Origin: a virus
Lineage: Duplodnaviria; Caudoviricetes
Strand: one strand, 5' to 3'
DNA: 52,668 nt
IMG/VR virus record: IMGVR_UViG_3300025010_000079
Coordinates: 1-52,668 of that record
The notes under the pieces: model-generated
What the model was told of the DNA's origin: nothing
What the model saw: the letters and a program-made list of their open reading frames with translations, nothing else
The model's database searches: none
Position numbers and translations under genes: made by a program
Part shown: piece after piece, positions 1-52,668 of the stretch
Numbering within the stretch: position 1 is the stretch's first letter
Layout of the letters: each line of letters opens with the position of its first letter

Positions 1-43
1 TTACTTCTTGTTTTACTACATAATAATCTGTTTTCTTACTCAA
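1..43 (-). CDS. Small hypothetical protein, 5' part only (MSKKTDYYVVKTRS...)
   Basis: GGAGAG RBS then TTG at 43; frame runs off the window edge. Confidence 0.5.
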   Translation of the reverse strand, partial: MSKKTDYYVVKQEV

Positions 44-91
44 TATTATCACTCTCCAAATCAATTTATTTAAATTAAAAAGGACTAGTAT

Positions 92-262
92 TTACACTAA
101 TCCTTGTTTTCTTTGCGTAAGGTATTCAAGTAACTTTTCAGTTCTAAGAAATACCCAACAATATTTGTTCGTATTTTCATTTAATGTTCGTACTATGTAT
201 CTTTCACCGATATCTATTAATTCCTTTTTAAGTCTATTACTATAGCAATAAAAAGGTTTCAA
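92..262 (-). CDS. 56-aa hypothetical protein (MKPFYCYSNRLKKELIDIGERY...), not in ORF track
   Basis: AAGGGAG RBS, TTG start, TAA stop at 92-94. Confidence 0.7.
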   Translation of the reverse strand: MKPFYCYSNRLKKELIDIGERYIVRTLNENTNKYCWVFLRTEKLLEYLTQRKQGLV

Positions 263-297
263 ATTAAAACACTCCCTTTAAATTAAATTATAACTAC

Positions 298-1884
298 TTA
301 TCTAATATTACTTTCCTTATCCTGCCCTATGATGGTTGCGTCAGAAGGCGTAGAAGTTGTTGGTCTTCCATTTGTAGCATCTGAATTTGCCTGATTCATA
401 TTTAAAGGAGGTTTCCAGGTATCCTTAGATTTAACTAAATTCTCATACTCTAATGTGGCATTATAATCATCGCTATTATGTCCAGCTATACTACTAATTA
501 CATTAAGTGATCCTCCAATTGAAGTTAATTTATATTGTTTGTCAAAAATTTCTTGCTGATTAAACCAAGTTATTTTCCATATATTAAGTTTAAAAGTATA
601 TTTCTTTCTGAGATTTACATTACTTATCCTATAATTAAACCAACTTTGAATCTTGTCAAGCACTACAAAAACTAAAGATTGGATATATATTAGATTTTGA
701 GTTACACCAACAGATGAGTTTGTAGAACTACCACCTAACACTAGAGGATTAGCTCCACCTTGCATGTATGCCATATTCTTAGCAAAATCAATCAATTCTG
801 TTTTCTGATTTTGTGAACTTTTAAAAGGGATCTCTTTGAGTGGATAGGGACATCCTACAACACATACATTTTCTGGTAATCCGTTTGCAACAACTGAAAC
901 CCACTCAGAAACTCTTTCTGGTTCTATTAATGGAATGCCAGTCTCTTTGTCATTCGGAAATTCAATTCCAACCATCTTGACCTTCTCATCCCTAGAACTC
1001 TCTATCTCTTCATCAATTAAATCATTAAGCAAAAATAATTCAGTAAATAATTGACTATATAAAGGCAAAAAGAAAGTATCATTATCTCCACCTAATTTAA
1101 TACAACATACTTTTTCACTAGGTAAAGGTTGCCATTCTGGATATCTCATTTTATCTGGATTCTTTTTATATCTATCATATAACACCTTAATTTCAGTAGG
1201 ATATACTCCCCATGCAAATTCAGATAATTCATTATCTCTTGATAAATCATCAAAATATTTGAAGTTCATTTCCACCTTATATTGTCCACCAAGAATTGAA
1301 TATAATCTAATATACTTTATTGGTAAATCCCATAGATAAGGAAAATTTCCATCATTTTTCTCAAATCCACAATATGCACCATATCGAACTACACTTTCAA
1401 TAATTCTTCTTCCGGTTTTCTTTATATCAATATTTTCAATATAATATCTAACTGTATCAAATTCATTTTCAAAATTGTTCAATATTTTATCAAATGCTTC
1501 TTGGTCTATTGGATTGCCTAATTCATCAAATTTAGTTTTTGCTTTCAATTCTAAATTTAATTTTCTCATTGTTGATTTTGTTGGTTGAAGATAGTTATCT
1601 AAAGTTGCCATATTTGAGGTTAGATTAACTAATGTTTTATATATTCCTTCAGGAGCATATAATAAATCAGATAAATCTAGAATTTCTGTTTGATATTTAT
1701 TTGGATTATGTAACCATAATTTTATTTTGTCTATTGTAATGTTTTTGTTGTTTTTTGTTGATTTTTTGTTAGAGAAAAATGAAGCAATACGAGATAATGA
1801 GAAGTTTTTTGATTTTGATGGTTCCCATGATTCTTTTAACGCGAATAGATTAGGGGAGAGGGGTTTGTTTTCTTGGTCTGACAA
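298..1884 (-). CDS. Putative portal protein (SPbeta YonE-like)
   Basis: 528 aa directly downstream of terL; size, position and low-complexity C-terminal GRP tail typical of SPbeta-type portals. Confidence 0.75.
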   Translation of the reverse strand: MSDQENKPLSPNLFALKESWEPSKSKNFSLSRIASFFSNKKSTKNNKNITIDKIKLWLHNPNKYQTEILDLSDLLYAPEGIYKTLVNLTSNMATLDNYLQPTKSTMRKLNLELKAKTKFDELGNPIDQEAFDKILNNFENEFDTVRYYIENIDIKKTGRRIIESVVRYGAYCGFEKNDGNFPYLWDLPIKYIRLYSILGGQYKVEMNFKYFDDLSRDNELSEFAWGVYPTEIKVLYDRYKKNPDKMRYPEWQPLPSEKVCCIKLGGDNDTFFLPLYSQLFTELFLLNDLIDEEIESSRDEKVKMVGIEFPNDKETGIPLIEPERVSEWVSVVANGLPENVCVVGCPYPLKEIPFKSSQNQKTELIDFAKNMAYMQGGANPLVLGGSSTNSSVGVTQNLIYIQSLVFVVLDKIQSWFNYRISNVNLRKKYTFKLNIWKITWFNQQEIFDKQYKLTSIGGSLNVISSIAGHNSDDYNATLEYENLVKSKDTWKPPLNMNQANSDATNGRPTTSTPSDATIIGQDKESNIR

Positions 1885-1918
1885 GGATTGACCTCCTTTC
1901 TGTTTGTTTTATATTTTT

Positions 1919-3242
1919 TTAGTGTCTTGCTCGGCTTGATTTATTTGCTATTGCGAAGTATGATGAGGGGGAAATGTTTGTTGGACGTTTTTTATTAGTA
2001 ATATTCTTTCTTCTTAAATCATGTAAATAATGAGCAAGCATGATAATAGTGTAAAAACGGTCATCGTTCATTATGCGTTCTTTGTCTTTTGGTAATTTAT
2101 ATGATCTATTTGTCTTTTCTGGATTCTCAAATTTATAGATTGATGTTATTTCTGTTTTTAAAATATCCATATTGATTAAAGAAACTTCCTCCTCAAGAGA
2201 TAAATGTTTCTTTATTAGTTTTATTTCTTCGCCTTTTGCTTCTTGTAGCGTTACATATCCTTTTCCATCATATTCTTTTGGAAATTTTAATAAGTCTAAT
2301 TGCATTAACTCTATAAATTCATCAACCATTTGAGTGCGGTATTTATTTGGAGAGAATAATTTCAATTTATCACTAGCATTTGGATATCTATTTTCATATC
2401 CTGAGTATAATTCATAATCTTTATCTAAAAATCCTTTATGAACTACTCCTTTAACGTCCTTCCAATCTTCTAATAAATTATCTGCATAAGCACTAATTCC
2501 TCCACCTCCGGCTCCAGGATCAATGCTCAATATCTCGATATTTTGATAATCTGGTGCATTCCCATTGTAAGCTAATATACATTCTTTTAGTGCTTTAATT
2601 TGATCAGGAGATGACATTTTAATACCTTTTTTACTGGCTATATCAATTAAATTAGTACAATTAACTATTTCTCCATAATAACCTATGTTTTCATCATATA
2701 TTATTTTCATTACAGTTATTATACTTTGGTCTCCGCTACGTGCGGGGTCAAATGCTATTGCATATGTAAACCCTTCAACATAAGATAATTCAGGAAGTAT
2801 AAAAATTTCATTGCGTCTAATTTGCCCCCATTTGACAATTTGATTTTCACCGCCGTCTTTCGTAAAACGATTGTAATATTCTCGTTCGGCCTTACTTTTA
2901 TTTGCTCTCATAGCACTGTCAATTTTAGCTTGTGTTAAAAGAGGAGGATATATCTCTCCATCCAATGTAGGATTCAATGGAATATCACAAGGAATATCAC
3001 AACAGAAAAAATCAGAATTTCCAGCAAACATTTGTTTAGCAAAATTTTTATAATGTCTGTAAAAAGTAGTATCAACATCACTTGCAGAAGACGCATAAAT
3101 TAATTGAGTTGGGCATTTTTTTCTTTGTGCTTTTATATTAAAATCCTTTTTAATTGATGTTTTAAAGTTTGATTCTTGTGCTGCAAATGCTTCCATTACA
3201 CTAATTGCATTCTCTGACATAAAACCACTTTCATCGAAAAAT
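1919..3242 (-). CDS. terL: Terminase large subunit, exon 2 (Walker B FFDE and RNase H-like nuclease domain)
   Basis: Frame extends upstream of the ATG at 3220 as FFDESGF; nuclease motifs AFDPARSGD and NDDRFY. Confidence 0.9.
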
Positions 3243-3534
3243 CAATGTTGTTATCCATAAGGTTTTTTATCCCTATGTTCTCACAGTTCGTATTCCTGTG
3301 ACGTTCAGCATACATTTTCTTCACATTGTATAATAATAAAACAATGGTGGTGAGAAGGAGGACACTCGTGGGGAAATTATAGTCTTCTTCCGAAGGATCA
3401 TTCCCTATGCGTTACGGTGAGACATAAATTTTACAATTATGCTTTACCTCGGTACTTGGAATCACACCATCCACCGATTTTGCCCCCTAATAATTTGTAG
3501 TTACGCTACCACTTTCACTACAAACGGCATTTCT
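3243..3534 (-). ncRNA. Group I self-splicing intron, 292 nt, no internal ORF
   Basis: 5' exon ends in U (TTG GT|) and intron ends in G (CAACATTG|A), restoring GTA Val in ...RATLV-FFDE. P1 UGGU/GCCG with the U-G pair; P10 AGAAAU/AUUUUU; P7 GCAUA/UAUGC; core segments GGGGGCAAAAUCGGUG, ACCGAGGUAA, CCGUAACGCAUA, AAUGUAUGCUGAAC. Confidence 0.92.
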
Positions 3535-4064
3535 ACCAATGTGGCCCTTTTGCTCCTGTTATTATCTGGATCTCCATTTAGTGAATATATTTCACTCCCA
3601 TTGTAAAAACCAACATTAAATCCTGATTGTGCATGACTGAACCCAGTTTGACATGCAGGTGATTTAGAAGTTTCTTGTTTTACAATATCTTGTAATGAAT
3701 CAATTGAACTTGCAGTTTTGCCTAATCCTAAAACAATTTCTTCAATTTTTGTGAAAAGCTCCTTACTTTGATCTCCGACTGGTGCTGCGATATATATAGA
3801 TTGATTTTCATACAATACGGCCTTCAATATTATTATTATTGCACCAAGAAATGATTTTCCTGCCGATCTAGAACACGCCCATAAACTCATAGGCTTATTC
3901 CACGATTCTTGTAATATGTATTTTTGCATATCGAGGAGTTTAATTCCCAAAATAACTTCGCAAGCAATAATTGGATTTCGTCTGAGGAATTTTATAGTTT
4001 TTGAATTTGCTTTATATAATTCTATCTTTCTTGTACTTAATATACCTTGATTTCTTTTAGCCAT
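3535..4064 (-). CDS. terL: Terminase large subunit, exon 1 (ATPase N-terminus)
   Basis: Walker A-like SRSAGKS; ends RSKRATLV just before Walker B. Spliced product is 617 aa. Confidence 0.9.
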
Positions 4065-5238
4065 TAACTATATCACCAACTTGTTCAACACTCTTGTTCC
4101 CAAGTCGAACGTGTAATTGTCGATTTTCCTCTTCTAAATCAATAATTTTTGTTTGTAAATCACCTAATAACTGTCTTTGAGTAAGAAGTATATCATTTAA
4201 ATCATTCTCATCTAACTGTAATTGTTCTAAAATGCTCCTGTTTGATATATCTGCAACTAATTTCATACCATAAGCTTTGTTTTGATCATAATAATCTTGT
4301 TCAGCTTCTTCAAAGTTTAATTCTCTATATTCTTTCATTAAAGATGTTAATGTAGATTTTCCTGCTGATTTGTCTCCTCTGTTTTTTACAGAAATTGAAT
4401 TTTCTTTTGCAATCTTATCTGTACTACCTACTATTTGACTCTTAGTTGCAGATAATGATTTTATATCTCCTTGATTAGAAATTAATGTTTTTGTGTCATT
4501 ACTTAAACTAGAAATAACTAAATCTATTTTTCTAATTTGGTTGTTATTATTAACTAATTGTAGAACCTGTGAAAGTTTAAAAGCATCACTTAATAAATCT
4601 TCATCCAAATAAGTAATTAATTCATTATACAAAAACTTCTGATCAAAATTAGAATATCCAGCAAAAGGGTCATAACTTATAAGTCTAATCACATCACCTT
4701 TAACTTGTAAGTCATTTTCGGTTAGTTGTATATTATAATCTAAGTCTTTTACTTCAAGTTCTAAAGCGTTAGTTATAAGGTCTTTCCCCGTTTCTTTATC
4801 AAATAAGAACTTTGGATCAAAACCAGTTAAAGAATTATTAAAATTACCCAATGAATTAACTTTTGTCATGTAAATTTTAAAAGGATGAGAAGATTGATTA
4901 TTTACACATTGCTTCATTGCTCCATCGTAATCACCTTCATTAAATGGAATATCAAACTTCATACAAGTTATTAAGATAGCTTTCTTCATATCTTTTAAAA
5001 TATTATAATAAGTATCATATGTACTCCAAACACATTCCTTACAGAAACCCATCCATGGATGTTCAGGATGTTTTAAATTTATACCTACATATAAAGGAGA
5101 TAAGCTTTTATAAAAAGTGGATGCTCCTTTTACTGAAGATTTTGCTTCTCCACACATGGGACATGTTATTGTATTATTTTCAATATCAACTTGTGGCACA
5201 ATTGAATTATTTGCCACTGATTTTTTTTGTCTTGCCAC
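4057..5238 (-). CDS. YonG-like protein, putative terminase small subunit
   Basis: N-terminal CxxC...CxxC zinc finger, helical C-terminus, overlaps the terL start; syntenic with SPbeta yonG. Confidence 0.6.
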   Translation of the reverse strand: MARQKKSVANNSIVPQVDIENNTITCPMCGEAKSSVKGASTFYKSLSPLYVGINLKHPEHPWMGFCKECVWSTYDTYYNILKDMKKAILITCMKFDIPFNEGDYDGAMKQCVNNQSSHPFKIYMTKVNSLGNFNNSLTGFDPKFLFDKETGKDLITNALELEVKDLDYNIQLTENDLQVKGDVIRLISYDPFAGYSNFDQKFLYNELITYLDEDLLSDAFKLSQVLQLVNNNNQIRKIDLVISSLSNDTKTLISNQGDIKSLSATKSQIVGSTDKIAKENSISVKNRGDKSAGKSTLTSLMKEYRELNFEEAEQDYYDQNKAYGMKLVADISNRSILEQLQLDENDLNDILLTQRQLLGDLQTKIIDLEEENRQLHVRLGNKSVEQVGDIVNG

Positions 5239-5257
5239 TAAGTTTCACTTCCTTGAT

Positions 5258-6442
5258 TTATTTAACTTCTTTCAATAAAACATTACAATATTTATATTTG
5301 TATTCTAATAAATTATCAAATTCAAAATTTCTATACCTGACACAAAATTCCTCAAATTGTTCTTTATTATTATTTGAATAATTATATGTATCGTGATAAA
5401 GTTTGTGGAGTGATTTACATAAACAAACTCCATTTCCGTAATATTTATGCTTATTATGTAGCAAATTATAAATTAAGTCTCTTTCTTCCTCAGAATATTC
5501 ACCTATAGTCTTTAACATAGGTAATTTTAATTCTTCAAATAATTCATATACAATATTTTTAAAATTATATAGATGGTGGACATTATCAAATTCCCCATGA
5601 GTTAAAATGCATTTATAATTACATTCTTCCATAGAAGACTTTTTCCAATCTTGCAAATGGTCACGCAAATCGTAGTATAATTCCTTTATACCTCCTGCCC
5701 AACGACCATTTAATTCTCCATTTAATGGATTGATGTGTCTGGGATTTTTATCTCCCTTCCATACACCTTTCTTTCTAATGGAGATAAGTTTACGTCTTTT
5801 ATCATCTTTGTCCCATTTTACACCATATAGTGGATTATTTTCGCCTACATATTTCCCTTTTCTCGCTATAGATATTTTTCTTCTAGTTTCTTCGGGTAAA
5901 TGTTTACCATAATTATAGTTTTTATCACCTGCTAATTTCAATCCTTGTTGTTTATCTGCTCTTCTAGATGTTTCATACGTCTTATTTATTTTACCCATCT
6001 TAAAAGCTTTATTTATTAAACCTTTGTTAGTCTCTTCTAGAAAATACAATTCTATTAATTCTTCATTTGTAAAATGAGGATATACTTTTATAAATAATTC
6101 TTCTTTTTCTTCTGTCCACCATTGTTTGGGAATATATTCGTCTTTCATAAAATGCCCATCTTTACCACACTCACGACAGACATTGCGTAAACCATCTTTA
6201 CATAATTTATCAGGTGGAAAATATTTAATATCAACCTCTAACTCACGATTACATTTCTTGCAAAATTTATAACCATCTTTAGGTTTTGGTAAATTAAACA
6301 TCTTCTTTTTGTTTCTGCACTCTTTACATTGAGTAGTTAATCCGTCTGTGTTATATTTATCACTATTAAAATAATCTTTTGTGGCAGGGAATTCCCTTTC
6401 ACAACCACTACATTTTTTTGCTTTAACCTCTAAATCTTCCAT
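5258..6442 (-). CDS. Free-standing HNH homing endonuclease with Zn fingers and NUMOD3-like motifs
   Basis: Two CxxC..CxxC units, NYNYGKHLPEETRRKIS and GENNPLYG motifs, C-terminal VHHL...NGVCLCKSLHKLYH. ATG 6442 follows an AGAAGG RBS. Confidence 0.85.
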   Translation of the reverse strand: MEDLEVKAKKCSGCEREFPATKDYFNSDKYNTDGLTTQCKECRNKKKMFNLPKPKDGYKFCKKCNRELEVDIKYFPPDKLCKDGLRNVCRECGKDGHFMKDEYIPKQWWTEEKEELFIKVYPHFTNEELIELYFLEETNKGLINKAFKMGKINKTYETSRRADKQQGLKLAGDKNYNYGKHLPEETRRKISIARKGKYVGENNPLYGVKWDKDDKRRKLISIRKKGVWKGDKNPRHINPLNGELNGRWAGGIKELYYDLRDHLQDWKKSSMEECNYKCILTHGEFDNVHHLYNFKNIVYELFEELKLPMLKTIGEYSEEERDLIYNLLHNKHKYYGNGVCLCKSLHKLYHDTYNYSNNNKEQFEEFCVRYRNFEFDNLLEYKYKYCNVLLKEVK

Positions 6443-6747
6443 TATTCCAAAACCTTCTTTCTGCAAATTACATACCCTCTGCACTAACCACTAACCAAAA
6501 TCAACCACATAAAAAGTAAATAGAAGATAGGGTGCAGAGATGGGATCATGACTCCCAAAAAACCTATCTTCCTAGTCCACATATTCCTGTGAATAACAAA
6601 TAATCCAAAAAACTTCTGCTTGGATTATCGACTTACCCACAAAACTTTATATTCTCTTCTATTATTTATCCCATACACACAGAAAACGCCTGATTGCTCA
6701 AGCGTCTTATAACTTAGTAGACTTTATTTATCACCTATGATTATTAT

Positions 6748-7509
6748 CTAATTTAACAAAATATTATCATTATTACTCAACATACCATTTCCATACTTAA
6801 CCTCTAACTGATGCTTTATATAATCCTGCTTAAATCCTAAAGTGGTCAATGCAGTTACAATCGTTTCTGCCTCATCTACAATCTTTAATTCAGTCTCAGT
6901 TAAGTAATCTCTAGTTAAGTCACTCTTTTTATTTATATTTCTAGTTTCTCTTATTTGCTTTGCTTTCATATTAAACAAAATAAGATATACCATATCTGTG
7001 TAATTACTATACGTATATTTATTTATATTTGGTACATATTCTTGAATACTAGAGGTCATTCTTTTTCTATCAACTTTTCCAACTTCTCTTTGTAAATTCC
7101 ATTCTTTTTGCTTCCCTAAAAATGCTTGTGCCAACACATCTTTCGCATTTAGTTGATAATCAATAAGTTTATCGACTAAATTTGGATTGTTGTTTATCAT
7201 TTTATTTGTAATTGAAATTTTAGCTAACCACAAAGGTAAAAATTCTAATTCTAAGCATAAAGACTGCTGATTTCCTCCCTTTGTAGGGAGAACTAAATTT
7301 CGTTCCCCTTTAGAAAGTACAATATCTTCCTGAATTTTTATTCTTTCATTCTGCATTTGACCTTTGGACAAACCTATTCCATTACAAACCCAATTCACAC
7401 CTACATAACTTTTACCATCGTCCTTCATTCTGACTGTCATTATAGAATCACCATTGAAATCGACTTCCATTAACTCCATTTCTTTAAATTTTACTAATTG
7501 TCCAACCAT
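6748..7509 (-). CDS. Phage antirepressor-like protein (P22 Ant N-terminal-type domain)
   Basis: VDFNGDSI...YVGVNWVCNGIGL...LPTKGGNQQSLCLELEFLPLWLAKI motif. Confidence 0.8.
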   Translation of the reverse strand: MVGQLVKFKEMELMEVDFNGDSIMTVRMKDDGKSYVGVNWVCNGIGLSKGQMQNERIKIQEDIVLSKGERNLVLPTKGGNQQSLCLELEFLPLWLAKISITNKMINNNPNLVDKLIDYQLNAKDVLAQAFLGKQKEWNLQREVGKVDRKRMTSSIQEYVPNINKYTYSNYTDMVYLILFNMKAKQIRETRNINKKSDLTRDYLTETELKIVDEAETIVTALTTLGFKQDYIKHQLEVKYGNGMLSNNDNILLN

Positions 7510-7704
7510 ACAATTACTCCTCTGCTCATTTTTATAGTGGAAGTACGAGCAATACTTATCAGTGCGTTTATAGCAACCTATCCCTGCATTGTATTTTTAC
7601 AATACAAATGACTCCACTAATTTCTTAATGGAGTCTATCTATTGTAAAAATATTAAATTAACTAACAATTCACCCATTTAAAACTTAGAATTTATTGGAT
7701 AATT

Positions 7705-8400
7705 CTAATCCTCTAAAAACTCCCTCGTCTCATCCTTAGCATTTTCATACCCCATAGACATACATTCTTGCAACATATTATAAAGAATGTTCCTCAGTTG
7801 AGATCCGCACTCACATTCGCTATTCTCAATATACTGAGCATAATGTTCTACCAATCCAATTTCATATTCTTCTTCATCTGTGAATTCTCCACGGGACATT
7901 TTACAATCAACGCATTGACATGGAACACAATTATCATCATTTAAATATTCATCAACATTACCATTTTCACATTCATCCATACTCTCAATATCTATATCAT
8001 CAATAATATCATCATCAATTAATTCACAAAATACTACTTTAGTATCCCTACCTCCTAAAAATTCTCTAACATCTCCAAAAGACATATCCGTAAATACAAA
8101 ATAATCTAGATTATCGCCTTCACTATATTTATACGCTCCTACTTGATCCCATTTTGCATACTCACAAAAGAAATCAATATCTCCATCTTTATAAAAGGAC
8201 ATAGAGACATAATATTCATTAATTTCTGAAGATAATTCAACTGAATTTGCTTCAACTCCATATTCATTTCCCAAATAATCATAAATATAATGAGCTAATT
8301 CAAATCCACAGACAAATGTAAAATCTCTATCAGATTCAATGTGAGAATCAATAATTTCTTCGATTTGAGATAATGTATATTTTTGCTTATTAATTTGCAT
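7705..8400 (-). CDS. Acidic hypothetical protein with Cys motifs (YonH-like position)
   Basis: 231-aa D/E-rich ORF with RBS; CQCVDC and CECG motifs. Confidence 0.75.
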   Translation of the reverse strand: MQINKQKYTLSQIEEIIDSHIESDRDFTFVCGFELAHYIYDYLGNEYGVEANSVELSSEINEYYVSMSFYKDGDIDFFCEYAKWDQVGAYKYSEGDNLDYFVFTDMSFGDVREFLGGRDTKVVFCELIDDDIIDDIDIESMDECENGNVDEYLNDDNCVPCQCVDCKMSRGEFTDEEEYEIGLVEHYAQYIENSECECGSQLRNILYNMLQECMSMGYENAKDETREFLED

Positions 8401-8453
8401 AGTTATTATTCCTGCCTTTATATTTTATTTTTATTAATATTAATAAATCATAA

Positions 8454-8945
8454 CTACTCTTCTTCAATTACATCAAATTGACTCATAAAACTATCCAATT
8501 GCACATCTAACTGAGCAGAAACCTTAATCATACCATTTCCAAGTTGACTATATATTTCAGTAGATGTTTCTAAACCAGTTTTTGTTTTTATCGCGTCTAT
8601 GTAATTAGTTAATAATTCCTTTGCTTCATAATCATCCATTTCTCTAATGGTATAAATTATATCTAGCAATTCTTGACATTGAGGGCAATCGCATTCTTCA
8701 TTAGATTCATATTCGGAATCATTAGAATTGTATTTATTGATATTAGTTACTTTACTAGATTTTGAAGTATTACTATTTTCAGGACTTCCATTCATTTTAG
8801 GGAGTGGAGGTAGAACAAATAGAGATTCATCTTGTTCCATTGAATCATATACTTCTTTTGTGACAAATTTATTGTTTATTTGGTATGAAGTTTCATTTGT
8901 TGTTTCATTGATAATCTCTTTGAACTTGATTTTGCTAAATTCCAT
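8454..8945 (-). CDS. Acidic hypothetical protein with CDCPQC motif
   Basis: 163-aa ORF with GAGGA RBS. Confidence 0.75.
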   Translation of the reverse strand: MEFSKIKFKEIINETTNETSYQINNKFVTKEVYDSMEQDESLFVLPPLPKMNGSPENSNTSKSSKVTNINKYNSNDSEYESNEECDCPQCQELLDIIYTIREMDDYEAKELLTNYIDAIKTKTGLETSTEIYSQLGNGMIKVSAQLDVQLDSFMSQFDVIEEE

Positions 8946-8978
8946 AAAATTATCCTCATAAATCTTTCTTATTTTAAT

Positions 8979-10184
8979 TTAATATTTAATATCATTTATA
9001 TATTTCTTCCCATATCCTTTACGAACTACAAACATTGTAGAACCTGCATCAGAACTCTTTTTAATGTCTTTTGCATACTCATTAATTCCCATAATTGATC
9101 TAACTTGAATAACTTCTTTCCCTTTTGCAACTTCAAATTCATTCTTCGTATGAAGATGTCCAACTACGAAATAATCAACTGATATTCCATATGTATTTTC
9201 ATAATCTTGAATACTTGTTTTAAGATTATTTTCCTTGTTACCATGAGCAGTTAAAAAGTTAAATCCATTAATATTAAAATAGTTCAAACCATCAAGACTA
9301 TCACAAATATTAACTCTTGGATTATTCTTAAAACACTTTTTTAATGTTCTTGTATAGATGCGCTCTAAATTCTCATGAGGAAAATCACCTTTTTTACCAG
9401 TTAAAATTCTCAAGTCTGAATGATTTCCTTCTGAAGTATAAAAATCAATACTGAATTTATCACATAATGAGAATAACCATTCCTCAATGAAATCAGCATA
9501 ATCCATAATATCATCCACAATGTTTCCTTTTAATGATTTAAGCTGACTAATATGTAAGATTCCTTCAATACTGTCTCCTAAATCAGTAATAGATAACTTT
9601 TTAATATTGTGCTTATTTCCAAAATCTATAAGTTCGTCCCTATATTCAATCATTCTTTTCTTAAATATTTTAGGATTATACTCATTAATAATTTCTCCAC
9701 TAAATCCTTTTATAGAAAATTCACAACCATAATGAGAATCCGCAAATGCACTAAATAATTCATCATCATTTCCATTAATTAATATAGGAGAAGGAATTGA
9801 TCTATTTTTCTTAGTAATTAGTTTTTTAATAGATTCATCTATTCTTTCATAGAATAATTCTTCTCTTGATTGCTCTTTTAACCAAGCATTATATTCATTC
9901 TTTTCATCTCTTAATTTTTGTCTTTCTTTGTACAATTCTCTTTTCTGAGTTTCATATTCCTTCAATACCTTATCACCAGAAACAAATTCCTTCTTAGTAT
10001 CCTCTACGCCTTCAAAATAAGCTTTTGCCCACTTGCGGTAACTAGACTCTCCTTGATTCTTCCCTGTTTCCTTATTAAGCAAATCAGCAATTTCTTGAGA
10101 TTTAAGATTATATAAATCTTTGTTAGCAAATAGGCGAATTTTATAATCTTTAATAGATTCTTGATCTTTTCTTATATATTCCAT
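8979..10184 (-). CDS. Calcineurin-like metallophosphoesterase (SPbeta YonJ-like)
   Basis: DSHYG, DLGD, GNHS, AHG and GHLH motifs after an N-terminal helical region. Confidence 0.88.
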   Translation of the reverse strand: MEYIRKDQESIKDYKIRLFANKDLYNLKSQEIADLLNKETGKNQGESSYRKWAKAYFEGVEDTKKEFVSGDKVLKEYETQKRELYKERQKLRDEKNEYNAWLKEQSREELFYERIDESIKKLITKKNRSIPSPILINGNDDELFSAFADSHYGCEFSIKGFSGEIINEYNPKIFKKRMIEYRDELIDFGNKHNIKKLSITDLGDSIEGILHISQLKSLKGNIVDDIMDYADFIEEWLFSLCDKFSIDFYTSEGNHSDLRILTGKKGDFPHENLERIYTRTLKKCFKNNPRVNICDSLDGLNYFNINGFNFLTAHGNKENNLKTSIQDYENTYGISVDYFVVGHLHTKNEFEVAKGKEVIQVRSIMGINEYAKDIKKSSDAGSTMFVVRKGYGKKYINDIKY

Positions 10185-10245
10185 TTATACCTCACGTATA
10201 AGTTTTATTTTCAATTTTAACAATCACAAATCGACCAGTGTGATT

Positions 10246-10413
10246 TTACTGTTTATCTTCTAATTCCAACAATTCTAACCAATTACCAACGTCCCTTGGC
10301 TCCCAATGTCCACATCTATTACATAAAGTAATATCCTTATAATTAATGTATTTAGGCCAGTATTTTTCAAATCCGCACTTAGGGCAACATGTATATTTTT
10401 CTTCTTTATTCAA
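10246..10413 (-). CDS. Small zinc-ribbon protein
   Basis: AAAGGAGG RBS then TTG at 10413; CPKC...CNRC. Confidence 0.7.
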   Translation of the reverse strand: MNKEEKYTCCPKCGFEKYWPKYINYKDITLCNRCGHWEPRDVGNWLELLELEDKQ

Positions 10414-10862
10414 TTTTATTAATCCTCCTTTAAGAGAATATAGTAAATTATTAAGGGACACCTAATATGAATTTAGATGTCCCAATTGGCATTACGACTA
10501 GTAATTATATGAAGACAGTTTATGAAACTTCTTCCAACTTAGATATAATGGCAATTTTTATCTCGGATATCATTGCCAAAACCCATTTAGTAAGTCTTTA
10601 TCTTAGGTTAATGATAAATAACCATTAACTGTCCTGTAGAGGACTTTGTTTTTATTCTATCATTCTCATCTGAGCAATATTAATATGTAAGAAGAGACTA
10701 TATTTACTCTCCTATTTGTCGTAATGTATGAAGGCAACCACTAAATTAATCGCAGTTGCCTTATTTGAATTCTTGCAAGAAAATAACTTACGTAGTTCTC
10801 TTGCTATTTCAACATTGAATCATAACTTTCGTATTTCTTCAATGTATCTACATAATTTTATT

Positions 10863-11254
10863 AACCAAAGCACCTCAAAACGAAACCAATTTAAGTTATT
10901 ATTATTTGAATTATCAAAATAAATTTATCCATTTATTTTATCTATAAAATATAGATTGCTTGTTTTTCTTATTTTTAAAGAAAATACTGCATAGCGAAGC
11001 GAATAGAGTTTTAAAGAATTATTGTATTGACAAATATCGAACTATTGTACTAAAGAATTAACGATTAATGAAGTGTATAACGTTCTTCTTGTTGCATATG
11101 TATAATTTAATATACGCATTATCTAAATCATGTTTATATTCTTCTGCACTATTAGTACAAAATATAAATTGTTTTATTTATATCCTGAATTTTTCATCAC
11201 TGCATAATTCCGCGATGACACGAATCGGTAAACATTTTTGAGAATGCTTTGGTT
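10863..11254 (-). ncRNA. Putative ~390-nt structured non-coding RNA of unknown family
   Basis: Ends pair: AACCAAAGCAUUCUCAAAAAUG..ACCGAUU (11254-11223) with AAUUGGU..CGUUUUGAGGUGCUUUGGUU (10891-10863); G-U pairs work on the minus strand; several internal hairpins; no credible ORF. Confidence 0.6.
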
Positions 11255-11261
11255 TTTATAA

Positions 11262-11297
11262 AAGTAGAAAGGGAGTGGTTAAGTCTCCCTCTTACTT
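11262..11297 (-). terminator. Hairpin plus U-run after the coiled-coil gene (terminator or processing site)
   Basis: AGUAAGAGGGAG...CUCCCUUUCUACU followed by UUU. Confidence 0.45.
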
Positions 11298-11313
11298 AGG
11301 GTAATCATAGTCA

Positions 11314-11985
11314 TTATTTAGATAATAAATATTGTTCCACGATTTCCAAAGTAGAGTCATGTACATCATATAGTCCATTAAACTCTACAATATTTTGAAG
11401 CATAGCAGATTCAATTTGTGTTGATAAAGTATCCGCTTTATTAAGCAATTTCTTATATAAGTCATTAACATGATTTCTATTAAAGTCAATAGTATTGGTT
11501 TTTAATATATCATATCTGTAACTAACTTGATTTCCTTCAACATTAAATTTATATGCTGAACCAATTTTCTTTTCTTCACTGGATTTAATATCTACAAGTG
11601 ATTTCAGATTATTAGCAAGTTCTCTGGATTTTTTAGCATATTCAATTGCAGAATCTAAAGTTAAATTAACTCCATTTTCTGTCCAATCTAAGAAGAGATT
11701 TTTCTTAGCAGTTTCAATTGCTAGAGATAATTCTAACTTCTGATCTACAAGTTGTTTTACAAGAAAAGCAATATCAACAATTGAAGCGTTAGGATATGTT
11801 CTTTCTGCTGTCATATCAATTGTTTCATCTTCAGCATCTTGATTAACTTTAGACTTTTGATGAATTTCTTTAATTGTAATAGCATTGGAAGTATTAGATA
11901 ATGAACGAGAAAGTGCGGAGATATTCTTTTCTAAGAAATTTAGCTGGCGAAAGCTTTCTTTGAGTGATAGTGCGCTATTAGACAT
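11314..11985 (-). CDS. Coiled-coil hypothetical protein immediately upstream of the structured RNA
   Basis: Long helical heptad segments; start more likely ATG 11985 after GAAGGA than TTG 12006. Confidence 0.8.
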   Translation of the reverse strand: MSNSALSLKESFRQLNFLEKNISALSRSLSNTSNAITIKEIHQKSKVNQDAEDETIDMTAERTYPNASIVDIAFLVKQLVDQKLELSLAIETAKKNLFLDWTENGVNLTLDSAIEYAKKSRELANNLKSLVDIKSSEEKKIGSAYKFNVEGNQVSYRYDILKTNTIDFNRNHVNDLYKKLLNKADTLSTQIESAMLQNIVEFNGLYDVHDSTLEIVEQYLLSK

Positions 11986-12235
11986 ATTTGTTTTTCCTTC
12001 TTTCAATTTGTATTTTTCTTTGTTAGAGTAATTAACTCAATTCTCAATAGTTTTAAATCTTAAATCAGGTTGAGTAAAGTCAAAATATAAATCAATTTAT
12101 TATGAAGGAATTACACTTGAAACCGAATTAGTGATAATCCGAGGAAGTTTACGCTTCTACAATTCCTTCATAAAATTAATTAATATCTAATTATAAGCAT
12201 ATAAAAATCTTTAGCGTCTTTATAATATTAATTAT

Positions 12236-12283
12236 AATTCAATTAATAATTAATATTAAAATTCAATTAATAATTAATATTAA
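12236..12283. repeat. 24-bp AT-rich tandem duplication
   Basis: AATTCAATTAATAATTAATATTAA x2. Confidence 0.85.
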
Positions 12284-12339
12284 AATTTCGCCTAGCAAAA
12301 ACTATGCTTATTATGTTTTTTCTTATAAATTATAATGTG

Positions 12340-12549
12340 TTACTCTTCAGTTTCAGTTTCATTCTCTCCAGTTAAATCCTCAATCTCAACATTTTCATCC
12401 AATAAAAACGCTTCACATCCATTTACGGTAACATCAAGACCAATATAATTATTCTTTGTTCCTTCTAATTTAGATAATTTATCTTCCCACATACAGGTTC
12501 CACGTTTTACACAAATAGGACAGAAATTTTTATTGTTGATTATTGACAT
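12340..12549 (-). CDS. Small Cys-containing hypothetical protein
   Basis: 69 aa, AGGTGG RBS, CPICxxxxxC, acidic tail. Confidence 0.75.
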   Translation of the reverse strand: MSIINNKNFCPICVKRGTCMWEDKLSKLEGTKNNYIGLDVTVNGCEAFLLDENVEIEDLTGENETETEE

Positions 12550-12741
12550 ATTTTAATTATTCCACCTTTTAAATTTATTTAATATTATGGATGAGTTTAA
12601 GGTCTTCATCCAGACCAATTGATATAGGTTTAAAGTCTCCGTTCCGACTTAATTGTGATTGTAATTGTGCTATCCTGCCTTATATCCAAAGATATCTATT
12701 GAATATAAGGACTAACACTGATAGTACAAATATTTATATAT

Positions 12742-13026
12742 TTATTGCTTAACTAAATCTGCAAACTCTTTGCCAACCTTAAATCCAACCTTAAATGAAT
12801 CTTCTGAAGTCCAAGTTTCACCTTTACGATCACCAAATCGAATTATACCAGTTGACCCTTTAGTTGGTTTCTTCTCGAATCCACCAAAACCAACGATTTT
12901 CACAGGTTCTCCAGTTGCTACAGTCTCTTTAATTACATCTAATACAGCATTGATTGCTTTTTCGGCATCCTTTTTTGACATTTCACCTTTTAAACTTACT
13001 GCTGTAATCATTTCATTTTTCGTCAT
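12742..13026 (-). CDS. hup: HU-family DNA-binding protein (YonN-like)
   Basis: MTKNEMI...SKKDAEKAINAVLDVIKETVATGEPVKIVGFGGF; atypical beta-arm. Confidence 0.92.
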   Translation of the reverse strand: MTKNEMITAVSLKGEMSKKDAEKAINAVLDVIKETVATGEPVKIVGFGGFEKKPTKGSTGIIRFGDRKGETWTSEDSFKVGFKVGKEFADLVKQ

Positions 13027-13290
13027 GTTTTAATATATCCCCTTTTTATTTTAAATTTATTTTTTATTATTTGGTTATTACTTTTTATTTTATAGTCCAT
13101 ATACCTTGTGAGTATTGGACTATTGTGTTTAATATTGGTGCATTATACTTTTTTATTAAGTACAAAAGACCTCTCTTCAATGATTTTGGTTAATATATCT
13201 ACCCTCCTTAAATTTAATTAGGGAGAAGGAGCAGTTTGTATCCACTAGCGTATCTACTCAAATTTAGGTAGTACGGAAAATTAAAATTTA

Positions 13291-14523
13291 CTAATCTAAT
13301 AAACTTGCCATTTGAGCAATTTCACTACGCTCACATTTATCAAGATAAACATATCCAAACATTGGATGACCTTTAAATCTGTTTATCATTAATTCTAAAC
13401 CATTATTTTTTTTAAAGATTTTATCATCTATTTGCTTTACATCTCCATTAAAAAATACAATGCTTCCTTCAGATATTCTGCTTACAATTAATTTAACTAA
13501 AGAATCTGACATGTTTTGTGCCTCTGTACAATAAATAATGCTGTTTCTTAAATCCCTACCTCTTAAAAATCCTGGATGGATTAATTCTACTTTGCCATTA
13601 TTGAGCAACATTTCAAAACTAATCTTATCCCCCATAAAGTCGCTAATTATATCAGCATACACAGATAATTTTTCGGTCATAGTTCCAGGCAGGAATCCCA
13701 ATGGTTTGGTTCCATCAACCTCTATATTATTTCGTATCCATATAATTTTGTCATAGATCCCCTTATCAATCATAGTTAAGAAATTAGCTAATGCTAAGTA
13801 ATCTTTCCCAACTCCGTAAGAACCTTGTGCTATTTTCACTTTAGATTCTTTATCTTGAAGCATATCCATATATAATTCTTGTTGTAAATTCCTTGGTTTT
13901 ACTTTTCCTACATATCTACTTTCTGTATTTTTATAGGATAATGATTTAAAACCTTTTTCTGTCCATTTTAACTTATCAACAACATCTCCATTGCCATCTT
14001 TAATAAGAAGATATTCGTTCAATAATAAATCCCAATTATTAGTTTTGCATTCATAAAAAGTTGCTAATTCATATTCCGATAATGTAATTTCTTTATATCC
14101 AAGATATGAATCATCGCTTATTTTATCAGTTGGTTCAAACTTTTCACAAGGTACACCCATTGCTCGACATTTTTCTTGAAAAAGCATATCATTACTTAAA
14201 CAAACAAAATTATTATCCTTATCATATAAAACCTTGAGTAAAGAGATAATCTTATTATCCATGTTTTCTTTATCAAAACATGTTGGTAAATTATCATAAT
14301 CCGTTTCATCAATTATATAAGTAATTTTGTCTCTGTTGTTATTTATATCTCTAGTGGCTCGTCTAGCCTGAAATTTTACTTCTTCTGTTTTACCATTCTT
14401 CTTCAGGTTATCTAATTCACCAAGGACATAACCTGAGAGATGCGTATTTGAATATTTCTCAAATATTTCTTTAGAATATTCCATTACTACATTTGAGTCA
14501 ATATAATATGGTTTATCGGGCAA
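13291..14523 (-). CDS. phoH: PIN domain-PhoH ATPase fusion (PhoH2-like)
   Basis: PIN motifs IDSNV, ELD, MDNKI, SND; PhoH motifs GSYGVGKD, LGFLPG, LRGRDL, EAQN, GDVKQID. Confidence 0.9.
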   Translation of the reverse strand: MPDKPYYIDSNVVMEYSKEIFEKYSNTHLSGYVLGELDNLKKNGKTEEVKFQARRATRDINNNRDKITYIIDETDYDNLPTCFDKENMDNKIISLLKVLYDKDNNFVCLSNDMLFQEKCRAMGVPCEKFEPTDKISDDSYLGYKEITLSEYELATFYECKTNNWDLLLNEYLLIKDGNGDVVDKLKWTEKGFKSLSYKNTESRYVGKVKPRNLQQELYMDMLQDKESKVKIAQGSYGVGKDYLALANFLTMIDKGIYDKIIWIRNNIEVDGTKPLGFLPGTMTEKLSVYADIISDFMGDKISFEMLLNNGKVELIHPGFLRGRDLRNSIIYCTEAQNMSDSLVKLIVSRISEGSIVFFNGDVKQIDDKIFKKNNGLELMINRFKGHPMFGYVYLDKCERSEIAQMASLLD

Positions 14524-14562
14524 TATAAACCAATCCTCTACTGTTTATTTTACTACTTATTA

Positions 14563-14865
14563 TCATAAGACACATTCACTGTTACTAATTCCATTATTAC
14601 TGTTACCATTATCCATACCAATACTACCATCCATAAACATATACCTCTGATTATCTTTTACATCATTAATAGTCTGTTTATTTTTATCATTTTGCTTTAA
14701 TCTGAGTAGATAATTATAGTATGGGTCTGTAATGAAGCGTTGTTTACGAGACTTGCTACTGAATTTTCCTATTACTATTAGATTATCTCCATAGTTGCCG
14801 TGGTATTGTTTGAGAATTTTTAGATTAATTAGGTATGACATTTCTTGTTTTGTGATTTTTTCCAA
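14563..14865 (-). CDS. Hypothetical protein
   Basis: 100 aa, AAGGAG RBS with TTG start. Confidence 0.7.
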   Translation of the reverse strand: MEKITKQEMSYLINLKILKQYHGNYGDNLIVIGKFSSKSRKQRFITDPYYNYLLRLKQNDKNKQTINDVKDNQRYMFMDGSIGMDNGNSNNGISNSECVL

Positions 14866-15157
14866 TGTTTTGCTATTGATGCTCCTTTTAGTTTGGAGTT
14901 TTATTGTTTTATTATTTGGATATTATTTTATATTTAAACTGCAATCGACCAATACAGTTTAATAACTGATGTAAGGATACAATTTATTTTAAATCATACC
15001 CTTCTTTAAATGGGTATTGCATATCTCTTTAGTGTATATATTAGGCTATGTTCCCCTTATTGACTATTTATGCAAAAACCCTAAAAGCATTGGTATAACT
15101 ACGTTTAGACGATATATAATAATTATTAAATAAATTACCCCTTATTATAGGCATGTT

Positions 15158-17785
15158 TCAGACTTTTTCTATTTTCCTACTTTTATCATATTCTCTTTTC
15201 CATAGTTTGTTTTGTTCGAGTTTAATTTTCTTTGCACAATTAAAACAATATTTAGATTTATTATTAGATTGTTCAATTAAATCGCCACAAACCTCACAAT
15301 ATATTTTATTTTTTTCTACATTTCTCCTTAAATTAGTAACAATAATATCTCCAAAGCATTCCCATAATGTAGTTTTAAAATTAGATTTTTTAAATTCATA
15401 TAGATATTTCACTAAAACATCTACTACATATTGAATATTTTTATTAATTTCTAGCATTTTCTCTCTTATTTCTTGATACAAATAAGTCATATTGCCTATT
15501 TCATCGTCCACCCTATTAATCATAAAGTGTTTTTTCAAATCTAATTCTTTATATTTCTTTATAATATTATCATCTAATTTTACATCTTCGTCTTTCATTA
15601 ATATTTTATAGTCAAATACTCCTAAATTAATGGCATTAAAGTTTATATTCGGATTAGGAATTAATTTATATAATCTATTGACTACACTATTATTAATTTT
15701 TTCTACTCTACCCTTTTCCTTATCTTTTGCATAAATGAAGAAGTGGGGGGTCTTTACTTTTGTGTATCCATTTATTAACTTTTTCATTTCACTTGGTCTT
15801 TTAGGTTTATATAATGTCTTAGCATAATCAATTGTAAAATTATTATCAAGACATAGTAATTTTATAACATCTAGATTTATATTATTACTATTCCATATTT
15901 TTGTTATATCATTACTAATCATTCCAATATTTCCACCAGTGTATGCAGTTTTTAATCCATTATATATGCTTTGATTACTTATATCTTCTGCCCCTGCTTT
16001 ACGCATGTTATAATATAGTGGCACTATATCTTTCATATTGCGTTCTGCTACTTTGATAATTGTTTCATCTGCACATACTAAGGATTTGTCTCCGTCCACA
16101 TCGAACATCAAGATCTTACTAATAATATCATGACAAGAAGTGTATAGCCCATTTGTGATAAACCATTCACTCTTATCTTCATCAATTACATTGTTCCTAA
16201 CAGCATGTTCCTTCCATAAATGAGGTGATCTTAGACAATCAAGTTTAGGGGTATCAGGGTATAAGTTACAATACACTTCTCCATTGTTAATTAATCCTGT
16301 GGGATTAGGATTTTTAAGAATTAAATATTCACAAAATGCATATAAATCTGGAATAATGAATGTGTATTTCCCATTGATAGCTAACTTAGCTGATCTTGCT
16401 TCCTTAACCATACTTTTTTTGACTTGTTTTAAAATTTCTCTACTGTATGTATCATTTAATAATTCTGGATAAATTTCTAATGCTTGCTGTATATAGTTTT
16501 TATTCTTATTAGACTTCTTTACACCTAAAACTTTAAGCATTGTCTTCCTATCACTACCTATATTTACAATATGGTGTTTAGTAGTTTTTGAAACATCTTT
16601 CAACTCTTCATCAGTCATATCCGTTAATGTTTGGAGCATCTGATAATTAATCTTTGCATCATTAAAATCATCTTCCTCTTCATTACATTTTCCAGCTTGA
16701 CAATTATATTTTTTGAAATTTTCTATATAAGCATCCCATCCATATTTTATTACTTTGCCATTTTCATCTAATATATTTGGAAAATATTTATACATTTTAA
16801 ATTGACTTTTTGTAAAAATTAATTCTATTCCATCTTTTAATAAGTCATGGGATTTTCCATAAATATCAACTACTATACCATATTCTTTATTTTCTTCATT
16901 TTTATTAACTTTTGAAATGAATTTATCAAATTCAAAAGGTACTAAAAGTCCCTTTATCCAAGGCAATCTAACCATAAAACTCTTTTTACTTAAACTTGGA
17001 AGAATCATACCAACCCCATCTGTATGTGAAATCGGGATATTCATTTTTACTTTTGGTGAAATATTATAAGTTTCATCATCTATAAAATCTACAATTCCTT
17101 CAACATCGGTTTCCATATCTTCTACGACAATTGACTTCGTAATATCAAAACCTTTCCATTCATCTGTTGCAGAATTTGAGAGTGCTAAATAAGCTAGGTA
17201 TTTATTAATATTTACTCCACCTAATTCATTTATTCTTTCAATTGTTAATCCACACATTAATGTATTTTGATATTCAGTAAGAACACTTTCTTTAATAAAC
17301 ACTGTCTTTTTTGTTCTTATTTGTCCGGCACTAGCTGTAAGACAAACATATTTTTCATTATTATACATAAATCCATCAAGTATGATATCTTCAATTACAT
17401 CAAAGAAAAAAGTTTGTACAATAATAATATCTGTGGTTAATGTCTTTTCTGGTATTTGTATTGTTCTAGTTAACACAGAATCAAAAATAGAAATTATATT
17501 TCTTTTATTAAAGGAATTAGGATTTAAAACCCTAACCCCTTTATTTAAATCAAATACTAGATATAATCCTTCTTTGTTATATTTTATTGATTTGTTTATA
17601 AACGCAATATATTCTTCTATTTCTTTAACATCTGATATATTATCTTTCAATTTATTAATCAACAGATATAGTTCGTTTCTTAATATATACAACTCATTCA
17701 TATTTCCATGGATAACCATTTCATCTTCATTATAAAAACTACTGGTATCAACGCTATAGATGTGAATTTGTTTATTTAGACTAAT
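15158..17785 (-). CDS. yonO: YonO-like single-subunit DNA-dependent RNA polymerase
   Basis: Catalytic FDVDGD, TASAGQIRTKK, HTDGVGM, RLPWIKG, LRSPHL, C-terminal Zn ribbon. Frame extends 22 codons past ATG 17719 to ATT 17785, 6 nt after AAGGAGGAG. Confidence 0.93.
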   Translation of the reverse strand: MSLNKQIHIYSVDTSSFYNEDEMVIHGNMNELYILRNELYLLINKLKDNISDVKEIEEYIAFINKSIKYNKEGLYLVFDLNKGVRVLNPNSFNKRNIISIFDSVLTRTIQIPEKTLTTDIIIVQTFFFDVIEDIILDGFMYNNEKYVCLTASAGQIRTKKTVFIKESVLTEYQNTLMCGLTIERINELGGVNINKYLAYLALSNSATDEWKGFDITKSIVVEDMETDVEGIVDFIDDETYNISPKVKMNIPISHTDGVGMILPSLSKKSFMVRLPWIKGLLVPFEFDKFISKVNKNEENKEYGIVVDIYGKSHDLLKDGIELIFTKSQFKMYKYFPNILDENGKVIKYGWDAYIENFKKYNCQAGKCNEEEDDFNDAKINYQMLQTLTDMTDEELKDVSKTTKHHIVNIGSDRKTMLKVLGVKKSNKNKNYIQQALEIYPELLNDTYSREILKQVKKSMVKEARSAKLAINGKYTFIIPDLYAFCEYLILKNPNPTGLINNGEVYCNLYPDTPKLDCLRSPHLWKEHAVRNNVIDEDKSEWFITNGLYTSCHDIISKILMFDVDGDKSLVCADETIIKVAERNMKDIVPLYYNMRKAGAEDISNQSIYNGLKTAYTGGNIGMISNDITKIWNSNNINLDVIKLLCLDNNFTIDYAKTLYKPKRPSEMKKLINGYTKVKTPHFFIYAKDKEKGRVEKINNSVVNRLYKLIPNPNINFNAINLGVFDYKILMKDEDVKLDDNIIKKYKELDLKKHFMINRVDDEIGNMTYLYQEIREKMLEINKNIQYVVDVLVKYLYEFKKSNFKTTLWECFGDIIVTNLRRNVEKNKIYCEVCGDLIEQSNNKSKYCFNCAKKIKLEQNKLWKREYDKSRKIEKV

Positions 17786-17800
17786 ATTGATCTCCTCCTT

Positions 17801-18136
17801 TTAATCTTCAAAGAACCATGCATCTGCTGGATCGTTTGGATCTAAACTTGCCCTAAATTCCATCTCTTCATCCCATTCTGATTTTGTTTGTCCAAAATGA
17901 TCTTCTACGTCCCACGCTTCACAATCATTATTATAGCAAATTGTATCTTCGCAACTGTCACAAGTTCCATCACATTCTTCGTTCAAATTACAATCTTCGT
18001 GAACATCACAATTGTAACTATTCCAACAATTAGGACACATTTTGCCATCGCATGCAATACATTCTCTTACTTCGTTAATCAATACATCTTCTCCACAATG
18101 TTCACAAGCTATATATTTGTTATTATCTACATCCAT
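17801..18136 (-). CDS. Cys-rich acidic protein
   Basis: GGAGGA RBS then ATG 18136; many CxxC; ends DPADAWFFED; stop abuts the RNAP RBS. Confidence 0.75.
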   Translation of the reverse strand: MDVDNNKYIACEHCGEDVLINEVRECIACDGKMCPNCWNSYNCDVHEDCNLNEECDGTCDSCEDTICYNNDCEAWDVEDHFGQTKSEWDEEMEFRASLDPNDPADAWFFED

Positions 18137-18230
18137 TTTAGATTCCTCCAATTTATTAATTAAAATAATTAGGGATAAATCACACAAAAACAACCTTAAT
18201 CTATCCCTTAAAACTCACCATTTATTGTAT

Positions 18231-19028
18231 TTAATCTTCTAATTTACTAAACTTCAGCTTTTTACTTTCGTCTTTTAAGCCTTTATTGTAATTTTCTACA
18301 AATACCCATGCATATTTAATACTATTATCTTTCTTTAACACATTGTTAGAAACATCTTTAATAATATCACTAGCAGTAACTTTCTTATTTAAGAATGCTT
18401 GTATAAATCTCTTATCTTCTATTTCATCTTTATATGTTATATAGAATTTAGCCATACCTTTTAAAAAATGTGCATTCATTGCTTTTTTATCAGAATTCCA
18501 AACATTGCTATGTAATATAATAAATTGCTTAAAACTAGATTCTCCCATACTTTTAAATATATCTTCCATTGTAAGACCTGCATTAATTACTCCATTACCA
18601 TTTTTGATATCTGCTGTCTTTATTTTATATCCAACTGAATCTAATATATTTACCAATGAATTTGTTGCTTGATCAAATTTACCTTTGACCTTTGCATTTA
18701 ACATTCTTCCAGATGTTTGTGGTCTTTTCTTTGAGTTTCTTTTATGAAACCATTCGTGTTCTTCTTCATCAGTAAGACCTTCTCTTACTTCACATTTCAA
18801 TACTTTCCAACCCATATATTTAACTATAGCAATTGTATGTTGTCCATCTCCTACACGATATTCTTCTTCTCCATCTTTGTTTATTCTTAAACTAACCGCA
18901 GGAGCATCTACTTCATTTATATCAAAAATAGCAACCTTTTCTTTCACAAAATCTTCTTTAATAACTCTCTGATAATCCAAATATGAGTGTAATTTCTCAA
19001 CTGACAAATTTTTAAAATATCTTTTCAT
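18231..19028 (-). CDS. ParB/Srx-superfamily protein (DUF6551-like)
   Basis: DYQR and YRVGDGQHT motifs. Confidence 0.7.
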   Translation of the reverse strand: MKRYFKNLSVEKLHSYLDYQRVIKEDFVKEKVAIFDINEVDAPAVSLRINKDGEEEYRVGDGQHTIAIVKYMGWKVLKCEVREGLTDEEEHEWFHKRNSKKRPQTSGRMLNAKVKGKFDQATNSLVNILDSVGYKIKTADIKNGNGVINAGLTMEDIFKSMGESSFKQFIILHSNVWNSDKKAMNAHFLKGMAKFYITYKDEIEDKRFIQAFLNKKVTASDIIKDVSNNVLKKDNSIKYAWVFVENYNKGLKDESKKLKFSKLED

Positions 19029-19030
19029 TT

Positions 19031-20260
19031 TTACATATTCTCCTTCGTTTTTGTATTTTTTAATTTATTTTTTAGTTCATATAATTGATTAGTTAAATCA
19101 TTTAAACAATCTAATGCAATATTCTTTTCTTCTTGAGTAATATTATATTCTATATCATATCTTTCAAATAAAAAGTCATTTGCCATCTCAATAGATTGTT
19201 TAATATTATCTTGTACACATTCTAACTCATCTAAAAAATTAAATTCTACTGCGAAGTATTTAGGAGTTTTTATATCTTTGATAATTTCTTTAATATTATT
19301 ACTAGGAGGGGTTGGGGTATCCTTTTTTTCTTCCTGATCATAAATAATAGAGGTTTTATTTTGTTCAACTGGTTTTACTTCTATGGATAATTTCTTTTCT
19401 GAAATTTCTTTTTCAGGTAACTTAACTTTCTTTTCATTAGAATCAATAAATTTTTCTTTAAGCCACTCTTTGTCAATGTCACCACTTTTAATTTGTTTAC
19501 CAATCTCAATAATATTTTCTTTAGAAATTTTCTTTTCACCAGTAAGAATATTATTTTTGGCCTCTGCTCCAACAAGCTCTGCAATTTCATCAACTGTGTT
19601 AGCATATTTTCCATTATCACGAATTGATTTTTCATCTACTCCATGCTGTTTGCCCATGCGCTTTGCTGTAGTAATCGCTTGAAATGGTTTGTCTGTAACA
19701 TTACCATCTATTACCTCTTCATTATTTGCCAAGTGGGTATTAACTCCACTTGGCAAATTAACATATTGATTTCCCCTATTACCTCCCCAACTATTTTTCT
19801 CATTCTCATATTGTAAACCAATTAAATAATATTTTTCTTCTGGATTTAAATTCCTTCTTCCAAATTGAAAATTAATTATCCAATCAATTACCTCATATCT
19901 ATTAGAGAATTCCTTAAATTCAACTTCAAATGGAATATTATGTTTAGTGCAAATATCATTTCGATTATGACCATCAACTATATATGTATTATCGGTGTTA
20001 TTATCCTTCCAAACTTTTATCGATTCTGTACATCCCTCCTTTACAATTAATTCTTCTAATTTACTAAATTCTTCCTTAGATAGAGGAGGTAGTAAATTTT
20101 TAAATTGTTCATCAACTTGCAATTCTATATTCATTCCTTTTTTTGAATTCCTTTCTTTTAAACCATATTGTATTTTTTCTTCTTCTGTTAACTGCCTAGA
20201 TACACACTCTGATTTTTTGTTTAATTTTTCATATTGTTTTATATCCTCTCTTTTATTCAT
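19031..20260 (-). CDS. ParB N-terminal-like domain protein with HTH
   Basis: LLPPLSKEEFSKLEE...IVDGHNR...QFGRRNL. Confidence 0.8.
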   Translation of the reverse strand: MNKREDIKQYEKLNKKSECVSRQLTEEEKIQYGLKERNSKKGMNIELQVDEQFKNLLPPLSKEEFSKLEELIVKEGCTESIKVWKDNNTDNTYIVDGHNRNDICTKHNIPFEVEFKEFSNRYEVIDWIINFQFGRRNLNPEEKYYLIGLQYENEKNSWGGNRGNQYVNLPSGVNTHLANNEEVIDGNVTDKPFQAITTAKRMGKQHGVDEKSIRDNGKYANTVDEIAELVGAEAKNNILTGEKKISKENIIEIGKQIKSGDIDKEWLKEKFIDSNEKKVKLPEKEISEKKLSIEVKPVEQNKTSIIYDQEEKKDTPTPPSNNIKEIIKDIKTPKYFAVEFNFLDELECVQDNIKQSIEMANDFLFERYDIEYNITQEEKNIALDCLNDLTNQLYELKNKLKNTKTKENM

Positions 20261-20644
20261 TTAAATATCCCTTCTGTTGATAATATAATTAAATTCCTCT
20301 ATTGTTAATTCTTCATCTTCTCCTTTGCCAATCTCTTTCTTATACTTTTCAATTTTATTATCTTGTTCTTTATTTAATTTATCTATTTCTGCTTTATATT
20401 CTGGATCATTATCATAATCATAGTCCATAAAGTAATGATCGTAAGAACTCATATAACTAATTTCACACTCTTCTTCCTCAATCACATCAAATATTCTTTC
20501 CAAAGCATTTTCTTCATCTTCTGTCGGAGAACCAGTATTGACTCTCACTAATTCTTTCCAAGGTTCTACACTAGAATCATAAATTACTACACCTCTGTAA
20601 GATTTTGAATTTGGTTCATCATAATCAATTAACAATAAATACAT
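20261..20644 (-). CDS. Acidic hypothetical protein
   Basis: 127 aa, AAGGAG RBS. Confidence 0.7.
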   Translation of the reverse strand: MYLLLIDYDEPNSKSYRGVVIYDSSVEPWKELVRVNTGSPTEDEENALERIFDVIEEEECEISYMSSYDHYFMDYDYDNDPEYKAEIDKLNKEQDNKIEKYKKEIGKGEDEELTIEEFNYIINRRDI

Positions 20645-20675
20645 TAATAAACACTCCTTCTATTTTTATTTATCC

Positions 20676-20876
20676 CTAAATCCCTTTACATTCCATAACT
20701 CTAATCCTATGATACTTAGCGCAATCCAAACAATAAATCATATCATCATCTCTTCCAACAAAAATATCTTCAACTCTAATTAATTCTTCTCCGCAAATTC
20801 CACAGTTTTCAGAAATATATTGATCTAAATCATCATTTACCTCCTTTGTATTATGAAATACTTTTTGCTTTGTCAT
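20676..20876 (-). CDS. Small zinc-finger protein
   Basis: CGIC...CLDC; overlaps the upstream gene. Confidence 0.7.
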   Translation of the reverse strand: MTKQKVFHNTKEVNDDLDQYISENCGICGEELIRVEDIFVGRDDDMIYCLDCAKYHRIRVMECKGI

Positions 20877-21243
20877 TACTCATCAATTCCTCCGCAATTT
20901 CAAAGCTAGTATAATCTTCAATCACTAATTCACAAAAATTATTTACATTCTTAAATAACCAATTCTCTAATTGCATAGAACCAATACAATATCCTTCAAC
21001 TTTATGTGATTTATCTCTACACATATGTAAATTGCCCATGCCATTGAATGTTTCTGTACTATTGTATACTCTTCCTACAACCCTGACTAATTTACTTATT
21101 GATGAATCTCTATTAAATATTTCCTCTAGAATTGATGTAATATTGGTTTTTTCTTGAGTTATTTTATCTGTTATTATATAATCCATTTTTGATAAGTTAT
21201 TTTCGTTTAGAGTGAGAAGACCATTTAGATAATATGATTTCAT
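20851..21243 (-). CDS. Hypothetical protein
   Basis: 130 aa, GAGGT RBS. Confidence 0.75.
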   Translation of the reverse strand: MKSYYLNGLLTLNENNLSKMDYIITDKITQEKTNITSILEEIFNRDSSISKLVRVVGRVYNSTETFNGMGNLHMCRDKSHKVEGYCIGSMQLENWLFKNVNNFCELVIEDYTSFEIAEELMSNDKAKSIS

Positions 21244-21537
21244 TTTTATTTACCTCTTTCTATTAATTATTTATATATTTATTTTGATTTTGTAAAAGTA
21301 TGATTTTTTATAAATTTACTAGCATCAAGGTAGGCAAAATAGTGTATTTTTATGATTTTTACTAAAAGTACCTCAAACCCTACTGTCATAAGGGATACAG
21401 GGATTATCTTACCTCAATTATGTGCCATAATATCGACTCTATTTGCCTTGCAAAATTGACATAGGTAAGATTGTGTCAAATAGATTTTTTAAACACTTAG
21501 AAGGCAATAATCTTTAATTTTATAATTACATTATATA

Positions 21538-21939
21538 TTATTTTTTAGATTCTGTAGATTCTTCTTTTAACTTTTGTTTCTCTTTTTCTTTCTTCTGTCG
21601 AAGTTTCAATTCTTTAAGTTGGTCATTTTTCCCTTTAATCTGAAAGCGAAGGAGTTTATGTACTTTATGAATGTCACTTTCATTTACCCTTAGAACTGCT
21701 TCAGTACAAGTGTCACTACTAATATATTCCCATACTTTAATATTATCTTCTTCACATTTTAACATAAAAGATTTTGAACTTGATCCGGTTGGAAAATATA
21801 TTGAGAGAGTGGATTGATCGTGGCGATAGATTTCTGTATTGTAGTGGCCTTTTAGGTAGTTGTCATCTTTGTTTTTGCTAGGTTTTCCGTCACTGTTTTC
21901 TTGATGAAAAATTGTATAGACACCGATATATTTAAGAAT
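21538..21939 (-). CDS. Hypothetical protein, 133 aa, probable ATT start
   Basis: Open frame extends 58 codons beyond the tracked ATG (21765) to ATT 21939, 7 nt after AAGGAGGTG. Confidence 0.65.
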   Translation of the reverse strand: MLKYIGVYTIFHQENSDGKPSKNKDDNYLKGHYNTEIYRHDQSTLSIYFPTGSSSKSFMLKCEEDNIKVWEYISSDTCTEAVLRVNESDIHKVHKLLRFQIKGKNDQLKELKLRQKKEKEKQKLKEESTESKK

Positions 21940-21978
21940 TCATTTTCACCTCCTTTCAATGTTAATTACATTTAATTA

Positions 21979-22308
21979 TTATAAACTTTTATAAAACTCA
22001 CTTTCATGCTCAATAAATCCATTATTACTATCCAAAATATTAACTACCTGCCTATATCCATATTTTAATATAATATCTTTACCTAAATTCCATGCGATAT
22101 TTGTATTATCTTCTCCCATTCCATCATCATGAATAAGAAATCTTAATCTATTATCCTCTGGAATTAAATGAATTTCTGTAAAATATTTTTGCATTCTCAG
22201 ACCATTGCTACTACAATCCCATAATTCATACCCTTTACTTTTAAACACTTTTATTAATTCTTTTACTTCTGGAAGAGTTTCTAGATTTTTATAATTTTTA
22301 TGAAACAT
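21979..22308 (-). CDS. Hypothetical protein
   Basis: 109 aa with RBS. Confidence 0.7.
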   Translation of the reverse strand: MFHKNYKNLETLPEVKELIKVFKSKGYELWDCSSNGLRMQKYFTEIHLIPEDNRLRFLIHDDGMGEDNTNIAWNLGKDIILKYGYRQVVNILDSNNGFIEHESEFYKSL

Positions 22309-22353
22309 TTTTATTTCCTTCTTTCTATTATTTTATTTTAATAATTATAAAAC

Positions 22354-22527
22354 TCAATATGTATTGTAACTACACATTAACTTCTTATTATCACATTCTT
22401 CACAAACTAAATGAACCCAATGTTCTGTGTAACTATCATCATACCACATATTAAATTTCTCAGTATGTTCAATTGAAGTATTATTACTATGACAATTTTT
22501 ACACTCAATATGAAAACCTATATCCAT
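22354..22527 (-). CDS. Small zinc-ribbon protein
   Basis: AAGGAGGTG RBS then ATG 22527; CKNC...CEEC. Confidence 0.7.
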   Translation of the reverse strand: MDIGFHIECKNCHSNNTSIEHTEKFNMWYDDSYTEHWVHLVCEECDNKKLMCSYNTY

Positions 22528-22593
22528 TATTTTCACCTCCTTTGCTACTTAATTATTATAACATTATTTATTGATTTGTGTCAAGCATTATAT

Positions 22594-22836
22594 TTACCTC
22601 CCTTCTCTAAGTAATTTATCCAAATACTCAATAGTATCAAATAAATCCTCTAATATATTTCCCTTCTCTGTATTGATAGAAATATAACCATATTTATTAC
22701 ATATATCAGAGAATTCACAGTATGTTTGATCATTTTCTTTACATTCCATGCATTTGTTAGGGTTTTCTTCATCTTCTATATCTTGGGAGAATAGTAATTG
22801 TTTAAGTTTTGCTAGTTGATTTGTGGTTAATATCAC
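22594..22836 (-). CDS. Hypothetical Cys-containing protein
   Basis: AAGGAGGTG RBS, GTG start. Confidence 0.7.
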   Translation of the reverse strand: MILTTNQLAKLKQLLFSQDIEDEENPNKCMECKENDQTYCEFSDICNKYGYISINTEKGNILEDLFDTIEYLDKLLREGR

Positions 22837-22951
22837 TTTATTTCACCTCCTTTGTGTTTATTTTATTGTTAGATTTTTAGGCAAGGGGTAGGTTTGTGAG
22901 TATTGTAGATGATTAATATGTAAACCGTACCCGCCCCTTACCTATGTGATA

Positions 22952-22980
22952 ATTATAGCATGGATTGATTTTGGTGTCAA
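22952..22980 (-). promoter_or_regulatory. Sigma-A promoter
   Basis: TTGACA-17 nt-TATAAT with extended -10 TG. Confidence 0.8.
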
Positions 22981-23049
22981 TGATTAATTTTATTTTAGTG
23001 TTTATGTTAATAAATAATGTAATATTTTATAAGTTTGTATTTTAGAAAT

Positions 23050-24255
23050 CTATTTTACTAGATTTCTAAAATCTGTAAACTTCAAATCATAATACTTCTC
23101 AGCAACATCTGGATATTTCTCCTCTAAATCCTTCATATACCTATTTGAAGAACAATTCTCCCCATTGACTTCTACATTAGCTTGACACCACTCTCTGTAA
23201 CTTCTCTTCTTAAATTGTGATGGCTGATTACACCATCTAGCTACATTAACATATGTACCATAAAATTCACTATCTTTATAATCCTTGTATCTCATTATAT
23301 ATGGTAAACATTGATATTTCATAAGAATCTTAATTCTTTCAAACATAGAATGTATATCACCAATACCTTGACTTCCATAAGCCACTAAAACGTAAAGTTT
23401 TGTTGTTTTTGTATTGTATTTTCTCCATAGAGTTAATTTTTCTTCTATTAAATCTCTATCCATAATATCATCAAAAGCGAATATGTAATCACCTTTGTAT
23501 TTTACATTAGACATTATTCTTGCCTTTTCATCGGTCATTAATCTTAAATCTAACCCTTGTTTGAATTGAAATGATTTCTTAGTGGCAATTAACTCTTCTA
23601 TGATATCTTTCCATTTTGGATAACCAAATAAGTTATCATCCAATAAACATATGTATGGTTTATCTTCGTCTAAAAATTCTTTAACTGGAGAGTGTAATTG
23701 AACTTTGTCATATTTCTTATTCACACAGAACTCACATTTACGAAAACAACCTCTAGTCGTAAATCCAATTGAGTAGTCTAGATAATATTCAAACTCTTTT
23801 CTTTTTGCTCCTTCTCTCATCATATTACCTATCCAACTATGATATAAGATATAATCTGGTTTCATATGTTCCATAAAGTCTGGGAGATCAGGCATAAGTT
23901 CATAATAGAATCCTGTCCCTCCGTAATATATATTATCATATTTCATTATATCAATTGGTATTTCCGTATAATCAAATACTTTAGATATATAAACCATATC
24001 ATATTTTTCTATATCATTATAGTTCATTAGCAAAGTAACTTTATCAGAACGTCTATATTTATGATATGCACTTATTTTCATTAACGCTAAGTTTGGAAAT
24101 CTATGACTATTATTACTTAATAAATCTGCATCTATTATTCCAATCTTCAGGCCAAACTCCTCCTTGCTGTCATGTTCAATCATCGCATGATAAGATGGAA
24201 TTGGCAAGTCTTTATTTAGATTATTGTTTTGTTTATCTTTTTTCATATTTTTCAT
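23050..24255 (-). CDS. Radical SAM protein
   Basis: TRGCFRKCEFC (CxxxCxxC), LLDDN, N-terminal FPNLALMKISAYHK. Confidence 0.88.
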   Translation of the reverse strand: MKNMKKDKQNNNLNKDLPIPSYHAMIEHDSKEEFGLKIGIIDADLLSNNSHRFPNLALMKISAYHKYRRSDKVTLLMNYNDIEKYDMVYISKVFDYTEIPIDIMKYDNIYYGGTGFYYELMPDLPDFMEHMKPDYILYHSWIGNMMREGAKRKEFEYYLDYSIGFTTRGCFRKCEFCVNKKYDKVQLHSPVKEFLDEDKPYICLLDDNLFGYPKWKDIIEELIATKKSFQFKQGLDLRLMTDEKARIMSNVKYKGDYIFAFDDIMDRDLIEEKLTLWRKYNTKTTKLYVLVAYGSQGIGDIHSMFERIKILMKYQCLPYIMRYKDYKDSEFYGTYVNVARWCNQPSQFKKRSYREWCQANVEVNGENCSSNRYMKDLEEKYPDVAEKYYDLKFTDFRNLVK

Positions 24256-24452
24256 TAATTTGTTCCTCCTAAAATTTTATTTTTTAATATATTTGTTTTT
24301 TATTAATTTCATCTCTTCTTAATTATCCAACTAATTTTATTTGCCTTCACACAAGTATGTACATCAAATTTAGTTCTCAACACCTTACCATTAGCCCACC
24401 ATTCCTTCTTTAACCATTCTAATTGTTTTTTAGTTGCGGGTTCATATTTACA

Positions 24453-25261
24453 TTAATCAGTAATTTCTACTTCATATTTATACATTGCATCATATAGTTT
24501 TTGTGGAATTTGATCTTTATATTTATCTGCAATTTGTTTTATTAGTGTTTCTTTATGTATTTTATAAACATCAAAAGCTTCTTTAGGAGTTTTAAATGTT
24601 CCTAAATATATCATGTTATTTGGTTCATACCATCAGCACAATTTACTGTGTAATTTAAACCATGTAAAGAAACACCTAACGGTAATTTCCCTCTATGAGT
24701 ATTATTAATTAAAAACAAAGTATTAATTCTACTTGGCACAAATATTGCTGTTTCTGGACTATAAACACGATTCCCTTTTATTAATATATCTTTATCAAGA
24801 TGCATTTTATATCCTTCAACCTCATAATAATTTTCATCATACCATTTAGAAAAATTTTGGAAACAATGCCATTCTTCACATACAGTACAACCTATGTAAG
24901 TAGGGCGTTTCATATGTAATTTTACATCATATCCTCTTTGTAACATATGTCTCCATGAATCATATTGTTTTGTGTTACTCGATTTGCCATTTTCTTTTAT
25001 TTCATTGCTCTTATATTTCCCTTCACCAAAATATCCTACTCCTAATACTTCTCTATCATATGGATTTGTAATTTTACCTTCCATAAAACATCTGTATTCT
25101 CTATGTTGTGTTATATAATTTGAATCTGGAAAATAAATATCAATATCTCTAGCATTTATATATTTTATTATTGTCATTGTACTCCCATAAGTATTAACTC
25201 TTGTTTCTCCAACTCTATCTGTTCTAGTGCCAAATCCTTTTTTAATATAAATATTAATCAA
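24453..25261 (-). pseudogene. Frameshifted homing endonuclease (HNH-like core plus AP2-like C-terminus)
   Basis: WRHMLQR, VCEEW, LDKDILIKGNRVYSPE motifs. ORF stops at 24611, but YLGTFKTPKEAF...YEVEITD* continues in another frame to 24453. Confidence 0.8.
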
Positions 25262-25280
25262 TTCCTTTCTACATTATTTA

Positions 25281-27074
25281 TTAATTATTGGAAACACTAT
25301 GCAACTCATGACCATTTGTTTTATGTCTCAGCAATAAATATCTTTTTACTATTTCACTTAATTCAATTTCACCTACACATCTGGTACAACCAACATACAA
25401 AATACACATTTCTTCATATAAATTATTATTCTCCTTTTTCTCTTCATCTTGGCCAATAAACTTATTACGATATTCACTTTCTATATCAAAATGATCTTCA
25501 CTTATGTAAACAGGCATAGAATAGGACATACCCTTACTTCGATGGATGGTAGAAAACAGAATATCAGCACTTTCCTTTTTAGTTACTGAATTATTCTTAA
25601 TCCCATTTACAATATCAATAATTCTTGAACTATATTTCTTTACCATTTTAATCAAAGCTAGAAGTTCTAAATCAACTGTCTTATCCGCATAATCTTCCAT
25701 TTCATAATAATTTTTAAATTTAGATAATATTTTATTTTTAGTTGGTTTTCCAATACTAAAATAGTAACAATCGACTAGATTAGTAAAATTATATGACTGA
25801 TAGCCTCCTTCAAAGAATAACTTTTTATTTCTATCAATGCCTAGTGCTTCTGCTACTTCAGCAAATATATAAGCATTAGTCCTACATAAACAAACATAAG
25901 GATTTGACTTATCGATTTTATCTACAATGGTTTGTTTATTATTAAATCCTTTCATTTGAATATCATTGTCAGACATATCAGAAACAATAAGATTTGCTAT
26001 ATGTGCTATATTCTGTGATACTCTAAAAGATGTGGTTAGTTTATATTCTTTTGCTTCAAATAATGGCATAATATTAATTGCGTTTCTCCAACTATAAAGT
26101 TGTTGAAATTTATCACCAACAACAATTATTCCTTTAACATTAGAATTGATAAATATATCAAACATCATTAAACTGCTGTCCTGAATTTCATCCCCCATGA
26201 TTATGTCATATTTTTTGCTTAAATCAACTTGATTGAGTTGAAAAATCTTAAGATAATAATCATGTTCGATCTTAACATTATTCTTATATGATTTCTTTAA
26301 TTCCCATAATCTTTCACATTGAGATATTATTCTGCTTCTCATATCATCTTCTTTAAATATTTCTAAATCATTGAATGTTTGAACATTGCTCATCATATAA
26401 GTCTTCATCATTTCATTGATTTTAACTGCCAATTCCATATCATTATTCCAATTAAGATTGAGATCCTTAATAATATCTACAACACCATAGTTAAATGTAA
26501 GTTTGTCTTTGTAAAATCTTCCGACATAACCAAAAGCTAATCCGTGAATAGTTTTTATTTCTACATGATTTAGTTTACCAAATGTTTTAAGACACTCATC
26601 CTTCATTGCCTTGTTATACACCAAATATAGTATTTTATTAAATGGACGTTCTTTAGCATAATAATAAAGAGTAGATGTCTTGGCTGAACCACTAAGAGCT
26701 GATATTTTTATTCTATCCTCTGTAGAATTTATAATATCTTTTTGTTCTTTTGTCAGGGCATACCCATCTTCAGACATATAATCAGACATTTCAATAGTAA
26801 TATTATCAAATTGCTTGTTATAAAATTCATCAGAGAGAATGTCTAATTGATTTTCTTGAAATTGGATGCCTTTATCATCTTTTACAATAAGTTTCATTTT
26901 TGCTTCACAATCTGACACATTTGATTCTGTATCTCTAGAGTGGGCATAATATTGTTTAATAGCACCAAACTTTCTTATTAACTCTTCATGGCACACAGGG
27001 CATGTGTATGTATCTGTGGATGTTGATTCTATAATAGGGATTAACTTTGAATGTTGATTAAATGCTTTTTTCAT
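25281..27074 (-). CDS. Superfamily-1 (UvrD-like) helicase with N-terminal Zn-finger
   Basis: ALSGSAKTST, KTIHGLA, GDEIQD, VGDKFQQLYSWR, LTTSFR, STIHRSKG, YVGCTR. Confidence 0.88.
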   Translation of the reverse strand: MKKAFNQHSKLIPIIESTSTDTYTCPVCHEELIRKFGAIKQYYAHSRDTESNVSDCEAKMKLIVKDDKGIQFQENQLDILSDEFYNKQFDNITIEMSDYMSEDGYALTKEQKDIINSTEDRIKISALSGSAKTSTLYYYAKERPFNKILYLVYNKAMKDECLKTFGKLNHVEIKTIHGLAFGYVGRFYKDKLTFNYGVVDIIKDLNLNWNNDMELAVKINEMMKTYMMSNVQTFNDLEIFKEDDMRSRIISQCERLWELKKSYKNNVKIEHDYYLKIFQLNQVDLSKKYDIIMGDEIQDSSLMMFDIFINSNVKGIIVVGDKFQQLYSWRNAINIMPLFEAKEYKLTTSFRVSQNIAHIANLIVSDMSDNDIQMKGFNNKQTIVDKIDKSNPYVCLCRTNAYIFAEVAEALGIDRNKKLFFEGGYQSYNFTNLVDCYYFSIGKPTKNKILSKFKNYYEMEDYADKTVDLELLALIKMVKKYSSRIIDIVNGIKNNSVTKKESADILFSTIHRSKGMSYSMPVYISEDHFDIESEYRNKFIGQDEEKKENNNLYEEMCILYVGCTRCVGEIELSEIVKRYLLLRHKTNGHELHSVSNN

Positions 27075-27271
27075 TTATTTTGTCTCCTTTTATTTTTATA
27101 TTTAATATTATTATAAGAAAAAGAAAATTAAAAAATTGATCCTGAATAAGAAATATTGTAGCGTAGCGGAAATATTTCGTTTCAGAGCGTTGCCCGACAA
27201 AGGGTAACAAGACCCTGCTCCCGTTGGGTTCCCCTTTAATGAATAATATAATAAGTAATAATATTGATTTG

Positions 27272-27338
27272 AAAAACGTGAAAGTTTGATTTTCCGATAA
27301 TAGTATATATAATAGAGAAATCAAACTTTCACGTTTTT
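27272..27338. repeat. Perfect 21-bp inverted repeat with 25-bp spacer
   Basis: AAAAACGTGAAAGTTTGATTT (27272-27292) and its complement (27318-27338). Confidence 0.9.
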
Positions 27339-28492
27339 ATTATTTTGATTCTTCTTACTTTGCCTTTTATATTTTTGGAATCCTTGTTTATTAAAGTGTT
27401 TGTAAGTTTATCATTGTCATCAATATATGTATCATTTATTCTTCTGGAAATATTTTTATCATGGGATTCTCCACAAAATAATTCTTCATTTTTCTTTATT
27501 GCTCTTGTTTGTTTGTTTTCTACATTTCCATGCAATCTTTTTGATATATCAACATTTAATGTCTGACAATGTATTTTTCTATCTTCTTCACTTAAAAGCA
27601 AGTCTAATAATTTATTTCTTTGTTGTATAATATGATCTTCATTACATATTATTTTATAAGAATTATAATAGTAGGCAATTTTAAGTTCATCAAGAATAAT
27701 ATCATCAACTTTTTCTTTAAATTCACTCCACATACTATTTCTTATTATCTCTTGCTTATTATTAAATCCCATACTTTCCATTGTGTTTCTTTCAGTGCGA
27801 AGTATAAATTTTTTCTCTGAAGTAGTTGCTTCTCTATGATGATAATCAATACGATTTACAATATTGTATTCAACTAATTTTTCGCCATATTCATCCTCCA
27901 ATGTATTCTTATTAATATTAAGACTTTGCTCATCTTCATTAATTCCAATTGTTACTAAATCACAAACAGTTAATTCACTTGACCAAAGAACTAATGATTG
28001 ACCCTTTAAATTATCTAATGCTTTTTCTAGATTTCTTTTCAACATTCCATCAGTTGATAAATACCATTCTTCAACTGTCTGTTTTTGTATTCCTATAAAT
28101 TCACTTAATTTTGGAATTCTTTCTTTACAATATGCATAATTATCATTTATCATTGCTAGTGATTTTAATAATTTATTTTTAGAAAGAAATACATTTCCAT
28201 TGTTTGTATCTTGTACTAAAAGATCAAGGATTAATAATTCAATTATTTCTATGTATTTTGTTTTATTACCACCTCCAGACTTATTTTTCCTACCATCTAC
28301 TTTTTCTAATGGAATCTCATATATCTCACTTACAGTATATAGTGTTTTATTTTTATGAATATTCATTAGACATTCTAATTCTTTTAGTTGTGATTGTTTT
28401 GCTCTTGTATTATTTTTTTGTTCTATAGATAGCACTTCACACAACTCCTTGTATTTATATGATTTATTAAACTCTATATTGTTTTTATTCAA
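27329..28492 (-). CDS. Hypothetical basic protein, possible DNA-binding or initiator-like
   Basis: 387 aa, K-rich; stop codon lies inside the 21-bp inverted repeat. Confidence 0.7.
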   Translation of the reverse strand: MNKNNIEFNKSYKYKELCEVLSIEQKNNTRAKQSQLKELECLMNIHKNKTLYTVSEIYEIPLEKVDGRKNKSGGGNKTKYIEIIELLILDLLVQDTNNGNVFLSKNKLLKSLAMINDNYAYCKERIPKLSEFIGIQKQTVEEWYLSTDGMLKRNLEKALDNLKGQSLVLWSSELTVCDLVTIGINEDEQSLNINKNTLEDEYGEKLVEYNIVNRIDYHHREATTSEKKFILRTERNTMESMGFNNKQEIIRNSMWSEFKEKVDDIILDELKIAYYYNSYKIICNEDHIIQQRNKLLDLLLSEEDRKIHCQTLNVDISKRLHGNVENKQTRAIKKNEELFCGESHDKNISRRINDTYIDDNDKLTNTLINKDSKNIKGKVRRIKIIKT

Positions 28493-28693
28493 TAATTATT
28501 TTCACATCCTTTTGATATTTATTAATGGAATGAAAATTAAAATAGTGTTTCACATTGTTCAGCCCAATTTTAATTTATATGCTACGAAGAATATGTTTTA
28601 TTTTTGTATTTATGTAAAACCAACAATATCAATTTGCATCTGCAATATTTTTCTCCTTTCTTAATTTATTTCATAGTTATCCCTCACTTAATA

Positions 28694-28722
28694 ATTATAC
28701 CATACTAAAATAAACATGTCAA
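28694..28722 (-). promoter_or_regulatory. Sigma-A promoter
   Basis: TTGACA-17 nt-TATAAT with TG. Confidence 0.8.
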
Positions 28723-28768
28723 CATATTTTATTTATATATTTACAAAATAATTTAAAACATCAATACT

Positions 28769-29440
28769 CTACATCATCTCAATAAAAGGTATTAAAATTC
28801 TAGGAGATGCAATACCAGTATTTGATATAGTATGTGTTGCACCTGTGATTCCAAATCTTTTACTTTGTTCTTCACCAAAATAACTACAACTATGAGTTTC
28901 TAACCAATTATATTGTTTTGTTTTTACTTCTATATCATATTTCTTTATATGATATCCAGAATCTATTTTGCTAACATCTATAACTCTATACTCAATATTA
29001 TATTTATCCAAGAATGATGTAGCATTGGAAAGTAATAAATCAAAATTCTCCTCCCAATCACAGTCATTACAGAAACAAAATTGCTCAAGTTTAACAAATT
29101 CTTTACATCTTTTTAATCCTTCATAGCCATAATTTTCATGTCTAAAGCATTGATTTTTAGAATAAATGAGTTGTGGTTTAACATAAGAATCTGAGTAATA
29201 TTGTAATATTCCTTGCTCTGCCGAACCAGATAAATTATGTATATGATCTACTGAAAGAGATTTAACAATATCTTCAATACCTTGTCTTTCAAAACTATTC
29301 CATCTTGTTAAACTTGGAATTGATAAATATCTAAACCCCTTACCATCTAACATATCTTCAAATTCTATGAATAGTTTCTTTTCTAATAGAGATAGTTCAA
29401 ATCCTAAATTATAAATACCACTTTCTACTTCATATTTCAT
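28769..29440 (-). CDS. Seryl-tRNA-synthetase-like class II catalytic domain lacking the tRNA-binding coiled-coil arm
   Basis: GSAEQ, motif 2 CFRHE...GLKRCKEFVKLEQF, KKYDIEV, ETHSCS, motif 3 HTISNTGIASPR; only 223 aa. Confidence 0.85.
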   Translation of the reverse strand: MKYEVESGIYNLGFELSLLEKKLFIEFEDMLDGKGFRYLSIPSLTRWNSFERQGIEDIVKSLSVDHIHNLSGSAEQGILQYYSDSYVKPQLIYSKNQCFRHENYGYEGLKRCKEFVKLEQFCFCNDCDWEENFDLLLSNATSFLDKYNIEYRVIDVSKIDSGYHIKKYDIEVKTKQYNWLETHSCSYFGEEQSKRFGITGATHTISNTGIASPRILIPFIEMM

Positions 29441-29459
29441 TTTGTATTCTTCCTTTCTT

Positions 29460-30251
29460 TTAGTAAATTAATTTATCTCCATACCATACTAGATTATGAA
29501 TTGTCTTATCTTTGTTATAATCTTTATTGCTAAATAATGAGATTTGTTTTTCGTTGTGATTCCAAATATGATTATTAAATTCATATCCTATATAATCAAA
29601 ACTTGTATCTAAAACAAATCTAGTTGTATCGACATCATTATAATTTAATCCATTTTCAGATATCCATTTAGTATATTCATTATTTTGATTTTCTTGAGTG
29701 TCTAATATTTTTAATGCGATAGTTTCAATGTTTCTGTACTGAATTAAATATTTCTTAATATCATGATTCATAAATGGAGATAAATTTCTAAGTAGTACAT
29801 AGTTTAATCTAATTCTTGCATTGTGGAAATTTTTGGTTAAAGTATAATCATTTTTATAATGTAATACAGAACTATCAACATCATAATATTCACTTATTCT
29901 TGTAATTTCAATAAGCCAATCTTTAAATAAATAGAATAATTTATCATTGTAAAATAGATTACCAGATGTTTGAATTCTATAATCTTCAAATAGTCCTGAA
30001 TTAGTTACGATTGATACAATTTCTTGTAAATATTCATATGTATAGTAAGATGGTTCACCATTGCCACTTAATACAAAGTATTTGAACTTTGCTTTATCTT
30101 GGATTAGTTTATCAATTTGCATTTTAAATTGAATTAAATCTTCATTAACTTCAGGTAATCTCTCTATTTTAGCTATACAATAAGGGCAATTTTTATTACA
30201 TTTATAGGATGATAATATCATGATAAAGTCTTTATAATCCAAATTATTCAC
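29460..30251 (-). CDS. Radical SAM protein
   Basis: CNKNCPYC, LSGNGEP, IQTSG. Confidence 0.88.
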   Translation of the reverse strand: MNNLDYKDFIMILSSYKCNKNCPYCIAKIERLPEVNEDLIQFKMQIDKLIQDKAKFKYFVLSGNGEPSYYTYEYLQEIVSIVTNSGLFEDYRIQTSGNLFYNDKLFYLFKDWLIEITRISEYYDVDSSVLHYKNDYTLTKNFHNARIRLNYVLLRNLSPFMNHDIKKYLIQYRNIETIALKILDTQENQNNEYTKWISENGLNYNDVDTTRFVLDTSFDYIGYEFNNHIWNHNEKQISLFSNKDYNKDKTIHNLVWYGDKLIY

Positions 30252-30480
30252 CTTCCATTGCTACTTTACTTCTAAGTTTTGCAAATGCTATTAATTGTTC
30301 TAATGTAAAACCATATTTCTTAGATACTCCCTCTACTGCACCAATAATATCTGATAGTTCTATTAGAAGCATTAAGTCTTGATTTTGAGACTCTGCGTCA
30401 TATGCTTCTTCTAGTTCTTCTTTAATTTTTGATAATTCTCCATAGATTCCTTTTTGTATTTTTGCTTTGTGGAATTTCAT
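30244..30480 (-). CDS. Small MazG-like (all-alpha NTP pyrophosphohydrolase fold) protein
   Basis: KIKEELEE...ELSD acidic motif pattern; 8-nt overlap with the radical SAM gene. Confidence 0.65.
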   Translation of the reverse strand: MKFHKAKIQKGIYGELSKIKEELEEAYDAESQNQDLMLLIELSDIIGAVEGVSKKYGFTLEQLIAFAKLRSKVAMEGE

Positions 30481-30528
30481 TAGTGGTTACTCCTTTCTTA
30501 GTAATTTTTTATATTTATCCATATACTA

Positions 30529-30557
30529 ATTGTACCACAGTAACTAAGTTATGTCAA
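30529..30557 (-). promoter_or_regulatory. Sigma-A promoter of the three-gene operon
   Basis: TTGACA-17 nt-TACAAT with TGTG extension. Confidence 0.8.
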
Positions 30558-31232
30558 ATAAATTTATTTTAGCATTTATGAATTATTATATGCTTTATAA
30601 TAATAAATTTTTACCAGAGGAATTATTTTTATAATCCTTGAAAGCATTGTTAGAGTAGTGTTACGGAGATTTGTATGGATGAAGTGTATTATTAGTATAG
30701 CATCTCATCCGAGTGATTTGCTGTAATTGGCGTGTAAGTAAGGATGTAGGGATTATTAGATTTGTGTTGTCTGGTAAATTTTTATGAATAGATTTGATTT
30801 TTTAATATTTTAGATTTGGGAAAATATTTTTACTAAATTTTAAGGAGTAGTATATGAGGTATAATTGATTCGAACTATAATGTAATTATACGCCCCCGTA
30901 TATAAGAAGAGATTATTATGATATGTTATAAATGCTGTTGTATAAGGATTTGTAGTAATTTTATGGAGGGTTTATGTAGATGGATATTTTGATTTTTATG
31001 GATGCATTTATTGTAATTATTGTTTTGGTAATTTGTTCGATTGGATTGAAATAGATTTATTATTTAGAAAATTATATTTGACTTTGTATTTAATAAATGT
31101 TATACTTAGGTGTGGAGGAATTACCACAATAATTTTGAGAGGATTGATGCTTATTGAATGGATTATAGTTATAAAAGTTATAAATAAAATACTGTACAAC
31201 TAAATATATAATAAGAAGGAGAAAAGAATAAA

Positions 31233-32957
31233 TTGATAAATCAAGAAGAGAAATTAATAGGAGAAGTTAAAGTACCAGTTATTAGAGAGGATGGAGAATT
31301 GTATTATCCGATAAGTTTTATCACAAAAAAGATTTTATTAAAACAAACTAGTCAAAATCAATTACATAAAGAGTATTCCAAGTATATTAAGAAGTTTAAG
31401 ATAGATTATGGATCAAATGTTTTAGGGGGAACACAGGATGTTAACTGTATTAATGAAGAAGGATTAAGACAAATAATAAATATTAGCAGAGTAAGTAGAC
31501 TATCCGTAGAGAAAAGAAAAGGTATGAATATATTATTAGAGTATTTGCATATGGAGACAGTCAGTGAAGATATTAAATATGATCAATTTTCCAAAGAGAT
31601 TAGCAAGGAAGTTATAAATAAATATAACGAATACATTAGAGACTGTATTTATAATGTATTAGAATCAGATCCTAATATTATTTGGCAGAAATGTGATAAA
31701 TGTAATAATTATTATCCATATCACAATAATTTCTTTAATTTTAGTAAAGAATACAATGAAAAATACCCATTAAGTACATCATGTAAAACATGTGACCCTT
31801 GGGATCACAATAGAAGTAAGACGTTTATTAAAGGCAAGGATAGTAATTTAAACCTTATATATAATACATATGGCTCAACAATGTATAATATTTATAAGAG
31901 TCATGACACTATATTGATATTTAATCATTGGAGAAAAATTGGTAAGATGAATTTACCTAATATATTACAAAATAAAGAAGACAAATTAATAATTATAAAA
32001 TATATGTATGAAAAAGGTGAATTTAAACAATATAAACAATAAGATAGTAAATCTATTAAAGAAATTTGTGGATTTGGTTTAACGCATGTTAGTATAGAAG
32101 ATATATATAATTATGTATTAGGAATGGATTATTATGACTGCAAAAGCATTGTAAATGATATTAGTGGTGCAAAATTGATTTTGGATAAATATTTTCTAGA
32201 AAATCAAAACAATGAAAAAAATATTTATGAATATAGTTATTATGAAATTATAAGGGAATGTAAATTAGGAGGTTATTTATATAAACATTATGAAAATTCA
32301 TTACTTGATTTTATTATGGATTATTATAATAATGAATATCCATCTTACAAATTCAAAGGAGGATATATTAAATATTGGTCAAAGCAAGAGAATAGAATTA
32401 GAGCTTTAAAATATTTTATAGAAGAAGATATGAAGATTGAGTTAGTTAAAGTTCCTTTGTATATTACTTTGACCGCTTTAAAAATTAATGGTACATCAAC
32501 ATTATATAATGTTTGTAAAAATTATTATGATAGTTTGTTTGATTGGGTTAATGAGGTATATCCAAATAAGTTTGATCCTAAAGATTTTGATATTCATTAT
32601 GTAAGAAATAATTTTGATTCTATTGAGGAAGCAGAAGTACATGATATATTAAAAGAAAAATTCAAACATAAGGTAGTTTACAATCCAAATAATACAGATA
32701 GAACAATAAAGATTGGAGGAAAGGTTCCAGATTGGTTTATATTTGGGATGGATAAGTGCTATATAGTAGAATATTTTGGATTGAATCTTGATAGAAATAC
32801 TTCTCATAATAGTAGGATAGAAGATTATAAGGAGAGAACTGAAGGAAAGATTGAGATTTATGAGCAATTAGATGGATATGGTAAGGTCTTTATATTTCCT
32901 GATGATTTAAAAGATAATTTTAGTGGACTGATGGAAAAGATAAAATTTATTCATTGA
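31233..32957 (+). pseudogene. Single ~574-codon gene (antirepressor-like N-terminus, Zn finger, C-terminal PD-(D/E)xK-like nuclease) interrupted by an in-frame TAA
   Basis: The two tracked ORFs share a frame and the 27 codons between them are open. C-terminal FDSIEE...VPDW...IVEYFGL. Confidence 0.75.
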
Positions 32958-35139
32958 TTGTGGTAATTGTGATTTAATTAATTTTGGATTGGAGTGATTT
33001 TAAATTATAAAATAAATTTATATTATTTTAAGTAAATATTTGCATCGTTTGATTAGAGTTTGGTATTCGTACTAGACTCTATTTTTTTGTTTATGTTTAA
33101 TTATTATGTAATTGTACAATGTTATTAATGGATTATTATTTGGAGATTAATTATGTATAAATGATATTGATTTTATTTCGATGTTGTTTAATATTATTTA
33201 TTATTCTATATAGAAAATTGATTATAAGACGTTTGATTTAATTATTTGATAGAATGTTAAAATGGTTTATTTAAGTGGAATATGAGGGTGTTTGTAGATG
33301 ATATTGTTTGACATTATGATAATATATTGGTGTAAAATAGAGTATAGAATATGAGAAATGAATAATGAAGTATAGTTACTTAGGCCCAAGATTATTGTTA
33401 GTATGATGTAGATTATATCGAAGAAATAGCGAGTTAGATATTGTGTTTTTTTCGTATTGGAATTTTAGATAATGTATGGGAATTGAAATGGTAGTGTACT
33501 CGCACTCGTAGTCAATTCGAGTGTCGATTTAGATGTACTCTGTCGAATACTGTCGAAATAAAAAGTTGGGTTTTTGTAATCCCACGCCCCTTATTGGCAT
33601 GGTTTTTGAAAGTGAATATCAGCACAGGTTTTTGCTATAGTCTATGCTTATGACAAACTAAAACTAATCAATCCGGCCAAAGCAAAAAACGCTACAACCC
33701 GCCTATAGCTTCATTCTCACTCTAATATGAATGTTACTAAAGATGCTTGTGTAACATTCGGTTAGAATTGAGGGTAGTTATGGTATGGGCCGGATGATTT
33801 GGAGAGCTTAAAGGGTGAATTTGTGGCAGGAAATTGAAAGGGAATGATAATAGATAATGTCCTGGCATTACATCGGCTACACTCGGTAACGATAATGTCG
33901 AATTGATTGTAATGGATGAAATGGAATGATTATAGAGAGAATGAAGCAATTTATGGGCCTTATTATTATTGTGCGTTATAACGCTCAAAATATCGGATCT
34001 TATAACATAGGCGAAGTTGTTGAAGTATTACAAGTGTAAACACAACTACAAATGTAATCAATGTATTGCAACAGTATACAAATGTATACCTAGTATAAAA
34101 AAGATACTAACTATATTAAACATATTATTATACAATTACACAACCACATCATACCATCACATGAATTCTTAATGCAGTCATATGAACTCATTATAATAAA
34201 TCTAATCAAATAACCATCTTCTCCAATCATACATCAACACAATACAGTCACTTGACTACATTACACCTTCATATAATAATAATCTCATTATACTATCACT
34301 CTAACCTCATTACATGATCACAATTATCACATACAAAAATCATATACCATCATAATCCAAACTAATACCAACTATCTCGCTAAACAATATATCACACTAA
34401 ACTACTCAACATTAATACATACCATATCACTTGGTATTATATCCTATCATTATACTATACATTAAATCATACTAATTCACTAGAATATAATCCATACTAT
34501 TCCTCTATACATTAATCCTAATCATATTAAAACATCTCCAATCAAATCCTATGCCAAAAACCCTAAAATCACGACACACCCGATACCGTGTAGAAAAATT
34601 TTAGTATAAACCCTAAAATAAAATTCTACACACTTATATAACCCTCTAAACCTCAAACCGCTTAAAAGCCCCTTTCTGTCTCTCTCACGCAATATTTTAT
34701 TTCTTGCTTCAATACATCCTATCAACTCATACTTTACACTTGGCATACATATTGCATAGCATACAGCAATACAACCAACTTTAGCAAACATACTGCAATC
34801 CGGTTAACTCTAACCATCTTACAGAGATATAATGCTAACCTCTAACACTCTGTTACTATTTGATCAATCTTTATTTGTTACCTCTTATCTTATCCATTAT
34901 TGCTTCTATTTTACTCATCCCTAACATTCTCCCTCTATCACTTCTAAACCTCTTAAAACACCATTCTAGGGCTTATAAGCCCAACATAATAACCTTATTA
35001 ACCTTCATTCTGTATGTACAATTTTATCCCTATATAATAGGAAACAACTATAAAAATAAATATTTGAAAACCCCCTAAAACCTATTGCGTTAACTCTCAA
35101 AATGGTTATAATTATATATAAGAGGTTAAATAAAAGGGA
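32958..35139. other. 2.2-kb non-coding, compositionally skewed region at the transcriptional divergence
   Basis: C-poor plus strand to about 33.5 kb, nearly G-free plus strand at about 34.1-34.55 kb; no credible ORFs. Confidence 0.7.
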
Positions 35140-35148
35140 GTGTTGAAT

Positions 35149-35493
35149 ATGACTAAAGCAGAACAAATTTATACAGCTACTCGTTGTGAGTGTATTAAAA
35201 CAATTGAAAACTGGGGATATAAAACAAACCCAAATGGAACTGCAATTGGGTGCAGTAAACTAGCTACAGACAAAGAAACAAGCACAAGAACCATTAACGA
35301 TATTACTAAAATCTTAGACAGAAAATACAAAGATATAAACATAGACAAAGACCTTGGAATACTAACCGAGGCAGAAGCAAAAAAGGAAACACAAATTTTA
35401 AACATGATCAAATCAACAGTAAACAATCGGAAACAAAGAATAATAGAATTTAATGAAGAATTAAAAAATATTGTTAAGAAAGGAGAATATTAA
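35149..35493 (+). CDS. Hypothetical early protein
   Basis: AAGGGAG RBS; upstream TTGCGT...TATAAT promoter. Confidence 0.75.
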   Translation: MTKAEQIYTATRCECIKTIENWGYKTNPNGTAIGCSKLATDKETSTRTINDITKILDRKYKDINIDKDLGILTEAEAKKETQILNMIKSTVNNRKQRIIEFNEELKNIVKKGEY

Positions 35494-35495
35494 AG

Positions 35496-35654
35496 ATGAT
35501 TACTATCGAAGAATCTCCTGAATATTCGCGATGTACATCTTGCTTTGAAAAAGATAATTTAAAAAATCTAATTATTGGATCAATACAAATAACTATATGT
35601 CATAAATGCAGTAAAGAAATTACAAATCTTTTAAAAGATGCTTTAGACTTCTGA
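35496..35654 (+). CDS. 52-aa Zn-finger protein (not in ORF track)
   Basis: AAAGGAG RBS; CTSC...CHKC. Confidence 0.65.
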   Translation: MITIEESPEYSRCTSCFEKDNLKNLIIGSIQITICHKCSKEITNLLKDALDF

Positions 35655-35882
35655 GTTACGATGAACAATTGGAGTATAGAAAAGCGCAATTGAAAAATTA
35701 AGTTGAAATACTAGAAGGTTAAAATGCCTTCTTTTTTTTGCCCAAATAAAACCTATATTGTATGGGATAGTGCGGAGCCACTTAAGAACAAAATAATTAT
35801 TTCTAAACTATTCTATTTTGTTAAAATCTGTGATAGTATTAATCAAATCTAATTTTAGGGAATTGAAAGGGGAATACATATT

Positions 35883-36110
35883 ATGTCAAACATGAGTTAT
35901 TGCAAATTTGAAAATACAGACAATGACCTCCAGGAATGCCTTGACGCACTGAGAGAAAGAAACATTTCTTCAAACAGTGAAAAGCGGGCAGCAAACAGAA
36001 TTTTACAGACTGTTCTTTTATTTCTGGAAGATGAAGGAATTATAGAAAATTATAATGCTGGAAAGATAAAGAAAATTATTGAAGAATGCGAAAAGCAAGA
36101 AGATGAATAA
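35883..36110 (+). CDS. Hypothetical protein (MSNMSYCKFENT...)
   Basis: RBS, own promoter-like sequence and terminator. Confidence 0.75.
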   Translation: MSNMSYCKFENTDNDLQECLDALRERNISSNSEKRAANRILQTVLLFLEDEGIIENYNAGKIKKIIEECEKQEDE

Positions 36111-36350
36111 AAGCCACAAACTAAGAACTAAGCAATTAGTTCTTTTTCTTTTACCTTCATATCCTCCTACACGCTCACAAATACCCTGTAATAGTTCAGA
36201 ACTCCATATCATATATAATCGCACCACTAGCAAAACATAACCTTTTAAACCTCTATCAGATGTAAAAATAATTTTTCTAGACATGACTATTTTTATTGAT
36301 TCTGTGATATAATATAAATATCAGATACATATTTTAAGGAGGTTTTTTGA

Positions 36351-37538
36351 ATGAAAGTTTACAAATGCTTCACTTCAGATTTTCAAGACCTTGAAAAGAA
36401 AATTAAGCGGATCACTAAAAAACTTAATAAGAATTCCCTGAAATGGTCTTTTGAAGTCCTTGGAGAATCAGTCGAGGAAGTAAGAGTAATCGACTATGTA
36501 AACCGTGATAATATTCCCTCTTGGCAGTTTTCTCCTAAAGATTGCGGAACGGTTGTTGTGGATGTTACCTCGTACACTTTTGAAATGGAGTCACTGAAAT
36601 TAGGAGAATTTGAAGTCCTTGCGGTAATTGAGCACAATGCGGTAGAGGATACAAATGAAAATATCATACACGTTATCAAAGAAGGTGAAAATGTTTCAAT
36701 CCCCGTTGAATACAGAACTATCAAAAGTCACTGCCAACATTGCAACAGTGACCGCAAGAGAAACAAAACAGTCCTTCTTATAAATGCCGAAAATCAAATT
36801 ATTCAAGTTGGCAGCACTTGTATCAAAGAGTATACAGGTATTGACGGACTAAGCATCATAGGCAATTATCAAGACATACATGATATTTGCATCGAAGAAC
36901 CTAAAATGGACTATGATAATTTAGGTAAACAGTCTAAATACCTAAAAACTCTTGACTATCTCACAAATTGCCTAAGTTTAATCAACTCTGAAGGTTATAA
37001 AAAAGAAGAAACCAAAAACGGAGCCTGGGAGTTAACAAAAAAATGTGGTAAAAATGAAAAGTATAAGGTAATGGCAAATGAGGTTATAAACTACTTCAAA
37101 AACAAAGAATTCAAGGAGTATGAAACATTTCAAAATAATATCAAAGTATACCTATCAAATGAATATACCAAAATAAACGGAATTGTGGCTTATGCTTATG
37201 TTAGTTATCAGAAGGAAATTGAAAAGGACGAAAAGAAAGCAAGGGAGCAGGAAGGAAAGAAAAATTCTAATCACGTCGGGAACACTGGTGATAAATTGGA
37301 AGTAAATCTAACACTGAAAAAACGAGTGAGTTATGGAACCAGTTACAACGGTTACACTGAAACTACTCAATATATATACCTCTTTGAAGATACTGAGGGA
37401 AATATCTATAAATGGAATACAGCAAAATTCTTAGAACTTGATAATGGGGATAGCGTGAAGGTTAAAGGGACTATAAAAGATCACTCGGAATATGCCGGAG
37501 CAAAGCAGACTGTATTGACTAGATGCAAAATAGCTTGA
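36351..37538 (+). CDS. Zn-binding protein with C-terminal OB-fold-like domain
   Basis: CQHC..RKR..VGSTC; C-terminal beta-rich VKGTIKDHSEYAGAKQTVLTRCK. Confidence 0.8.
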   Translation: MKVYKCFTSDFQDLEKKIKRITKKLNKNSLKWSFEVLGESVEEVRVIDYVNRDNIPSWQFSPKDCGTVVVDVTSYTFEMESLKLGEFEVLAVIEHNAVEDTNENIIHVIKEGENVSIPVEYRTIKSHCQHCNSDRKRNKTVLLINAENQIIQVGSTCIKEYTGIDGLSIIGNYQDIHDICIEEPKMDYDNLGKQSKYLKTLDYLTNCLSLINSEGYKKEETKNGAWELTKKCGKNEKYKVMANEVINYFKNKEFKEYETFQNNIKVYLSNEYTKINGIVAYAYVSYQKEIEKDEKKAREQEGKKNSNHVGNTGDKLEVNLTLKKRVSYGTSYNGYTETTQYIYLFEDTEGNIYKWNTAKFLELDNGDSVKVKGTIKDHSEYAGAKQTVLTRCKIA

Positions 37539-37547
37539 ATGGATACT

Positions 37548-37580
37548 AAAGACTAGGCCAAAACCTAGTCTTTTTCTTTT
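37548..37580 (+). terminator. Intrinsic terminator (AGACTAG family)
   Basis: AAAGACTAGG/CCTAGTCTTT plus T-run. Confidence 0.85.
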
Positions 37581-37759
37581 GTCTTCATATCAAATAAAAA
37601 TCCATTTTTATTGGGAAATTGAGTTTTTAAAAGTGGGTTATAGCAAGGGTTCTAGGGTTTATGTTTTATAGAATTGTAATATAATTATTGACCATTTTAC
37701 ATCTTCTATGTTATAATTCATTAACTTAAAATTTCAGAAATCGAAGGGAGCATATTTTA

Positions 37760-37912
37760 ATGAAATATGAAGTAACTAAAAAATTCATCGGTGGGATCTT
37801 GAAAGGATTAACCTATACTGAAACAACTTCAGTAAAATTCGAAGTTGGGTTCATTTGCAAAAATTCCTACGGAGGCAGTCCTTATAAAATAATTTCCTGT
37901 AATCCAGTGTAA
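37760..37912 (+). CDS. 50-aa hypothetical protein (not in ORF track)
   Basis: AAGGGAG RBS, upstream TGTTATAAT, downstream hairpin. Confidence 0.65.
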   Translation: MKYEVTKKFIGGILKGLTYTETTSVKFEVGFICKNSYGGSPYKIISCNPV

Positions 37913-37964
37913 ACTAAAAAGGAAGGGTAAAACCTTCCTTTAATAATTTGAAGGAGTGGTCAAC

Positions 37965-38312
37965 ATGTTTAAACCAGTTACCAAAAAGCAAACTAATAAA
38001 ATGTCTCAAAACTATAAAAAATTCATTTCTGCTCTATTTGGAGTTGAAGCAATCGGAGCCACCAAGCAAGAAGCTGAAGAAAATCTTTATAATTTGATTA
38101 ACTGGAATACAAAGCAATTCAGAAAATACTTTCAGCGTGAAGGTATAATTGCTATATTATCAAATAGTCCTTACGATCTTAATCAATATCATTATTCTTA
38201 TATTCGAGAAGGAAGGGAGTCGGGAACAACCATATTCGATGCAATAAGTGATAAGGAAGCAATAAATAAAGCTCAGAGATATTTTGATGAATACATAGGA
38301 TGTTCAAATTAA
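37965..38312 (+). CDS. Hypothetical protein
   Basis: AAGGAG RBS then ATG 37965. Confidence 0.75.
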   Translation: MFKPVTKKQTNKMSQNYKKFISALFGVEAIGATKQEAEENLYNLINWNTKQFRKYFQREGIIAILSNSPYDLNQYHYSYIREGRESGTTIFDAISDKEAINKAQRYFDEYIGCSN

Positions 38313-38335
38313 GACTCTTAGGAGTCTTTTTCTTT
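38311..38335 (+). terminator. Intrinsic terminator
   Basis: AAGACTC/GAGTCTT plus T-run. Confidence 0.8.
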
Positions 38336-38483
38336 GTCTTGTTATAGTTTTTATCATGAACATATTCTGAAGCCTTAAAAGTGCTATTGTGGGCCTTACA
38401 ATCAAATATAATTACTATTTGACGTTTGTATTTATCCTGTGATATTATATCAGTAATAAATAATTTAATCGGAGGTTGCTAAA

Positions 38484-38723
38484 ATGACTAAAACATTTGA
38501 TCCAGGTACATACCAATATATGTCTTCTCTATCAATCCACAAAAAGGCTGACAAAAAGAAAGTCGATGAAGAAAAAATAATATCTCGAATGTATGCTGTA
38601 TGCCGGAAGTATGATAAGAGCTTGGATGAAATAACCAAAAAGGAGTTAACTAAAACAGAGTACAAGCACTTAATGGATTTTATAAATTTAAGAGGTTATA
38701 CTGGTTATGATAATTTAGACTAG
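38484..38723 (+). CDS. Hypothetical protein
   Basis: GGAGGT RBS; TTGACG...TATTAT promoter upstream. Confidence 0.75.
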   Translation: MTKTFDPGTYQYMSSLSIHKKADKKKVDEEKIISRMYAVCRKYDKSLDEITKKELTKTEYKHLMDFINLRGYTGYDNLD

Positions 38724-38751
38724 ATAAAAATATCTAGTCTTTTTCTTTTTT
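38717..38751 (+). terminator. Intrinsic terminator (AGACTAG family)
   Basis: AGACTAGATA/TATCTAGTCT plus T-run. Confidence 0.85.
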
Positions 38752-38818
38752 GTACTAGCAAATTACCCAATCAACAACATATAATAAATAAAATAAAAAA
38801 ATAAAGGAGTTGGCGCGA

Positions 38819-39004
38819 ATGAAAACAGAAAAACAATTGGATAAAAAATGGAAAGAATTAAAAAATCGTATATCAATTATGATTGAACAAGCTGAACTTT
38901 TTGTATTAGATAATCCTTCCGATAAAAAAAGAATAGAATATCTTAAATCACTCATCTTGCCGGAACGAGAAGAAATTTTTAAAAATCTTAATCGGAATAT
39001 CTAA
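38819..39004 (+). CDS. Hypothetical protein
   Basis: AAGGAG RBS then ATG 38819. Confidence 0.65.
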   Translation: MKTEKQLDKKWKELKNRISIMIEQAELFVLDNPSDKKRIEYLKSLILPEREEIFKNLNRNI

Positions 39005-39036
39005 AGACTAGAAATAATATTCTAGTCTTTTTCTTT
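39003..39036 (+). terminator. Intrinsic terminator (AGACTAG family)
   Basis: AAAGACTAGAA/TTCTAGTCTTT plus T-run. Confidence 0.85.
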
Positions 39037-39450
39037 GCTCATTCAGCCCGATCAACTCATTTTCCCTTTTCAATCCTTCGCACCCTCAAAACACACGGAC
39101 AGAAATGGCCCTTCTTGCCTTTAGATTGCATTGCCTAGTATAATCTTATCTAGCATCGGTTTTAAACGTCTCAGAATAAAAATAGGGTTAATTGTGGCTG
39201 TGATTCTATACAAATTTAAAAATAATATTAAAATAATTAGCATTTCCACGCAATCAATAGCTATCTATAGATAATGCCATATAATCCACTGTAAAATGGT
39301 TAAAACGGGCTAAAATGGAATTCGCTATATAATGCCTAATGCTTTAAAATAGGGTACATAGAGAAGCACACAAACATAGAGCAGACAAAAAGCCTCTTAC
39401 CTCAGTTATCTTTAGTCAGTCAACTATAAAGTGTAAAATAAAATTTATAC

Positions 39451-39479
39451 TTGACAAAATGAACTCTATCTATTAAAAT
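39451..39479 (+). promoter_or_regulatory. Sigma-A promoter of the long early operon
   Basis: TTGACA-17 nt-TAAAAT. Confidence 0.8.
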
Positions 39480-39486
39480 GGGTATC

Positions 39487-39780
39487 AAGAACAAAAACAT
39501 AGTGCCTACGCAAAATAGGCCAAAAGGAGGTAATCAGACTCTTAGCAAAGACTAAATCCTTCGAAGCTCAAGGCTACCTGAAGGAAAGCACCTCTAGTCA
39601 AGGAATGCTTAAAAAGGATCGCTCTTTGACAATTAAATAAACCTTTCCTGAAGTTATACAAAGTATTGTTTATATGTCTATAAGTTCGCTTGCGTCTGAT
39701 GGCAATTAAACAATATGGAGATACTGGCACTAAGGTTGCCAAGGAAGTAATAGGGAAAGGCTTAAAACCTCTCTTTTAAA
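39487..39780 (+). promoter_or_regulatory. Structured untranslated leader with boxA-like antitermination site
   Basis: CGCTCTTTGACA at 39620-39631; multiple hairpins; no plus-strand ORF. Confidence 0.55.
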
Positions 39781-39840
39781 CTCTTATTTGCTTAAACTTG
39801 TTCCCGTGTTTGCCCTCTTAATTAAGAGGAGGAAAATTAA

Positions 39841-40047
39841 ATGAATGATTATAAAATTGCAACAGAACCTAGAGAAAATGGTAAAATTATGTACAGACCT
39901 ATTGTTAATGGTTATGATACTAGTCATTTATTTGAAAATTACGATCAAGCTCTAATTTTTGCCATAGCATATGCCAACTTGAAAAACATGAATGACACTA
40001 TGTATGCGGAAGAATTTATTTCAAGAATGTTAAAAATTAATCAATAA
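39841..40047 (+). CDS. Hypothetical protein enclosed by a long inverted repeat
   Basis: GAGGAGG RBS, 68 aa. Confidence 0.75.
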   Translation: MNDYKIATEPRENGKIMYRPIVNGYDTSHLFENYDQALIFAIAYANLKNMNDTMYAEEFISRMLKINQ

Positions 40048-40325
40048 CAAATACCAACACAAGAGGGTAAACACAAGGACAAGAAAAGCAAAAAGAGAGA
40101 ATTAACCAAAACATTCTAAAATCCCTTTAGTTTACATTATTACAATTTAATCATAACAATTGCGTTAAACTTGCATAACAAAATTAAAATGCAGGTTGTT
40201 GTAATTTAATGTTAAATTGTCTATACTTAAGGCTGAAGGGATTAATTAAACTTAAGGTGTGAACTTAAAATTATTTATGAGTTTAGACCTTGGGTAAAAA
40301 TTAAGAATGAAAGAGGTTATGGAAA

Positions 40326-40763
40326 ATGTTAGAATTAAAGTATGGTGCAATTGTCAAACACAACGACCAATTAGGGGAATTAGTTACCGAAGATGGTAAG
40401 TTCTATTTTCATCCTGTCAAGTATGGTAATTATTACTGCTCAGACCTAACCGAAGCAACTGAAGAAAACATTCAAGAAACTTCTCATGATGAAAAAGTCG
40501 AATATCTTAAACAGGAATTCCCATGGGGTGAAGTTACCAAAGTTCATAACATTGGTGAATATGTAATCTTTGAATATATCAGTGGCTATGATCTTAGAAA
40601 TGAAGGGAAGACGGTTATTGCTTTTCATGCTTATATGGATTATCAAAATATATCTTGCTCTTATGAAACCTTAGACTCTTGTTTGATCGGAACACTAGCA
40701 TATAAGTATGATGGAGCCAATAGTCAAGCAGCAAAATTCTTTAGGAGAATGGTCAAAATGTAA
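40326..40763 (+). CDS. Hypothetical protein
   Basis: 145 aa, GAGGT RBS. Confidence 0.8.
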   Translation: MLELKYGAIVKHNDQLGELVTEDGKFYFHPVKYGNYYCSDLTEATEENIQETSHDEKVEYLKQEFPWGEVTKVHNIGEYVIFEYISGYDLRNEGKTVIAFHAYMDYQNISCSYETLDSCLIGTLAYKYDGANSQAAKFFRRMVKM

Positions 40764-40881
40764 CCCAATAGAAAAGACATTTTAAAGTAATTTTAGTAAG
40801 CTTTACAAACTGAGATACACTAATAACAAATCTCAGTTTGTTGTCGTAGACTAAAATTAGAAAATGAAAGAGGTTTTTTAA

Positions 40882-41742
40882 ATGATGTATAATTCAACCG
40901 GAACGACCAACGCAGCCTTGACAATGGCAAAATTAAATCAATTAGCTCCTTCCATTTTTTCCTCTTCTGCTAAAGAAACTTTAACCTCTAAATATAATTT
41001 TATACCGACTGTTCAGGTAGTAAAGGAAATGGAAAAAGAAGGTTGGTTACCAGTTAAAGCAATCGAGTCTAGAACAAACAACGAAGCAAACCAAGGATTC
41101 CAAAAGCATATGGTGCGCTTCAGAAACTTTAATGAACAAGTCCAAAACGAATTAATGGTTGGAGATACATTCGTAGAACTTGTTCTAACAAATTCGCATA
41201 ATGGTCTTTCTTCTTTTGTTTTCAATTGTGGATTATTCCGGCTTGCATGTTCAAATGGTATGGTAGTTTCAGAATCATCATTCGATACTGCACGTATACG
41301 CCATAACAGTTATGAAGCTACACAAGTTATAGACATTTGTGGAGAAACGGTGAAAAAAGCTCCACAAATTACAGGAGCAGTCGAAATGATGAAAAACATA
41401 GAATTAAGTCCTATGGAACAATTAATTTTTGCAAATGCAGCGAAGCCACTAAGATTCGATAAACCCGACGAAATTGACACCGAGCGCATATTGTCGGCAA
41501 AACGTCAAGCAGACAAGGGAAACGACTTGTGGAAAACTTATAACAGGACACAAGAGAATTTGCTAAAAGGAAATGTTCGCTATGATAGACACGATGCTCA
41601 AGGAAGATATTCGGGAAGAGGCCATACGCAAGAAGTAAAGAGCATTGATAAAAATGTTAAGTTAAACCAGGCATTATGGACATTGGCAGAAGAGATGGCA
41701 AAGTTGAAAACTGGTATGGGTATAACAAATGCAGCTAAATAG
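40882..41742 (+). CDS. DUF932/DUF945-family protein
   Basis: LAPSIF, YNFIPT, FQKHMVRFR, LTNSHNG, GLFRLACSNG, DLWKTYNRTQENL, LNQALW. Confidence 0.88.
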   Translation: MMYNSTGTTNAALTMAKLNQLAPSIFSSSAKETLTSKYNFIPTVQVVKEMEKEGWLPVKAIESRTNNEANQGFQKHMVRFRNFNEQVQNELMVGDTFVELVLTNSHNGLSSFVFNCGLFRLACSNGMVVSESSFDTARIRHNSYEATQVIDICGETVKKAPQITGAVEMMKNIELSPMEQLIFANAAKPLRFDKPDEIDTERILSAKRQADKGNDLWKTYNRTQENLLKGNVRYDRHDAQGRYSGRGHTQEVKSIDKNVKLNQALWTLAEEMAKLKTGMGITNAAK

Positions 41743-41864
41743 TTGATACATAGTAAGTAAATGCTTAACCCTTAAAAGTTTGTTTGCTACTAGCAACAAA
41801 ATCAAAATAACGGACATAAAAATTTGTTGCTAGTGTCGAGTAAATTATTAAGGAGTGGTATTAA

Positions 41865-43106
41865 ATGGCAAGAAGAAAACCAACTACGATGTCATGGAAC
41901 ATCAAACAAATTAACACTATGATCAATAAAGGAACAATTCTTTTTTCTCATCCTCTTCAACGTCCTACGGGTCAATGGGAACAAGCAGACAAATCTTTAT
42001 TAGTGGATTCTCTTTTAACTCTCTATTGTCCTGATGTATTCGCCATCAAGGAAAAAACTGAGAACGGCAATACATACAGCATCATTGATGGTCTTCAAAG
42101 ATTATCGACCATTCATGATCTTTTAGCAGACAAATTGACTATGACAGAATTAGAGGACTTCTGCTTAGATGCTACCGGAAACGAAGTCTATAACATTTCA
42201 GGCAAAACATGGTCACAATTCCCTGAAGAAGTCCAAAACGAAATTATGGGTTATACTCTAGGGCTTAAAGTGTTTGAGATTGAAGAGGGAGACGATGAAG
42301 AATCAATTATTGAGGAAATTTTCTATCGCCTTAATAACGGAAAAGGGATGTCTTTAGAACATAAGGCACTAGTAAAAGCTAGTCATAAGGTGCAAAAGTT
42401 TGTTCACAGAATTGCGACAGAACACAAACTATTCACCAACATTGCAAAGTATTCTGAAAAGGCAGTAAAGAAATCAGATATTCCAATGACCATTATGCAA
42501 GCTATTCTTCTTATCTCAAGGTTAGATTATCCTAGCCTAGCAGCAAAGGACATTGAACTGGTATTCTCGAAGAATGAAATAACAGATCAAGTTCTTGACC
42601 TTGTAGAGAAATCTTTTGATCTTATTGCAATGGCATTTCCAGAACAGCATAAATTCGTTACAAAAATCAATATTGTTTCAATGGCCTATTTGTTTGCTAA
42701 TAGTCTTAATCATGATCAAACAATTGTTAATCTTTTGAGATATGTTAATCAAGAGATTAAACCAGGGGACGCTTATAAAGGGTATACTGGCTCCGGCAAC
42801 GTCAAGAAAGAGAAAACCATTAATAGACTTAAAGGTATTCTTAAATTATGTGGTGTTAATGACATTGGATTGCCGATTGTCGAAGAGGTTAAAGTCGAGC
42901 CAGAATTAGAACAAGAAATAATTATTGAGGAACAACCTAAACAAACTGAAAATCTTGATTCTTCCATAACAGCGACCTCAGAATCATACAGCGAAGAAAA
43001 TAAAGAAGAACAACCAGAACAAACTATCAATAATGAACAAAAACAGGATCAAGAATTCCAAGAAGAAACTCAAGCTATTCTAAATATTGTCAATAATGTT
43101 GCATAA
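41865..43106 (+). CDS. DUF262 (GmrS/ParB-like) domain protein with acidic tail
   Basis: LQRPTGQW, LLVDSLL, IIDGLQRLST, IFYRLNNG. Confidence 0.85.
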   Translation: MARRKPTTMSWNIKQINTMINKGTILFSHPLQRPTGQWEQADKSLLVDSLLTLYCPDVFAIKEKTENGNTYSIIDGLQRLSTIHDLLADKLTMTELEDFCLDATGNEVYNISGKTWSQFPEEVQNEIMGYTLGLKVFEIEEGDDEESIIEEIFYRLNNGKGMSLEHKALVKASHKVQKFVHRIATEHKLFTNIAKYSEKAVKKSDIPMTIMQAILLISRLDYPSLAAKDIELVFSKNEITDQVLDLVEKSFDLIAMAFPEQHKFVTKINIVSMAYLFANSLNHDQTIVNLLRYVNQEIKPGDAYKGYTGSGNVKKEKTINRLKGILKLCGVNDIGLPIVEEVKVEPELEQEIIIEEQPKQTENLDSSITATSESYSEENKEEQPEQTINNEQKQDQEFQEETQAILNIVNNVA

Positions 43107-43203
43107 TCCATAAATAATTGTACCTGGAGTCTAGACAATAACATTTAATTTGCTATTGTCTAGCATTCGAGGTAAAGTTATTATATTAAAGGAGTTGGAT
43201 TAA

Positions 43204-43440
43204 ATGAAAAAATGTGCAAAGGAAATTGAAGGCTATATATTTGTTGGGAACACACCAACAGGAGGAGACTTACCAGAACTGAAAAATGTAAAATATCTAA
43301 TCGGCAATGTTGCTTTGGATATTCATGGAAAAGAAATTGATAAAAATTATATGGTTCCATTGTATATTGAAAAAGGAAGAAGTTATGATGAGTATAACAG
43401 AATTATGATGGCACAATTAAGAGCCATAAGAAATAGTTAA
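43204..43440 (+). CDS. Hypothetical protein
   Basis: AAGGAG RBS. Confidence 0.7.
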   Translation: MKKCAKEIEGYIFVGNTPTGGDLPELKNVKYLIGNVALDIHGKEIDKNYMVPLYIEKGRSYDEYNRIMMAQLRAIRNS

Positions 43441-43485
43441 ATTCATGTACTTATGCCATGAGAAAGAGAAAGGATGTAAAACTAA

Positions 43486-43647
43486 ATGGGAAAATACGAT
43501 TTAGAAAAAGCAAAAGAATTAATGAATATGGCTTTACAATTATTAACGGGTCATGTTCCACATATTTATGTTAATGATGCTATTCAGGAGTTAAAAAAGT
43601 CTCTAGATGAAATCGAAAAAGATATTGAACAAATTAAATCTAATTAG
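43486..43647 (+). CDS. 53-aa helical protein (not in ORF track)
   Basis: AAAGGA RBS, ATG 43486. Confidence 0.6.
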   Translation: MGKYDLEKAKELMNMALQLLTGHVPHIYVNDAIQELKKSLDEIEKDIEQIKSN

Positions 43648-43755
43648 CGTGTATGTTCTCAGAGCGTTTCAGCCATAACAAAACAGGTTGAAACGTTGTC
43701 GAGGGTATATAAACTTTAAACTACTCTTAAAAATCAACTAAGGAAGAATACATAA

Positions 43756-44343
43756 ATGAGCGTTACAGCGCAACTCATAATCGAAATCGAAGGTAAAATA
43801 CTAAATGCCCAAACTACTAGTAAACTTGATTTTTGCAAATGGTCAGAATTTGCTTCCTCAGATAATTTATCAGAACTTCCTAAAAATCTTTTATCTCTAA
43901 TGAAAAGGTATGACGAGGTTAAAATGTTGACAATCTCTATAACAAATGGCAATTGTACGATGCTACATTATTCAAAGCGTTATATTGTTAGTTATGATCA
44001 AGTCAGAATTATGAGATGGAAAGAAAGTCAACGGTCATACGATGACATAGAAATCTATACAGGCGAAAAGATGCTAACAACATTTAAGAAAAATCTTAAA
44101 TCTGATTTAGTTGTATTTCTCCAAAAATTTGAAGCAATTCATGTCCAAGAGCTTCACAAATTGATTAAAGGAGATAATTTATTCTGGTATGAGTTAATTT
44201 ATCGTTCTCCGGCTCCAAGTTGTCAACCTGAAGGATATGTAAAAACAAATTATAATAAGGGTCGGCATGGAATCGTAGCGTATACAGAGGAGTTGACATT
44301 GGAACAGATTGAAAAATTTGAGTTAAGGGAATGGAAGGAGTAA
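43756..44343 (+). CDS. Protein with C-terminal DarA-C-like (defence against restriction) domain
   Basis: YELIYRSPAPSCQPEGY...RHGIVAYTEELTLEQIEKFEL. Confidence 0.65.
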   Translation: MSVTAQLIIEIEGKILNAQTTSKLDFCKWSEFASSDNLSELPKNLLSLMKRYDEVKMLTISITNGNCTMLHYSKRYIVSYDQVRIMRWKESQRSYDDIEIYTGEKMLTTFKKNLKSDLVVFLQKFEAIHVQELHKLIKGDNLFWYELIYRSPAPSCQPEGYVKTNYNKGRHGIVAYTEELTLEQIEKFELREWKE

Positions 44344-44506
44344 GAAAGTAAGTTGTAAAATAATTATTTTGGGAATTAGCCTTAATTCCCTTTTTGAGTT
44401 CGTAAAAATATGATATAATGATTATATTAAGTTACGGATTTAAAAAGGCAATTGTGGAAAATAGTTATAACAGTTGACCTATAAAATTTAAAGGAGCGTG
44501 TTGTAA

Positions 44507-45001
44507 ATGGATCAAACAATGTACGAACAACTATTAACTTTAGGTATGCAGGAATCAGAATTAGATAATCATTGCTCTGATTTGTACGTTTTGAAAAATG
44601 CAATTTCCACAAAGTTTGTTAATGAATACGAGTTTAAAATGAATGTTACAACCTTTCGGTCAGAACTTGAAGACAGACAAATCTGGTATGAAATTCCATT
44701 CGCATATGTTGAATATCACAAAGAAAAGATAACTCCCTATTTTCCAAAAGGTAAATTAACTGAGGAAGGGAAAGAGCTTTACTTTCACACTAAAAACGTA
44801 TTTATTGAAGAATTAGAAAAGGTATCTCCAGACAGTGTAAGCGTTATTATCGTAGTTCGGCAAATAGTCAAAAAGGCCATCGACAAATATATTCTTGACT
44901 ATTGCTCAGGTGGTACGAATCCTGAAAATATTTTTTCTGGAGAAGATTTTCAAGGAGTTAGCTGGAAAATACACGATGAAATTATGAACGGAGGATTATA
45001 A
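44507..45001 (+). CDS. Hypothetical protein
   Basis: DNHCSDLYV...WYEIPFAY; own TGATATAAT -10 upstream. Confidence 0.75.
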   Translation: MDQTMYEQLLTLGMQESELDNHCSDLYVLKNAISTKFVNEYEFKMNVTTFRSELEDRQIWYEIPFAYVEYHKEKITPYFPKGKLTEEGKELYFHTKNVFIEELEKVSPDSVSVIIVVRQIVKKAIDKYILDYCSGGTNPENIFSGEDFQGVSWKIHDEIMNGGL

Positions 45002-45003
45002 CA

Positions 45004-45213
45004 ATGTCTTTCTTATGTTTCGATGAAACTTTATCCCAAAGAATTAAAAATGGAATTGTTAATCATGGTTTTATGGTTAGAAGTACAAAGGATAAAAAAG
45101 AAGATAGTATGTTTTTCGAATTTGAATCAGAAGCACAGGAATTTATTAATGAGGTTCTGGAAACCGATAAAACAAAAAAGATGATTATTTCAGAAGTTAA
45201 TTTACACGCATAA
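45004..45213 (+). CDS. Hypothetical protein
   Basis: GGAGG RBS. Confidence 0.7.
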   Translation: MSFLCFDETLSQRIKNGIVNHGFMVRSTKDKKEDSMFFEFESEAQEFINEVLETDKTKKMIISEVNLHA

Positions 45214-45356
45214 CAAACTCAAGCAGTATGAAGAGTAAGAAAATTATTCTTGCTCTTCGAGGTTTAATTATTCTATATATTATGCTATAATGTGAATATA
45301 AAATAGTTTAATATCTAGAGTATTTAAGACTCTATTAAAATTAAGGGGGAATATTA

Positions 45357-47813
45357 ATGTCTAAATCTCTTCAAACTTTAAAAACTAACATTGCTAAAGG
45401 TTCACAAAGATTATCAAAAACCACTGTTAAAAACATTGTCAATGCAGAAGAATTTGAAAAAATTGAGTTGGCATATTCTTATGATGGAAGAGAAGTCCAC
45501 AAAGGGACTTTGATCGAGAATCCTGTTGAATGGTTCAATAAAGAGTATGAATTATTGGAAGTTCGGCTCTACAAAGTAGAAAAAGGTTTAGTCCTAATTC
45601 ATTTGCAATTTCATTCTAACTTATGGTATGCGCTACATATTGACTTAAACAAAAATTATGAAGCAACCAATGCACCAGGAGTAAAAGCAGAAAATAAAGT
45701 TCAAGATGTTCAAACAACCGAAACCAAAAACTATCTTGATACCATGCAAGCAAAATTCAAAACTGGTGAAGGAACAGCAGAAGAGTTAAGATCCTATTAT
45801 ACATATCTAATCGAAAATGTTGATTCTGTAAAAGTTGTAATTCTTGACATGTTGAACAATTCAGAGAAGCACAAACGGAAACGCGCAAATACTAAAGCGG
45901 AATTAACAGAGGAATGTTATAATAACATGGTCGAAGCTCTTGTGTATCATGTTCAAACTTTTCTATCATATGAACATGATTTTTCTAGTACAGGAGGGGC
46001 AAAGGTAAAAGCAATCAAAAATATTCTTGATAACGCCACTGACGAAATGATTCAAGCTCAGTATGCCAAAAATAACGCAGATAAAGAAGCAAGAACAGCA
46101 GATAGAGCAGAATTAATTGAATCAATTAGAAATCCTCAAACTTTGAAAGATTTTCAAAATGTCAAGTATTACCGGAAGGATAAAATCTTGACTATTGAAG
46201 AACAACAACGTTATGACCTTGTATATTCCTTAGACCAAATTGAAAAGAGAATCAAGGAACAGCAAGTAAGAGCAGAAAAAGCAATCTCCAATATTTCTGC
46301 ATCAAATGAGAAATACACCATAACAGCAGACGTTGACACGCGCGACAATTCCCTTTTATGGGTTGTAAAACTTGTTAATAAAGTTGAGCGTGATGAGTAC
46401 AAAGTAATTGCCGATCAAATGAAAATTATTGACGGTTATTATTCAAGATTCAAGAAAGGTTTTATTTTCAAGTATGACCCAACATCTAAATTATTTGGGG
46501 AACATTCTGAAGAAAACCAAGCAGAACAGCAAGAAACACAATGCTATTCTAGCAATAACAGCGACAAACTACGCAAGGTAGCAGACAACATGCAAAGCAC
46601 AATTGACAGTAAAAGAGCAGACAGAAAGACCAATACAGCCAAACGAGCCAGAGAAGCAGCGGGGCAAGAACAACAAGCAGATACAATGGAACAAATGCAG
46701 GGAGTTTTGCGAAATGTTGCAAATGCTATTGAATCAGGTGAATTAACTTTCATTGGTGGAATTGATTCTAGGGCACAAGTTGACACACTGGAAAGTATTC
46801 TTAATCGTGCGAATTGGAGATATAAATCAGTTGAAAATATTGATTATAATGTATGGCATAATTCTCCAATAACAGCCGACATTATCAGGTTCGCAGAAAT
46901 CCCTTCTAGCACTATTTATTTACGTCAATTACAATCCATCATCAATGATATTCGCAATACAGACGGATTCAAATTAATCGCAAACAGACTGCAAAAACTA
47001 ATTGACAGCGCAAAGTTAAAGCAAAAAGATCCAAATCATGACCCTTTGATTGATATTTCAGATTATGACAATGAACTTGACAAAATTTATAAAAACACTG
47101 ATGTTTTGAAAAATCAATATTTTGAAACAGCAATTGAGGAACGCAGGAGACTTGCAAGAATGGGTATAGAATCAGTCGAAGAGTTAAGGACATATCTAAG
47201 GGAGTATTTTAATTATAGGACTGTAAAAAACTCAATTGACCCAACTCAACAAAAAATAAAAGAGTTGGAAAGAAAGTTCAAATTCGATCAAAAGGGAGAC
47301 ATCAATTTTACTCCTTCAGACATTGCCCTCCAAATGATAGAATTGGCTGAAATCACCAATAACAGCAGAGTACTTGAACCTTCAGCCGGAATCGGGAACA
47401 TTGCAGACCAAATTAAAAAGTTTACTCCTAATGTTGATGTTTGTGAAAAAATGTATTCATATTCCGAATTGTTAACTCTCAAAGGTTTTAATGTCGTAGG
47501 AAGTGACTTCTTGAAATATGAAAATAACAATTATTATGACTGTGTGATAATGAATCCCCCATTCAGCCAAGAACAGGAACATATTAAACATGCTTATGAC
47601 CTTCTTAAAGTAGGTGGAAAACTTATTGCTATAACTTCACCGCATTGGACTTTTGCTAATGATAAATCATCAAAAGAATTCCGTCAATGGTTCGAGAATT
47701 TAGGTGGTGAGATTGTGGAAGAATTAGAATCAGGAACTTTTGAGATGACACAAGTTAGATCAAATATAATTGTCATCAATAAAGAGACTGAGACAATGCA
47801 AAAGGCTGTATAA
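45357..47813 (+). CDS. Large multidomain protein with C-terminal N6-adenine DNA methyltransferase
   Basis: FTP, VLEPSAGIG, DFL, IMNPPF in the last ~190 aa; long helical N-terminal part. Confidence 0.85.
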   Translation: MSKSLQTLKTNIAKGSQRLSKTTVKNIVNAEEFEKIELAYSYDGREVHKGTLIENPVEWFNKEYELLEVRLYKVEKGLVLIHLQFHSNLWYALHIDLNKNYEATNAPGVKAENKVQDVQTTETKNYLDTMQAKFKTGEGTAEELRSYYTYLIENVDSVKVVILDMLNNSEKHKRKRANTKAELTEECYNNMVEALVYHVQTFLSYEHDFSSTGGAKVKAIKNILDNATDEMIQAQYAKNNADKEARTADRAELIESIRNPQTLKDFQNVKYYRKDKILTIEEQQRYDLVYSLDQIEKRIKEQQVRAEKAISNISASNEKYTITADVDTRDNSLLWVVKLVNKVERDEYKVIADQMKIIDGYYSRFKKGFIFKYDPTSKLFGEHSEENQAEQQETQCYSSNNSDKLRKVADNMQSTIDSKRADRKTNTAKRAREAAGQEQQADTMEQMQGVLRNVANAIESGELTFIGGIDSRAQVDTLESILNRANWRYKSVENIDYNVWHNSPITADIIRFAEIPSSTIYLRQLQSIINDIRNTDGFKLIANRLQKLIDSAKLKQKDPNHDPLIDISDYDNELDKIYKNTDVLKNQYFETAIEERRRLARMGIESVEELRTYLREYFNYRTVKNSIDPTQQKIKELERKFKFDQKGDINFTPSDIALQMIELAEITNNSRVLEPSAGIGNIADQIKKFTPNVDVCEKMYSYSELLTLKGFNVVGSDFLKYENNNYYDCVIMNPPFSQEQEHIKHAYDLLKVGGKLIAITSPHWTFANDKSSKEFRQWFENLGGEIVEELESGTFEMTQVRSNIIVINKETETMQKAV

Positions 47814-47987
47814 GCTATAACAGCCACGTTATAATGGTTCGATGGTATATAGATATAATTCATAAATAATTATTTATATATTTAATCTATCGAAGGTTAT
47901 TAAGTCCATAACTATGTGATATAATGGGTTATGGACTTATCCATTCAATATGAATTTATTTGTATTATGAAAGGGGAGAAAAGTAAA

Positions 47988-48182
47988 GTGTCTTTATATA
48001 TTATAACCACTAAAGAACAAACCCCTAAAATTTTATATTGGGGATATGATCATCAGGAAGCAAAAAAGATTAAATCAAGTTCAAACAATATTGAAGTATG
48101 GGATCATGGCGAAGTAGTTTTTAACGAAAAAGATCCTAGAGATGGGGATAATGATTATTTATCAAAATATTTTTATTCATAG
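47988..48182 (+). CDS. Hypothetical protein
   Basis: AAGGGGAG RBS then GTG 47988. Confidence 0.6.
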   Translation: MSLYIITTKEQTPKILYWGYDHQEAKKIKSSSNNIEVWDHGEVVFNEKDPRDGDNDYLSKYFYS

Positions 48183-48233
48183 TCTTAATCCGTTGAATTA
48201 CGAATTTCTTGGGAAATGAAAGGAAGTTTTAGA

Positions 48234-48422
48234 ATGAATATACATGATTTAACAAGACTATTAGATGGGGAAGAAATGGAAGTATTAAATGGAACAGGTA
48301 GTATTTTAATTGACTTTGAGGCGAATATGTTTTTAGCGGTAGTCAATGGAAATTCTCTTAATCTTCATAAAACAATTGAAGAAGCAATAGAGGAAATTAA
48401 AGACTATAACAACAAACGATAA
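48234..48422 (+). CDS. Hypothetical acidic protein
   Basis: AAAGGA RBS then ATG 48234. Confidence 0.65.
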   Translation: MNIHDLTRLLDGEEMEVLNGTGSILIDFEANMFLAVVNGNSLNLHKTIEEAIEEIKDYNNKR

Positions 48423-48524
48423 TTAATTGCAGAGTGGTAGAGCGTTATAATAGATCGCGCTCTATTAATGCACAGAGCAGGTCACAAGTCCTGCTAAGAT
48501 GCTAAATATTGAGGAGTATGTATT

Positions 48525-48899
48525 ATGAAAGATTTAAAATTGACTTGTACTAAGCAATATGCATCAGACGAAGATCAATACGGAATTGATTTTATTGTTG
48601 GTGTAGCATACCCAGTGCAAGGTATAACAAATGATGGATACACTTACATGACTTCTGAAAATGGTTCGGACGTTATGCTTAGTAATGAAGAAATGCAAAA
48701 TATTTTTAACATTAACCACGAACCAAAAATTATAACCCTTCCTGATGGTTATAATGGTCATACGATGGATTTTTATCTTTCTCCAATTGCAATAGATGGT
48801 AATTTAGTCAAATTACAAGTTGCAGAAGAGGGGAAGAAATACATGTCTAAATGGTGGCCTTTAGATTATATTGCAAAATGCTTATCTCCTAATATTTAA
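48525..48899 (+). CDS. Hypothetical protein
   Basis: GAGGAG RBS. Confidence 0.75.
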   Translation: MKDLKLTCTKQYASDEDQYGIDFIVGVAYPVQGITNDGYTYMTSENGSDVMLSNEEMQNIFNINHEPKIITLPDGYNGHTMDFYLSPIAIDGNLVKLQVAEEGKKYMSKWWPLDYIAKCLSPNI

Positions 48900-48983
48900 T
48901 CCTTTAAAGCTTACATTTTCTTTGCTTGCTTGAACGCTTGCTAGTATGCTATACTTAAATCATCACAAAGGGAGGTGCCAATA

Positions 48984-49127
48984 ATGCAAGTAACACTTAA
49001 CACCAGACTAGAGGCAGAGATTAGGCAAAGATTAAACGCTTATGTAAAAAAGGTAAACCGTCCTATGGCTCAAATTATTGCTGAAGCTATTCAGAAATAT
49101 CTAGACGAAAATGAGGAAAAAGGTTAA
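48984..49127 (+). CDS. 47-aa ribbon-helix-helix DNA-binding protein (not in ORF track)
   Basis: MQVTLNTRLEAEIRQRLNAYVKKVNRPMAQIIAEAIQKYLDE; GGAGGT RBS; own promoter. Confidence 0.8.
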   Translation: MQVTLNTRLEAEIRQRLNAYVKKVNRPMAQIIAEAIQKYLDENEEKG

Positions 49128-49213
49128 TTTTTTATTGACGAACGCTTGCAAGCGTGATACAATGTAATTAATCCAGTAAATATTATTTATTGATTTATAG
49201 GAGGGAATTTAGA

Positions 49214-49399
49214 ATGCAAAGAAGATTTTACTCTTTAGAAGAACTAGAAGAAATGGGTTACAAGATTCTTGATGAAAAGAATATTCCAATTATCGAAAAA
49301 CATCTTGCAGAAGAAATTGATTTGTTTGTTACTGATGATCTGAGAATTGAAAGTGAAGCAGGAATTTATCTTGCAGAAGTATCTTATCAAGAGTTTTAA
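49214..49399 (+). CDS. Hypothetical acidic protein
   Basis: AGGAGGG RBS then ATG 49214; TTGACG...TACAAT promoter. Confidence 0.7.
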   Translation: MQRRFYSLEELEEMGYKILDEKNIPIIEKHLAEEIDLFVTDDLRIESEAGIYLAEVSYQEF

Positions 49400-49498
49400 T
49401 TTCTGAATTGAAACCACGTAACACAAAACACTTTATAACAAATTAAATTTTGTGTTACGGTTTGAGTCTAGAAATTAATTTGAAAGAGGGAATATGTC

Positions 49499-49948
49499 AT
49501 GTTAACAGTCAAAAAACTTCAAGATGCCAAAAAGGAATTATTAAAACGTGGTGGAGCAATTTATGTTGTGCAATCTGGTGGAAATGTTGAAGTATGGGTA
49601 AATTCAGAAGGATACAGTGCAGTATCTATTGGTACTCATGTAATTCAAATGTTAGACAAAGGGAATATTGATTATGACAATGTGTTTTATCAAAGCAAAA
49701 ATCAAGAAATGAGCTTGCAGAAATTTTGCGACATGGTTAATGAGGAATATTGTGAAGACGAAACATCAAATTGGATACTAAATAGAGTGGATGAAAACGG
49801 CAATCTTTTCTCAGGTTATCAAGGTAGAGCAGAAAACGTAACACGTCAACAGGCAATAACAGATTACCTTTATTACTTGGAGACATCAGAAGGCATTGAG
49901 AATCCTAAATGTGATTGTATTGAAATTGATTGGGAGCAACTGATTTAG
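49499..49948 (+). CDS. Hypothetical protein
   Basis: 149 aa with RBS. Confidence 0.75.
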   Translation: MLTVKKLQDAKKELLKRGGAIYVVQSGGNVEVWVNSEGYSAVSIGTHVIQMLDKGNIDYDNVFYQSKNQEMSLQKFCDMVNEEYCEDETSNWILNRVDENGNLFSGYQGRAENVTRQQAITDYLYYLETSEGIENPKCDCIEIDWEQLI

Positions 49949-50003
49949 CAAACCAAATGAAACGAAACAATAAATTTACGGGAGCGAAAGGAGGGATTTA
50001 ACA

Positions 50004-50111
50004 ATGTATATTTGCTTAAAATGCGGTGAAGATTTTGATAACAATAAAACAGGTTCAGAAGAATGTCCTAGATGTGGAAGTGAAGAAACTGTAATTAATA
50101 GGGAATATTAA
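50004..50111 (+). CDS. 35-aa zinc-ribbon peptide
   Basis: AAGGAGG RBS; CLKC...CPRC. Confidence 0.65.
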   Translation: MYICLKCGEDFDNNKTGSEECPRCGSEETVINREY

Positions 50112-50247
50112 TTTAATGACTTGAAGAGCTTATGCTCTTTACTTGAAATCTGATATAACAGCAGGACTGTAATGGTTGCCGGATTTTAAGTAAAGGATAT
50201 AAACCCAATCATTATAACCTTAAATAAAATCAAAGGAGGCCACAACA

Positions 50248-50355
50248 ATGAGTAAATTAAAATTACTTCATGAGTTCAAAAATATCTGTGACACTCACTC
50301 AATTCCATTCACTTTCGAAAACTTTGAAAAACTTATCGCTCATATTTCTAAGTAA
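50248..50355 (+). CDS. 35-aa peptide
   Basis: AAAGGAGG RBS. Confidence 0.55.
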   Translation: MSKLKLLHEFKNICDTHSIPFTFENFEKLIAHISK

Positions 50356-50422
50356 TCTTACATATCTTATATCAAACTCAAACCCTAAAACCTAAAATAA
50401 AATTTGAAAGAAGGTAATCATT

Positions 50423-50701
50423 ATGCAAAAACCTGAAAACTCCCAAAATCTATCTCTAAACGCTTCAATTCTAAATTCCTTATATCTAGGTAAAAAGATG
50501 GTTTATCGTTTCTTCAAAGGAGAAATTATTAATATTGCATATTATTCTGACCTTGAACCAGTACCCTATGCAGAGGTAAAATTAACATTATGGAACAACC
50601 GGAATGTAACTAAGATCATGAAGTTATCCGATGTGGTTATTGTGGCTTCTGGTAAAGAAAAGAAGGATAAGAAAGCAAAGAAATCCAAAGTAGCAGCATA
50701 A
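50423..50701 (+). CDS. Hypothetical basic protein
   Basis: GAAGGT RBS. Confidence 0.7.
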   Translation: MQKPENSQNLSLNASILNSLYLGKKMVYRFFKGEIINIAYYSDLEPVPYAEVKLTLWNNRNVTKIMKLSDVVIVASGKEKKDKKAKKSKVAA

Positions 50702-50854
50702 TTAATGTGGTTTAATAGGCATTGTATAAAGCGTAAAATAAATATAACAAATGATGTCCATGCGCTCATACAATGCAATTTTAAAATACATTGGTTAGAA
50801 GAATGTATTAGTTATTTTAGCAATAACAAAAGTATTAAGGAGGCTGGAGTCATA

Positions 50855-51112
50855 ATGTCAAACATAAATGTTCTAAAATCTAATCATGATATTATTCTTA
50901 GAGAAGCAAATCAGAAGGGATTTAATTATACAGGAGATAATCTACTCTCCTATGCTCAATGGCTCAAACGTGGATATGTAATAACAAGAGGCCAAAAAGC
51001 ATTCATTAAAGTCTATCTCTGGAATCAAGGAGGGAATAGAAAAATATTAACTGGACTCTTTACATCAGAACAAGTGAAGAAAGTTCGATGTATCGAATTA
51101 ATTATGGTATAA
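50855..51112 (+). CDS. ArdC N-terminal-like (ssDNA-binding) small protein
   Basis: SYAQWLKRGYVITRGQKA...LFTSEQV; AAGGAGG RBS before ATG 50855. Confidence 0.65.
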   Translation: MSNINVLKSNHDIILREANQKGFNYTGDNLLSYAQWLKRGYVITRGQKAFIKVYLWNQGGNRKILTGLFTSEQVKKVRCIELIMV

Positions 51113-51190
51113 TCTTGTAAATGGCAAATATGTTATAACAGCATGAATTATAAGGTTCGGAGATTATTTGAATGAAAGGATGTTTTGCAT

Positions 51191-51442
51191 ATGTCTATTA
51201 AACTTCCTATTGTGAATGTTAAAGATATCAATTGGAATAATCATGATTCGTCTTTTAATATATTCCAAGATATTGTAGTTGGAGATATTGCGGTTATCGA
51301 GAATAAATCTGAATGTATTCTCCCTTTAGATGATGGTGAATATTGTGTTACTATTGATAATGGTAATGTATTTATTGAAGAAGCATTTTCGTATGAAGAA
51401 TGCAAAGTATTGTTTGGAGATGAATTCAATTATAACAATTGA
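51191..51442 (+). CDS. Acidic hypothetical protein
   Basis: AAAGGA RBS. Confidence 0.65.
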   Translation: MSIKLPIVNVKDINWNNHDSSFNIFQDIVVGDIAVIENKSECILPLDDGEYCVTIDNGNVFIEEAFSYEECKVLFGDEFNYNN

Positions 51443-51498
51443 CCCTTCGAAACTATTAACTTATGGGATTTACCTAAAATTTAAAGGAGTGAAGAATA

Positions 51499-51630
51499 GT
51501 GAATAAATATGAATTAGTTATCGAATTATTAAAACTTACAAATTTCAGTGAAGAATTACTAATGAGTTATTCTACTGAAGAACTTGAAGAAGCATATAAT
51601 AACTTGAAAGGAGCAATAAAACATGAATGA
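51499..51630 (+). CDS. 43-aa helical peptide (not in ORF track)
   Basis: AAAGGAG RBS, GTG start, overlaps the next ATG. Confidence 0.55.
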   Translation: MNKYELVIELLKLTNFSEELLMSYSTEELEEAYNNLKGAIKHE

Positions 51631-51994
51631 TGAACCAAATTCCGTGGATTCAATAAATCTCAATACCTTAAAAGGAATCATAGGTGAAGAATGTTATTGG
51701 ATAGGGCAAACTATTACCTTAGATGAAGCCAAAAAGGGAATTGACGAAGTTGAAGAAATTAATGCAATGTTTGAAGACTTTTCAGAACAGACTAGAGAAT
51801 GGCATTTAGGACGTATCAAGCATTTTGTTAATAATCCTGATATGATTACTCCTATAACAATTGATGATAATTGTTGCGGTAATGTACAAATTATTGATGG
51901 GAATCACAGATACTTAGCCAAATTGATTCTAAATCATAATAAAATTGATTGCTCATATAGTGGTCTGGTATCTACATTGGATTATTTAAGGTAA
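51623..51994 (+). CDS. ParB/Srx-like domain protein
   Basis: TPITID...IIDGNHRYLA. Confidence 0.75.
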   Translation: MNDEPNSVDSINLNTLKGIIGEECYWIGQTITLDEAKKGIDEVEEINAMFEDFSEQTREWHLGRIKHFVNNPDMITPITIDDNCCGNVQIIDGNHRYLAKLILNHNKIDCSYSGLVSTLDYLR

Positions 51995-52045
51995 ATGGTA
52001 TCAAATGAAAAGCAAGGTTTATCGTATTTGAAAGGAATGATTTAA

Positions 52046-52261
52046 ATGGAAAAGACTAAAGAACAGCATTATACTGAAGTAGTTAATAAGATGCTTCAAA
52101 GGGAATTAGAAGACCTTAAAAAGATTGTTGAAGATGTTGAAAGCTTAATAAATGCAGATGGAATAGACATTGATTTGAAAGCAATTAGAGTGTTAGAGCA
52201 GATGCAAAAAGTTAAATTTGACACTACTATTTTTAGAGAACTTCAAGAAATGAAACGATGA
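52046..52261 (+). CDS. Hypothetical protein
   Basis: AAAGGA RBS. Confidence 0.7.
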   Translation: MEKTKEQHYTEVVNKMLQRELEDLKKIVEDVESLINADGIDIDLKAIRVLEQMQKVKFDTTIFRELQEMKR

Positions 52262-52307
52262 AAGCAATGTTGCTAGAAAATCAATAACAGGAAGGACAGT
52301 GTGAATT

Positions 52308-52514
52308 ATGACATATACAAAATATGTATTAAAATGGGAAGATAAAAACAAAGGTTATATCGGTGTTATGTGTGGTTATGTTGATATATCTGATGCTGTG
52401 CAATATGATACGATTGAAGATATAAGGCAAGCACAAACTCGAATTAAAAACAGGTTTAACTTAGAAACAAAAATATTCGAATTGATTATGATGATTGGTC
52501 AAGAAATTATTTAG
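52308..52514 (+). CDS. Hypothetical protein
   Basis: GAAGGA RBS. Confidence 0.7.
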   Translation: MTYTKYVLKWEDKNKGYIGVMCGYVDISDAVQYDTIEDIRQAQTRIKNRFNLETKIFELIMMIGQEII

Positions 52515-52560
52515 CATAAAAAGTAAAATTTAATTGAATTAAAGAAAGGAAGTATGTAAA

Positions 52561-52668
52561 ATGATTGAATTTAAAATTTATAACAATGAACTAAAAGAGG
52601 TTGCCGAGGAAGAATCAGTGGTAAGAGCATGTAAAAAAGCAAAAGACATAAATGGTTTTGTTGGAGTA
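52561..52668 (+). CDS. Hypothetical protein, truncated by window end
   Basis: AAAGGA RBS then ATG; frame open to the end. Confidence 0.6.
   Translation, partial: MIEFKIYNNELKEVAEEESVVRACKKAKDINGFVGV

Follow-up and report, generated by a model that had tools for sequence, protein, structure and literature searches.

A family of large structured noncoding RNAs encoded beside a small protein gene in phages and Clostridia-type bacteria

The window analyzed here, a 52,668-bp phage record that is ~32% complete and was taken at its full length, carries on its minus strand a gene for a protein of 223 aa (positions 11314..11985), identical in length to its homologue P0001 and with a GAAGGA ribosome-binding site 9 nt ahead of its ATG. 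Downstream of this gene, on the same strand, lies a structured RNA element of 392 nt (10863..11254). The interval that separates stop codon and RNA contains a hairpin with a GGGAG/CUCCC core and a 9-nt loop (11269..11291), followed by a U-rich run (11255-11268). Hairpin and U-run are additions to what the earlier note on this DNA had described, and the hairpin went unflagged in a terminator scan because its loop exceeds the 8 nt to which that scan was limited. A hairpin is kept at this place in close relatives, with other sequence. The one in the window could serve as an attenuating terminator, or else form the 5′ flank of the RNA. In the window, hairpin and U-run could terminate most transcripts between gene and RNA, which counts against co-transcription of the two there. 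Most high-GC relatives have no room for a hairpin of this type, since the closing helix of the RNA begins ~5-25 nt past the stop codon. The surroundings (10200-12400) contain no excess of σ70-like promoters over shuffled sequence (14 versus 15.8) and, as repeats, short two-copy direct repeats only, and a scan of the whole window with ARAGORN gave no tRNA-like gene. A 71-aa open reading frame at 10246-10461 gives a weak match to Cas12f1-like_TNB (E 0.006) that falls below the cut-off. The reading of the locus as a degraded TnpB/ωRNA pair was set aside; neither HEARO nor any other Rfam family matches at the element, and no open frame exists in the gap on the minus strand.

Folding of positions 10855-11262 on the minus strand yields −79.6 kcal/mol, compared with −60.2 ± 4.7 for 100 shuffled sequences, none of which equals it (z −4.1), and the plus-strand fold of the same stretch is weaker (z −2.8). 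Conservation of the element in the related loci L001-L003 has sharp borders, stopping abruptly at both ends, and the element is also conserved in L007, L008, L060, and L061. Its two ends are brought together by a closing helix, P1, in which the 5′ arm (11236..11254) pairs with the 3′ arm (10863..10880) in a duplex of −34.5 kcal/mol, with compensating indels in L001 and L003. A short inner helix continues it, ACC at 11227-11229 pairing with GGU at 10885-10887. An interrupted stem joining the ends of the element had been proposed in the earlier note, and these two helices bear it out. The GGU and a conserved A-rich strand together form AAAUUGGU (10885..10892), recognized in alignments with relatives; high-GC members carry AAAAUGGUC at this place, with GAUC/GGUC, GACC/GGUC, and GGCC/GGCC pairings. 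One could imagine the A-rich strand taking part in a triple helix.

The inner helix lies just before an H-type pseudoknot, a feature that had been missed. The 5′ strand of its stem 1, GAUUC (11222..11226), is fully complementary to GAAUU (11206..11210), which is located within the loop of stem 2. The latter stem, formed by UCAUCGC (11212..11218) and GUGAUGA (11194..11200) and evident both in the fold and in the alignments, had been put forward as a simple hairpin; its existence is confirmed, and it covaries throughout the family. Two further hairpins from the same proposal, AGGAUAUAAAU/AUUUAUAUUUU directly after the pseudoknot (11159..11186) and one at 10940-10956, do exist in the fold of the window, but relatives bear different hairpins at these positions and no conserved pairing was found among them. 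The second is one of three short AU-rich hairpins (10966-10982, 10940-10956, and 10917-10938) (together 10917..10982) that lie in the 3′ third of the element, a variable, poorly conserved part. The central tract (10987..11075) is poorly paired, as had been remarked before, is poor in G (9 G in 89 nt), and carries short CG-containing quasi-repeats; alignments with relatives reveal conserved blocks inside it, and it ends in a conserved ACGCUUCGCUAUGC block. The repeated short motif that had also been reported is UAUGCAG, present twice in the element, from 11206 and from 10993 downward.

Members of the RNA family are 390-560 nt in length and have in common an interrupted closing helix of 25-45 bp and the 5′ H-type pseudoknot. 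Compensatory changes affecting both sides are found at 22 of 25 pairs of the closing helix, and 95.4% of its 670 alignment cells pair, as against 78.0% after shuffling (a level of 95.4% was reached in 0 of 500 shuffles) and 34-47% when the partners are slid relative to each other. At the key pair of pseudoknot stem 1, 91 distinct, model-aligned rows, not chosen for stem-1 pairing, comprise 59 GC, 20 CG, 7 GU, 4 AU, and 1 UA, with no mismatches. This is the unbiased count; the rows of an earlier one had been picked by a pairing descriptor and that count was biased accordingly. RNAalifold, given the eight closest relatives of the window, picks the same stem-1 helix. Covariation was the property by which the earlier note proposed to judge the structure behind homologues of the gene, and it is abundant in both the closing helix and stem 1. 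The claim that G-U pairs fit the strand of the gene only holds at the level of the family. In 21 sequences 32 pairs were scored, 25 belonging to the closing helix and 7 to the hairpin; G-U or U-G occupies 67 of their cells and A-C or C-A 12, which fixes the strand of the RNA. High-GC members contain hairpins of the C(UUCG)G type. In the central tract, G makes up 6-16% of the poorest 80-nt window across the family, and the family tracts, which are related sequences, show 35 cases of an 8-nt spacing from CG to CG, compared with 14.5 ± 4.0 in shuffles; this periodicity is weak in the window itself, with 4 CG in the sampled tract. In overall architecture, a long interrupted helix holds the two ends of the RNA together and has an H-type pseudoknot at its inner end; to these are added variable hairpins and a single-stranded, G-poor tract in which the CG-containing repeats lie.

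The association of RNA and gene was followed with R1, a small covariance model of the pseudoknot core built from 49 training rows that include the core of the window. It replaced a first regular expression for the core, which was too strict (53 of 136 loci), and a strict pseudoknot descriptor (89 of 134 loci, with 3 and 8 matches in controls). R1 matches 110 of the 136 protein-anchored loci, once each, as well as the window, and every one of the 110 matches is on the strand of the gene and just 3′ of it. The match in the window (25.5 bits, E 7e-4, at 11188-11240 on the minus strand) arises partly by construction, the window being in the training set; its membership is backed independently by nhmmer and by the alignments with L001-L008, L060, and L061. 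Where R1 finds nothing, 19 of 23 testable loci keep the long helix well beyond what shuffled sequences give, with a variant core. From the side of the RNA, a pattern search that took no account of the protein returned 71 viral loci. At 67 of them, the true sites, the gene always ends 60-140 nt upstream, and the remaining four are without the 3′ half of the hairpin. Five whole genomes that were searched hold seven RNA cores and seven genes, paired one to one, with two copies of the pair in two of the genomes and no orphan or scattered cores. In three loci another open reading frame is inserted between gene and RNA.

The family so assembled comprises the 110 of 136 protein-anchored loci and the 67 further viral loci; grouping at 80% identity gave 48 clusters, a figure that predates the removal of ~8 false entries. 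Phages and Clostridia-type bacteria with the pair number well over a hundred, the bacteria being represented by genomes from gut, rumen, and groundwater, and named carrier isolates include Oscillospiraceae, Flintibacter, Flavonifractor, Dysosmobacter, and Oceanirhabdus. Linkage between gene and RNA is near-complete in both directions, and the two constitute an obligate two-part module, in phages and in bacterial chromosomes alike. That part of the proposal in the earlier note which concerns the RNA itself, a separate folded element specific to one strand and tied to the gene beside it, is in this way substantiated by sharp borders, strong covariation, and linkage; the element is not a random AT-rich spacer.

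The partner protein belongs to a family of 205-230 aa; of 401 candidates, 117 are homologous to it at E ≤ 0.001. Searches of Pfam (E ≤ 0.01), PHROG, NCBIfam, and PADLOC (E ≤ 0.1) returned no match to the family and no recognized RNA-binding domain, and family and fold searches together gave no nuclease, pore, or NTPase signature. Eleven singleton homologues that appear longer, being joined to integrase, recombinase, CCA-adding enzyme, and the like, were read as read-through gene calls and not as true fusions. An AlphaFold2 model (pLDDT 91.4) predicts four long helices and a β-hairpin, the latter conserved as YKFNxEGNQVxY. The best fold match of the model is 3kdq_A (Z 10.7, 150/152 residues), a protein of unknown function. 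Foldseek against the PDB gave nothing at E ≤ 0.001, TolC-like rows with a TM score of 0.22-0.24 not being accepted as homology, and a profile search of PDB sequences gave nothing below an E of 1. Structure matches in BFVD are to uncharacterized phage proteins only, and those in the ESM Atlas are to unnamed clusters apart from one DUF7873 lead at a 26% share. No paper mentioning DUF7873 was found, and two papers containing "3KDQ" are unrelated by title. The phage GenBank collection yielded no match to the query by blastn or tblastn. All 24 members for which it was computed are mildly acidic (pI 4.9-6.0), which weighs somewhat against a classic RNA-binding protein; together with the lack of a recognized RNA-binding domain, this acidity counts against a ribonucleoprotein.

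Genes found near the module encode RNA ligases, Pnkp-type kinase-phosphatase-ligases, RtcB, Thg1, metallophosphoesterases, NYN and PIN-PhoH proteins, and β-CASP RNase, and there are also tRNA clusters. As judged with a tblastn panel of single representatives, ligase-type neighbors occur at 16 of 137 loci and repair-type neighbors of any kind at 32 of 137, clustering in the variant-core subfamily and not in that of the window. That repair-type neighbors are a minority counts against a role in repair, as does the lack of any RNA_ligase match in the 52,668-bp record of the window (~32% complete). Co-oriented tRNA genes are located within 4 kb at 16 of 55 loci, in 8 of them directly after the RNA. 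An RdRP-like gene is immediately upstream in L018, L034, L040, L047, and L051; the window has one nearby. At 51 of 137 loci a conserved HTH_3 gene in convergent orientation comes next; the phage of the window has no such gene. In bacterial chromosomes the module is a compact unit in varied settings, flanked by ordinary or defense-type genes, and such flanks fit a defense or addiction module as well as they fit a role in repair. Genes of the defense type (type I restriction-modification subunits, Fic, Schlafen/AlbA_2, ABC-3C CTD10, WYL, RhuM, Macro, ADP-ribosylglycohydrolase, and NYN) are found at 9 of 25 sampled bacterial loci, an uncontrolled raw count.

We found no description of the RNA in the literature, and a core motif of it is absent from the searched supplements of PMC8040213, of which two files lay outside the search and could hold a fragment. 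That the earlier note did not recognize the RNA family is in keeping with the results obtained from Rfam 15. At gathering thresholds the window contains only a Twister-P5 at 48428-48493, and the loci of 24 relatives contain tRNA, HEARO, and skipping-rope elsewhere and nothing on the element; at E ≤ 10, positions 10200-11400 give three chance-level matches, all outside 10863-11254, and the element of L127 gives six, all with E ≥ 2. Families in the library that the element does not match include GOLLD, ROOL, OLE, Y RNA, HEARO, 6S, RNase P, tmRNA, and group I and II introns.

Several known systems nevertheless share features with the new one. The ends of Y RNAs likewise pair in a stem, although these RNAs are several times shorter. 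In the Ro60 (Rsr)/Y RNA (YrlA) pairs of bacteria and phages, as PMC4201824 describes them, the noncoding RNA is encoded beside the gene of its protein partner, as in the new family. The setting is again one of RNA repair, RtcB being encoded in an rsr-yrlBA-rtcBA operon and RtcB, RNA ligases, Pnkp, and Thg1 being found near the new family. The proteins differ, that of the new family having 205-230 aa, a different predicted fold, and no match to TROVE/Ro60 or any other Pfam family, and so do the RNAs, the new one having a pseudoknot in place of a tRNA-like domain and matching neither tRNA nor Y RNA models. GOLLD and ROOL are described in PMC5737381 as large, complex RNAs of unknown function that occur in phages and prophages as well as outside them, often near tRNAs, and the new RNA resembles them in size, complexity, phage setting, and proximity to tRNAs. 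They have also been described as RNA-only complexes (10.1101/2024.12.08.627333), whereas the new RNA is locked to a protein gene. Its element has no Rfam match even at E values up to 10, in a library that includes both. OLE, according to PMC3413148, is likewise a bacterial RNA that is large, structured, and served by a protein partner of its own, and to that extent a parallel. OLE is described as localized to the membrane through this partner; the partner in the new family belongs to no detected family and the RNA matches no Rfam model. Host range differs as well, the new family occurring in phages and in Clostridia-type genomes from gut, rumen, and groundwater. The type III toxin-antitoxin systems offer a further likeness in their compact organization. 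ToxIN consists of a protein gene and an adjacent short-repeat noncoding RNA, carried as a module on mobile elements and phages; the new RNA is downstream of its gene and is a single large fold instead of an array of ~36-nt repeats, and PADLOC models give no match.

We consider it rather probable that the element belongs to a family of large structured noncoding RNAs that has not been catalogued, forming with the adjacent protein gene an obligate module that operates as a ribonucleoprotein. The RNA is encoded on the same strand as the 205-230-aa gene, immediately 3′ of it, and would probably be made in one transcript with it, as the start of the helix a few bases past the stop codon in most members suggests. 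The closing helix would stabilize the RNA and perhaps allow it to be cut out, and the protein would bind it, most plausibly at the repeat tract or the pseudoknot core. Neighbors related to RNA repair, tRNA, RNases, and RdRP suggest that the pair may act on RNA in phage-host conflict, through damage sensing, the scaffolding of repair, or the protection of tRNA or other RNA.

It seems to us unlikely that the RNA works alone as an RNA-only assembly or ribozyme in the manner of GOLLD and ROOL, the protein being a co-transcribed folding or assembly chaperone or else a separate gene kept adjacent by shared expression. The resemblance in size, complexity, and setting (PMC5737381), the co-oriented tRNAs, and an acidic protein that has no RNA-binding domain would all suit such an RNA; one-to-one linkage to a single protein family, far tighter than expected of a free-standing RNA, would not, and nor would the absence of orphan cores from the five whole genomes or of matches to Rfam models. 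We regard as slightly less likely still a cassette for defense, abortive infection, or addiction, with the protein acting as effector, the RNA as its antidote, sensor, or guide, and the convergent HTH protein as regulator, in loose analogy to type III toxin-antitoxin pairs or to defense systems that employ noncoding RNAs; the phage copies would then serve as weapons or countermeasures. No PADLOC match at E ≤ 0.1, a protein with no nuclease, pore, or NTPase signature, and a downstream RNA with no tandem array of long repeats speak against it, as does the size of the RNA; all RNA antitoxins known to us are far smaller. What makes the cassette attractive is the compact unit in varied bacterial settings, with defense-type genes at the 9 of 25 loci (an uncontrolled raw count), the HTH_3 gene at 51 of 137 loci (absent from the phage of the window), the duplicate copies in two of five genomes, and the singleton gene calls joined to integrases and recombinases, which suggest adjacency to the ends of mobile elements.

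Three further explanations have far less to recommend them. The short distance from stop codon to helix in most members, and the fact that in the five whole genomes the element never occurs without the gene, could also reflect a cis-acting 3′ untranslated region that stabilizes the mRNA of the protein, directs its processing, or regulates its translation, with no function in trans. We hold this to be very improbable; 390-560 nt with a conserved pseudoknot, a covarying helix of 25-45 bp, and a conserved unpaired tract go far beyond known bacterial 3′ stabilizers, a terminator-like hairpin separates gene and element in the window, and in three loci another open reading frame does so. Still less credible is an element that acts as DNA, whether as a replication origin, a single-strand origin, a site of recombination or packaging, or a small mobile element with inverted repeats. 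Terminal inverted repeats and an AT-rich interior in the window, and conservation that ends abruptly on both sides would be expected of these, but the pairing tolerates G-U and not A-C (67 versus 12), the pseudoknot covaries, UUCG-type loops are present, all 110 matches have the same orientation relative to the gene, and the five genomes hold one copy per gene copy and none scattered. Least plausible of all is an msr-msd RNA for a reverse transcriptase encoded elsewhere. The earlier note had called the outline retron-like, and the paired 5′ and 3′ ends do recall the a1/a2 repeats of retrons; it had also seen no reverse transcriptase in the window, and the RVT_1 search of the 52,668-bp record (~32% complete) gave none. 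RVT_1 is likewise lacking from 189 neighbor open reading frames scanned with Pfam (14 + 40 + 135), and the linked gene is not a polymerase; the likeness does not stand. Retron RNAs are, moreover, two to three times shorter than the element.

Beyond the ribonucleoprotein module that we favor, a more specific picture may be sketched, tentatively and with doubt. It would be a new class of ribonucleoprotein in which several copies of the small helical protein read the periodic CG-containing repeats of a pseudoknotted RNA of ~450 nt, acting in RNA damage and repair during phage-host conflict. The particle might be a scaffold or splint on which broken tRNA or other RNA is offered to neighboring ligases and end-healing enzymes; alternatively, it might serve as a decoy for, or a sensor of, the anticodon nucleases of the host. 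Phages and bacterial islands alike would have it as a portable cassette of two parts, or of three with the HTH gene.

Large, intricately folded RNAs of bacteria and phages are rare, and each class so far has opened new biochemistry. The family described here is abundant, with covariation that is unusually clear, and its obligate protein partner of unknown family sets it apart from GOLLD and ROOL and makes it directly testable. Its recurrent placement near RNA ligases, Pnkp, RtcB, Thg1, and tRNA clusters points to an unrecognized player in RNA repair or in the conflict over RNA between phage and host.

Folded on the gene's strand, the segment 10855-11262 reaches -79.6 kcal/mol, compared with -60.2 ± 4.7 for shuffled sequences (z -4.1), and the opposite strand gives a z of -2.8. 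The paired ends that the earlier note had claimed for this non-coding stretch are confirmed (11236-11254 with 10863-10880), and the stop codon is separated from this closing helix by a hairpin (11269-11291) followed by a U-run (11255-11268). The other hairpins described in that note fall in variable parts, where relatives have different ones. It had not recognized the RNA family and had proposed a search of Rfam; this has now been run, and Rfam 15 gave no match on the element at the gathering thresholds or at E values up to 10. ARAGORN found nothing over the window.

Homologues of the 223-residue protein number 117 at E ≤ 0.001 (401 candidates). Protein-anchored scans yielded 56 loci in viral sequences and 173 matching stretches in species-representative genomes; the best 80 of these 173 were used, and the genome matches derive mainly from MAGs and isolates of Clostridia type. 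Downstream of the gene in its three closest viral relatives (76-83% identical in protein), conservation of the 390-nt stretch runs from the first to the last base of the closing helix and ends there, with compensating indels within the helix. Extension with nhmmer recovered the conserved element at the more distant loci L007, L008, L060, and L061 (51-60% protein identity), with weak matches beyond.

In all loci with the 5' motif, RNAduplex finds an interrupted closing helix of 25-45 bp, one arm just 3' of the gene and its partner 350-550 nt further on, and the sequences of this helix differ markedly between loci. For 21 high-GC members, RNAalifold predicts the closing helix together with a 5' hairpin. 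Paired cells amount to 95.4% of 670, against 78.0% in column shuffles (none of 500 reached the observed value) and 34-47% with slid partners, and 22 of the 25 closing-helix pairs have changes on both sides. The excess of G-U/U-G cells (67) over A-C/C-A cells (12) identifies the folded strand as the gene's sense strand, which upholds, at the level of the family, the earlier claim that the G-U pairs fit only that strand. A further sign of RNA, as opposed to DNA, is the C(UUCG)G-type hairpins of high-GC members.

The 5' core is an H-type pseudoknot, missed in the earlier note. The five bases immediately before the hairpin (mostly GGUUC; in the window GAUUC) are complementary to, and pair with, five in its loop (GAACU; GAAUU in the window), a pairing recognized from variant cores in which GCUUC goes with GAAGU and GUUUC with GAAAU. 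R1, a small covariance model of the RNA core, encodes the hairpin alone, and its rows were not selected for pseudoknot pairing; earlier counts from descriptor-chosen rows were set aside because the pairing itself had selected them. Among 91 distinct R1-aligned rows, one pair covaries with no mismatch (GC 59, CG 20, GU 7, AU 4, UA 1), the three adjacent pairs are invariant, and at the fifth 76 rows have G-U and 13 a mismatch. RNAalifold on the window's eight closest relatives gives exactly the same helix. This covariation and the bias of G-U over A-C cells count against an element that works at the DNA level, an explanation we disfavor. The inner junction has a conserved A-rich strand, AAAAUGGUC (in the window, AAAUUGGU), that closes a short helix beside the pseudoknot; a triple-helix role for it is a guess. 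A G-poor tract lies ~95-215 nt past the core, its poorest 80 nt containing 5-16% G versus 12-32% overall, and ends in a conserved ACRYYUC block. Within the tract, 35 of 195 CG-to-CG spacings are 8 nt, where 500 shuffles gave 14.5 ± 4.0 and never more than 28, a regularity that is suggestive only, since the 40 tracts are related sequences; the window's own tract has little of it.

The RNA and the gene are closely linked. Among protein-anchored loci, R1 matches 47 of 67 and 63 of 69 (110/136), and it matches the window as well; every positive locus has a single match, on the gene's strand and just 3' of the gene. Of 26 negative loci, three have too little downstream DNA, and 19 of the remaining 23 carry a long helix far above shuffled controls and a variant compact core. 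An ORF is inserted between gene and RNA at L020, L021, and L057; at L045, also R1-negative, the helix search span was too short. A 22-base RNA-only pattern occurs at 71 viral loci, with the end of the partner gene 60-140 nt upstream in 67; the other four are chance matches in coding sequence that lack the 3' half of the hairpin. Five whole bacterial genomes hold seven RNA cores and seven genes, every RNA lying 55-115 nt behind a same-strand gene, and two of these genomes have two pairs. With very high probability, the data show a genuine family of structured RNAs, specific to one strand and tied to a single protein family.

The partner gene has no match in Pfam, PHROG, NCBIfam, or PADLOC. Its AlphaFold2 model (pLDDT 91.4) has four long helices and a β-hairpin, on which the family's most conserved residues lie. 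Only 3kdq_A, a functionally uncharacterized protein from Corynebacterium, matches the fold clearly (Z 10.7, 150/152 residues); TolC-like Foldseek rows superposed poorly on the model and were rejected. All 24 aligned members are mildly acidic.

The window is a fragment of a viral contig (52,668 bp; estimated completeness 32%) with a G+C content of 24-37% along its length; between 0.3 and 30 kb, its genes are on the minus strand. Genes for a portal, a helicase, HNH endonucleases, and a radical-SAM protein are present, along with a large terminase gene in two pieces. These pieces are minus-strand ORFs (1919-3220 and 3501-4064; gap 280 nt) that match phrog_2 profile positions 434-563 and 261-338, a pattern suggesting that the terminase gene is split or interrupted, with an intron as one possible cause. 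A type-P5 twister ribozyme (48428-48493, plus strand; 57.1 bits, with the gathering score at 37.6) precedes an ORF at 48525-48899. Two stretches, ~32960-35140 and 38720-40330, are without any ORF of 90 residues or more, the first having only ORFs of 70-83 residues (33737-33988, 34549-34791, and 34860-35078) and a sharp GC-skew swing (-0.61 at 34001-35000); they could hold more non-coding RNAs or a strand-switch region. A further tRNA-related phage gene encodes another 223-residue protein (28769-29440, minus strand; phrog_4806 'histidyl tRNA synthetase', E 1e-39).

The partner gene occupies 11314-11985 on the minus strand and is followed by a 1.07-kb gap poor in ORFs. Beyond the RNA are a 71-residue zinc-ribbon ORF (10246-10461, minus strand) with a sub-threshold Cas12f1-like TNB match (E 0.006) and a convergent 53-residue ORF (10467-10628, plus strand), which is followed by the region's only terminator-like site (10631-10644 and a T-run). 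AT-rich repeats, both direct and inverted (families D2, D3, I1, and I17; 12156-12285), lie within the 330-nt gap 5' of the gene and may be an operator or promoter region. Neighboring genes encode a phrog_284 exonuclease (8979-10184), an HU-like protein (12742-13026), and a PIN-PhoH protein (13291-14523). An 853-residue protein (15158-17719, minus strand) matches Pfam RdRP PF05183 (E 8.7e-14) and phrog_8308 (E 1.5e-281), and presumably resembles a single-subunit YonO-type RNA polymerase. Its homologues lie immediately 5' of the gene-RNA module in L018, L034, L040, L047, and L051, so a functional connection between this polymerase and the RNA is possible in large phages.

The large-phage setting runs from an RdRP-like gene through the gene, the RNA, and tRNA(s) to PIN-PhoH or a β-CASP RNase and then ClpP; the window belongs here, with a different gene order. 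A second setting is an RNA-repair phage cluster in which the RNA has the variant core, with an RNA ligase (PF09414), a kinase-phosphatase-Rnl1 fusion, RtcB, metallophosphoesterases, GP88, Thg1, and homing HNH genes as neighbors. The bacterial-genome setting is a compact unit with a conserved, convergent HTH_3 gene behind it; the flanks are assorted ordinary genes, with defense-type genes at 9 of 25 sampled loci. A tblastn panel over 137 loci, with a single representative per neighbor type and counts that are lower bounds, found ligase-type neighbors at no fewer than 16, any repair-type at 32 or more, RdRP-like at 12 or more, and HTH at 51 or more. Co-oriented tRNA genes lie within 4 kb at 16 of 55 loci scanned.

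The HTH_3 gene is found at L127 (4994-5374, minus strand), L032, L038, L055, L096, L111, L114, and L115 (58-90% identical). At seven of these eight loci, those with the RNA end mapped (L111 excepted), its frame enters the RNA 3' arm by 65-125 nt on the opposite strand. Its invariant motif E.Q...C.S has its coding sequence in a conserved GAGCAGCAGGC...GCCUGCUGCUC hairpin located right after the RNA; overlapping convergent transcription could couple the gene and the RNA. L034 has an ARAGORN tRNA with a four-base anticodon (acag; 5145-5227, plus strand), possibly frameshift-suppressor-like, right behind tRNA-Tyr and the RNA element. A HEARO RNA occurs some hundreds of bases 3' of the new RNA in each of L007 (5537-5776), L008 (5560-5790), and L083 (6393-6607), and in L007 an RRXRR-HNH (IscB-like) gene (5787-7178) and a skipping-rope RNA (7503-7631) follow.

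Co-occurrence and the repeat tract suggest that RNA and protein may act together as a ribonucleoprotein, a reading tempered by the acidity of the partner. Gene neighbors hint, more weakly, that the pair may act on RNA in phage-host conflict; only at a minority of loci are they informative, and in the subfamily of the window itself they are not. The function could alternatively reside in the RNA alone, with the protein as a helper, or the module could be a defense or addiction cassette; among the three main rivals, only the third, a cis-acting 3' region, is clearly weakened. A retron is disfavored, there being no RVT_1 match in the 52,668-bp, 32%-complete record; from the earlier interpretation, the retron-like outline thus finds no support, and the structured, strand-specific RNA tied to its adjacent gene stands.

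Among known systems, Ro60-Y RNA and two ornate phage RNAs, GOLLD and ROOL, come closest in function. In the former, a protein gene adjoins its RNA in bacteria and phages (PMC4201824), with pairs inside RNA-repair operons, and GOLLD and ROOL are described as large RNAs near tRNAs inside and outside prophages (PMC5737381). Membership in either fails: unlike Ro60-Y RNA, the module has a partner without a TROVE domain and an element without a tRNA-like domain, and unlike GOLLD and ROOL, the element has no Rfam match. Our literature search found no description of this RNA, and it is absent from the searchable supplements of a large catalogue of candidate RNAs (PMC8040213). It is best regarded as representing a new class of large, structured RNAs that come with an obligate partner protein.
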